Source: Aplysia californica
Taxonomy: Eukaryota
Direction of reading: 5' to 3'
DNA: 64,000 nucleotides
Assembly: GCF_000002075.1 (NCBI RefSeq)
Contig: NW_004797776.1
Location: 233,949 to 297,948 of the forward strand
Shown: positions 1 to 64,000 of the stretch, piece after piece
How the letters are laid out: the number at the start of each line of letters is the position of its first letter
Position numbering within the stretch: position 1 is the stretch's first letter
The notes under the pieces: generated by a model
Told to the model about the DNA's origin: nothing
Databases searched by the model: none
The model's input: the letters and a program-made list of their open reading frames with translations, nothing else
Made by a program: the position numbers and the translations under genes

Positions 1-2058
1 GTAAAAACGATGTCACGCAATTCAACAAATTTCACGCAAATATCAGTCTTTAAGATCCAAAGTTATAAAGACATAGAAAAAGTGATAGCAGAACTAGATT
101 AGAAGTTCTGCACTAAAAATCACATGGAGATGCCAAGTTTCATTCATATGCTCAAATTCATTACTGACTTATGAACAGTTTTTCCTCAAAATACATCAAA
201 ACATCTTGTCCCACATTTTGGCGATTTTTTCCTATATGAAGGTCCTCCAACATTTTGCAAACAAAAATCCCAATAACTTTTTTATTTAGTAATGGATTTT
301 TAAAATTTAAAAACCATAGTTCTTAAATTTACTTTATTTTCATTTAAGCCCATTTTTAAACAATTTGGATGAAAATTTGATTGTTCATTGTCATTGCTAC
401 TTTATTCGGACTCGAGTCCGAAAAACATTTTTTCATTCATATTCGAACTTGAGTCCGAATAAAAAAATTTCTTATTCGGACTCGAGTTAATTTGTTTTGC
501 TTTTTTTTTATGAAGAAAAAAAATCTCTACTTTTATCTTGAATGGAAATCAAGAAGATGGCCACCAAAATTTGGTGATGTCAAAAGCTTTATGACTGTAA
601 ACATTTACTTTTTTTTTTGCTTTAAAGTCAGCCTTTTAAAATAGTATCCACAATGTGTTTTTAAATCGACATTTCATTAAAGGTGTTGGGCTGAAAAAAT
701 ATAAAAGTTGCCTAATCGGTGGAAAAAGACTGTGTTTCTTCAATTTCGTTTTTCCGACGAGTGCCTGATTTCACCACAGTGCCTTGCATTTTTTATAGTT
801 AATAGTATTTTTTTTTGTTTCAGTTGATAGTCTTTAAAGCTTTGTGTATTGATCACTTTTTTATGAAGTTATGGTTGGTGCTCAAATGCGGGGTTTTCGC
901 ATTACAAGTCCAGGTTTTATAATTAGGAGGGAAGTAGATCAAAGGCTTTTGCTGCAAAAGATCAGTTTTAATTGTTTATTTGTGTATGTGTGTTTTAAAA
1001 TTTTGAGTTAATGCAAGCTGAGTGTGGAAAAAACATTCTATTAATTCAGATGTCTCAGTCTAAACGCCGTCTAAACACACTGAAGTGACTGTGCAAGTAC
1101 TGTTTTTTGTTAAATCATTATCAGGGCTATAAAATTATATTTTAAAAAATTGTTTGTTAATAGTTTTCTAACTTCAAATGTCAGGTTTCGGTATTATTGA
1201 TTTTTTTCTCTCTATGGTCTCTCGTTTGGGTTCTTTTTCTATAAGTTTTACACAAATATTGAGTTTATATTAGTCACGAAATTTTATGTAGACCTAGTAT
1301 TTGAAATATTTGATGGTTTTTATTAAAAAAGTGTTCGCACTTAGCTTACATCATGTCCAATAGCAATTGTAATTTCCATGCTTTGGACCTATCAGGGGAT
1401 TCTTCACGGGGGCATGCCACCCTGAAGTTTTAAAAAAATGGGGTTACAGGGTGGTATGCTCCCTTGTTTTTCCCCATAATTCCATGTTTTGTTAGGTTTT
1501 AAGTTTTCTTAAAAAAATAATTGATTTCACACTGCGACAGTTTTATTGACCATAACTGCAGCAAAAAATACTCAGTTTAATCCCCAAATCAGTGTATCAA
1601 ATCAAATGTGCAGGAGGGAAGGTAAAAAATACCCAGGTATCCTCTGATTGTTATGGTTTGGGTTGCCTTCTTGTGTACAGTATCCTCTGAAGGCGTGGTG
1701 TTTCCATCTCATCTCAGTCCCTACTCTCGACTTAAAACAACCTGAAAAGCACTAAAGGCTTCCTGTATTCTTTTGAAAAGCATGAAAAATTTTCTGTTAC
1801 CAAAAATATCTTTCAAAAACATATTTGTAAATAGTTCTGTAAATTTAAATCAGGTTCTTGGTATTATACTTGCACTACCGTCTCACGCTGAGGTATTTTA
1901 TAGCTCTTTTCTTGTTCATTTTTATCCGATTTACACAAATATTGACTTTATATTCGTCTTATGTTTTCAGCGTTAGAAAAGAGTAGAATTTCTAGTTTAT
2001 TTGTTTCATGTGCTACTACCAGAAGTTTAATTTTTTAATAAACTTTGTTTCTGAATAG

Positions 2059-2193
2059 CTGAAGCAGTTCCAACGGCATCGTAGCGCATCTCGGACACGG
2101 GACTCTGCTGAGCGAGAGCTGCCTAGGGGTCATGCAGCTGAAAGGTCCCCACGTAGTGCCTCCCCTCGCAATGCATCCCCACTTCCTGCTGAG
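2059..2193 (+). CDS. GOLGA2: GM130 exon ([16 protein letters not shown]...SPLPAE)
   Basis: tag|CTG...GAG|gtgagc, 135 nt, phase 0-0. Confidence 0.8.
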
Positions 2194-5100
2194 GTGAGCT
2201 AAGGAGATTTTTAAATAATGATTTCCATCTTTCTGGGTTTTCTTATTATGTGTTTGGAGAGTATCAGTGGACTTCCTGCCTGTTTGTCTTATTCTGCATA
2301 TTGCTTTTTTCTAAATCGCACAAAATTAACTGTCTCCTAAATAATCTAATAATAGTGTTGATAGGGGTGTTATATCTGTACAATTTTCTCAAGATTAGTT
2401 TTGTTTTTGTTGCATATGTTCTTGTTTTCTTTAGTTATGTTTGTGTGGGCATATTGGACTTTCTTTGGTTACATGAAGTTTCTTGTCATAATTTGTTACG
2501 CATTCTCTGTATTTGTTGTTTTCATTGTTGAAGGGGTAGGGCTTGTTTGAGTAAAGCAAAAGAAACAAAAGGAAGTTGTGGAATAGGTGAAGGACAAAAA
2601 GATAAAATAAGAAAGATATGGGGGTGGTAAAGGAGGGAAGGTGGGCAAAAATTAATTTTAATTTTAGACAGAGGGTTTGTGTTTACAATTTTTAAGATTC
2701 AGAGTATTAATTTTGTTTTTTTTCTTGGTATGCCCAAAATGTTTTTCTTTTCTTTTTTCCAGCAAACTGAGACCACCAAGGATGTGGTTGGTGTAAATTC
2801 AAATGGGTCGAATGCTGAGGAACTTGTCGATGACATTCGGTGAGTCCGGCGAATTTGCTTTCAACTCCATGTAGTAATTAGTCAGTGAAGATTTGCAGGT
2901 CACTGAGATCCCAGGAACAGGTTGATCGGCCGGGTGATGCTTGTGCATTGTTATTGCCAACAAAACACAATGTTTCAAACATTTTGTTTCTTGTCTTATG
3001 AAAGTTCATACCACTTTCTTTTCTAATGCGTGTCTGTGGTGTGAATGTTTTTTTGGGGTTTTTTAAGTTACTACCCTGTGGGTTGAAAATGTCTTTAAAA
3101 AAATGTTGACTTCTGATTTTCACAATTTGCTTCTTGCCAGCCACTGCTCCGTCTGTCACGTACACTTCACAAAAAATTTAGGACAGGAGTCTAAAATAAG
3201 ATGTCGATGCATTTTATTTCTAGATTGAGAAAAGAAGGGAGTTTGAGCCCGGATGGGGGTTTCTCTGGTGGTGGTGTCAGTCTTTCCTGTTTACTTCTAT
3301 ACTGTAATACCACTATCACACCAACCTGTTCCTGGCTATGTGTGACTGCGATCACTCTGTCTCACCATAAGCTACAACTCAACAACCTCTTCTGTCTTCA
3401 TTGTCTCTCATTCCTGTCTGATGCCTTGTTTATTTCGCAGCACTGTGTGACATGAATATTACCTGACTGAGACTGTATATGATTGGGGAGTGCCCTTGGA
3501 GAATTTGTACTTCTTTCCTGTCCCTATGTAGGGTGTGGTTTGGTTTGCTCCTGCTTTCCTATCAAACATCTCTATAAAGATATCTCTCCTATCCTTCTTC
3601 TTTTCTTTGTATGTTACTCTCAAATAACACTTTTATAACGTATTTTATTATATCATTTAATTATGTATTTTTGTTGCAAGTGCTGCAAAACCCTTACTGA
3701 AACTGAACCTGTCTCTGTCAAAGGAGCAACTCTATAGTTGTGGGTCCTCTGCTGAGTGCGGCTACTTCTTATTTTCAGAGCTTCCACTGTTTGTGGTTGG
3801 CAGGTGCTCTGATGTGGTTTGCTACTTCTTTTCTTTATATATATCGCCTTTATCTCCTCTCCTCTTTTTTGTTTTTGTTACTCTCTAATCTTCGGCTCCA
3901 ATATTATCATATTGTGTTGCAAGTGCAAAGAGTTTCCATTGTCTCATAGTGATATCCCAGGGAAATGAACTCATTATCATAGGTAGTCACAGTGAGTTAC
4001 TTCTAGTTTGTGCTGCATTTCCCAGTACTAAATGCCTGTGTATGTGGTTGGCAGGTGCTCTTGTGTGGTTCGCTCTTTCTTTCCTATTTAACATCTATCG
4101 CCCTTATTAAATCTCTCCTCCTTCTTTTTTGTGTATGTTACTCTCTTGTAACACACTTATTCTTCGGCACTTATATGACCTTATTGTGTTGCAAGTGCCT
4201 TAAAACTCTTACTAAAACTAAAAATGCCTGTGTGTTGCCTGTGTGTTTGGATGGTTAGAGGGCATGTCTTGCTAGTTGTACTTTTTGTGCTATTTCGTCA
4301 GCCAGCCATTTTTGTTGTCAGTCTGTCTTGCTTTTGTCCAGCACTTTTTTACTTTCTTTGTCTTTGAGCTTTTCCTTTGACTCCAAAAACCACAAGAACT
4401 CAATATTACCAATCTGATTTACTGCATGACTGGGACAGACTCTTGATCTAGTATTCTTCTTTCATTCCAGGACGACAGCATCAACAGAGAGTCTCCAGCA
4501 ACTGTCTAGGCAGATCAACGGTTTGCTGTCTGAGGTAAACACTCAGACATGTTGCTCCATGCTTATTTGTCCCAGCTTCTCTTACCGCTCTGTTTGCAAT
4601 GGGCATTCTCATAGGGAGCATATAAAAGGAAGGCCTCCATAATTTCTTCATTGTAGCACATTTTTCATCAGTCTTTCTCAGTGCAAATTTTCCATTTTGA
4701 ATGGTTACTTTTTTTAATAACTTCAGATACAAGAAAAATTGTTAATTATGTTCACTGATGGAAAATTGTGGCTTTGATTGAGCTTAACTTGGACGTTTGA
4801 AGAGGCTGTATAAGTGACAGTGACAAGGTTTTGTTTCTTTCATTTGGTACCAAAGATAATGAACTTTTGAGAGAACCAAAGGTAAAATTTGATGAAGATG
4901 CTTAATTGATCTCCTTTTTGTTGGATGTTAAACGAAAAGTAATGCTCATGTGCATATTTTATTCAATACAGTAAGAATTATTGTACTTTGTAAGTTATTA
5001 GATTATTATTGATCTCTGTTTTCCTACTGGTTATTTTGAAATTTGTAGAAAGAGATGATGGTTTGCCATCATTCATTCGCATTTTATCTTTCAAAACTTT

Positions 5101-8100
5101 TAGAAATAATGTTTTGATTTGACTGGACATATTCTTGACTTGCACTGGGAATGTTCTTTATTTCTCTTGTGGTTAATATTGAGCAATCCTTGTCTTTGCT
5201 GACTTGTTAAAAATGGGTTGACTTGCATGAATCTTTGTCTTTTGTTCTCTTGGTTTACCCAGCTTAACATTCTTGACTTTTTAGAGAAGTTTTGGTGGCA
5301 TGCTTAGGTAGAAGGGGAAGACCCATGTTTTCTTTCATCCAGTACCTGCTCTTTTCTCTACACTCTCTTTCCTTTAGCTCTGTCTTTCTTGTTTCTCCTT
5401 TCTTTTTTTTCTTCTTTTTTTTTCGTAAGTTTTACGGCGCTGGCAACTGCATAAGGCCATATGAGCGCACAGGACACATTAAACACTTTCAGTGGGTAGG
5501 AAATTTTTAATTTCGCCTAGATGGCGGCCGAAGCCTACTCTTATCGATTTTGGACCACCAAGGGATATTAAACCTGTGCAGCTTGCACACGGGACCTCCA
5601 AGATTTTTCACCCATATCCGAGAAGGCTAGGTGTTAGATCTTACCTACTATTAGATCAGGGATGTGGCTGAAAGACAGCAGTAAGAAGTAGCCAAGGAAT
5701 AGCAGTAGAAAGGTTTCAGAAAGAGTCAGGAGCTTAGAGGAGGGGGCGAAGGAGGTGAGGGGGTGGGGGCAGTAAGTGAAGATGAAAGCAGACAATAGAA
5801 CTTTGTTATAGAGCAGGAAAGGAACTGATAGGAGAAAATTTTAGAGAAGAAAATTTTCCGTTGCTATCCGTATTCAAACTCAAGACCTATTGAATGAGAG
5901 GCGAACACCATAACCTCTCATCCACGAGAGCCCCCTTGTTTTTCTTTCCTCACTTATTTTGTTTTCCGTTTTTTTTATTGTCTGCTTGATCAGCGCCTGT
6001 GGTTTGGCACCTCGCCGCCATGTGCAGGAGACATGATTTTGATATCCCATGTGGGGAGGTCATTTTCCTCAACAAGTATATCTGTCTGTCTGCTGGGACA
6101 TTGTATTCATCTTAGCTTGGGTTGGCCCTGACAGGCAGGGTCAAAACTTGCCTTGTGAATTTTCTAAAAAATAGTATCGATGGGTGCATAACACTTCTAC
6201 CGTAGCTAATTTTTTTTTTTACGTTAGCCTGGACAGGTTGTTGATATGGTCTGCTTCTTTTATTTTATTTTCCTCTGATACTCTTATCTTGGCTAAATGC
6301 TGTCTCTGTCTTGCTGACTCACAGCATGCTGCTGTCTGAATGCCTGCCTTTTCTTCTCGGTCTGCGACACTGACTGCTGTCAGAGCAATTCTAATTCGCT
6401 GTGGTTGCTCCTGCATTCAATTTCTTTAACATGTTTTCGCACTAAAAAAAGAGTACATTTCATTTATTGACTTTAATGTGTACCATGAATGATATAGCTT
6501 ATTTTAGAGACGACTAAACCAAGTCAACACAGTCTTACCTTTCACATGAAAAAAGAAATTACCGAAATTTGGAATAGTTTAAAATGTCAGCGATTCTGAT
6601 TTCATCTAATTGGAGGTATAGAGTGGACATGGTTGCCCCCAAGCTGTAGTTTCCCAATGTGACTGCATGCAGTTGTATTTTCCCCAATAGATTTTCAAGT
6701 GTGCTTTGATATATGCAATCAGGCAAAGTTGTCGCTTTTCAGGCCAATGTGTTCACAGTACTGGGTGGAGTTTATATTGTTTGTTGCAGTCTCCTGTAGC
6801 AGAAATGTGCTTATTTATGCCATACCTCCTGTATGTGCCTGTGCGCTTAATATGTTCCTATAAATGTTAGTAAATTCATGCATATTTGTAGGAATAACTA
6901 TTACTTGATCTATTGAGGGTGGCAGCTCTTTTATATCTCTAACTTCATTCTTTTTTTTATTGATTTGAATTTTAGAAGAACTTTGCAGTGTTGTGGTGCT
7001 GGGTTTCAACTCTTTAGTGTAGTGAAAGATCTAGTGCTGCTCTAGTTCTTCCTAGAGCCCCTGTCTTGCAAGAAACCCAAAACAGTAAAAAAAAAAAATA
7101 TGCCCAAACAATGTTACGGCTTTGCTCAATTTTTTTTTTCTTTAAAAAAAAAACAACTCCCAAAACAATATTGCTTTTCTATTGACTGTTCCTCCTCTCA
7201 CCAGATCCGTGCATGGAGTTTTGCTATTTTTACCCGTTTCTGCTGTGTGTTGATCTGTTGTTGGTGTTTGTGTGTGAGGTTGTGAGGTGAAAAGCTGTAG
7301 GAAAGACTATCCTTACTTACAGTCTTGTCTTGTTTTGTGGTGTGACTATTTCAGTCGGCAGCTTACCTGAACGGAGAGGAGGCCACTAGCAATGGGATGC
7401 AGGAACTGGAGGTGCTATTTGTTGTTGTGAACTGACGCTTTCATTTTTGTGTTTTGTATGAATAATAATTTATATCTCGGCTTATTGTCAGATAATACAA
7501 GTAATTTATTCCTCAAGAGAAATTGCTCACTGATGTAGTACTGGTATGGCTTTGGCAAGAGGAAGAGTTCATTTTTCTGTCTGACAATAAGGTGTGAGAT
7601 TTATTTTTTAAAATCCCATCCCATACTGAGACATTTTTTTAGTGGGGTTTGACCTTCAGAATGCTTTTCGACTTATTTCAGGCCTTGGCTATTTCATTTA
7701 TTCATTGGACCTATCAATTCCTATTTGCTTTTGTAAGTAAACATACGCAGAAATCCCATAAAATAAGAACATAATTTTTTTTTAAATGGCACAGCACTCT
7801 TCATTATGAAATGGAAGCCATGAGTTTCATGTGGGAAATGATCTTAGTAGTGATCAGGAATTGAGGTTGAACTATTTATCTTAACAGATTTGTGTTGTCA
7901 AAGGCACATTTTTATTTACTGTAGACATAAGAAGTCTGTGGCACTAGCAAAACTTTCAAATATTTCTGTACAGAGGTAAGGTATGTGGTTTCATCGAGTT
8001 ATGGGATGAAATATTTTTCTTTTGTGCCAATGTCTTCTTTGTTTTATAGCGTCTTAATGTGCATGAATGCAAATCTTGTGTGAAAATGGGGAATAAATCT

Positions 8101-11100
8101 GTCATCAGCATGCCTGATGCTGAAGTAAACATGACAAGGGGTTTATTGTGTGCAGAGTTATTGCAACATTTTCAAGCATGCTTTATTGTGCATGCAAAAA
8201 AACCCCAAAACATTTCTCCTCTGCATCATGAGAAATTTGTCCTTTTAAAAGAAATGAAAATTGGAAGTGTAAGCATGTGAGTGTGTTTTCAACAAGATTT
8301 ACTTGAAAAATTGTCTAGTTTGGTTTAGCTAATTATTATTTTCTCTTGGTTAATGCACTTGGTGGAGGGAAAAACAGGTTGTTGTTTTTGTTTTTTTCCT
8401 ATACTCTTCCACGACGCAAGTTTGTTTTCTGATTTTGATATTTAGTGTTAATCATCTGGAGGGATTTTGCACTCTGTTTCGTCTCTGATCCAGGTCAGTT
8501 TTAGTTACAAATGTAATATACATTGAAAGTTAGATTCATTTTATGATATGAAGTCTTGTATTCGTAGATCTTTTAGATTTTTATTCAAGTGGAGATTAAA
8601 TTTTATCCAGGGAAAGTAATATCTTTTCTATCAAAATTCCACTATTTTTTCATACTGAAACGTTTACTAGTTCTGTAGCTACATACACCAGAATCTTTCT
8701 CCTCACCCCCGCCATTTAAAATTGTAAAATTAATTTTTCACTACAGCTTAAGATCTGAATTTTTATATTTTTCGTAAACCATCAAATATCCAGTTTACTA
8801 GCACTAGCATACCGGTCATATGAACAGAAACATGAAAACAAAAGAGTAGCCGAGTGCCGATAGGGTATAAATCCCTTTGAACGTTGGAATAAGAAGTCTT
8901 ACAGTAGTTTCTCCGATGAGAACATTTTCATTTTGAAGTGCCTGCTAGTCTCCTCAGATACTCAAAACTTTTGTATCATTAGATGTCTGCTCACAGTAAG
9001 AAGTATTTTATGTGGGTTGTAAATGCAATTGCGTATGACAGATCCATGCTTTTTATGTTTTGTTTCTGTTTTTTGCCGCCTGCTTGCTTAGCTTTTGTCG
9101 TCCGTGTACTTATGTTTTACGGAAATATTTGAGAACACGCATGACATTTGTTGTCTGTATAGTCGAAAAAGCATTCCTGTTTCCAGATTTTAGATTTTGT
9201 CAGTTAAATGGAAAGTTTTGGATGTCTGGCTTAAACTTATATATATATAAGAAAATTATAATAACTTATTCACTCACTTTTTAAAATTATTACAGTTAGT
9301 GTTTGTTCTACCTGCCTTTATTCTGTCAAAAGATAACTTTGTGGTCTCTCAACTCTCTTATGAGTGTTACTCCGATTCAGTTGACGTGCTATATATTTAC
9401 AACAAAGTTCTTGTAGTAGTGCTCTCTCTGGATGAAGCATACACCCAGCTACAAACTACATTTTCCCATTTCTCAAGTCTCTAGAGAATGTGAATGATTG
9501 GATGATATTATTGACAAGAGGTCTTACTTTACTGCTGTCGTTCCGCTGGATTTCTCTGCCTGTCCAGACTTCACCAGCTTGTAATGACCATCATCAAATC
9601 AAATTTTGTAATATCTTTTAGTCAAACACGTGTGAATCTAGGATACGCATGTTAGTGGGGACATTGTGGTATTGAAAGTGAGTGTCTTATACTTCTGGCT
9701 TTACTGCTGTTATTTGTCATCAATGAGTGGTTGGAGGGTGCCTTTAGTAGGTTCCAATCCTTTTCTTTCAATCAGTTGATTCTGTTTGTCTTTCTTGCTT
9801 TTTTTCTTAATAATAATTGACTGTCAACATGCCTTTATACTTCCCTTTGCTCTGACCAGATTGTTTTTTATTATTCTGAGCTAGTATTCAGGTTGTTTCT
9901 TGTTTTTTTCTGATACAGGAGAGGAACAGAGATCTGGCAGCCCTGTTGGAGAAACATTCACAGGCAAACGAACAGTTGAATCTACAAAACCAGCAGCTTG
10001 TGAGTTGTGCTGTGCTAGTAAATCTTTAATTTTAGTGGGATTGGGGGTGTATGTGTATGGGGTTGGGGGGAGGGTGTATATTGGATGTGTGCGTTTTTAT
10101 GGAGGTTTGTATGTGTGTGTTTGGGGGGGGGGGGGGAGAAGTGCTCTTAAGTTGTATGTGCAAAAGTGTTTTGTATGTACGTGAGTGTGGAAGAGAACTG
10201 CATTTTATATTGAGTGTCAAAGTGTTTGCATAATCTGGGTAGTATCTGAAGAAAAAGGAAAAAAGCAGTAATACCATTTGTTGGCTTGTTATGGAGTTAA
10301 GAGAAAAATATCAGTGTGGGCTCGTGTCACTCTAGCGTATTATTGTATAACTTTTTATCAATTTGTGAAGATTGTTTTTCTAATTGAATGTGCTAAGGGC
10401 TGACGCTTTTAAGAGCTAACTGTTTAGAAGTTTTGTGTCTTTTTTTATTTTCCTGGTCCACAAGATGAGCAAGGGGCCCTTCTTGCATGTAATTTAAAAC
10501 AATGTACAGCAATGTCATGTGAAACGTTATAGTATCTTCTCCATAGAATAGTCTCTTACCAGGTTGTTTGAGATTTAACTTTTCAATCTTTTCAGTCATT
10601 GTCCCTCCTATAGACTGGAACTGAATCAGAGAGCTTTGCTACATTGCCAGAGTACTTAGTTTCAGAAATACCAAAACAGGGATGATCGTTTCAAGTTCAA
10701 GTGTCTCACCAACTGAGTACATATCCATGAGTATAAGATTCATCGAGGTGTATCAAGTTGAAAGTATCTGATCGTTTCTCTTTCCAGCGCGAACATTCCA
10801 AATCCTTACAAGATCAGCTGGAGACTGAGAGGAGCTCATTCCATGAAAAACAGAAAAAAGACATTGGGTCTCTCAAGGAACAGCTGCAGGTGAGTGAAAC
10901 CTAAGAATTGGGTGCTTGTACAGACTGAAAATATGAAGCTGAGGGTAGGAAAATTGAATTTCATAGACTTTGATCATGATGCCGGAGATAATGATTTTGG
11001 GCTTCGCAGGCCAAGATCACAGGTGGAGCAAATGATGAAAAAAAAAATAGAGCTGCATTCGCATGGAAAATGGTACTGTGGACAGGATAATTTAAGGAAG

Positions 11101-13139
11101 AGGGTTTGAATAGCAGAATGACTGAACCGTCTTCCTTACATACAGAAGTAGCTGCATCATTTTTGTCGGGATACAGATTAAAGGTTAGTTACTTTGAGAT
11201 AAAGGTAGAAGAAATAGACCACTGGCTCACTTCTTAAGACTCACTAACCCACCAATGTAATGGAAGGAAGTTGTGGAGATGAGAGTATTTGTTCGTAAAA
11301 CTAACTTAAGAGTATAAAATAACATACAGGTTAATGGTAGCTTGTCCCTGTTTGAAAAAAACTAGTATTTTTGTATTCTGTTTCCTTTTGTTTCATTAAG
11401 TGAAATAGATGGGTTGGCTAGCTTCCTTTTCTTTTCTCTTTTTTGTATGTGTGTGAACACTGATAGCTCTTGCGTCTCTTCTCTCCCTTTGTTGTTTCTG
11501 TCTGTCTGTTATTCTTCTTATCATCACTCATAGACTTGTCAAGTGTATGCGCTTCTCCTTTAGAGCTATTATTTCACTCTTCTCTGCTTTCAGGTTCATA
11601 TACAAACCATTGGCATTTTAGTAGCTGAGAAAACAGAACTGCAGTCCCAGGTGAACCAATCACAAAGGATAGCAGATCAACGTATAGGTGAGTCTGTGTG
11701 TGGGTTTGGGGTGATCTTTTTGTATGTGGATCTGTAGTCTAAGGATAGACTGAAATGATTAAAGGTGTAGGCTTGGGAATGACTGACTAAATGTGTAGGT
11801 CGAGGGTGGACTGAGTAAATGTGTAGGCTAGGGATGAACCGAGATGAGAGAACGTGTTGACGAAGGTGTGATAATGTGTTTGCACCGGCGTGTAGAGAAG
11901 TGAGTGAATGTGTGGATGACAGGTGTACAGTAGTGAATGAATGTGTGAGTGGTTGGTGGACCGAAATAAATGAATGTGTGGGCAGTGGGTGAACTGAAGT
12001 TGGTGAATGTGTGGGATAGTGGTGGACTGACTTGAGTGAATGCATGTGTGGGTATTTGGGGGAGAAAGGGNNNNNNNNNNNNNNNNNNNNNNNNNNNNNN
12101 NNNNNNNNNNNNNNNNNNNNNNNNNNNNNNNNNNNNNNNNNNNNNNNNNNNNNNNNNNNNNNNNNNNNNNNNNNNNNNNNNNNNNNNNNNNNNNNNGGGG
12201 GGCATGGATCTCGGTGAGTGATGATAGGGGACAAAGTGAGTGAATATGTAGGAGGAGGGTGGACCTAAGTGAGTCAACGTGTTGGTAAATCAGTAACTGA
12301 GATGAATGAACGTGTGTTTAGCAGATGGACAGGTGAGGGAAAATGTGGGTAGGGGGTAGATTGAATTGAGTGAATTTGTGTCTTTATGAATGATATTTGG
12401 TACTTTGTTGTACAAGTTGGTATGCGAATCTTGTTGGTTGTGCCAGTAGCTCAGTTGGTAACATGCAGGACAGTGTTGCGGATGACCCTAGTTTGTTTCA
12501 CCACTAGGGCATTCTTGCAATGTTGCTCTTGGAGGAGTTATCATAGTTCTCCACACACTTGGCTCAGTTTTTTTGGAGATGGGTGTTAAATTGGAAGTGA
12601 TACTTTTAATAGACTAATTGTGTTGAAAGGGATGTTAGACTTGTCATATCATACTTCTTTTTCTTGGAATTTTATTAAGTAGCCCTTGGGTTGTGTATAG
12701 GGAATTTTCATGGCTTTTCACTCACTTGGTTTAATCCTTTTGGAAGTGGACATTGAATCTGAGGTTGTGTGTCTCACATATTGCTGCAGTTTTGAAAGGG
12801 ATGTTTTGCTCATATTGTACTATCAAATTGCTCAGATTTTTATCTTTATTTAAAAGACAAATCTAATACAAGTAAAATGATGATCGTTATAATAATTTTC
12901 TTTCTTTTTTTTTTTTTTAAACTTTGCTGGGATTTTTATGTTTACTTTTGTTGCAGAGGAAATTGAGGAGCTCAGTGGTCGGTTAAAAGCATCGCGCCAG
13001 AGAGTATCAGATCTGGAGCGGAGTCTGTCCACCACCTCACAGTCTGGTCAGCAGCTTGAGAAGGTCAGTGATGAAGAGTGCAGGCACACACCTAGACATA
13101 TACTCACTCATTCACAAGCACACACACCACACACATGCA

Positions 13140-13180
<41 letters not shown>

Positions 13181-16100
13181 ACACTCACACTCACAATCAT
13201 GCTCGCACTCGTGCTTACCACATGCCCAGCACTATTGCAGTGTGGTAGAATGAGTCGGCTTGGGTGCATGGGAGCATGCTGTGACTTGTGTGTTCTGCTA
13301 CTGAGCATTTTCTGTTGAAAATTGGCGTTTAAAATGTTTCTTCTTGATTGACACTGGGTCAGGGTTGTGTTCAGGACTCTACGATAATGCAGCAAACTCT
13401 CCAACTCCACCACTAATAAACTAGTCCTTTTGTGTAGACCAATTCATACGACTATTCTTGCCTGCTCTTGTTGATGCAGTATTTGTGTAGCGTGCACTAT
13501 AGGTCAGTGGTGAATGTTACGGGGTTCTTCATACCATGATCAATTGCCTTTGCTTAGCAAGGTGCACTCACTGTAGTTTGAAAACATATTTGGGGATTGT
13601 TTTTTTGGGGAGCGTTTTCATCAGTTGATCAGGCTTTTAAAAGTAAATATTTAAAATTAAAATGCAACTCAAATCTGAAATTAATGCTGTTATGCAGGTC
13701 AGTTGAATTTTCTGAACTAAGTAAGTCTTACAGTTAGTGTTGAGGTACTTTAACCTGTGGCCAGGTGAATGTGAAGGCTGTAAGAACAATTTTATTGGAT
13801 TGGAATCGAAAGGAGTGCTTAATTTTTTTTTCTCCTTTTTTAAACGTATGTGCTTTTATTTGAAATTTATTTGTATTTACTTATGACCTCAGAATGAGTT
13901 ATGCTTAAGTTTGGCTTTTCCTGCTATGCTCTGCTGAATTTTAAAGATTTTTTTATCATCATTAATTTTTAGATGTAGATTAGGTTATCAGTGTGACTTT
14001 TGCATGTTCTTTTGGAAATTGATTATTAATATTTTTTGTCTCCTGGCAATTTCCTGTTCATCATTTGGTGGAAGACTGATTTTTTTGAAAGTTTAAAATT
14101 ATTTTCAGAATTAGAAAGAGTACATTTGTTCATTTTACATGATTTAGATGGTTTTTAGTGAGCTTTCAATAGAGGATATTCGTGGGAGGTTCCAGATTTA
14201 CTTGCATGAAATACATTTTCTGCACATGGATGTGGACTTTTCGTGTCAAAAGAGTACTTACTTCCCACTGTCTCTCTTTCTATTTCTCTTGTTTGATCTG
14301 TGTATTTGTTTCCCCCATTGCCATGTGCAGGAGCAGGTGAGATTCTCTCTGTAGCTGATCACTCCAGGCCTTTTTAGTTGTGTTTTTTTTTTTTTTTTAA
14401 CTTTTAGTTCAGGGATGGGCATTCTCCAAAGTTTTCAGAAATCCAAACTGAAAAGGGGAAAAAAAAGTGAGGAATGTTTGTTTTTGTCAGAATTCAATGA
14501 CAAAGAGGTTAGTGATGTTGCACACTCTCCCATTGGGAAAAATTGAGGTTGCTTTGGGGTTGTTGTTTTTATCTTGGTTTTTTTTTTCTAGTCATGCCCC
14601 TCCCTGTATTTTTTAAAAAGTCACTGCCTATGTGCTAGCCTTCTTTATAGTACCCCCTTACTGTATTCACAATCTCTTTTTGTACTGGTGAAGGAAAATT
14701 CTTGCCCTCTTTTTACGCTCTGCAAAATGTAGAGCCCTTATTCCAAATTGTGGTTGAGAGTTGTACAGATCTGTATAGGGAACGTTGTGTTGTATTTTGA
14801 GTAGAGGGTGTGCCTTGTACTCATCCAGATCTTTGGTATGTTTAATTATTTGCCGTAATTTCATGGTGCTAGTTCTTACTCTTTTGTCTACTGGTGGAAT
14901 GGGTTCTAGATTTACCGCCTAGTTTTAGTTTAGTCTTGCCACGAAACCCAAAAATGTTCTGATTTTGTTGTTGTTTTTTTCTGGGGTTTTTTTTTTTGTT
15001 TTTGTTTTTGTTTTTTTCTTTGTTTTTGTTTTTGTTTTTTTCTTTGTCCTTTGTTGTGTCTAAGAGATGTTGGTAATTTTCTCGAGGATCACCAAGATGT
15101 TGTTATTGATGTTGTGGGATTTGTGATATCACTATTATTTGTTTTCTTTTCAAAACTTTGCTTTGGTTGATATTGTAGTCGTTGAGCTCAACTGGTGAGT
15201 TTTGAAGTAATTGCTTGAATGCTGTGTCACATGCAGGGAACAGAATAGTATTTCTTTATCACGGTGAAACCATGCTTGTTGATTACTCATCTATGCGGTT
15301 GTAGAAAAGCATTGTCTTATGTGATTCCTTGTGGGTGGTTGGCGGGTGCTCTGGTGTGGTTTGCTTCTTCTTTCCTATCAAACGTCTATCGTCCTTATCT
15401 CCCCTTCTTCTTTTTTTATGTTTGTTACTCTCTTGTAACACGTCTAATCTTCTGGCATTCATATGACCTTATGCAGCTGCAAGCGCCGTAAAACCTCTAC
15501 TGAAACTAACTGTGATTCCTTCTCTGCTGAGTGCATGATTGTCAGGAATATATTTTTGTTAGTCTGGGACAATAAAACTAGAAGTGTTTCTTGTGGGGAC
15601 AGTGTCTTCCTAGCATAACTTGTGAAGTCTAACCCTCAATTGTGAGTGGTTGGAGGGTGCTCTGGTGTGGTTTGCTTCTTCTTTCCTATCAAACATCTAT
15701 CGCCCTTATCTCCTCTTTTTTATGTTTGTTACTCTCTTGTAACACGTCTAATCTTCTGGCACTCATTTGACCTATTATGCAGTTGCGAGCACCGTAAAAC
15801 CTCTACTAAAATTTAAAAACCCTCAATTTCGCCCCCACCCCCAGGGCAGTGCTAGTGACTGAAGTGTCTTGCTTTAGGCCATTCCCAAAGGGGGATATTA
15901 ACATTTTCTTATGCACAGTAGAATTGTAAATGGGCAGATTTATCACTGCCATGCTCATACTGTGTCTGAACAACATAGGGGGAACTGCTGCTTTTTCTTT
16001 CCTCATCCTTACTATCGTCATTATTCCTCTACTTCTTTTATATGTTTGTCACTCTCTTGTGAACTATTTCTGGGGTGCCTTGATAGTCGAAGCAGACTTT

Positions 16101-19100
16101 GTGTTGTTGACACTAGATAGGTGAGCAGAGTAATCCTGATTCCCCGTGTGGACTTCTCTCTTGACATCCACCCCGTGGCGCTAATATGACCTTATGCAAT
16201 TACGAGTGCCGTAAAACCTTACCAAAACAAAAACAAAACAAACGAACCCTCAATGTTTCATTGAAAAGTCAGTGAGATACAGATGCGGTATTGTTCTCAT
16301 TGTCAACCTCATTTTCATTGTGCTCTCTAGCACCCGAGCAGATGGTTGATAGGTGTTCGAAATTGTTTGTTGGTGGTTTGCAGGTGCTCTGGTGTGGTTT
16401 GCTCTTTCTTTCCTATCAAACATCTGTCATCAGTATCTCCCCTCCTCCTTTTTTTGTCTTTGTTACTCTCTTGTAATACCTCTAATCTTCGGCATTTTTA
16501 AGCGAATTGCGCTGCAAGTGCCATAAAACTCTTACTAAAACAAAACGAAAATGGTTTGCTTCTACTACTTTTCAGAATTTCTAATATCGCTATCCGTTCT
16601 CGGCGAAAAGTAGCCTTTATCACGATGTCATTGTTAAACTACAGGTCAACAGCTGCTACTGTTTATTACTGTCCGAGTTGTTTTTCCTCTCTTTCTTTTT
16701 TATTACTCGTTTTCTCTGTCCATACGCTTCTCTCTTAAACATAAATACAACATAACAAGTTACCTGCTTGGTCCTAAGGTCTCAAACGTAGCTTTATCTT
16801 ACTTTATCTGCGACATGTATCCTGATAGATAATATATGTCACATGATTATACCTCTGCTTGTGGGAAATAACAAGTTATGTTTGTGGTTTATTTTGTAAA
16901 CTTAACTAGTGGAGGTGGAAATGTTTCGCAATGTTATAGATGAGCATGTGTTTATTATTTATTATAGTAGAGGGTTTTACGGCACTCGCAACTGCATAAG
17001 GTAATATGAGCGCCAAGGGGTGGGTGTCAACAGAGAAGTCTTTACAGGGAATCAGACCCACTCTGCCCACCTCTCTAGCTTCAACAGCACAAGGTCTGCT
17101 TCAACTATCAAGGCAACCCGGAAATAGCAGGTCACAAGAGAGTGACAAACATACAAAAGAAGTAGAGGAAAATGGCAATAGTAAGGATTAGGAAAGAAAA
17201 AGCAGCAGTTCCGTGTTGTAGATCAGGCACAGTTATGAGCGTGACATGAATCAGCCCATTTTCTACTGCACTTGAACGAGAAATATCCCCCCTTTGGGAA
17301 TGGCCTAAAGACACTACAGTCGGTGGCACTGCCCCAGGGGGTTTGAGCATGTGTGCTAGGTGTCGGGTTTACGTGTGCCACCTAGAGGAGTTGAAGGAGA
17401 TTTATTTTTTTTACGCTGCAACTCGAAGTGGTCATGTTTGAGACTGAGGTTCGAATTGAATATTTGCAGTCAGTTGCGCTGTCGAACAATGAGGCGGGGA
17501 AAAGGGGTGGGGTTGTGGAGGCGTGGTTGTAAGTAAGTTGTGGAAGACGTCTAATCGAGATGAGCTTTTTACTGCGGAGTAGAAACCATCCTGATGAACG
17601 TGGCTTACGGAACGTGCGAGTCGTACAGGTTATTTATGCCTGGTCTGTGCCCTTCTGAATTGGGTGCGAAGTTGCAGCAGTCTACTTTGCCTTATTTCCC
17701 ATCAAACATCTGTGTTTATCTCTTCTCCTTTTTTTCTTTGTATGTTTTTCTCTAATAACACCTATAATCTCGCTCTGGCACTTTTGAGGTTAAACTCACT
17801 TGTGCAGGGGATATTTTGCAATGGGGCAAGTTTGATGCGGGTGGTTGGAAGGCGCTACTCGCTATTGGTAGGTCCTACTTTTTTACTTTTCCTCCGTTCA
17901 TTCAGTCTGTCCTACTTTTTCTCTGCATTATGACAATTATTGTGTCGTTGTGCTTCTCCTTACTCAAACAACTCTCGAGAAAAAGAAGAAAAGCCACTGT
18001 GTTATATAATTATTATTAGTCGATTGCGTATGTGTTAATATATTTTTGCGCCCGAGACTTACGCCTTCCCGTCTGGTTTCGCCCTGAGTCGGAACAGTCC
18101 GTTTCCTAAATTGTATCTACGGAGATTTAAAGGGTTTCCTGCTACGTTTATAAGTATTGTGAGCTGTGTATGTTTGTCGCCATGGCAACCTGGCTGGACT
18201 TGTGCTGCAAATTTTAACCTGTCACGACCGGCGCAGCTTCTTTTATCTTATCGTTGCGACCGTCGCTGACCTTTGACCTCCCAGAGGTCATGACACGTGT
18301 GAGGTCGGGGAGGCAGGGTCGTTGACGCGTTGTATTGACGTGTCTACTCCCACTATATTGTGGTGTGTGGTGTGTAGATTTGTTTTCTCCTGTGGGTGTT
18401 GTTTTGACGGGGTCTTGGAAGTAAAATCACGGTTTCCTGTCACCAGGACTTCAGTCGACCCGTCTGCGTTTGTGATTCTTGGATTTTTTTTCCTTCTCCA
18501 TTTGGGATGGTTGAAGGGGGCCACCGGTACCGGTAGGCAGTAGATCTACTTCTTTCCTTTGCCTCTTGTTGCTCTGTATGTGTACTTGATTATTTTTTTT
18601 TCCTCGTGTAAAAAAAAATAATTCGAGTGGGTGGTTGGCGGGTGCTCTGATAGTGTGGTTTGCTCTTTCTTTCCTATCAAACATAATCTGTTCTCTTTAT
18701 TATTATCTCTTCTCCTTTTTTGTGTACCCGCCCGGTATGTTACTCTCTAGTAACACTTCTCATCTTAAGAACTTTTATTATCGTAATCATGTTAAAAATG
18801 CTGTTTAAGCTCTTACTAAAACAAACACAAATGTAATGCTATGTCCGGTGTTGTATACATGTTTTTCTGTTTACGCATGTAGGCTATTAAACCAAATACG
18901 CTGTATTAAAAAAAGGGTGGNNNNNNNNNNNNNNNNNNNNNNNNNNNNNNNNNNNNNNNNNNNNNNNNNNNNNNNNNNNNNNNNNNNNNNNNNNNNNNNN
19001 NNNNNNNNNNNNNNNNNNNNNNNNNNNNNNNNNNNNNNNNNNNNNNNNNNNNNNNNTTTTGATGGCTGGTGCAGTGATCTGCTCGTACATACGTTTCAGC

Positions 19101-21565
19101 CTCACCATTGTCCTAAATCCTAATCTTCCACCCGGTGAAATGACTGTGTTATCGGCGCTGATTCGTTGTAATACTACGACGATACAATAGGGCTATTCCA
19201 CGGTAACTGACCATTCAAATGAGGTATTTTTTTTCTGCCCCATCAGTTACCGAAACTAAACACGTCAAAGAATTTGCATAAAGCACTTTTTTTTTCAAAT
19301 GACTGCATTTTATATTATTCTTAATGTCTTTCAAAGTGGGTGGTTGGCGGGTGCTCTGGTGTGGTTTGCTTATTCTTTCCTGTCCTTTTTTGTGTTTGTT
19401 ACTCTCTTGTAACACCTCTAATCTTTGGCACTTAAATTACCTTATTATGTTGCAAGTTACTTAAAACACTTACTAAGACTAAATGTCTTTCAAATGTTCT
19501 GATCATTTAAAGTAAATTGATATTGAATTACAGTGTTTACGTGTGTTATCCTTGTAGCCTTGTAAGAAAGTTTGTTCCAAATGTCCTCGTGGAATGGCCC
19601 TGTTGCAAGTCGTGCCGTGGTATCAACCGATTGCAGAGCGTGGTAATGATGGCCGTGGTGGGGTGTGTTTCCCTGTATCTTTCTTTGGCTCTAGATTTGT
19701 TGTGCTGTAACTTTGTAAGTACAAGGGCCGTATCCTTGTGTAGTAGTGTGTTCTAGTAGTTGAACCCACAAAGGCAGGTGATTGGGTGGTTGGAGGGTGG
19801 GTGACGCTTGAAACTCTTAATAGTTCTTTTCTATTTTCCATTTGTTTCTGCTATCCACCTTGCTTTTTACTTACTAAAGAAACGCTCTGAGATGTCTCTC
19901 AAAGCCACTTGAACGATTGAAGTGGCGTGACAGAATCAGATAGCTCTTTGGTGGGTGTTGGGAGGGCACCGCTGGTTGGTCCTATTTCTTTACTTTTCCT
20001 CTGTTGTTTCTGTCTGTTCGTCTTACCTTTTCCCAGCACTAGTGACCGTTCATTATTGTGTCGATCTGCTTCTCTTTACTGAACTAATTTCTAAATTGGT
20101 ATTACTGTGTTGATGTTGCTTCTCTTTACTCAATTAACATTAAACTCAAACTAACATTAAACTGATCGGTGGGTGGTTGGCGGGTGCTCTGGTGTGGTTT
20201 GCTTCTTCTTTCCTGTCAAACATGTATCGGCCTTATCTCCCCTTCTTCTTTTTTGTTTGTTACTCTCTTGTAACAGCTCTACTAATCTTCTGGTGCTCAT
20301 ATGACCTTATGCAGTTGCGAGCGCCGAAAAACCTCTACTAAAACTAAAACTAAAATTAACAAGGCAATCCTCAATGTCCTGATCGGATGTTGGAACAACT
20401 TTCTGTTTAGTTCTTCTTGTAACAACTCTAATCATCAGGACTTATAATACCTTATTGTGTTGCAAGTGCCAGAAAACTCTTAATAAAACTAAACTTAAAC
20501 TTACCCGACCGTATTATGTTACAAGTTCCGGAAAACTCATACTAAAATCTAATTTACGTAGTATCTCGATCTTTCTGCGTAGAAGTGATGTGATTGTAGC
20601 CTCTAGCAACAATGTGAATGAAGCCTCTAGAGGAGTAGTGAATATAGCCTTCTGCAGGGATGTATCTGTATTTAGTCTTCAGCAGGGGATGTGAATATAG
20701 CCTTCAGTAGCAATATGAATGTAGCCTCCGGAGATGATGTAAATGTAGCGTCCAGCTGGGGTGTGAATGTAACTTCCAGTAGCAGTGTGAATGTAGCCTC
20801 CGGCAGGGATGTGAATGTAGCTTCCAGTAGCAGTGTGAATGTAGCCTCCACCAGGGATGTGAATGTAGCTTCCAGTAGCAGCGTGAATGTAAATGTAGCC
20901 TCCAGTAGCTGTGTGAATGTTGCTTCCAGTAGATGTGCAAATGTATTAGACTGTAAAGAAGAGCAAAACAAAAACCAGAACTACAAGTTTTCACGGCAAA
21001 GGAGTCAGGAAAACAAACTGGTAAGGCCCACATAAGGAAATTAGAAAATGTCAGTCAAAAGTGATCAAATTGTCACTAGTAACACCATCCAGTGACTTCT
21101 TCATGGATTCTGGGGCAAGAGACGAAGCTGCTTCTTGTAGGCCCAGCTTTTGATAATGTACACACTGTGAACCAGTATTCGAGTAAACCAAACCAGTGCT
21201 ATCAACAGCTGGTGTCATGCCCCTCCCTCCCCCCCCCCTCCCCGTGAACTGTACACAAAGTCAATGATAGGGGAGGAAGATTTGTCGAATTTCAAAACAC
21301 ACAGTTACCAAGTAAACTGAGTCTGGTCCAGGTCAGGAGGTGTCAGTCCTTTTAACAAGTAGATTGAATCGTTGCCAGGCCAGGAGGCAGGGCTTTTTTT
21401 GTTTTGGTTGTTTGCTCACATAAGCGGTAAATTTCTTAACCACCACCCCTGCCCATTTTTTTTTTGTCCCTGCCGTAGCAGCTGTGTAACATCTGTGAAT
21501 GACAGCAGAATATGTCGTGTCACCCAACCACTTCTTGAAGGCCATTTAGAGAGAGAGAGAGAGAG

Positions 21566-21614
<49 letters not shown>

Positions 21615-24600
21615 ACGCACACATGTGTGTGTGTGTGAGGGGGGGGGGGGGGGAATTGGATCAGGGACGAATAATGCCTAGTGTACAGTTCTACTGTTTT
21701 GTTTATCCATTTATTATTCTATTGTTGTATTGTTTGATTCATTGTGACTTTGAGGGTTGTATAGAGCTCTATACCAGTGCGGGGAAGTCTTGGGTGATGC
21801 TTAGGTGCATACGAAAGTGGAGTGTGCATTCGTGACTTGGAAACCATACTGTAAACATTGCTTTTGATATGCGCATAATAATTGGTACCTTTTTTTCTCT
21901 CTTTGTATAAGGTATGCTAAAATCTATTGGGACACCAAAGGAGACTGACAATATGTTTTCACTATCTTTTGTACAAAACATACACAGGATATTCCTATCT
22001 CCTCCGCTCCCCCCCCCCTCCCCACCTCCCTGTAAATCTTTCTGTCTTGTTCTTNNNNNNNNNNNNNNNNNNNNNNNNNNNNNNNNNNNNNNNNNNNNNN
22101 NNNNNNNNNNNNNNNNNNNNNNNNNNNNNNNNNNNNNNNNNNNNNNNNNNNNNNNNNNNNNNNNNNNNNNNNNNNNNNNNNNNNNNNNNNNNNNNNNNNN
22201 NNNNNNNNNTGCCATGTCTCATGCAGTAGTAAAAGATAAATTAAAATTCAATGACATTGTCAGAAGTAGGCAGAGTGTATTAGGTTCTGTTGGAACTTCT
22301 GTTGTTTTCAAGGAGGTGATTGTTGGAAAACAAAGCAAGAGCTAGTTGTGAGAAAGGTGAATGAACAGCAGACTCGCCCAACTTGCTGAAAAAATTTATG
22401 TCGAGAAAATTAACTTTTTTTTTTTTTACTCCACTTCTTAAAGGAATTTTGCAAGCAGATTCATTTCGAGTATTTCGTTATTGGGTTGAAATTGAGTTTC
22501 ACTAGTGAGGAATAGATGGGGTTAAGGTTATGATAGGAAGTGTTTGAGAGCAATTTTTTGTGTGCACCTTTTTTTTTTCCATGGACTGTTGTACCGTTTA
22601 TACTGATTTGGTGTTGTTTTTAATATTGATGCTTATGACCACATCTTTTTGTTTGTAGAGGAAGGAAAGTCATAAGTGTGATTTTTTTTTAACTTTCACT
22701 ATCATTGGAGATAAGCTGTACCACATTCACCCCCAAGCAACTCTTAAACATTCTTGATAAGACTTTGAAACGTATCTACAGTCCCCATCATCTTCAGGAT
22801 CATATCATGTCAGCAAGTTTAAAGAAATGTCAAGAAATTATTTTCACAATTTCTGATTTATGTTATGAAATTCCGCATTACATTTTGAAAATCTTAATTT
22901 TTATACAATTTTCCTTCTTTTCATTTCAGAATGCTGCTGAGAATGCTAAAGAATTAGACAGGCTAAAGTTAGAATCGTACAAGTCTAGGTAAGTACAGGA
23001 ATCCTTCTACCTGTGGTATTCTCTTGAAGCTGTAGTTACTTTAGTGTTTACATATATTTTTGTGAAGCGTACCGTTGAAATGAGTTACTGCTGCGTCAAA
23101 TAATTTATTGATGGAATTCATATCATTAATTAGTATGAAATGACAAGAGACACGTTAAACTTGAAAAAAAAAAAATGCGCTAGTTGAAAGTAAACAAATG
23201 CGACCCTTATGTCAATTTTAGGCTGATATCTCCATTTAGGGATTGCAAGGAGTAACTCATTTTGTCAGCACATCTGACATATGTACATCTTGTTCTGTAA
23301 CCGAATGGCTGAGATGTTGGTTATGACAGTTCCATCTCTATGGCTTTGTTATGGCATTTTACAGTATTGCACATTTGTCTGTATGAAAGTTTGTTTTCAA
23401 CTCCAATGTAAGGATAAAGCAACAAAATTATTTTTAAAGGTCTTGGTGCAGTGGTGGTGTTCTCATTTTACTCAAATCTTTATATCACTAATTTTTTAAA
23501 GTATGGGGGTGTATATACTTTGAATTCCATCAACCCATTTTGGTAGGTTGTATATTACAGAGAATATCTGACATGCTTTAGGAGACTCAACATGCATGAA
23601 ATGATGTACTCATCGGACACTATAGTTTCTTACTTTTTAAAACTGTTGGATGTTGAATTGAGATTGATTTAATCTGTGACACTGAATTGACTGAAGTGTA
23701 GCAGGTAGACCAAGCAACGCGTCATGATGTGTGCCAAATCCTGATTCTTGATAAATCAGCAGGTCATTGAAGAATAAGAATCCACATTACTTCACTTTGG
23801 TTGGGTTGATCCTGGCAATTGCTTTGTGTTGTTTCAGTAAACAGAATGAGGAGCTGAAGCAGCAAGTATCTGAGCTGTCGGAGCAGCTACAGGCCAAGGT
23901 CACTGAGTGCAAGTCGTCCTCAGACGAAGTGACGGAGCTACAGAAGAAGTTGGAGATGGCAGAGCTCTACGCCCAGCAGGTAAGTCTATTGTTGTACATT
24001 GTCTGACTGGACGTGTTTTACACCTGTATCAGTAAGTGGTTGGAAGACACAATTGGTAGGTCCTACTTCTTTTCTGTTGTTTCCCTCTGCTGTATTTTTT
24101 CGGTTTTTTTTTTCTTTTTACCGGCTTTAACCAACCAAACTTTATTGTGTCTAAGTGCTTCTCTTTACTGCAAAACCCTTAAAAAAAACAATTTCGGTCA
24201 TTAAGTGTGCTAGGCTGTTTTCATTCTGCCTGTTAGGGCCAGCCTGTGCTGTGTTGGGGTACATTCCTGCACAAAGATAGAGATATTTTATAAAATGTCT
24301 TCCTCATATGGTTTTTGTACTTACGTCTTTCATGTACGAGGTGTGGAGCCCCTAAATTACACAGGAAGAAACACTTTGGGCTAATAGTAGGACCCTAGTA
24401 TTAAAAGTTAAATATGTGAATACTTTGATTCTTTTCCCCCCCAAACTTTTTGTGTGTTGAATTACGGATTGCCTTTTAATGCTTTTATGATACCAATTTG
24501 TGTCTTTGTGAGCAATACAAGTTCTAGATGTCTCTTTAGACTAAGCGGGGGGGGGTTCTATGATTCCATTACTGGAATCTGTTCCTGGCTAAATAGGACA

Positions 24601-27600
24601 GTTACTGTGCTGGCTCTGAGTGAACTACTATAGGATGACTTACAAATTGTCAGTAAGCTGTTCAAATGTCTATAAAAGAAAAAAAAATTTTAAGGAGGAA
24701 GAAAAAACTGTTTTCTTCTTTTAACAATTGTACCTAATTTGTGTATCATCTCTTGCTTTTTAAAAAAAATTAGAAGTTGAATTTCGTCAACATATTTCTT
24801 GAACTCATGCAAACAATACCAAAGATTAAGAAAAGTACAATTTTTAACAAAGTCTAAATTTTGGTCTTAGTACATTTGAACAGCTGGGAATGTTTTTTTC
24901 TCCCTCCCCAGCTTTCGAGTGAGAGTGAGAACACCCAGGGCAGTGTGGAGATTCTCAACTCTCTCCAGAAGGAGAGGGACAGTCTGCTGGCGAGATTACA
25001 TCAGGTGAGTGGACAAATGTGTGATTGACGATGATAGAGAGAAACAGTCAGGTGTTAAGGTCTTTTAAGGTGAATAAAATAATGTGTTGAGAAGGAGCAG
25101 AAGAGAGAGCTAGAAGCATGTGGAAGAGAGAAATGGAGGGAGACAAAGGGAGAGAAAAGAGAAAGATAAAGCTGAAATATGATTTCAAGTTTGCATTATC
25201 AAGCACAACCTCTTAAGACTGGCTTTTTTATGTATCTTTACGAATAAGATTTTCAGAGTAGTCAGATAAGATTATTTTAAGCTAGATGCTAAGACCAAAT
25301 TTCATTTATCACTACATATTTTTATTTCTGAATGTTGTGGGAAGTAAGTAACACTGTCTATGCAATAACTTAAAGACCTATAGGTTGTTGGCCTGATCCT
25401 GGAGAGAAAAAAGAAAAAGGCAATGTGGTAAATTCATAAACTAGTGTAAGGAAAATATATAGGATAACAAATCAATAATGTCCATCTGTAGGGGCTGTGT
25501 GATTTGGATCTAAGATACCTGAGGCACTCCCACAACAGGTGTGGGGTTTGGATTAAGTGAGCTGAAGTTTGGGAACCTAATCAACGCTGATTATTGTTCA
25601 TTGCCCTAAGCTGATAAAACGCCTTTTTTTTTTTCATTTTTGGCACCAAATTTTTTAATTTGCTTCACCAATAGCCTGATCACCCCACTTTTCTGAAAAT
25701 ATCAAAGTTAAACTGTGACTAGTTTTTTAATAAATTAGAATACAAATTTTGGAAGAACACCTTTTCTTTAATGGTTACGGTGACAAAATTCCTTTTTTCT
25801 TGAAACTACTGTGAATGCATGCACGCACAAAAGACGTTTTGTCAGCTGGCGGAAGAACAGGCCACTTAAGTTTATCTCCCATAATGTCATTCCTGATGTT
25901 ATTTTTGTTGTTATTGTCTTATTATCGGACCACATTTTGTTCTTCCCGTCATCGCCCCATCCAGCATGAGGAATTGACGCAGAAGCTCCAGTCGGAGCGT
26001 GACCAAGTGACAGACCAGTACCAGCAATACACAGAGCAGCTCCGGCACCAGTCGCAGCAGGTCACACAGCAGGTACTCATTTCTGTTTATATGTACTCGA
26101 GGTTCTCATGTAGGTCCAATAAAGGGATACACTTTTGACTCCTCAAGGCTTTATACCTTTCGTATCTACCTGAAGGACTCTGTTGTTTCTAAAAGGTACT
26201 CAGTTTACCTAAACAACATATACTCTTTTATGTGACCACAATACACAGACTCACATCAGCACAATATATGCTCTTATGTGTACTCAAGATATGGTGGTTG
26301 GAGGGCGCCACTGGTAGGTCCTACTTCTTCTCTTTCCCTTTGTTGTTTCTGTCTGTCTTGCTCCTTCCCTGCCCTTCGTGAACATTATTGTGTCAATGTG
26401 CTTTTCTTTACTCAAACTCAAAGTGCTTGCTAACCCTCCGGGGCAGTGCTACTGACTGAAGTGTCTTTAGGCCATTCCCTAAGAGGGGAACATTAACATC
26501 TCGAGTTCTTATATGCAGTAGAATTGTAATTGTAAATGGGCTGATTCATCTATGTCATGTTCAACTGTGCCTGAACTGCAACAGGGAACTGCTGCTTTTT
26601 CTTTCCTAATTCTTAAAACTATCATAATTTTTCCTCTACTTCTTTTGTATGTTTGTCACACTCTTATGACCCGCTATTTCCGGGATGCCTTGAAAGTCGA
26701 AACAGACTTTGTGCTGTTGAAGCTAGAGAGGTGAGCTGAGTTAGTCTGATTCCCTGTAAAGTCTACTCTGTTGACATCCACCCCTTGGCGCTCATATGAC
26801 CTTATGCAGTTCCGAGCGCCGTAAAACCTCCACTAAAACAAACAAAAGTACTCACTTTCGTCAGCATGAAGCACTCTTACGTCTACATGAGCTTCTCATT
26901 TTTGTTTATGTTTCAGTCAGGGCACCCTGTCAGCTCAGTTGTTATCATGCTGAACTGCTATGTTTGATTAATTTTCCTGAACTTCGACTGTTTGGGGGTG
27001 TTTTCAAGGGTTTCCACCATTTGATTCTGTGCCATATGATACTGAAGTTGCATCAGATGTACCACCTCTGACATAACTTTACAGTGTTGAAAGAGCCATT
27101 AAACCTTCAGCATACCTTTCACATGGATCATTTGTAATGAACTTTGCTTCATCCGTGCTCTTCTCTTGAACTAAAAGACAGACAAAGCTCATGGATGGTT
27201 GTTTTGGTACCACTGGGAGATCTATTTCTTTACTGTTCCTCTGTTTTATATTTTGTTGAATTTGCTTTTCCTGAACGCGTAATGACCACTTCTGTGTGGA
27301 TGTGCATGTGTTTATTTTAAAAAATGTTTTAACAAAAGAAACCAACCTTGGCTCTAATTCACTGCTGATGTCCCTACCTTCTCAGGTAACAGTTCTCACT
27401 GAGGAGAGAGAGCAACTGCTGAACAAGCAGCATGAGCTAGAGGGCGCTGTGCACGAGTTGCAGAGGAAGCTAGGTGAGTGATGCTGCTTTGTTCTGGATA
27501 ATTTATGACTGTCACTTGTTATCACTGGACAATGTACTGCTGTGTACTGTTAAATGGTTTTTGACTGAATTAGAAGGTCTTAAAATTCTGTCGTCCTGCT

Positions 27601-30600
27601 GTGTGCAGTCATGTTCGTTTTTGACAAATTGTTAGAATTGCTGGCTGTCTGGTGGTATTTCACCCCACATAGCAATTCAGCAGAGAAGCAGGATTGTGAA
27701 TTCCTTTATTTTACAATTGCATGTTATTACCAAACATTTGAAACTCAGTACCGACAGTCTTATCTTTTTTTTTTTTCTAGTTTTTTGTTTTATTTAAATC
27801 GATACGGGGTGTAAGCGAACAGCTCAATTTTTTTTTTTTTTTGTTCTTTTACTGTTCGTAGTATGTTTCCTTTTTTTCGTAGTTAACTGTCACAAATATT
27901 TTAATGTCGAGTAATAAGTGTCGCGACATGGTGGAATCAGGCGCTTGTCAATTTTTTGGCATGTGGGGTTATATATATATGGTTAAAGCTTTTTCATTTG
28001 CCTTCTATTTGGTGAAAGACATATCCATGTGTGATGCATAGAAGTCGATATATTTGCGATTGAAGGAGGTCAGGGTCACCTGGTTTCAGAGGTGAAATTA
28101 GCCAAAGTATTGTCATTTCGGTAGCTTGAGAGTCCTTGAAAACTGAAAGTCAACATCTTTTGCGCCTTTAATTGATGTTTTTCGGTAAAATCCACACACA
28201 ATGTGTTTGTGAATGGATATAAACGGTGTTGAGCCAAAAAAAAAAAAAAGAAAATTAGTTAAAAAAATTGTCCCACAGTCAGAAAAATGCCAATTTCTTT
28301 GATTTCACTATTTTCACGAGTGCCTAGTTTCACCATGATGCCTCACATATATTCCTGTATATAATTTATTTTGCTTCTTTCACTTCTTACGTACAGAGGA
28401 TGTTGAGAACGCCCCTCGACCTGAGGTTGCGGCCCCTGCCCCACAAGCCCCCAGCATCCCCCCGGAGGTAACAGCAGAACTGGAGCGTCTTCGCATTGAC
28501 GTTCGGGAAGCTACTGTGGCCTTGGAGACACAAGTGAGAGACAACATGCAACTGGGCAGGTGAGTGTCCTTTGAGGGGAGAAGTGCTCCTTGGGGGGAGA
28601 AGTGCAATTATTTTTTTAAGAAGAAAAATACATGTAAAAATAGTTTTTGACGCTTGATGTATTAGACGACATGATGTAGATTTTTAGTCCCTGTGCACAC
28701 ATTTCGAAGGGGCCTGAAAAGTTAAAGGGATTTTCTCTCGTAGCCTGTTGTGGCACCTCTGTTCATCTTTACTTGGTTATCTGCTGCTGTCCAGTGTCTT
28801 CTGTGTCGTGTCTCTCTGCTGGGGTGTTCACCACACAGCTTAAGTCGGCTCGAGAAGTGTTGTTGACTCGGCCTGCCTTCTGACTAGTGTGAGGGGGGTT
28901 GTTGGAAGTTGCCACTGTTGAGTCTTTCTTTTTGTTCTCTTTGTCTGACTTTTTCCTTCCATTAAATAACTTGTTAATGTGTCTGTGCCTCTCTTGACTC
29001 AAACTTGATTTTCTAAATTGTGTTGATGTCGGTATAAGTCCATTACAGTGGGGGATGTTGGAGGACACCACTGTTAGGTCCTGCCTTTTTTCTTTGTCTT
29101 GTTTCTGTCCGTCTTATTTTTTCCTGTGGGTGGTTTGCGGGTGCTCTGGTATGGTTTGCTCCTTCTTTCCAATAAAAAAATTATCTTCTCTATCTGCCCT
29201 CCTTCTTTTTTGTGTTTGTTACTCTCTCGTAACACTTCTTATCTTCGGCACTTATATGACCTTATTGTGTTGCAAGTGCTGTAAAACTCTTACTAAAACT
29301 AAACTTACTTTTTCCTTGCCTTAAATAAATGTTTCTGTGCTTCTTCACAAATCTAATAAAGGCCATTACAATTTTTGCTAATCACAGACTGCTGGAGGAG
29401 AAGGAGGAGCGAGTGTCAAACCTGGAGCGGTCAGTGGAGGAGATGGGCGAGCAGGCAGGGGACAAGGTCCAGCTGTTGGAGAGTATCCAGAGTGACCGAA
29501 CGGCCCTGAGCCGAGCTCTGTCGCAGAACAAGGAGCTCAAGACACAGCTGGAGGAGCTGCAACAGGGATTTGTCAAGATTGTGAGTCGGCTCGTCATATC
29601 CCGTGGTAGACTTGGGAGAGGGATAGGTCAAGATTGCTGGTGGATGGTCATTTTCTGTGTCATATTGTCGGTCAGTGATTGGTCAAGATTGTGAGGTTCT
29701 GAGGGGTTGGGGTTTTTTTTTTTGGTCCTTTGCCTTTTTTTTCTTTTCTTCTGCCTTCATTTTCTCTTTTGTATCCTCCTTATCTGATCATTTAAAACCT
29801 CTGTGTTGTTGGTTTTACTTCTTTTTCACTTTTGTTTCTATCTATTCATCTGTATTGCTTATTTTCCCTACCCCACATAATGTTATAACTATGTCAGTGT
29901 GTTTCTTTTTGCTCAAGCAATAGCCTCTCAAATTGTCTGTGTTCATGTCTTACCCCTAGCTCAACCACTCCCCTCCACCTTTTCATTCACGTATTTTCTT
30001 ACCTTTTTGCTCATTCTTTCCACCAGAGCACAGATAACATGGAGCTGGTGACCAGACTACAGACAGAGCAACACTCGGTCAACGAACTATCAGCCAAACT
30101 GGCACAACAGGAGGATGAACTCACACAGATACGAGAAGTTGTGAGTTATTTCTAACAGAAGTGTGTTCTCAGTATAACTGGCCGATCAATGGTCTTGGAT
30201 ATTTGTCTGACCTGAATTTCTTCAGTTTTATGCTGAGTGTTGTTTAGAATTTTGCCCAGATGGGCCTGTTTTTTCCCCTCGACTTCCAAGTGCTAAAGTG
30301 TTTTTATAGATAGTTAATGTTCTATACCCCCACCACCACAATTTAAATATTATAAGAATGTTGTTGCTTGCATATTTCCTCCCACAAATCAACCTGTAGT
30401 GTGCAACTCTCTCCCTCAGCTGTCCTCCAAGGAAGGGGAGGTGACAGAGCTCAAGTCTGCCCAGCAGTTTGTGGAGAAGGAGATGTACCAGCAGGACCAG
30501 ATGACGGACAGACTCCGACACTACGAGGCTCAGGCACAGCTGGTGGACACGCTACAGAATGAACTCACAGCCGCACAGGTAAATCTGGGTGCACGCCACA

Positions 30601-33600
30601 ATATCATCAAACTTAAACGGAGATCTCTTTCAGAGAAACAAATGTATGTTCAGCGACTGAAATGTACGGTCTTGGCTCTTTTCATTGTTTTTTTCATGAT
30701 CAGGTCGTATCTTGTGATTAGTCTTACTTTTATGCGTGTTCTATGGTTGGTCACAAACTTTGCTCACTGTCAGAGACAGTGAAAGCTCTGTCCTGTAAAT
30801 CATAAGATCTGTCTGGGTATTTTTTAAGTGCAGTATATTTGAAGCCAGCTTTCAAGTTAAAAGTTGCACATTATAATGCTGTCAGTTATAATCATTATCA
30901 TGAAAAGTGGGCACTCTAGTTAAGTTTTACACTTTCACATCTTCTGTGTGTTTTTATTGTGCTAATTATGCCATAGGATAGTGTTGCTAATGTCGTCATG
31001 ACTTGCTATGTAAAGCAGCAGATCATCTCAAACTGTTCTCATCAAACATTTGTCATTCTCTTATACCTTTCAGGATATGATGGAGGCTTTGACTACTCAA
31101 AACAGTGAGTTACGAACCATGCTTATCAAGGCTACAGAGGTTAAGTCACCCTCAAGGTCAGAGAGTGCGGAGAACGGTGACAGTGAAGGAGAAGGACGCA
31201 ATGAGATTGTAAGTTGTCATTGTTTGATGTTGATTTTTTAAAGTTTTTATTGAAGTTTGGTGAATTTGGATTTGTTCTAGTTGAGAAGGNNNNNNNNNNN
31301 NNNNNNNNNNNNNNNNNNNNNNNNNNNNNNNNNNNNNNNNNNNNNNNNNNNNNNNNNNNNNNNNNNNNNNNNNNNNNNNNNNNNNNNNNTTCATCATCAG
31401 TTAACACACTCCCGCGGTATTCATGGCGAAAACACGTTTCCCGGCGCGCGCGCGCTGTACACCAACAGTACACACTAAGTGACCCCGGCACGTCTGACGT
31501 AATCGGTTGTTGATAAGATACGCATCTGGGCACAGACGCAGGATTAGAGTTAAGCCATTCCCAAAGGGGGGACATTTCTCGTTCAAGTGCACAGTAGAAT
31601 TGTAAATAGGCTGATCTAACAATATCATGCTCATGACTGTGCCTGAAGTACAACAGGGAACTGCTGCTTTCTCATTCCTAATCCTATCGTCATTTTCCTC
31701 TACTTCTTTTGTATGTTTGTCACACTCTTGTGACCCACTATTTCCAGGGTGCCTTGATAGTCGAAGCAGACTTTGTTCTGCTGAAGCTAGAGAGGTGAGC
31801 AGAGTAAGTCTGATTCCCTGTAAGGACTTCTCTGTTGACGTCCACCCCTTGGTGCTTGTATGACCTTATGCTGTTGCGAGCACCGTAAAACTTCTACTAA
31901 AAAAAACAACTTGAAATGGGGCTATAATTTTACACAGTGTGTGTCAATGCATTTACACTGCATTTGTTTTTATACACTTTACACATAGATATTTTTAGAT
32001 TTATGAGGACACTTGGTGATTTTCTTTTATTTACAGTACATTGAAACTTATGCTTTTGTTTCTGCGACACTGACCAAAGCTTAAGCTTTCACTGACACTG
32101 TCCGGTTGTCCACTTCCCCAGACTGGCGCTGTACAATGACCAGGACAGTAATCACGACGCTTCACACATGGACGCCGACAGCGCCTCTGTGTCGTCGGAC
32201 CAGAAGCACTCCCATCGTTCCCACGGCCACTCACACCACCACCCCCATCACAGCAACAACCACCACCACAACCACCATCACCCAGCTGACCCGTCATCCT
32301 CGTCTTTCCCTGCGCCCGCCGAAGAGGACCACACGGCGCACAAAATCCTCAGCCTGCTCACTGAGTTGGGACATTCGCACATGGTGGATCAGGTGCCACT
32401 CATAGACAGGAACTTCCTTCCCTGCAAGTTCTGCAAAGGGGCTGTGCAAATTGTTTAGTGAATTGCCTTCTGTTGGTGAGGGGGGGGGGGGCAGGGTTGA
32501 GAATGCTATCAGGCTTTCACATGATCATTTCCTGTGTGGACTTTTCTGTCAGGGAGCTGCGCAAACTGTGTTGTGGAACCTGGAGAGGGAGGAGGGAATA
32601 GGGTTGGAGGTGGTCGAACAGTAATTTATCTTCTTATGTAGTTGTCATTTTCTGGGGGGGGTTTTGTGATTGGACAGCACCTCTTTGGCTTATGTGGATA
32701 GAAAGGGGAGGTCTTGGAAGAAAGATCATTTGATGTTCTGTGTATTCAATAGATTTCACAGCTCCAGAAGGAATCCATAAGAATTGTGTAATGTTTTAAC
32801 CTGTGTGTGAAAGTGAGAATGTTGTAAACTGGCCCCCTTAGTGGTCACATTGAGCACTTTGATGGTCTGATCCTGTGGTGGTATGTGATCTAGTCGTTCA
32901 GCTGTTAGTCATCTTGTCACTTTTCGACCCGTGACTGTGGAGACCGTGCCTGGTGGTCTCTTGTTCTGAGTGGTGGGATTTCTTCAGGAGTAGAATGGTC
33001 ACCGATTTGTACAACGTGCTGCTATCTGATTGATTGGACATTTGGTGAACCAATGTATTCAAGATGTTTGCAAGATACCGTGATATCTTCCTCGGCCGGA
33101 GTATTTCTTTTCGTGTTTGGACAGTGCCCCTGATCCAAGGGCACGAGATACATCACTGTCCTAGTTTTCGCAACTCCAGTTTTTCGTTATCAAAAAAAGA
33201 ACATATCCTGAAGGAATGTAGAGTACGTTTTTGTACAAGTTTCAGGATGGTCAACCTCTCATTAAATGAAAGATCTGGACTAGTAGTTTTGTGCTGAGCC
33301 CGTCTTGGAGAATGCATAATTTCGACAGACCTACGAAAATCAAATTGCTCCACTGTGGTGTTCCTTACATGATTGAAGCTCTTAAGAAGAAATCATTATG
33401 ATTCGAGTCTGGAAAGGCAAAAGATTAGGAATTTTAAATGATTTATAAAAAACTGTGATAAATGACTGAGGACATTGTAGCTCGTTGAATATTTTTTATT
33501 TCTTTCTTATACTTGCTAAAGGAGGATACTTTTAAAAATATTTTTTGTGCTGTATTCTTCCCGGGGAAGATACTGCAAATTTGGTTTCGTTGGATTAAAT

Positions 33601-36600
33601 TTCTTCCTTGCTAGTTATTGGCCCTCTTAGTAGTCTTAGGAAAGTACCTCTTCATTTAAAAAATTTGTTTTAGTATGTATACAATGTGACCAACATGTAA
33701 TGATATTTTGCTCAGCAAATTTTGAAAATGAATATTCATCGGGAAAATCTTATTTTGTCTTTTTCGTGTTTGGATTTTAGAAGTAGTTTTGTGTAGTGGT
33801 CACAGCAATGTTTATTCCCCCCCCCAACCCGGGCCGACTCTCGTACTCCACACTCGGGTCATTGGTGAATGTCATGAGATTTTTGTTTCAAAAGTAAAAT
33901 CACAAGTAATGTCTGCTCATTTTGGGATGGGGCCATTATGTTTTAGAGTAGTATGAGACTAGAGCCGCTACTGGTGGTTCTGTAGTGACTCTGTCATTAT
34001 TGTAAGGCTAAGAATTATATCCGTCAGTGAAAAAATTTGTACATCAACCACTCACCATTTGTCTCTCATCTATAGCACGGTGTACTCACAACAGGTCTTG
34101 TAGTCCTCTGTGGATGTGAAGGTGGATTGACTTTTCGGGACGCAAGTCAAAATGTTTTGCCCTAGCTAAGTCACCTCATGTACACACCCTGTACCCAGCC
34201 GAGTTTTGCTATAACATCACTGTCAGCCGTGTCCATTCTGGATTTTTTCCCACATTGTGAGGCGGAGAATCGTGTGCACATGTGTGTTACTGAGTAGCAC
34301 ATGTATGGGAGAGTAGAGAACATAGGCCTATAATGATCAAGATCTCATGTGATGGTATCGCGCAAATGCTAATATATAATATATTATTCCTCAAGCAATG
34401 TGATGCTATGTTACTGTTTTAACTCCTGTGAGTGTTTTACTCTCATCTGTAGTGAACCAAGAGCTTGTATAGCTTGTTCTTTATGTAGTTATCCTGTAAT
34501 CTCCCCCACAAAGTTGCAGATAATCATCAGAGAATAAGTCCTGAATGTTTTAGTTCAAAACGGGGGGGGGGGGGGGGGATCTTATTGATCACACTTGTAT
34601 ACTCCATGGTGCCCATGTGCTGTGGGATTATTTAATAAGTAGCCAGGCATAAAACAAGAGCTGTGGGTGAGTGAGAGAGTGCGTGGGATGTCCTGTGTGG
34701 ATGTGTGACGTCAGCAGTTTGTTCTCCTGACCCTTTGTCCTGTGCGAGCTTCGTAGTTGGTGGAAGATGAGTGCTCTGATGGTGCACCTCCTAATATTCT
34801 ATCTTTTCAGTCCTTGTATACAGTGTGTACATATAATATTTATATGTGTATAAGAATACTGACCATGTTCGCTGTGTGTATGAATGTTTTGTGTCTGTTG
34901 TGGAGAGATGGTGAACATTCTTTACAACCTGTGGCTGCTGCTTCTGGTGGTCAGGCTTGTCAGAGGAGATGGAAAGTGTTGTGTATGGCTTGTTTATGTA
35001 TCTGCAGCTGTGAGGTTTATGTCTGCATCATTATAATATAATGTTTATCACCAACATTGTCTTCGTTATAGTTGTTCGTTTTATCTTTGTGTTTGTCAAG
35101 GTTGTGTATGCAGTTTTTGTGACTCTCCAGAAGTACTGGTCGATTCCTGCAAGTAGGTAAAGATGTGGACGCGTGCCTGAAATTTTTTTTCAGTGTGTAG
35201 GTCATTTCGTCTTTTCTCTGGTTACACCCAAGTCTCTGTGAGTTCAATACTGTTTCCAAGTTTGAGGAGTAGTAAAATCACTAATGAAGCTTAGAAATAA
35301 TTGTTAAAAAAATACAATTCAAGAAGAGAATTGATATTGTTCATTAATTCTTTGTTAAAGACGAGATGAGAGACTGGAATGAAATAAGAATGGGAAAGGG
35401 AAAAATGGGAACATCCTGATTGTGCCATCCAGTGCGAGTCAGCATAAACTGTTAAGACCCTTAAGACCCTTAAGTGTTGCTGTCCGAGTAAAAACTGGTC
35501 TGTTGGTGAGTGGTAGGCAGGTGCTTTCGTGTGGTTTGCTTTTCTTTCTTATAAAAAATCTGTTTTATCTTCCTTTTCTCTCTTAATTTTTTTTTTTGGG
35601 GGGGGGGGGTATGTTACTCTGTATTACTAACACCTCTAATTTTCAGCATTTATATTTAACCTGTTTGTGTTGCACATGCCGTAAACTCTTAACTTACACT
35701 GAACTGTTAAGACCTTTGAACCTTGCTGCTGTATCTGTAAAAGATGATCTGTTATGCTGATGTGGGAGGAGGGTAGATATTGTGTGCCATGCTCCACGGA
35801 CAAATCAAACTGTTTCGACTCTTTCTTTTTATATGAGTTAAACTTGCTTAAACACCCTGCTGAAGGATATTTGAGTTGTAGGAAAGTGCACTTCTTTTTC
35901 TGTTTCTTTGTTTCATTTATCTGTTTGTCTTGCTATATCCCAGCACTACTTATTCTATTAGATTTGTTCGAATTAGATTTAAACTATACAGATACCCCCC
36001 GGGGCGGTTCTACTGACTGAAGTTTATAGGCCATTCCCAAAGGGGAGACATTAACCTGTTCTTATGCACAGTAGTCAGTAGAATTGTAAATGGGCTGATT
36101 CATCGATGTCATGCTCATAACTGCCTGAACTGCAACAGGGAACTTCTGCTTTTTCTTTCCTAATCTTTACCATCGTCATTTTCCTCTACTTCTTTTGTAT
36201 GTTTGTCACACTCTTGTGATCCGCTATTTCCGGGGTGCCTTGATATATATAGCAGACTTTGTGCTGTTGAAGCTAGAGAGATGAGCAAAGTAAGTCTGAT
36301 TCCCTGTAAGGACTTCTCTGTTGACATCCACCCCTTGGTGCCCATATGACCTTATGCAGTTGCAAGCGCCATAAAACCTCTACTAAATCAAAACAAAACC
36401 ATACATACAACACAGAAATAGATTTATTGTGATTGTGTGTCTGTTGTTTTCTTTGTTTGAGAAAGGCCTGTTTTTGCCACTATTTATGGTTCTTTGTTGT
36501 CTATGACACTTTTAATATTGAATTGTATATGTTTAATGGAATGTATATACTTACGTAAGTCACGCTCGATTTGACCAGAAAAACACAGATCATTTTGAGT

Positions 36601-38620
36601 GATTTAATGACATTGTGTAAAGTTAATAAGGTTATGTCTCGGAAATATCATCTGGGTACTTGCTGCAATTGTATAGATCCTACCCAAATATGCAGGTAGT
36701 ACACTGATATTGCTGTGAGATAGTTGCTTGGATTAACTTATGCCACTGTTAGGACAAAAATTCAATCTTCACGACTGCCTCTGCTAAAACTGTACGGTTG
36801 CCCGAGAGGTGCAATGTCTGATTTGACTTCCATCTCTAGTAGGACTGAAGCAAGCAGATATCGACTCAGCAGAAACTCCCCCAACAAGCCACAAGCCAAG
36901 TTCAAGAACTCTATCAAAAGGATTTGAACCAAGGTCATTTGCCCTATTAGTTAAAGAATTAGAATGAAGGTCATTTGCATCATTTTGTAGTTTGGTACTG
37001 AGCCAACAGTGCACCCTGGGTAACTGTTGTCCTCCACTCACGTCGTAACGACACTTTGTAAAAGGATTTACATTTTATTATTTTCAGGCGAGTACATTTC
37101 ATTGTACCACCACCAGAGGGCATTGTTGCAGCAGCGAGAGACACAGAAGAACGACTACATTGCTCAGCTGGCCCGAGACAGGGAACAGCTACAGGTGAGA
37201 GGCAGGGTAGAGTAGTGTGGATGAAGTAGGGTGCATGGGATGAATGAAGTTGTTTGTTGTTCGGATGGGTAGATGTGGTGGTCATCGATTTTTCTGTGAA
37301 GTAAATACCCAGAAGGTTGACGTAAGGGCATAGTGGTACTGATATGGAAGAAAAAAAGAAACAAACATGATTGTACTATTGGCAGGGGCATGTCTTTACT
37401 AAACCACTCAAAGGAAACGTACACAAGGATAATGATAATGGAACGAAGGATCAGACCTATTATAGAGAGAAACTTAATGCAACATTATGCAGTAATTTTT
37501 TTTATTAGTTTGCTAGTTTGTAAATCTTGTAAGGGAGGACCCATTTGAAACCTGAAGAAGTCATGGGGAATGATGTACAGAAAAAAAAAGGGACGACATG
37601 GAATAATGTCATGAGGCTAGTCAGGATAGGGAAAGGTGGAAAGTGTTTGTTCACGGTCTATACCCTGGTGCAAGGGGAGAAAAGTAGTGATGATGATGAA
37701 GTTCCTGTTGTGCACATTGTCCACAGGACAAACTGGGGGAGTTGCAGGTTCTGGTGATGCAGCTCTTGGGGGAGAGGAACATGCTGCACAGCTACCACGA
37801 GGAGACCACAACTCACTCGCCACAGCACCACCACCCCGACATGGCTGTCGCACAGCAGCAGCGCCCACAGAAACAGCAGCACCAAGCTCTCAGCAACGGG
37901 ACCATGAACGCCTACGAAAATGGTGAGTGCTGCTGATATTGGAATGAGTTTTTGTTCTTGGAATTCTGTTTTATGGCAACGACCACGGTAGTTCATTTTT
38001 CTGATGGAATGTTTTGACCATTTTGTTCTTGCTTGATGTCTCTGAAGTCTTTCCAAGGCTTGCAGTTGGGCATTTGTTGAGGCAACATTGGGTGATTACA
38101 TATTAGATTATTTTTTTTATCTTTCTATCATCTTTTGGTTTGAAAGTCCGAAAATCTTTAAGGGTTTAAGTACTTCTGAACTATGACTATAGCAGAGCTA
38201 TTTGAAGAGACCGTTTGTTTTTTGTTGTTTCAATCCAAGCAGTATTAGTGGAAGAGGTTTGTTTTCTTTAGCATTAGATTTGTCTTCATTCTCAGATCTT
38301 CTCTCAGGCACCCAGCCCTGAATTGTATGAGCACACCTACACACAAACATGTGCACTTACACATACACACATGCTCACACACACTATCAATTTCTGTCTT
38401 TCATCTTGTATAGCGAGCTTGAGTTAAACATGTCAAACAAATTATTTGCTCTTTCATTTTTAGACTGGCCGGACTACACTAGCTCTGAGAGTGACACAGA
38501 CAGCGAAGTGGAGCCGATCGTTGGAGGGCAGCAGATGCCGGCCACGCCAGACTCTGAGATGACGCCGCAGTCCTCTCCCCCTGACTCCCCACGGGACGGC
38601 GAGGAAGTCGCAGCGCACAG
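2059..38620 (+). CDS. GOLGA2: Golgin subfamily A member 2 / GM130 orthologue, multi-exon gene span; first exon upstream of the window, 3' exons out of order, some middle exons missing
   Basis: Spliced translation contains GM130 hallmark segments: LKQFQ (N-terminal basic region), [88 protein letters not shown] (GM130 C-terminal domain) and a C-terminal CxxC...IV*. Exon phases are continuous from 2059 to 31208. Confidence 0.93.
2763..2839 (+). CDS. GOLGA2: GM130 exon ([26 protein letters not shown])
   Basis: polypyrimidine tract-ccag|...CG|gtgagt, 77 nt, phase 0-2, matching the next exon. Confidence 0.75.
4471..4534 (+). CDS. GOLGA2: GM130 exon ([21 protein letters not shown])
   Basis: ccag|G...GAG|gtaaac, phase 2-0; conserved STESL-QLS-Q-NGL motif. 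Confidence 0.9.
5425..5935 (-). mobile_element. tRNA-derived SINE
   Basis: Minus-strand head GGGGCTCTCGTGGATGAGAGGTTATGGTGTTCGCCTCTCA...GAGTTTGAATAC is tRNA-like with degenerate A/B boxes. 3' tail GCGCTCATATGGCCTTATGCAGTTGCCAGCGCCGTAAAAC plus an A-rich end is shared with other repeats here. Confidence 0.7.
7355..7411 (+). CDS. GOLGA2: GM130 exon ([19 protein letters not shown])
   Basis: tcag|TCG...GAG|gtgcta, 57 nt, phase 0-0. Confidence 0.8.
9919..9999 (+). CDS. GOLGA2: GM130 exon ([27 protein letters not shown])
   Basis: acag|GAG...CTT|gtgagt, 81 nt, coiled-coil composition. Confidence 0.85.
10788..10889 (+). CDS. GOLGA2: GM130 exon ([34 protein letters not shown])
   Basis: ccag|CGC...CAG|gtgagt, 102 nt, phase 0-0. 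Confidence 0.9.
11594..11687 (+). CDS. GOLGA2: GM130 exon ([31 protein letters not shown])
   Basis: tcag|GTT...G|gtgagt, phase 0-1; [10 protein letters not shown] is a diagnostic GM130 motif. Confidence 0.95.
11750..12380. repeat. degenerate ~33-bp tandem repeat interrupted by a gap
   Basis: recurring GAGTGAATGTGTG-G----GGGTGGACTGA units. Confidence 0.7.
12957..13063 (+). CDS. GOLGA2: GM130 exon ([36 protein letters not shown])
   Basis: gcag|AG...AAG|gtcagt, phase 1-0. Confidence 0.92.
13140..13178. repeat. (CA)n microsatellite
   Basis: direct inspection. Confidence 0.95.
15838..16240 (+). mobile_element. ~390-bp SINE-like retro-element, long family copy 1
   Basis: CCCCAGGGCAGTGCT...GGCCATTCCCAAAGGGG...ATATGACCTTATGCA-TT-CGAG-GCCGTAAAAC with (AAAAC)n tail; 6 alignable copies in the window. 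Confidence 0.85.
16965..17342 (-). mobile_element. long SINE-like family copy 2
   Basis: reverse complement of the family; flanked by TSD TGAGCATGTGT (16941 and 17344). Confidence 0.85.
18040..18545. promoter_or_regulatory. candidate intronic CpG-rich regulatory element (RFX X-box plus nuclear-receptor half-site cluster)
   Basis: GTCGCCATGGCAAC at 18176-18189; TGACCTTTGACCT at 18267-18279; AGGTCA at 18285-18290; CACGTG at 18294; CpG visibly denser than in the flanks. Confidence 0.45.
20168..20356 (+). mobile_element. ~180-bp short retro-element family, representative copy; others at about 3532, 3792, 4042, 15331, 15642, 16370, 18627, 19336, 29126, 35506, 47313 (+) and 57175-57320 (-)
   Basis: GTGGGTGGTTGGCGGGTGCTCTGGTGTGGTTTGC...GTTACTCTCTTGTAAC...ATATGACCTTATGCAGTTGCGAGCGCC...(TAAAAC)n; 11-13 bp TSDs visible at several copies. 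Confidence 0.85.
20590..20945. repeat. 24-bp minisatellite with alternating variants
   Basis: TGTGAATGTAGCTTCCAGTAGCAG alternating with TGTGAATGTAGCCTCC-GCAGGGA, roughly 13-14 units. Confidence 0.9.
21548..21637. repeat. compound (AG)n(TG)n microsatellite
   Basis: direct inspection. Confidence 0.95.
22930..22988 (+). CDS. GOLGA2: GM130 exon ([19 protein letters not shown])
   Basis: tcag|AAT...AG|gtaagt, phase 0-2. Confidence 0.85.
23838..23979 (+). CDS. GOLGA2: GM130 exon ([18 protein letters not shown]...[11 protein letters not shown])
   Basis: tcag|T...CAG|gtaagt, phase 2-0. Confidence 0.92.
24912..25004 (+). CDS. GOLGA2: GM130 exon ([31 protein letters not shown])
   Basis: ccag|CTT...CAG|gtgagt, 93 nt, phase 0-0. 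Confidence 0.88.
25965..26072 (+). CDS. GOLGA2: GM130 exon ([36 protein letters not shown])
   Basis: ccag|CAT...CAG|gtactc, 108 nt, phase 0-0. Confidence 0.88.
26293..26420 (+). mobile_element. ~130-bp related short repeat, representative copy; others at about 17838, 19950, 24035, 29052
   Basis: GTGGTTGGAGGGC-CCACTGGTAGGTCCTACTTCT...ATTATTGTGTC-ATGTGCTTCTCTTTACTCAAAC recurs 4-5 times. Confidence 0.65.
26434..26845 (+). mobile_element. long SINE-like family copy 3
   Basis: same consensus sequence and tail. Confidence 0.85.
27386..27473 (+). CDS. GOLGA2: GM130 exon ([29 protein letters not shown])
   Basis: tcag|GTA...G|gtgagt, phase 0-1. Confidence 0.88.
28397..28559 (+). CDS. GOLGA2: GM130 exon ([19 protein letters not shown]...[10 protein letters not shown])
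   Basis: acag|AG...AG|gtgagt, phase 1-2; Pro-rich hinge followed by QV-DN--L-R as in GM130. Confidence 0.9.
29388..29580 (+). CDS. GOLGA2: GM130 exon ([13 protein letters not shown]...[24 protein letters not shown])
   Basis: acag|A...ATT|gtgagt, phase 2-0; strongly conserved GM130 segment. Confidence 0.95.
30027..30140 (+). CDS. GOLGA2: GM130 exon ([38 protein letters not shown])
   Basis: ccag|AGC...GTT|gtgagt, 114 nt; NME----LQ-EQH motif. Confidence 0.92.
30420..30578 (+). CDS. GOLGA2: GM130 exon ([12 protein letters not shown]...[24 protein letters not shown])
   Basis: tcag|CTG...CAG|gtaaat, 159 nt, phase 0-0. Confidence 0.92.
31074..31208 (+). CDS. GOLGA2: GM130 exon ([17 protein letters not shown]...GEGRNEI)
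   Basis: tcag|GAT...ATT|gtaagt, 135 nt, phase 0-0; last exon before the 31290-31389 gap. Confidence 0.88.
31553..31905 (+). mobile_element. long SINE-like family copy 4, slightly 5'-truncated
   Basis: same consensus from GCCATTCCCAAAGGGG to the tail. Confidence 0.85.
32122..32458 (+). CDS. GOLGA2: GM130 terminal coding exon (LALYNDQDS...His-rich...[13 protein letters not shown]...[15 protein letters not shown])
   Basis: cccag|A, phase-2 acceptor; open frame to TAG at 32456-32458; TA-KI--LL segment and CxxC-G---V end resemble invertebrate GM130 C-termini. Confidence 0.88.
35995..36398 (+). mobile_element. long SINE-like family copy 5
   Basis: same consensus; approximate TSD AAACTATACAGATAC / AAACCATACATAC. 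Confidence 0.85.
37088..37194 (+). CDS. GOLGA2: GM130 exon ([36 protein letters not shown])
   Basis: tcag|GC...CAG|gtgaga, phase 1-0; matches the GM130 C-terminal-domain motif GEYI-LY--QR--L. Confidence 0.93.
37727..37922 (+). CDS. GOLGA2: GM130 exon ([21 protein letters not shown]...NAYEN)
   Basis: acag|GAC...G|gtgagt, phase 0-1; KL-ELQ-LV--L--ER motif. Confidence 0.9.
38464..38620 (+). CDS. GOLGA2: GM130 penultimate exon ([18 protein letters not shown]...EEVAAHR)
   Basis: ttag|AC...AG|gttaga, phase 1-2; its phase-2 donor fits the acceptor at 32122. Confidence 0.82.
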
Positions 38621-41600
38621 GTTAGAGAGGTTTGGGTTTGACTAAGGCTGGGGCCTTTCAGAGCTGTTGTAAACATGTGGTGGTTACACACACCNNNNNN
38701 NNNNNNNNNNNNNNNNNNNNNNNNNNNNNNNNNNNNNNNNNNNNNNNNNNNNNNNNNNNNNNNNNNNNNNNNNNNNNNNNNNNNNNNNNNNNNNTTTGAA
38801 TATAAGAATGGTTGAACTCAATTATTTTTGCTTTCAGGCATGTTTAGTCAGTTTTTATTTTACTGAGGCTAATTCAAATCTTGGTCAGGGCAGAGGTTTC
38901 CACTCCAGTTCCTGTGTTTTGAACGTCTTTTTGGACGGACTTCTGAACCATCGGTGCGACATGAACTATCACTGAGTTTTCTAGAGTTGGAGTCCACTTA
39001 AATTGAAAACAGTTAATCCGAAATTTAATCAGTTAATCAGTTAATCTCTGATTTTTTATTTTTTCTGTTTGAGCAAGCTCTCTAAACTAAAAACACAGCT
39101 GCTAAACCGAAGAAAATCCGGTGGTCCTGCAGATTTTGGTTGAAGCAGAGTTAACTGTATTCCTGTATCCATGCGCTCCCCTTCAACAGACTCTGTGAAT
39201 GTAAATAAACTTTTTAACTGAAAGGAAGTCATTTTTACTAATATGGCAAGTCGTAGTCAACCAACATATGTGTATATATATATATACACATGTGTATGTA
39301 TATGAAGCTGTGTCAGTATATACCAATATACATATATTGTTGCTGTTGTCTAAAAAGATCTGAGGACGGGAGTTGTGCCTTCAGAGTGACGTGGTACATA
39401 GTGAATGGAACCACGTCTTTGCCATCCTTCTATGTGGAATTGACATTGTCCACTGTGCAAGTTGCTCTTCTCTACATGATGTGTGTGTGTGTGTTTTGAG
39501 TGTGATTGTGAAAGTTGCAAGTTGTGAAGAGTGTTTGTACCTGGTACTTTAAAGTTTCAGGTTTCCGTTCATCAGTGATGGTGTGTGTATGTATGTATGT
39601 GTGCATATTCATAAAAGAAGCTCATGGCAACGTTATGTTGCTGGTGAAAGTGTATATGTTATTTTTGCATAGATTAGATCAGATGAAGGCTTACAATGTG
39701 TTTCATGGTAGTATTTATTTAGTACTTGGCATGGTTTTCTATGGAACATTTTTCAGTTTGATGCTTTCTTGGGTGGATAAACTTCAAGGCTGCTTTTCTT
39801 CATGATTCTTTTCTGTACGTATTCAGAAAGGAGAGGGAAAGGTGGCAATTGGAAGGGGAGATAAGATGCTATTTATTAACTTTGCATGCGTATCATGTCG
39901 TTTAGTAGGAAAGGGAGCCCTTGTACCATCGTTATCTTCTGATGGGATCATGTGAGTGAGCGACCTCTGCAGAAGTTTTCACTCACTACTGGCCTTATGC
40001 ACAAAGCGGAGATCTTCCAGTGGTCAGTTTATGTGAACGGACTCCTCTGTGCTCTATTGTCCTGTTCGTGTGAAGAAAAACTCCATGACTTTTGGCTGTC
40101 GTGATTTGCAGATGTAGTTCCTACTTTATGATGTAATGTGATGTCCCTTACCTCTATGTGGCATGTCGGTACCAGCTTGCAGATGTTTCTCGTGCTCCCT
40201 TCTCTTTTGTTCCTCTTCTGTTGCATGCTGAGCTTTGGGGCAGACAGATGGTGTATCTAGTTAGTTCTGTTTGTTTCGTCTTTTAGTTTCCTCGGGTATT
40301 CTACGGGTGGTTGATGGGTTCATAAATGTAGCATGCTCTTAGTTCTTACTTCTTTTTCAATGTAACTGTTACCCTGATCTGTTTCCTGGTGAAATGAGGC
40401 AGGTTCCATATATGGACCTACGATTTACTACAAGTGGAAGAAAGTTTTTGTGGTATGTAACCACCTTTGTCTTGATTTCTCCTCCAGATTGAATCAGAGT
40501 TACACTCAGTTAAAAAGCAAATAAGTTTTGTAATTTTCAAGTCATGTGTTTGTCTATTTGTTGATATTTCGGTTATCTCAATGAAATTTGTGACTGGTAT
40601 ATAGCTAGATATCATAGCATTCATGAAATTTTTTTGTTGACTGTGTGAAAAACTGTGGGGAGGGTGGGGGGGTTGCATGTTGTCAGTGTTCGACTTAATT
40701 CATGGTCTGCCTCTAGAATTACCTTTCCAGTATCCCCACCCTTGTTTTTTCCCAACTAGAATTTAAGTTGACAATTTTTCTTTTTCAACTCTTTGAAATT
40801 GATTTAGTTAAGAATGAGGTATTTATGGGAAGAAACATTTGCCCTCAAAGATGATGATTTTTTTCCCCTTTTCATTTCAGAAATTGCTGCTGGGCATATA
40901 TCAGATAACTCCACATATTTGTTTTTTGTTGTAATGATACCTGTTTGTCAAATCATCATCTTCGATAGTGCTTGGTCTGGAGGGTTTGCAATAACAAATA
41001 CATGTGTACCAAATACTGGAGCTCAGTCTTTTCCTATTGGGACCAAAATAAGGCATGCCACCGCGTTTTGCTCAGAATGTTTGTCTTATGAAGGAGTAAA
41101 ACGTGTTTTTGTATTATTCTGCTACTGTGTGCGCTCATGCATGTCATTGTATTTGTGTGGGCTAAATCTTTTCTTTGAATGTAGGCCTACTCACGTTGAG
41201 ACATTGCCTATCAACTGTCACGCATTCTACCTTATCCAATAGACATAAACCGATGTGTATGCCTTTGCATTGACAAACTTTCAATGTCACACACACTCTT
41301 TGTGGCCTATAAAACCTCAATTTTACAGAAGGTGGGAAAATGATTGAAGTTTGTGGTACTTCTGACCAGATCTTTTGTTCTCAACCTCTTGCGAAGTGGT
41401 CAGCGTGAAGGAAAGTCGTGCAGATTTTACAGCAAGATGTCGAAATGACTGAAAATTTTAGCCGCTCGTATTGGTCAAGTCGAAGCTCTCCTGTGATAAA
41501 AATATGTGCAGGCCCAACATTGAGCCGTAAAAAAAATGTGTTGCTAATTTTAGTTTCACAGATAGCAATCCTGATACCGAGGATATATTATATACATGAG

Positions 41601-42133
41601 TGAAGCATGGCTCTGTGTACATAGTGTACATTTTCGTGGGGGAGATTTTTTTCTTCAGTGCATGTACAGGTGTACACCATTTTATTTCGCAGTGCTAGTG
41701 TGCTCTTGGTTTTGTTTCGCTGATCAAGGGTACACTGTTTAGTTTCGCTGAATGCTGCAAGTGTATGCTTTTTCGTTTTCCATCTTTGTTTCTGCAAGTG
41801 ACTGTGTCTGTCCTTATGGCATGGACTTGGTTACTACTACCACTGCAAAATGTATTTCTTTCTTTCATTTAAATAGGATAAACAAATACTAAAGTATTTC
41901 GCCACTACTGAAGAATCTGTGTCTTTGTTTATTGTGTAAGTCTGTATATCTGTGTGAAAATGCAACAGAGTGGGGTCAGGGTGACTTGCTGGTCGAGCCA
42001 AGGATTTCACAGATTTTTGGATGTAGTATCATGTATGATCTAGATTGTGTTGATGGGGGCATAAAACACCTGTATTAAAAAATTTTTAAAGCAAGGATGG
42101 AGGCTGTTTGTTTTAGTAAAGAGAAACGAAGTG

Positions 42134-42948
42134 ATTATTCAGACTCGAGTCCGAATATGAAAAAATGTTATTCGGACTCTGATTCTTGTCCAGCATGACA
42201 TCACTTCCAACTTCCTGTGACTCGTGACTGCGGCTTCCTGTCCTGCCTCACTCGTGACTCGCCTCAGGCTGGGTAGAGACCGGGATCACTTCGGGCAAAA
42301 AGGCGTTTTGTGCAGGAGCCGAGTTTTAATCTTATGATGAATTTGAGGCCGGCCTGAAAAGTTATAGCGCTTCTAATAAATGTTTATTTGTCAAGAGGTC
42401 ATCAGAAGCAATTAAAGATGGCTCGTTAGCGTGTGTCGGGGTCGGATGGGCGGCCTGCACACGTGTGGCTGTGTGTGTGTCGGGGAGGGTGGTGGGCACT
42501 ATCGGTCCGGGCGTTGAACGTCGCATACACGTCAGTCTTTTTCCCCCCGGCAACTGATCATTATTACAATAATAATAAGCTAGTCTTGATGTAGATCTAC
42601 GTTATGAATTGTGCGCTGGTCTATGGAATCAAAAGTTGCTGTATGCTCAGCTCTACACAGCAACACAACTTTTTCTGGATAAACAGCTCATAATATGCAG
42701 GTGCCAGGTGGTCTGCTAATCTTCAATTTCACCTTTTTCTACAACAAAGAAAGTGGGAAACATGGGGGGGGGGGGGGGCGTATCAATGAGGCGGCGGGCA
42801 TCGGATCGGCAGAAAAGGTGGGGGGGGACTAAAAATGGCGGAAAATTGGAAGCACTGAACGTTAGAACTATAGAACGAAGACACTTCCTTTTTTCCGGAC
42901 CCGAGTCCGAATAACATTTTTTCATATTCGGGCTCGAGTCCGAATAAC
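42134..42948. mobile_element. TIR element whose ends are built from the palindrome TTCGGACTCGAGTCCGAA
   Basis: ~45-bp inverted ends TTATTCAGACTCGAGTCCGAATATGAAAAAATGTTATTCGGACTC / GAGTCCGAATAACATTTTTTCATATTCGGGCTCGAGTCCGAATAA; the same terminus occurs at 402-486. Confidence 0.7.
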
Positions 42949-45900
42949 GACGGCCAAAGAGAAACATCTTGAGATAATAATAGTCCTGAAGTGCTGGGGA
43001 GAAGCAAAGTAAAACAGTAATACCTACAAACTGTGCCCTCCTAACAGCCTGCTAAGATGAGGGCTGTACCGTACTATCATCGTAGTTTTCTGCATGGAAA
43101 GTTTCAAATTTATGCGCAGAATTTTATGCCCAAAATGACCAAATTCTGTCAGAATTCTGCAAGGATTGCGACCATCTTCTTTTTCCATACTACTTTAAAA
43201 AATAAGTTCCAATTAATCATAAGCTGAGAAGTAGCAAAGGAAACACTAAAAAACCCATATTATAATTAGCAGCATACAATCTGTATTTTTGTTAAGAAAC
43301 ACAAGCTGATGACATAAAACACTAGCAAAAAGTGTGACCCATAGTAATGAGACACAATACTAGCAGAAAGTGTGACTCATAGAAATGAGACACCATTGTA
43401 TAATGTCAAAACCAAGTGAGCTGGCCGTTTGAGCTATTTCATTACATTTGTAGCAGGTGGGGTTCATCCACAGAGCACGATTTTGCAGTGCCGCCCAAAA
43501 AATTTTTATGTTCGATTTCGTAAAGCACCCACAAACATAAAATAAAAGAAGCCAGAAACAGACACTAGCCAAATATTATATCAAAACAAGGTCTTCACTG
43601 GCGCCGTATCTGTCATCTCTGTCTATAGCGCCGTAAAACATCTACTATGTCATGACAAAGTCCATGCGCTTTAACTAAACAAAATAGGATATTCAACAGA
43701 GGTTACCTGACGTTTAAATCGCTCTTAGGGATAACCCAAGCGATGGTGACACTCGTAGCAAGTTTGGTGGTACATTAATATTAATAAGATGGCACATCTC
43801 AAATGTGCACCCACGAAACATAGCCCACAGTAGGCAGTCTAAAAATAAACACGATAAACTGTTCACTATTGTACATATATGGCAAAAATATGTGAGTCCC
43901 GGAGCAATCCAGCAGACTGCTCAAGTGAATTGTGATTGGTTCATTGTCATGCCACTGACAAGTGACTCTGTGACCCTGAACCTGAGGGAGGTGAATCTGA
44001 TATACTTAATTAAGCCACCGTCCTATGAGTTGTGTATTTGAATGGGTTTGTATTGGAGTGGTGAAAGTTATTAATTGAGTGTTCAGTTCCAAAGCAGGAT
44101 GAACGAAATTGATGTTTAACTAACAAACAGATTTAGTTCTAGAAATCAAAGCGACAAGTAAAGAGAATGAAAATAAAAGTATATGGTCCTTCACCAACCC
44201 AAAGATCCTAAAAGTATACACCATCCCATTTACTAAGCCCTTGACTATCTTCAACTTGTGATAGCTTAATTGTGCACGCCCACTTTTTAGCCCTACGAGC
44301 CGCCAATATGTAGCCGACTACACAAACTCTGCAGTCTATTCTTTTGATCAGGCAGCCCGTGAAAGCCTTTCAAGATTGGCGTTACATGATCAAACTTTTT
44401 CTTTTGAACTATCAATTATGCTGCACAATTGTCAGAATTTATTTGATGAGGAAAGCGCTATAAATAATAAATGCCAGTTGTCTTTGTACATTTATCCATT
44501 TTTGTTGAGAAACATAGGCGATCTTGAAATCCCATCTAGATCTCTATAGAATCTTGATTATAGATCGAGTTTGTTTACAAAAACAAACAAAAAACCACTC
44601 TAGCTTCCGGTGAGAGGGAGATCACCGACTTCGTCAGTCCGGTTAGGTTTACTTTTTTTTTTCGCAACTCTTCGTCTGATTCAAGCATAATAATGCTACA
44701 AAATTCTGCGAAAAATTAAAATTCCGCAGTTGAAGTTCTGCGGTGCGATTTATCCACCCGCGGAAAACTACAATGACAGTGGACAGTCTGCAGGATGAAG
44801 GCAGACTGACTTTGCAGAGTTTTTCACTGTGGTTTAACAGACACAGTCACACACAAATGACCAACAAGATCAAACATATATAAAAAATATCACAGAAAAA
44901 ATTGTATTGGATTCTTTCTTCAAACATCAGTCAACAACAAAAGCAGCCAGCAATGCATGTCTATGAGTGCAATTACATCGCATAGATATATTAACAATTT
45001 TTTTTTAAGGTGGGGGAGGTGGGGGGGGATCTTTTTTCTTTTTATTTTAATGGAACAACTTCAGCATCATATATCTTGCTAAACCACCACATTCTTTCTT
45101 TACCGCCCATTACCCGTGAGACATCACATGTGTAACTTAATGTGAAGCATCCTGATTTCATAAACTCCATTTTCCAGACGTGACCTCTAAATGGGAACGA
45201 TATCCTTTCCCAGCCATCATAAATAGAGAACTTGATGAAATATTCACAACCTCACCTCAGACCGCAGGAAGAGGGTGAGAGGATAATGATTATGAAAGAT
45301 CCTCTATTCCCTCTTAGGGTAAAAATAAGATAAACATGAACTTCTATTGCTCAACAAATTTACATGTGTGAAAAATCTAACACACATGTAAAACCGTCAG
45401 ACCTACTTTAACGACTACCTCTACCTAAGATAATAACCTTATAATACAAATGACCATTTCCCATTCCATCTTTATATTTTTTCTATATATATACATATAT
45501 TATAATGACAGTGTCCAAGAGGAATACCTGTCTAAGAAGACCACTTTTCTCCTCCATGCAATGTCTCGTCGCCCTAGACATGTTTAAGACTTGGACTTAT
45601 TAAGAGTATTTTAATGAAGGCCTGTCGTTTCCTTTCTGTATAAGCCTACTTCCTTTGTCTGTACTGCTAACAACAACAGAATTGATGTCGGCATCTATAA
45701 TATAAGATAACCTGCTTGTCCCCAGTGGGAATTAAAATTGTACAAAAAAAAAAAATGCAGCAGTCTCATTCTTTTTTTTAAACATGTTTCAAATAAAACA
45801 TTACATGCTACTTTACACAAAAGAAACCCCTCACAAGAAGTAGACAAAAGCCATTGTTCAAGTTCAATGTACTCACTTGTTTTGTTTTGTTTTTTGTTTT

Positions 45901-46067
45901 TTTTTTCAACAACCATAATTTCTTCGTGCATGAGCTTTAGGCTTTAAAAATGGATTCAGGGCCACAAATTCAAATAAATAACAACAGTTTTCTGAACATC
46001 AAAACAAGATAACGTTCACACCTGGCATTACAAGTGCAATAGTGTTCAAATTTGATCATTAGAATTA

Positions 46068-46238
46068 TACAATGGAGTCCACTTAAATTGAAATCTGTGG
46101 GGCTTCTGGATTTTCTTTGGTTTGGCTGGGTTTCCAGTTTAAACAGCTTTCTCAAACAAGAAAAAAAATTGGGGATGCTACTTTCGGTTAACCCCTGATT
46201 TTGAAATGACCAAGTTCGATTAAGCTGACTCCACTGTA
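46068..46238. mobile_element. short Tc1/mariner-type MITE; diverged relative at about 38985-39160
   Basis: TACAATGGAGTCCACTTAAATTGAA ... TTCGATTAAGCTGACTCCACTGTA; TGGAGTCCACTTAAATTGAAA recurs at 38988. Confidence 0.55.
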
Positions 46239-46870
46239 CCCAGAGAATGAAACTTTGAAATAACACTTTATTTCAGTTTCTCTCTAAAAAAGCCACCCAA
46301 GCCTCTACAAAGAAAAAAAGAGAAAAACAACCAGAAACTTGAGAAACTCTACCTTCCCTCATAATTTCCTTTCTGAATGGTTAGTGTGGCCTATGAGAGC
46401 AAAAATCAGTTTGTTTACAATTGAGTGGATTTTGGGTTTTTTTAAATGTCGAGTAGACCTAGCATGAGTGCTGCTTTTCACTGACTGATTCTAACTCCTT
46501 TTTTGGTGAATATGCGATCGTCATGTTTAATTTTCTCAATGTGCTGAAAATTTAATAATGATTGAGGTATTTGTGCCGATATGAAGGTAAAGTAGTGATG
46601 TAAGCCATCTGTATTCTGGTACGTGGAGACAAAGGTTTTGCGTTCTGCTCGCAAGGTGTGTGGAAAGTGTTCAGGATTTCAACTCAAACAAAAATTACCA
46701 GAACTATTGTCTGCTCAAATGCCTCCATGTAGCCAACAAGTTTGGATTTCAGACACAAATATCATCCAGAAAAAAATGAATTGAAAAGAGTACCTCTGAT
46801 ACTTGACTGAAAAAAACCCAGTCTCTCTCTATATCTGTCTGTCCTTCTCTCGCCTATTTCTCTCTGTCTT

Positions 46871-47116
46871 TCAAGTTTTGATATAAGGCAAGTACAATTT
46901 CAGTAGTCCGTCTTTCCTCCTATTTGCTATGTCTGTCTCTCGCTCCTGGAGCACAAAGTGGGCATAGTCGCGGCGTTGTTTCACCTCCCTTGCACTCAGA
47001 CTTCTCGCCTCATCCACCGGAACGCGTGGCTGGGATGCTGTCGAGCCAGACTTGACCTTCACCTTCCGCTTTGGAATTGTGGTTGGGCGGCCATATTTGT
47101 CCAGTGTCTCCTTGGC
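46871..47116 (-). CDS. TTC28-like terminal coding exon (AKETLDKYGRP...LLKLYLPYIKT*)
   Basis: tcag|GCC phase-0 acceptor, open to TGA at 46873-46871. Confidence 0.82.
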   Translation of the reverse strand, partial: AKETLDKYGRPTTIPKRKVKVKSGSTASQPRVPVDEARSLSAREVKQRRDYAHFVLQERETDIANRRKDGLLKLYLPYIKT

Positions 47117-50100
47117 CTGAATTTGAAATACCAAAATCGCGGCATTATCACTAGAGCATTATTAATATTCTACTGTGTAGATACATTCCATTCAAATAAG
47201 AACTTCCTGCACAAGCACTAAAATTCGCACAGCCGCAAGCAGCACATCCATAAAAAAAACACAAATGTATGTCGGTCTTAAAGTTTTTTACTTTTGTGGT
47301 TTATTCATCAAGTGGGTTTGTGGGTGTGATGGTGTGGTTTCCTCCATCTTTCTGATTAAAACATCTAATTTATCGTTATCTCTCCTACTCCTACTTCTTT
47401 TCTTTGTATGTTACTCTCTAGTCACACCTCCAATCTAAACTTATGTGATCTATTTGTGTTAAAAGTGCCGCAAAGACAACTAAAACTAAAATTAAAAGAA
47501 GCAGTTTTGTTGAAGAAGTATGTTAACAACTTAAAATATTACTTACAGTACCTTATGTCATGCACACCCACCACACAAACTCTCTTAAAGCAATGTTTAG
47601 GCCTACTGATATTCCAAAAAATGTTTAAAGCAAAATTGTCAACATACATGTATTATAAAGAATTTCAAAACATACCTGAAAGTAAATAAAAAGATCTGAC
47701 AAAAAAGAACAAACTATTAACTAAGAACACAGGAGAGAAAAAAACAGCTAAATATATCTACAAAATCTTGCAAATAAGTTTATTTTCGTCTCATATATTT
47801 AGAAGCAATTGATTTAAAAGAAAAGTCTTGTAAAAAAAAAAAACCCCACTAAAACATAGAAAACACCAACAGCGAATCTAATCCTAATAGTCCAATTGAA
47901 AGCCAGGGAGAAAAAAACTTAAAAGCAAACAAAAAGGTGGAAATGTTAAAATTATGTTTCTTTAACAAGAAATAAAAAAGAATTCAGATAGATTTTTTTT
48001 TAAATGGCAAAATGATAAAAGTGGTAGGTCTATTTCAAAGAAAAATTTGAAAGATGTCAGAGGTAAGCTACACAGAGATCTAAATAAACTTAACTGTTCT
48101 AAAACACAAAATAAAAAAGCAAACACTGGGTTGCTGATTTCTGTACTTACCTCCTCATCAGTCTATTCACGAAAGATACCAGAAAAAATAAATGAATTAT
48201 ATTTGGGAGACTATTGTAAACTAATTTTCAATCATCAAGGTACTCCAGGTAAAAAGCAGAAAGTTCGCCAGCATTCTGTCAAATTTTCATAGATGTTTTT
48301 CAATTAGATTGACATCCTTACAGTTTACAAGTGTACGGTTTTGTACTGAAAATGCATGCATACTAATAATACTGCTTTGTGTGCTTTATCTATGCTATAG
48401 TCCGGCAATAACAACAACAAAAAGAGACATCAAACATCCATGTAGAAATAATATGTGAGGCAGCCTGGTGAAACCAGGCGCTCGTCGAAATACCGGTAAT
48501 GATAATTGACGAAACGGGCATTTTTTCCATCGGTTTGGAAAATTTTAATAGAATTTTCGTTTTTTTGGCTCAATGCCTTTAATATCCATTTAAAAACACA
48601 TTTTTATGTATGGATTTTACTGAAAAACCCAAAACATGACCAATCACGTTCAACGCTGTCCTCTCAACCGCACCACAAGGAAAAACCACTCCAAGTTAAA
48701 ACACAACACAAACAGAGGCAATTATGTCATTTTTTACGGCAAAATGAAAGACGACAGACAAGAAACCTGATTGATTAACTAACTCCCCTTTGCTTCCCCA
48801 CCCTGCTTCTCTTCCCTTCCGCCCCTCGATCCTTTCATATAAAAGAAGTCACTCATTTCATAAAATCAATTTAAAAAATCATTTTCTGGGCAATTTGAGA
48901 TTTTCCCGCATTTGCATTCCTAAACCATTGTTCTATCATTTGGCATTCAAAAACAGCTCGAAAAAAACCACCCACCTGTGCAACAACTGTGGTCTGGTGC
49001 CAGGTGCGGGCTCTCTCCAGGTAGTCTTGGAACTCTTCACTCAGGTTGGATGAGCTGACAAAATTAGAAGCAAAATCGAGGGTAACAAAGGAACAAACTT
49101 TGTCACCACTGCAGTACAGTGGGTGCCGCATTCAACGAGGTAACATTCAACGAGGTAACATTCAACGAGGTAACATTCAACGGGGTAATATTCAACGAGG
49201 TAACATTCAACGAGGTAACATTCAACGAGAACTCGGCTCTGACGAGGCAATCCTTAATCCCCGATTTTTTCCTCTCTATACCTCTCTGTAAATGTATGTC
49301 GGCTCCAACGAGGTTGCAAACAGACCGAAGTCGCTTTCAACGAGGTGATAACCAAATAAAAGCAATTGGCGGCCCTAAAAGCGAAGAATTTTTCTCCTTT
49401 CCATCTCACGCGAAGCACAAGGCCAATCATCGATTCCTAACACAGTGTGTTGCTGGATCTAGTGTGCCTCGTAATATGGGCCCCAAAGCCAAGAGGATGA
49501 GCGAGGGTTAGCCTACGGTAGGGATGGGAGGAGGCGGGTGGGAACGTGATGCAGGTTGTGTGAAACTGGATGAACTCTGGATGGGTAGGTCTAGATCGAG
49601 ACCTTCATTTTTTTCAATTTTCTTTTCTTCCCCAGATCAGAAAATCCAAGCTCCCGCCTTTACTTTATGTAGATATCTGCTAGGCCTAGATGTGAGAGAG
49701 TATGTTTCCACACGAGAAGTGTTCAGTAAAAAAAAATATTTGACAATGCAGAAATGACGGTCAGATCACAACTCAAACACGTGCACATTGATGCTGTTTG
49801 AGATTTTCATCATCAGGGGGAAAAACTGTAGTAATTACTGGTATGGGTAGGCCTACATCCTATAATATAATAACTTGTCTCCTTTCTTTACTTTAGCCTT
49901 AGTCACGTTCAACCAGAGGTCGGATCCAACGAGGAAAACAAGCCAGTCCCAGCAACTTCGTTGAATGCGACACCCACTACTATTTTGTCATTTAACCAGA
50001 ACTTCATTTGGCTTTACCTAAAAAATTGCGATATCAAACTGACCCACTATGACATTGTGTAAAAATAATCAGGGTAAAAGCTCATTACATAATTGATATA

Positions 50101-52826
50101 AACATTCAATATAGTTGGAAGAGAACAATTACGATTAAGTCAGGAAAAGACATGAAATTAGGACATTACTAGATTTTCATCAACTGAAAAATGACTTAGG
50201 AGCATCATTGGCTGAAGCAGCCAACTTTCTAAATGATATTCTAAACTGTGTCTAACAGGGCATAAAATACTTGCAATCACAATCACATTTGAGCAAGCTG
50301 TTCATATGTGTCAGTCCACTATCAATAAGGTGCCTTCCCTTCCACCTTTTTCAACTGAGCACTGTGGTGGCGTGATGTTGGTTTTATGGAAACTTATTCA
50401 GAGACAGGTCCTCTGAAGTTCATGTACATCTCCCACAACAACAAAAAACGTGTATGTCAAGAGCTTTGAAAATTCTCTTCTTATAGCGCTACAGTAGTCT
50501 CCGCCTAAACGCACGGTGCTCGGGAGGGCTCCTTAGCGTGTGTTTATACGGAGCGTGCGTTTACATGAACCTTTGCAAGNNNNNNNNNNNNNNNNNNNNN
50601 NNNNNNNNNNNNNNNNNNNNNNNNNNNNNNNNNNNNNNNNNNNNNNNNNNNNNNNNNNNNNNNNNNNNNNNNNNNNNNNNNNNNNNNNNNNNNNNNNNNN
50701 NNNNNNNNNNNNNNNNNNNNNNNNNNNNNNNNNNNNNNNNNNNNNNNNNNNNNNNNNNNNNNNNNNNNNNNNNNNNNNNNNNNNNNNNNNNNNNNNNNNN
50801 NNNNNNNNNNNNNNNNNNNNNNNNNNNNNNNNNNNNNNNNNNNNNNNNNNNNNNNNNNNNNNNNNNNNNNNNNNNNNNNNNNNNNNNNNNNNNNNNNNNN
50901 NNNNNNNNNNNNNNNNNNNNNNNNNNNNNNNNNNNNNNNNNNNNNNNNNNNNNNNNNNNNNNNNNNNNNNNNNNNNNNNNNNNNNNNNNNNNNNNNNNNN
51001 NNNNNNNNNNNNNNNNNNNNNNNNNNNNNNNNNNNNNNNNNNNNNNNNNNNNNNNNNNNNNNNNNNNNNNNNNNNNNNNNNNNNNNNNNNNNNNNNNNNN
51101 NNNNNNNNNNNNNNNNNNNNNNNNNNNNNNNNNNNNNNNNNNNNNNNNNNNNNNNNNNNNNNNNNNNNNNNNNNNNNNNNNNNNNNNNNNNNGTAAAAAA
51201 CCCGTCAGATGACAAAAGCGTGCGTTTGAGCGGAGCGTGCTTTTGTGTGGCGTGCATTTAGGCGGAGACTACTGTACCAGCTCCAAAGTGGGGATCCAAA
51301 CCAAAGCGATCCGCATGGGTGTACTTAAGTCAGCCGGAGTCTTAACTGTCATCATCAGAGAAGTGGGGAATAGCTGACAACAAGCTCACCTCTTGGCCAG
51401 TTTCATTTTCTCTGACATTTCGTCTCGGTGTTCAGTCACAGAGAACCAAGGGGTGCTCATTCGAAGCTGAAGAAGAAAAAGAATTATGTGATAATCTCAA
51501 TTTCAGCATCATAATTTTACATCCAAATATTCTTTTTGCGAAGAAGAACACACAGAGAATAATATTTTATCGTTTTAACATTTCTCCACTCTTTTCATGC
51601 TCTAATTAAAACAAATGTATAATGGTTACATTCCCAATCCCATCACTGCTCTTGTACACTAAAAAATTTCTTAATGTTAAAATAAAGAATATTTCATCAA
51701 CACCGCTCAAGTGTGCCTCATATCCAAACAACAAAGCCCCTTGTCCGTCTTCCTGTGATCCCTACAAGAATCTTGCACATTGTCCCCAATAATTTGGTCA
51801 TCAACGTCATCATTATTATCATCATCATCATCATCAATTTCCAAACAATGCCCTGTTTCCTGGAGGAAGGGGGGGTGGTGTTCTTGAAGCATAATAATCG
51901 ATATCCCGTTGGCATATTTTCAACATAACTTGCTAATATCCGGCACCAAATTGGGACTTCCCACAGGTAGAATCATTAGCCTTAGGTTTCCGTCACACAT
52001 TTGTAAATGTTAAGCCAATCCTTGCTTTTGCAACCCAAAGCGACATGAAATAAAGCACTTTTCTCCATCAAAACAAAGCGAAGCAACATCACTGACTTCA
52101 TACAAATATGACACAAATAAGCCCTATTCTGACAGCCCTTAGCTTCTTGTGGTGGACATCTGAGCTCCAGTTGGTAAGAATTGGGTTACGATAATCAAGG
52201 ACAGTGAGCAATGGAATGTAGCCTGCATGTTATGTTTTTAAAATCATGTTCTGCCTGCATTTCAAAGAAAAACTGAGAATGAAATGGTTTGGCCATCTGT
52301 TATGAATGTCACCTAGTCAGCCAGCCTCAAGAGCCTATAAAACCAAGCACTCTGGCTATAAAGGAAGAGGTAGACTATGCAAAAGATAGATTGAGGGAGT
52401 CACAGAAACCCTGAGAATTTATAATATCCCAATAGATTAGAAAGAGCTGCAGAGCTGGCCTTCCATTTTTTAAAAACTGCATCTCCCCTTGAAGTAAAAG
52501 TAAACAAAAAGTAAATTTATTGGTCATGGTTAAAGATACTAATGAAAAGTTCATGACAAGTTCAACTTTTGACAAATAAATACTCAAAGTAAAAGTAATT
52601 AAAACTAATTACAACACCCTCATGTCATGATGTGTCTTTGTTTGAGCACAACACTTTAATCCTCAGCTCAAAAACAAGGCACTGTAGAGAGGCAACAAGC
52701 TAAAATAACAACCAAAACTACACCACCAACAACAACAATAATTAAATGATGACAACCACATCAACAACAACAAAAATGTAACAAAAAGAAACCCCCAGTG
52801 ATGCCTCTCTAAAGCACAAGAACAGT

Positions 52827-52887
<61 letters not shown>

Positions 52888-55800
52888 GAGACTTGACCAT
52901 CACCTGGTTCCTCGGCAAGATGAGCGGAGTAAGGGAGGGAAGTCTGGGCTGCTCCGTCAGACTGCTCTGTAGGGGAAAATGTCACACACAGATTGAGGAA
53001 TGCAGGACACCAGTACAGTTTGTTTGCTGGCTAGCTTATCTACCTACTCACCTTCTTAATTACGTATACCTAACAACATAGCTATCTGTCTTACCAACTA
53101 TCTATAAATACAAGTATATGTAGTATCTGTTTCTCTATTTTTAAGGACAGCTGTAGATAGCAGTCATTCTGCTTGGACGTATCCTACATGACCCAAAATG
53201 TTCTTTACTGACACGGCTGAAAAGGCAGCCTGCCCCTTAAACGATCCTAAAATTGTATTCATAGGGCCATAAATACTTGTACCAGTACAAATTTCTAAGT
53301 GTGTTCCCCTGCCTCAAACCACGGTGTCAGTGGTGGAACAATTAGGCTCTTCACTGTCACATGGAGAAGATACCAGTATCATTGATTTCAATAGGAATGG
53401 CTTTTGTTCTTGCCAACACATCGTTGCTCGGGGGTGAGCGTTCCTAACTGTCAATGCTGATTTTCAGCTCGTTAGCTTAGACAGTACGCTACCCCAGAAT
53501 CGCAAAGTTCTATCTGACAAATTTTTGGCCGTTTAGAGTTACAAAAACCCTGAGTTCAGAAACCAAATGTTCTATCTGCTCTATCAAAATCGTAAAATAA
53601 TTCGGAGTCCTTATCAAAATATTCAGAGTTGCATTTGAAAAAGTTTGGCTTGTGAAACTCAAACTTTTTAACGTAAAATTTCCCAAAACTGCGTAGGTCT
53701 ACTGAGCAGATAGAACTTTGTCATTCTTTAGTTTTAACTTTAGTACGGTTTTACGGCGCTCGCAACCGCATAAGGTCATATGAGTGCCAAGGGGTGGATG
53801 TCAACAGAGAAGTCCAAATAGGGAATCAGGCTTACTCTGCTCACCTCTCTAGCCTCAACTGCACAAAGTCTGCTTCCACGATCAAGGCACCCCGGAAATA
53901 GCAGTTCACAAGAGAATGACAAACATACAAAGAAGTAGAGGAAAATGATGATAGTAAGGATGAGGAAAGAAAAAGCAGCAGTTCCCCATGTATATGTTGC
54001 TTTGGCACAGTATGAGCGTGACATTGATAAAACAGCCCATTTACAATTCCACTGTGCATAAGAACATGTTAATATCCCCCCTTTGGGAATCGCCTAAAGA
54101 CAACTTCAGTCAGTAGCACAGCCCCGGTGAGATAGTGAGTAGTCTCATCAGTCTCCGTGTCACTGGACTCACAGTCTGTGAGGCACCGAGGCGAACTTAG
54201 GCGCTCGTCAAAATAATGAAATCGAAAAAAATGGCATTTTTCTGTCCGTTTGGCAATTTTTATAGAATTTTCGTTTTTTTGTCTTGACCATCACTTTAAA
54301 ATTAAGGTCCATTTAAAAACACATTTCTATGTGGATTTTACTATTTAAGGCACACAAACGTAAATTTGCAGTTGCTATAGACTCTCAAGCTTTAGAAGTC
54401 GACAAACTTTGGTGGCCATTTTCTCGCTAATTTTACTTTTACCTCTGAAACTAGGCAACCCCCACCTCCTAAAATTGCAAATATTTCGACATCTTTTCAC
54501 GATAGATGAGTATTTTTTTCACTGAACACAAGACAAATGAACAAGCTCTAAAATGCTACCAATAACTCTATATATGCCCAAAAATTGACGAGCGCATGCT
54601 TCCATTGGGCCATGACACAGTCTGGTTAATCTGACCCACTCAGGACATTTTCAGACCCCGAGTCTATGACAATGTCACCTTCCTCATCTTTATCATCCCC
54701 ATATCCAATCTTCCCCATAACTTCAACAACTTGCAAATTTAAGTCAAAAAGAGAAATTTGTTGCCATTTTTCAGTTACTTCGGTATTTACATTCTAGGAT
54801 AGCCTGCTTTCATCTGCAAAACTACACCTGTATTTGTCAATTGTTCGTAAGCCTAGCAGTAAATTTATACTAACAAATTTCGTACCAATACGCACATTTT
54901 CTTATTCCCGAATATGAAACCATCCTGTGCTTGTGGTTAAATCTTTGTAGAGTAGATTTAGAACCAGATGTCTAGTGAAACATTCTTACAGCCAACAAGG
55001 AACAGTAAATTTTGCTAACTTCTCTAACGTCCATAGTACGGCAAAAGGCAAAAAATTGTGCATTTTGATGACGTACCGTAATATACATTGTTAGGAAACA
55101 AAAGGGTTAAGTATCTCAGTCTGTTTTTGACACTTTGTATCCCTCTCAGCCCGGGTTTGCCCTGAAGGCCTGCCTCTTAAAATCAATTATTGTATTGATA
55201 TAGCATTTTGCTTCCCTAGAATTTCAAAGTTTTGTCTGCTCAGTACGTATTTTGAGAAATTTGATGTAAAAAATTGTGAGTTTCACAATATGTCCATCAA
55301 GCTTTTATGAATGAAATCCTTTGGATATCTTGATAATGACTCCAAATAATCTTGCGATTTTTATAAAGCAGATAAAACATTTGGTTTTTTACCTCATGGT
55401 CTTAGTAACTCAAAAACCGCCAAAAATGTCCGATAGTACTTTGAAATTCTAAGGTAGCGATCTACAGTGACAATTTGAGTCTAACCTTGGTGTCACTGGC
55501 CCGTCCCAGCAGGTTCACGTCCAGCCTGTACAACAGGACGGGGCTCTTGTGGCAGCTGAAGGAGAGGAGGAGCTGGAGCATGGAGGACAGGAGCTGTCTG
55601 TGGACGCAAGGGGAGGAAACGGNNNNNNNNNNNNNNNNNNNNNNNNNNNNNNNNNNNNNNNNNNNNNNNNNNNNNNNNNNNNNNNNNNNNNNNNNNNNNN
55701 NNNNNNNNNNNNNNNNNNNNNNGGGGGGGATGATTATATGTGTTCAATGCTCTTTTCAACACTTTAAGTAAGGTTATTTAATAGACAATATCTATCTCTT

Positions 55801-58800
55801 ACTTCAACATCGATGTCTAACTGGGTTGATCAAAGTAAATAACGAGCCTTGAATACTCACCAAAGAATCCAAATTCAAGAATTTTAACTAGGGTTATTCA
55901 CATATATATATGTGAGGCATCCCGGTGAAAGCAGGTGCTCGTTAAATTAATGACATCAAAGAAATCAACATTTTTCTGCCTGGTGGGCAAATTTTTACTA
56001 ATTTTTTTGTTTGGGACACAACACCTTTTACACCAATTAAAAAGATGTTCCTGTGTGGATTCTGCTGAAAAATGTTGATGTTGCAGCTTTCAAGGACACT
56101 CGGCCTCTGAAAGTCACCAAACCTTTTAGGTCATTTCCTTACAAATTTTACCTCTCACACGAAGCAACTCCCTCCTCCTTTATTAGCAAATATCTCGATT
56201 ATTATTCAAGATAGATGGGTATTTTTCCCACTGAAAATGGAAAGCAAGGTAAATGAACAGGCTTTAAAAGTATACCAATAACTCCACATACCCGAAAAAT
56301 GACGAGCACCTGATTCTATTGTATCATAACACATATTTTATGTTAACTGAGTTATCAGTTCACAGGTGAAACCGCACCTTAAGAATAGGACATGTAGTGT
56401 GAACGCACCTTTAAAGTAGTTATTGTGACATAGGCCTCAAGGACATATCACGTGACTGAGACCTCAGGTGATTTCGTGCAAGCCGTGGGTAATCTAAGTG
56501 TCACTCACTCACTGAAGCTGAAACGGGTAACATCGGCTAACCAAGAACTACCAGAAGACGAACAGGTGGGGCCCCACCAACATCAACTACTATCTAGATC
56601 TACTACTGCAAGACTCAAGTAAGTCGTAACATAACAGGGGAGCAGGGTGGAGGTTGGTTATTTCAAGACGGACAGAGCAGCAATGTGACGAAATGATGGT
56701 TGTGTCACACTAACTAAGATAAGGACAGATAATTATAAATAGAGAGTTTGTCTTGCTTGAGTCACCTTAAAGACACTCACTGACACAAAATTTGGTCTGT
56801 TTTAATAAAGGGAAGCCATTAACATGATAAAGACCTTTTACAGCAGGGAAAAAGCAAGACACACAGAAAAAGCACCAGTTGTACCAGTTGGTTTGAATAC
56901 GGTACATAATACATGTCAGTTACGAGACCTAACATTACAACCCTTTTGGCTAAATTCTGCCCTCCCCCACCCCCCACCCCCGTGAACTCACTTGTGTGTG
57001 GCCATCATGTTGAAGGTGAGCAGAAGCCCCACCTGGTGGAAGCCTGTTGCCTGTAGCAATGCCCGCGTCTTGGTGTAGTGCCACAGAGGGTGCACGGACA
57101 AGTCAGTGACCTTGAGTTGGATCTCCGGCGCGTGTTTTGTGATGCTCATCTGGGAAAGACATTCTTTTTTTTAAAGTTTTAGTAAGAGTTTTTCTGTGCT
57201 TGCAACAAATAAATAAGGTTATATAAGTGCTGAAGATTAGAGGTGTTACAAGAGAGTAACAAACACAGAAACGATGTTGGAGAGATTAAGATGATAGACA
57301 TTTGAATGGAAAAGAAGCTACAAATATAGAATGCACTTGGGTATGTGTTCTATAAAAGTTTGGATTGACAGCTAGTTTGACGTCGTTTCCCAAAGTCTAA
57401 ATGTACTGACCCTAGCAAGTCATATAAGGGGATTCCAGGGGTTAAGTGGTTAGAGAGATCTCGGACTGACAGTATTGTCAAGCATAGAATATGTTGAGGA
57501 AACAATGTTTTGGTAACTATAGTCAATGGGGTATAGCCTTAAAAAGATATAACAGCCCTAGCTTTAAAAAACAGTGCAGCACAACACAGCGGCAGCCAGA
57601 TATGGGAAGTTCATTAACTGTATTGATATCACATTATTTATGTAGGTACATATTTATGTATATAAGCTGTTAACCAAATTTCTTCAAGGGGGATGGATGA
57701 AAATCAAACAAGATTTTATTTCAATTTACAAAAGAATACCTAAACCCAATTTGAATCTCTCTGCCAGGGCAAATGGTGTAAAAATAAAATGAAAGCATCC
57801 TCAACCAAGTGTTATGTCTCGGAAATATGAATAAAAATAATCTGTCCACAGAGCTGAATTTAGTCAAAATTGGATGAAAGAAACACCTTGAAAAAGCTGA
57901 GCATGAGAAGATGCCCTCCAAACATCTCAAATAAAAGTGAAGAAAAGAACAAAAGTATTTCTTTAAAACATAGACAACAAATTTTTCTAATAAGAAACCA
58001 AACCAAAAAAAACCAATACACACAAAGAAAAAAGCTGTATTTAATAAAAAGAGGGAGGGGGGGTTTGTTGTTTTTTCGTTGCTGGGGGGAGGGTGGGGAG
58101 AGAAGGAAAGAGAAAGTCTTCCTCACCAGATCAATAAGGCAGGAGATGTTGTCCTGTGTGATGGGTAAGGCCTCTGTGAGAGCACTCACACATTTTGGGC
58201 TGGCTGACAGTTCTGAAACATAACATCTATAGTTCAGTACATAAATAAGTGTAAACTAGACCACGGTACGGGCTAGTAAAAAACACACCATCCTTGAGCT
58301 AAATAAATGTAATGATCATTTTTCATGTGTTTTGCAAACAACAACAAAAGTAGGATATTAGCCCCAGACAACAGACAGACAAGAAAAAAATGCTACACCT
58401 AGAAGTAGCATCCTCCATCTACCCAGTGTCTGTATCAGTACAAAGAACGCAGACTGTTTTTATCCAATGTTCATAGGCCTACTTCTGGCCAGGGTGACAT
58501 TATGAATGCATATTTTGACTGCACTTTATGAAATCATTGTGGGCTGCCAAATTTACCTGAGACAAGTAATTTCATATCGAAGGAAATGTCATTGCCTCTT
58601 ACACCAAATCACCTAAAGGTCAGAGCTGTGCTAATGACAAATCAACAATATTTGTGAGGCAACGTAGTGAGATCAGGTGCTCGTCAAAATACAGGAATCT
58701 TAGAAACAGGCATTTTTTCGACAGTTTGGACATTTTTATCACATTTTTATTTTTTGGCTCAACCTCTTTTATGTCCATATAAAAACACATTTTCATGTGA

Positions 58801-60632
58801 ATTTTACTGAAACACATTGATTAAAGGCATTGATTTTTCAGTTTCAAAGACTCTTTAGCTATTGGATTTACCAAACTTTGGTGGCTATTTTCTTGCTAAT
58901 TTCACCACTGAAACCAAACTTCAATCGCATATATCTTGAGTTCTATTCAAGACAAATGGATATTTATTTCATACGAAGAAAGGCAAATAAATCAGCTTTC
59001 AGATGATACCAATAATTCCACATGCCCAAAAATTGACGAGCGCCTGATTCCACTGCGTCGCGACACATTTTATATCACTATGCCACAAAACACTCACCTA
59101 TAACAGCCTTGAGGGCGTCGTACGTCGGGATCAGCAGCTCATCCGTGTTCCAGTGGGGGAAGACGATATACGGGCAGGTGAGCTCAGCCTCTTTGGCCTG
59201 GAAGTGGAACCCCAGCCACTTGAGTAAGGCCACGGCCGGGCTGCTTCCCGCGATGACATCGGTGAGACGACATGGCTGTCGGTTATTCTCCATGGTATGG
59301 AGACGTTTGAGGGCTGCGTCCAGCTGATGAGTGAAGGAAATTCAGATTCTATGTGTACACCATAAATTATTATAATGATAATAATTATAATGATAATAAT
59401 TATAACAAAAACAAGATAAAGAAAAAAATAGATCAATTAATATGGAAAGCATGCAAAATTTCAACAACTACATTCCCCTACTTGGATGAATTGTACATTA
59501 CAGCTAGCACTAAAAAAATTAATTCCATCTTTTTTTACAATAAACATCCCTTGTTCCCTCAAATAAAAACATCAGTCAGAAGTAAAAGACCTTTGCTTCT
59601 GATCCGTTACAAACAAAGATACAGAAGGTCATTTTTACCATCATCCATCAAATTTCTTCCATCTTAACCATCTTGTTAAAAGTATTCATACGACCTTAGA
59701 GCATGCATCAGAATAACATTGAGTTACAATCAGAATACTGAATAGGCTTATGTATCTAGCTTAACATTATTGTTGTTTACATTACTGTTCATTCATATTA
59801 GGCATTTATGAATGTAAGNNNNNNNNNNNNNNNNNNNNNNNNNNNNNNNNNNNNNNNNNNNNNNNNNNNNNNNNNNNNNNNNNNNNNNNNNNNNNNNNNN
59901 NNNNNNNNNNNNNNNNNNNNNNNNNNNNNNNNNNNNNNNNNNNNNNNNNNNNNNNNNNNNNNNNNNNNNNNNNNNNNNNNNNNNNNATGTGCCAGGATCT
60001 GGACAATAAAGATGTATCTTATCTTATCATATCTTAATAAAAACAATAGTAATAATTATTATTAATAATACTGTATAACATGAAATCACACATCGGTCAA
60101 ACTGTGCCTGCGGTCCCGTGTTTTTTTCTTCTTTATCTTTGTAAGATATCCTTTGAACTATGGATCCCTTGAACTACCGACGAATTCAAGCTATCGGTGT
60201 TATACTGTATTCTCCTAATTGCAGAAATCTCTAAGCGCAGTACAATGCAGAATTATCACTCAATTTAACTGACGAATCAGAAGACAGAAAATGCACATTG
60301 TNNNNNNNNNNNNNNNNNNNNNNNNNNNNNNNNNNNNNNNNNNNNNNNNNNNNNNNNNNNNNNNNNNNNNNNNNNNNNNNNNNNNNNNNNNNNNNNNNNN
60401 NNNNNNNNNNNNNNNNNNNNNNNNNNNNNNNNNNNNNNNNNNNNNNNNNNNNNNNNNNNNNNNNNNNNNNNNNNNNNNNNNNNNNNNNNNNNNNNNNNNN
60501 NNNNNNNNNNNNNNNNNTAATACAAACAGACAAGCAAGCACATGATACACAACATCACTAACACACACCCTCACACAAGCAGCCACAAAGACAAATATAT
60601 ACACACATAAACAAATACACACACACAGACAC

Positions 60633-60698
<66 letters not shown>

Positions 60699-61068
60699 GC
60701 ACCACTAACCAGATCCACTAGATCAGTAATGACTCTGGGATTCTTGTAGTGTTCCTTCAACAAACTCCTCACGTGTTTCTGCAGCACGGACAAGTTGTGC
60801 TCTTTNNNNNNNNNNNNNNNNNNNNNNNNNNNNNNNNNNNNNNNNNNNNNNNNNNNNNNNNNNNNNNNNNNNNNNNNNNNNNNNNNNNNNNNNNNNNNNN
60901 NNNNNNNNNNNNNNNNNNNNNNNNNNNNNNNNNNNNNNNNNNNNNNNNNNNNNNNNNNNNNNNNTCATCATCATCATTGTAGACAGCAAAAAAAATTTTT
61001 AATGGTGGCGACAGAGGTGATGTCATCATTATCATCACTGTTTCACTGCAGAAAAAATACTGGCGACT

Positions 61069-61121
<53 letters not shown>

Positions 61122-62219
61122 TGTATAAAGCAGATAGTAAAACATTTAAGACCTGGTAGTATTTCAAAAAATTTAATCACATGTTCAACGTTTCGCCCTC
61201 AACGGGCTTCGTCAGGAATATTCAGAATATAAATGACTACACTAGCTGTAGATAACAAAGTGAATACATACATGTCACAATGCTAAAAGGTGCGGTGAAC
61301 ACAAATCGGAAAGGCCAGACAAAGGGAAACACTAAGGCCCCGCGTCCACTGCGCTTTTTCGTCACTTGCAGGCCAAGCTCACATGCAAATGAGCTTGTTT
61401 TTGTCAGTCATTGACTGCCTTTGCCTGACTATGCGATTTTCCTGCATGCACGCTTTTTGGTCAGTCGTACAGGGGACTAAGAAAACCTTGATTCGACTCA
61501 TTTTGGAAGGAAATTTGCATCTTTAAGTACATTTTTACTTCTTCATTGTACTTTACATGATCAATAAAGTTGTATCTCATTATAATATGTTGTACAATAG
61601 CAGATTTGTGCTGAAAAACAGCAAAAAAATGAAATTAAAGCACTTGATCTAGATCTAGATTATTTCGTTCTCGGGGGAGCTAAAAATAGGCCAGGTTAGA
61701 CCTAGCAGGGGACGTGTCTAGATCTAGATCTACGTTCTCTAATGTTTAGTGCTTCCAATTTTCCGCCAAATTTTAGTTTTCTCCAGACCTTATCTGCCGG
61801 TCCACTAGATACCTTAATTTACCCTTCGCTGATGAAAGTTCGGATGGCCGAGTGAACAGTGTGTCTGCATTTGAAGGCAAACATTATTTTTGTGAGCGTG
61901 GGTTCGAATCCCACCCTCACTTTTTTTTTCTTTTTTTTTTTTTTCTTCTCATCGTCGTCCCAACTTACCAACAATTTTTCCCATAATTATAATTTGTTGC
62001 TTTTTAGTTTTTTAAAGTGGTAAATAAATAAAGAAATCACCTGTGCTGTCTGTTGTTCTCGTAATCATAACACACTAGGCTAAAAATAGGTTTAGCTGGT
62101 CTGACGCCGGTGGACGCGGATCTTTTTGAGTCGCTTCTACACCACGCAAAAACTTTGTACATTAGCTTGGCCTGGAGGTGATCTTATGTAGGTGGACGCG
62201 TAGGCTAAGGCAAGAGGTG

Positions 62220-62274
<55 letters not shown>

Positions 62275-62362
62275 AGAGAGAGAGAGGGAGAGAGAGAGAG
62301 GCGGGGGGCAGGGGGACATTTGCGTGGAGGTAAGGAATATAATAGAATAGTGCAGTGAACGC

Positions 62363-62398
<36 letters not shown>

Positions 62399-64000
62399 CC
62401 ATCATCATTGTTGAACAGGAGGACTTGGACATAGTTCAGAGAATTTTGTTCATATTTTTAAAAAGTAGGTCAAAATTTAGCCCAAAATCAGGAAAATTGG
62501 TAGAAAAAGCAATAAACAACACTGAAGTAACAAAAGCATCCACTTGTTCATTATCACCATCATTATCATCGAATGGAAAAATATTGTAAAGTCAGTCTTC
62601 CACAGGAGCATCATCACAGTACTTTTGCAGAAAAGTAGCGTAAAAGTAGATGCTTAAGGAAAGTTTCAAATAGTTTTATGTAAATGACCCGACCGAAAAA
62701 AATGTATGCAATAAAATGTCTCCAACATTTTACTTCCACAGAATTACAACGTTCTATCTGACATTTTTGGCCGTTTTGAGTAACTAAGATCATGAGGTCA
62801 GAAACCATATGTTCTATCTGCTCTATCAAAATTGTAAGATTATTCGGAATCATTATAAAGATATTCAAAGAATTGCATTCGAAAAAGCTTGACATGTTGA
62901 GAAACTCAACATATTTTACGCCAAATTTCTCAAAACTAGGCACTGGGCAGATAGTTTGTAGTTCTAGGGTAGCAGTTTCCTCAAGATTGACTATGATAAA
63001 GACAGGGAGGAACGCAATCCTTTAATTCACACAATGCTCAGATGAGGTCAGGAGGCACTGAAGTGCAAGGTATGTCCACAGAAGCCTCAGAAAAGCACCC
63101 AACAATTGTGGAAAGCAGCAGCTGATGCCATAAAGGACAAATGTACAGATTTGACTCTCGCAAACAAATGTGTGCGGTCAAAGAAAATCAGGTAAAATGC
63201 ATAGCTGTAATCGACATACAGCCCCAAATCCATAAACTATGAACTTGTAACCAAAATTAAACTTGAACTACTTCCTTTTCCTTAAATCCATTTAACTAAC
63301 TGGAAATTGCAATGGTAATGTCTAAATCGACTAGTTTTGAACTTAAATGACCAATGAACCCAAATATGTCTTAGTTACGAAAACAATGTCAGGGTGTTAG
63401 CGAGCTCTGGTAGCTTATCATCCAAAAATAGACACCTTGTGTTCAGCATGGCTTTCAAGCTTATTTTTCTCTACTTAAAAGTCAAGAAACGTGCAAAACT
63501 TCATATTATGTAGCTTTACTCAAATATGCTCGTAAAAACAATTGCCTCGGTTGAAACATGGGGTTTATTTTGTTGTTGTTTTTTTTTTTTTTTTTTTTTT
63601 TGCGATTCATGAGCCACATGTCAGGCATTACTCGGTCAGATATTGAGCTTTTATAAACTTTCATTGCTGGCGTGCAGAGAAAAAGAGGGTTTTTGTTCAG
63701 CACTATCTTTTTTAAAAGCCCACTAAACAACAAAGTGTCCGAATTTCCCTGGCCAGCAAAACACATTTGGAGAACAATCATTTTTCAATAAAATTCAAAG
63801 TCCTCTCAACTTCCAAGCTTACCGTTGGGCACAACTGCCTTTGGATTGAGGATGGGCGTGTCCGACTCCTCCTCTAGCTCTGCCTCACACTTGTCAATCA
63901 GCTGATCCAGATGGGCATGACGTATCTCATTAAGGTTGACCTTGGAGTCTTTGCCAATCAGACTGAAGCCAGCCCAGTGACACACATGATCCCATCTGGG
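46871..64000 (-). CDS. TTC28-like (TPR-CHAT family) protein, 3' part, 9 exons; 5' part beyond the window
   Basis: Spliced minus-strand translation starts PRWDHVCHWAGFSLIGKD, the C-terminal WAxFxLxG motif of CHAT domains, followed by a TTC28-like post-CHAT region (LLKWLGFHF). Phases are consistent from 60710 through to the stop at 46871. Confidence 0.78.
48976..49054 (-). CDS. TTC28-like exon (SSNLSEEFQDYLERARTWHQTTVVAQ)
   Basis: tcag|C...CAG|gtgggt, phase 2-0. Confidence 0.8.
49117..49980. mobile_element. Tc1/mariner-pogo-type non-autonomous element with an internal 15-bp tandem array
   Basis: TA|CAGTGGGTGCCGCATTCAACGA ... TCGTTGAATGCGACACCCACTAC|TA; about six CATTCAACGAGGTAA units at 49129-49230. 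Confidence 0.75.
50492..51274. mobile_element. Tc1/mariner-pogo (Tigger-like) non-autonomous element, centre in a gap
   Basis: TA|CAGTAGTCTCCGCCTAAACGCACG ... CGTGCATTTAGGCGGAGACTACTG|TA; 24-bp near-perfect TIR with TA TSD. Confidence 0.8.
51390..51466 (-). CDS. TTC28-like exon (LRMSTPWFSVTEHRDEMSEKMKLAK)
   Basis: tcag|CTT...AG|gtgagc, phase 0-2. Confidence 0.8.
52827..52887. repeat. (AAC)n microsatellite adjacent to an exon donor
   Basis: direct inspection. Confidence 0.95.
52904..52966 (-). CDS. TTC28-like exon (SSLTEQPRLPSLTPLILPRNQ)
   Basis: acag|AGC...CAG|gtgatg, 63 nt, phase 0-0. Confidence 0.75.
53488..53727. mobile_element. ~250-bp MITE family; other copies at 55210-55458 (inverted) and 62733-62972
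   Basis: TIR consensus GCTACCCTAGAAT--CAAAGTTCTATCTG / CAGATAGAACTTTG--ATTCTAGGGTAGC; three alignable copies. Confidence 0.72.
53728..54127 (-). mobile_element. long SINE-like family copy 6
   Basis: reverse complement of the consensus. Confidence 0.85.
55486..55597 (-). CDS. TTC28-like exon (QLLSSMLQLLLSFSCHKSPVLLYRLDVNLLGRASDTK)
   Basis: acag|A...AAG|gttaga, phase 2-0. Confidence 0.82.
56992..57149 (-). CDS. TTC28-like exon (MSITKHAPEIQLKVTDLSVHPLWHYTKTRALLQATGFHQVGLLLTFNMMATH)
   Basis: ccag|ATG...AA|gtgagt, phase 0-2. Confidence 0.85.
58127..58212 (-). CDS. TTC28-like exon (ELSASPKCVSALTEALPITQDNISCLIDL)
   Basis: tcag|AA...CTG|gtgagg, phase 1-0. Confidence 0.82.
58653..59066. mobile_element. 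~410-bp MITE with ~35-bp imperfect TIRs, representative copy; others at about 520-788 (partial), 27917-28348, 48455-48625 (partial), 54177-54618, 55910-56332
   Basis: left end TGTGAGGCAACGTAGTGAGATCAGGTGCTCGTCAA; right end reverse complement TGTGTCGCGACGCAGTGGAATCAGGCGCTCGTCAA; internal similarity among 6 copies. Confidence 0.8.
59098..59323 (-). CDS. TTC28-like exon (LDAALKRLHTMENNRQP...ALLKWLGFHFQAK...DALKAVI)
   Basis: tcag|CTG...G|gtgagt, 226 nt, phase 0-1. Confidence 0.88.
60617..60697. repeat. (CA)n microsatellite
   Basis: direct inspection. Confidence 0.95.
60710..60804 (-). CDS. TTC28-like exon, 5' part in a gap (EHNLSVLQKHVRSLLKEHYKNPRVITDLVDL)
   Basis: CTG|gttagt phase-0 donor; acceptor hidden by N run 60805-60964. 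Confidence 0.75.
61070..61121. repeat. (CAT)n microsatellite
   Basis: direct inspection. Confidence 0.95.
61335..62122. mobile_element. Putative PIF/Harbinger-like non-autonomous element carrying a tRNA-like segment
   Basis: left end TAA-GGCCCCGCGTCCACTGCG; right end reverse complement AAAGATCCGCGTCCACCGGCG (imperfect TIR with core CCGCGTCCAC). Confidence 0.5.
61839..61920 (+). pseudogene. degenerate tRNA-Leu-like sequence with A box, B box and oligo-T terminator
   Basis: GTTCGGATGGCCGAGTG...GAGCGTGGGTTCGAATCCCACC then a T run; the anticodon arm does not pair, so it is not called as a functional tRNA. Confidence 0.55.
62222..62300. repeat. (AG)n microsatellite
   Basis: direct inspection. 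Confidence 0.95.
63823..64000 (-). CDS. TTC28-like exon, end of CHAT domain (PRWDHVCHWAGFSLIGKDSKVNLNEIRHAHLDQL...PKAVVPN); truncated by the window edge
   Basis: open frame on the minus strand, donor G|gtaagc at 63822. Confidence 0.85.

Follow-up and report, generated by a model that had tools for sequence, protein, structure and literature searches.

The scrambled 3' exons of a GM130/GOLGA2 gene in the Aplysia californica assembly are almost certainly those of one ordinary single-copy gene, misassembled by a chimeric join between positions 36439 and 36440 that is likely an artefact of the library or the assembler. All positions refer to the window, the whole stretch of 64,000 nucleotides that was analysed. 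We draw this conclusion because in read contigs block 36440-38694 is preceded not by the 3' UTR but by the sequence of C2986 (4,171 nt), a contig left unplaced in this assembly, because the linear mRNA has its exons in the same order as the homologues, and because depth is that of a single-copy region. Misassembly was one of the readings offered in a preliminary description of this locus, and it is the one backed by C2986, the RNA contigs, the homologues and the absence of a bridging contig in four runs.

Exon layout and identity of the gene

The preliminary description had reported a permuted exon order within an ungapped contig, which is true to the sequence as assembled: the exons and phases are as claimed, and 31390-38694 contains no N and is flanked by two gaps of exactly 100 N (Table 1). 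The terminal exon starts behind an AG acceptor and its frame +1 translation is LALYND...[11 protein letters not shown], the three exons that follow it in the assembly have AG/GT ends and open frames, and the 38620 donor joins the 32122 acceptor in frame, as had been proposed. The UTR-like sequence noted downstream of the terminal exon is present, but it is about 4 kb long where it meets the join, rather than about 3 kb, and most likely continues in 38795-~41900. Exactly two coding exons are absent from the window, both of which lie on C2986, at 668 and 1396.

Table 1. Features of the permuted 3' region, in window coordinates.
Feature	Position	Strand	Remarks
GM130/GOLGA2 coding exon	31074..31208	+	last one properly placed; phase 0 donor; first C2986 exon comes directly next in the protein
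100-N gap	31290..31389		probable true place of C2986 1-1917 (two exons) and window 36440-38694
High-copy element, last 164 of ~850 nt	31390..31553	+	terminal inverted repeats flanked by TTAA; contig starts inside it
Dispersed SINE-like repeat copy (family D3; label by appearance)	31554..31906	+	in last intron
Terminal exon, coding part	32122..32458	+	ends [11 protein letters not shown]; single match in assembly
3' UTR, first part	32459..36439	+	X10 RNA-type contigs in pieces, 32119 to 36104; no AATAAA
SINE-like copy	35995..36398	+	approximate target-site duplication; not the breakpoint
Chimeric join	36439..36440		left, 3' UTR; right, intron upstream of 37088 exon
Misplaced block	36440..38694	+	second haplotype of C2986 1918-4171; 98.9% identical, last base shared
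Coding exon (GEYISLY...)	37088..37194	+	Pfam GOLGA2L5 457-490
Coding exon (DKLGELQ...)	37727..37922	+	AG/GT ends, open frame
Penultimate coding exon	38464..38620	+	spliced to 32122 in RNA contigs, two studies
100-N gap	38695..38794		read contigs have at least ~700 nt ahead of 38795 that 36389-38985 lacks
Likely distal 3' UTR of GM130 gene	38795..41900	+	poly(A)-library read pile, + strand, 41368-42200

All correctly framed exons are 100% identical to the protein record P0001, whose sources call it golgin subfamily A member 2 [Aplysia californica]. Three of nine exon translations score above the curated 29.2-bit cut-off of Pfam GOLGA2L5 (PF15070), a coiled-coil region, namely those at 29392 (75.2 bits), at C2986 1398 (51.8 bits) and at 37090 (34.1 bits), with an E value of 1.9e-8 for the 37088 exon; the other six have no such match, and the terminal exon has no Pfam match at E<=1. 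The best homologues are named GOLGA2 or golgin A2 and are collinear with the corrected gene. The C-terminus [14 protein letters not shown] is common to other gastropod homologues, its conservation being seen among molluscs only. According to PMC2712994, the C-terminus of GM130 binds GRASP65 in mammals, where this binding takes place at the cis-Golgi. The gene appears to differ in nothing from GM130/GOLGA2; only its assembled order does.

Exon order in the mRNA and in homologues

Linear transcripts with the conventional order were found in two studies. Single RNA contigs from runs X11 (3,273 nt) and X19 (2,446 nt) each run from a C2986 exon through the exons at 37088, 37727 and 38464 to the terminal exon at 32122, and thus contain the 38620->32122 junction that had been suggested as an RNA check. 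The kind of library was guessed or unrecorded for these two runs and for X5, X6 and X10; among the 24 runs listed, 21 of which have an unrecorded library, none is labelled as long-read and none is on record as RNA. In X10, the final 534 letters of a 3,233-nt contig correspond to 32119-32654. Circular RNA leading from the terminal exon or UTR into 37088 was not seen in these contigs, which are blind to low-level circles, and in both RNA contigs it is the C2986 exon that leads into 37088. In the raw poly(A) run X21 the exons had almost no depth and no splice joint was listed, so that this run carries no information on splicing.

The same order holds in other species. Of 22 homologues examined, 20 match both the 37088 exon and the terminal exon, and in all 20 the terminal exon comes second; a C2986 exon lies directly before the 37088 exon in 21 of 21; exon 30029 was covered in this comparison by tblastn. 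The claim that the GEYI-LY segment precedes the GM130 C-terminus is borne out by these 20 homologues, in all of which, as in the RNA contigs, the C-terminal tail is the last coding segment. Together with the GOLGA2L5 match of the 37088 exon, this agreement means that the order is not due to chance. The collinear sequence is also present in two public protein records.

Read contigs leave the reference at 36439|36440

Similarity between the window and C2986 begins at 36440, 41 nt 3' of the SINE-like repeat at 35995-36398, which rules this repeat out as the breakpoint. The earlier argument that its target-site duplication speaks against a chimera at the repeat therefore stands in part: the duplication is there in approximate form and the repeat is not the breakpoint, but the contig is still chimeric, 41 nt further on. 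On the right side of the join, a 1,095-nt contig from X2 departs from the window at 36436, and its next 27 letters equal C2986 1887-1913; contigs from X1, X5 and X11 also run past that point, with 27-28 letters unlike those of the window. The left side is seen in X6 alone, where a 117-nt contig matches 36389-36439 and then continues into 38 other letters. The right-hand X6 contig ends at 36436 with no run-on letters, and does not itself give the C2986 path. On each side of the join, then, reads part from the reference at a single position.

No contig spanning the join was found in any of the four runs examined, where non-bridging records explain the full depth of bin 36389-36475 (contigs only). 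For X1, X5, X10 and X21 the listing covered 24 of about 81,800 pieces, which does not exclude bridging records there by sight; X2, X11 and X19 had no record over 36389-36435 at 96% likeness. The sequence of the join occurs once in the assembly. As the DNA evidence consists of assembled short-read contigs, it shows presence and not absence. The break in support within 32458-37088, and a single copy in the order 31208, missing exons, 37088-38620 and 32122, which the preliminary description had named as marks of an assembly artefact, were both observed, through short-read contigs and not long reads.

The remaining ends were searched in the same data. No DNA contig seen bridges 38694 to 31390 or 36439 to 38795, and no other contig reaches past 38694, the base at which C2986 also ends. 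Searches for a contig that carries on from 31289 or 36439, or from the beginning of the 38795 block, found none; three of them scored 40 each of 1179, 357 and 963 candidates, and a pattern search gave 0 matches. A 19-nt motif from the bases before 38795 has no match in the assembly. The ~850-nt element in which the contig begins has many copies (633 candidates, 40 of them scored), and 7 that were compared are 92.7-98.4% alike. An attempt to link 38694 to this element at 31390 gave no convincing match, the best for the last 95 nt against the 7 copies being 22 of 25 nt, in a flank. The two SINE-like copies flood the joint and loose-end tables of the read contigs.

C2986 is the other haplotype of the misplaced block

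C2986 is 98.9% identical (2237/2262) to 36436-38694, ends on the same base as the window block and carries both missing exons upstream in normal order. At 37502, 37514 and 37565, C2986 alleles account for 11.8 of 21.5 (X1) and 11.6 of 24.9 (X2). With contig depth as a rough proxy that gives no copy number, mean depth in X1 was 21.4 outside, 20.0 in 32317-35333 and 19.4 in 36627-38781, and in X5 it was 67.9, 72.3 and 66.9, respectively (from the 19 unique bins among 30, after removal of 11 that were repeat-driven). Because depth is flat and the window and C2986 alleles occur at about 1:1 in one sample, C2986 is the other haplotype of block 36440-38694, and a paralogue is ruled out.

Discussion

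With the false join removed, neither duplication nor trans- or back-splicing is needed to explain this locus. The true order would run from 31208 through the C2986 exons, 36440-38694, a repeat-containing intron and 31390-36439 to at least 700 missing bases and then 38795-~41900, this last part probably being joined to 36439 across the missing bases, a stretch bridged by no DNA contig seen; the 3' UTR would then measure about 8 kb, with its end near 41900. Normal cis-splicing would serve such a gene. The scaffolded haplotype is the one with the false join, whereas the haplotype whose upstream path is correct was left out as C2986. The assembled contig would be a circularly permuted fragment no shorter than 7.3 kb, or than about 8 kb if the remainder of the 850-nt element is counted. 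A fragment whose end is joined to its own start in the same orientation, and which is opened at a repeat, would look like a junction from mate-pair circularisation, and mate-pair libraries are described as circularising fragments and as producing junction and chimeric reads (PMC3441570; 10.1101/025650). What is described in those papers is neither this assembly nor a permuted contig, and within a misassembly this source of the chimera is the weakest step, for which we regard the case as evenly balanced. Alternatively, the chimera could come from a slip of the assembler, or from PCR that fused two TG-rich ends, which agree at 6 of their last 10 positions. The case shares with other chimeric short-read joins that leave an unplaced haplotig the departure of read contigs from the reference at one point, a contig start within a young high-copy repeat, and a common last base of the two haplotype contigs.

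It is very unlikely that the join is instead a real rearrangement private to the animal that was assembled, namely a tandem duplication or DNA circle of ~8 kb with the last four GM130 exons that was present in one haplotype or some cells and dropped by contigs. A real tandem duplication of the 3' block (unit 36440 ... 36439) in one haplotype of that animal, collapsed in the assembly and with C2986 as its first copy, would produce the same end-to-start, same-strand geometry and a near-identical second copy of 36440-38694. However, the approximately twofold depth proposed as a check for a collapsed duplication did not appear in the runs examined, the ratios over the unit being about 0.9-1.06 in X1 and X5 contig depth; alleles are at about 1:1 with a summed depth near that of the flanks; contigs from X1, X2, X5 and X11 pass 36440 without the break expected from a second path; four of four runs have no bridging record; and the terminal exon, UTR and join were each found once in the assembly. 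We consider such a duplication highly improbable. A rare molecule in the sequenced tissue, arising by somatic duplication or as an ~8 kb extrachromosomal DNA circle, would share the geometry of a circle and, as rare variants drop out of contigs, its absence there proves nothing; yet nothing positive points to it, library chimeras look identical and are a mate-pair product in the works cited above, and we hold it to be extremely unlikely.

The chance that the genome is ordered as assembled, with the mRNA made by trans- or back-splicing from 38620 to 32122, is practically negligible. This splice junction does occur in RNA contigs, and no DNA contig seen joins 38694 to 31390, but the permuted order has as its sole support the join at 36439|36440, which read contigs contradict. 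In addition, the linear RNA contigs begin far upstream and reach 37088 by way of the C2986 exon rather than the UTR, and the homologues are collinear.

Misassembly of this kind has consequences for annotation, as it splits one gene across a scaffold and an unplaced contig. The two resulting protein records, P0027 (1,045 aa, on a contig of 601,795 nt, as long as C506) and P0001 (731 aa, on a contig of 4,171 nt, as long as C2986), are 99.7% identical over 731 aa and can be misread as a gene duplication. For reads mapped to this scaffold, the normal last splice would appear as a back-splice, giving a false circular RNA, two exons would be lost and the long 3' UTR would be cut in two. The causes of false back-splice junctions listed in PMC8513298 include genomic tandem duplication, trans-splicing and template switching; our case looks the same as such back-splice or "tandem RNA" false positives when mapped, whereas its cause lies in the reference sequence and not in the RNA or genome. 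Our literature search, which did not combine gene and species, found this locus in none of the titles or abstract openings listed, and we make no claim that the case is unreported. Neither a contig free of N nor an undamaged target-site duplication shows that a locus is correctly assembled, and a search for unplaced haplotigs settles such cases quickly. The scrambled exon order is thus not real biology, and the finding is of little biological import and of some practical use as an annotation trap.

Exon order of the GM130 gene in the assembly

Between about 2059 and 31208 the + strand of the window carries a GM130/GOLGA2 gene whose exons there follow protein order; its introns hold degenerate tandem arrays (24-nt and 33-nt units, at 20588-20945 and 11809-12379). 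Pfam, homologues and the tail place the A. californica gene in this family. In mammals, GM130 binds GRASP (PMC2712994). Contig 31390-38694, with no internal N and a 100-N run on each side, carries the terminal exon ahead of three others (Table). The window sequence bears out the exon order, splice ends and frames of the preliminary description, including the preserved reading frame between donor 38620 and acceptor 32122. A histidine-rich tract is encoded at 32200-32290 in the terminal exon, immediately ahead of the conserved tail; the proteins P0008 and P0011 likewise have His tracts, which are shorter.

Table. Exons and SINE-like copies of the GM130 locus
Feature	Location	Strand	Remarks
Terminal exon	32122-32458	+	AG acceptor, open frame; first in contig 31390-38694
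Exon	37088-37194	+	AG/GT ends, open frame; placed after terminal exon
Exon	37727-37922	+	AG/GT ends, open frame; placed after terminal exon
Exon	38464-38620	+	AG/GT ends, open frame; placed after terminal exon
Exon	C2986 668-806		missing from window; upstream part of C2986
Exon	C2986 1396-1578		missing from window; upstream part of C2986
SINE-like copy	15840-16232
SINE-like copy	16973-17350	-
SINE-like copy	26430-26842
SINE-like copy	31554-31906
SINE-like copy	35995-36398
SINE-like copy	53724-54086	-

An unplaced contig locates the break

A genome search with 37000-37300 returned two places, the window and C2986, an unplaced contig of 4,171 nt. C2986 1914-4171 is identical to window 36436-38694 at 2237 of 2262 positions, with the final base common to both, and base-by-base comparison put the first shared base at 36440; aligning C2986 to the window gave no unique counterpart for its bases 1-1913. 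The two exons of C2986 fit exactly between the 31074-31208 and 37088 exons (residues 315-359, 360-405, 407-466 and 468-502 of P0001, a 731-aa protein record). Shared sequence begins at 36440, and the assembly has a single full match each for the terminal exon, for the join 36439/36440 and, among the 40 scored of 1179 candidates, for the UTR; the break is therefore at 36439/36440. The target-site duplication noted earlier at the SINE-like repeat is intact, but it does not argue against a chimeric join, since the break lies 41 nt further 3'.

Read contigs, depth and alleles at the join

Read contigs of eight sequencing runs (24 were found) were compared with the window. The X2 contig fits 36436-37500 and then runs on for 27 letters equal to C2986 1887-1913. 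Contigs of X1 (27 letters) and X5 (28), and a low-depth intronic contig of X11 (28), also diverge there; the comparison with C2986 covered X2, the other run-ons being known just as unlike the window. A left-hand X6 contig fits 36389-36439 before 38 other letters, and its right-hand counterpart ends at 36436. Junction-bin depth equalled the sum of non-bridging records (8.18, 41.1, 2.0 and 0) and no contig bridging 36439/36440 was found in the four runs with full junction-bin accounting; other runs were judged from the records listed. X2, X11 and X19 have no records over 36389-36435, which does not fit neatly with a misjoin.

Contig depth, a rough proxy, was averaged over the 19 unique bins that remained of 30 once 11 repeat-driven ones had been set aside. 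Mean depth outside the contig and in its first and second parts was 21.4, 20.0 and 19.4 (X1) and 67.9, 72.3 and 66.9 (X5), so that the excess expected of a tandem duplication did not appear. C2986 letters at 37502, 37514 and 37565 account for 11.8 of 21.5 (X1) and 11.6 of 24.9 (X2); a single sample thus has both versions about 1:1. X1 and X2 come from the same sample, possibly the assembly's source, and so do not count as independent, whereas X5 and X6 represent different samples, from a second study. Inside a repeat at 37600-37700, contigs of X2, X6 and X1 depart from the window: some 346 letters ahead of 37634 differ from it, perhaps because of an insertion allele or because they belong to a different copy of the repeat.

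Transcripts and homologues

The 38620-32122 junction, proposed earlier for an RNA check, was seen in one contig each of X11 (3,273 nt) and X19 (2,446 nt), spliced at GT..AG and linear from a C2986 exon end through 37088, 37727 and 38464 to the first letters of 32122 (different studies, library kinds unrecorded or guessed). A 3,233-nt X10 contig has 32119-32654 last, after 2,699 letters; no repeated exons are needed to explain it, because these do not exceed the roughly 2,800 upstream coding bases in P0027 (1,045 aa).

A search with the C2986 exon among longer proteins gave 26 matches among 43 candidates, and order was compared in 22 homologues >600 aa. The C2986 exon directly precedes the 37088 exon in 21 of 21, and the 37088 exon precedes the terminal exon in all 20 matching both. 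The best match is 100% identical, and its source databases call it golgin subfamily A member 2 of Aplysia californica. The cluster to which it belongs holds two records, one on a contig of 4,171 nt and one on a contig of 601,795 nt, the sizes of C2986 and C506. P0001 and P0027 differ at 2 of 731 aa and are likely one gene, falsely duplicated in databases. Both are collinear; because both contain exons missing from their own contig, annotators likely filled these in from transcripts.

Origin of the permuted order

The adjacency at 36439/36440 is false, depth is single-copy and the mRNA is linear. We consider it nearly certain that the permuted order is a misassembly and no real feature, and that the gene is collinear with normal cis-splicing. 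Of the options raised in the preliminary description, misassembly stands, the join being contradicted by read contigs. The other two fall: at this locus, the tests that define a collapsed duplication and a trans- or back-spliced gene came out negative. A private tandem duplication is very improbable, a rare somatic circle or duplication still more so, and trans- or back-splicing from the genomic order as assembled the most far-fetched.

The contig may be a circular permutation, in which the end of a fragment was fused to its own beginning in the same orientation and the ring was opened within a repeat. The circularised fragment would comprise 7,305 nt plus the portion of the intron that is missing from the assembly, which is 688 nt or more if the ~850-nt element described below is whole. 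A mate-pair circularisation junction would fit the permuted shape; in such protocols fragments are closed into circles and the point of closure is sequenced, as PMC3441570 and 10.1101/025650 describe for the method in general, not for the libraries of this assembly. About as likely would be an error of the assembler or a chimera formed in PCR, in either case between the TG-rich ends, which are alike at 6 of 10 positions with no exact overlap at the join.

Contig ends and repeats

Bases 31390-31553 are the 3'-most 164 nt of an element for which a genome search gave 633 candidates, so that it is high-copy. Seven copies examined are ~850 nt long and 92.7-98.4% alike, with inverted ends and TTAA flanks. 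The element, for which 'piggyBac-like' would be a tentative label, is young, with terminal inverted repeats and at least hundreds of genome copies. The copy here seemingly lies within the leading part of a SINE-like repeat. At the other end a repeat likely begins near 38690, because DNA contigs of X1, X2, X5 and X6 likewise stop 8-44 letters past about 38690; none of the DNA contigs examined links 38694 to 31390.

The ~400-nt SINE-like repeat has an A-rich tail and at least six window copies, 84-91% alike. The family is likely transcribed, because at its tail many reads from the poly(A) library terminate in A.

The 3' UTR and implications for the reference

The 3' UTR of the GM130 mRNA is probably some 8 kb long and interrupted in the assembly by the false join and a gap, although no contig bridges 36439 to 38795. 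X10 depth over 38817-41841 (26-32) is similar to that over 32.1-36.1 kb (16-44), the raw poly(A) run X21 shows a + strand pile at 41368-42200, and 32459-36439 contains no AATAAA. Ahead of 38795, an X11 contig carries 698 letters and an X6 contig 702 that are absent from 36389-38985; a motif from these letters had no match in the assembly. The putative UTR (32459-41900) includes a SINE-like copy, and small + strand piles at 34472-35333 may mark 3' ends formed further upstream or reflect priming within the transcript. On the minus strand, open frames at 46880-47120 and 48975-49055 (…RRDYAHFVLQERE…) look as if they ended a convergent gene, as its last exons.

False-positive back-splice calls are a known kind, and those described in PMC8513298 have other causes, whereas the GM130 case would arise from the reference. 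On the present reference, the normal 38620-32122 splice would register as a back-splice.
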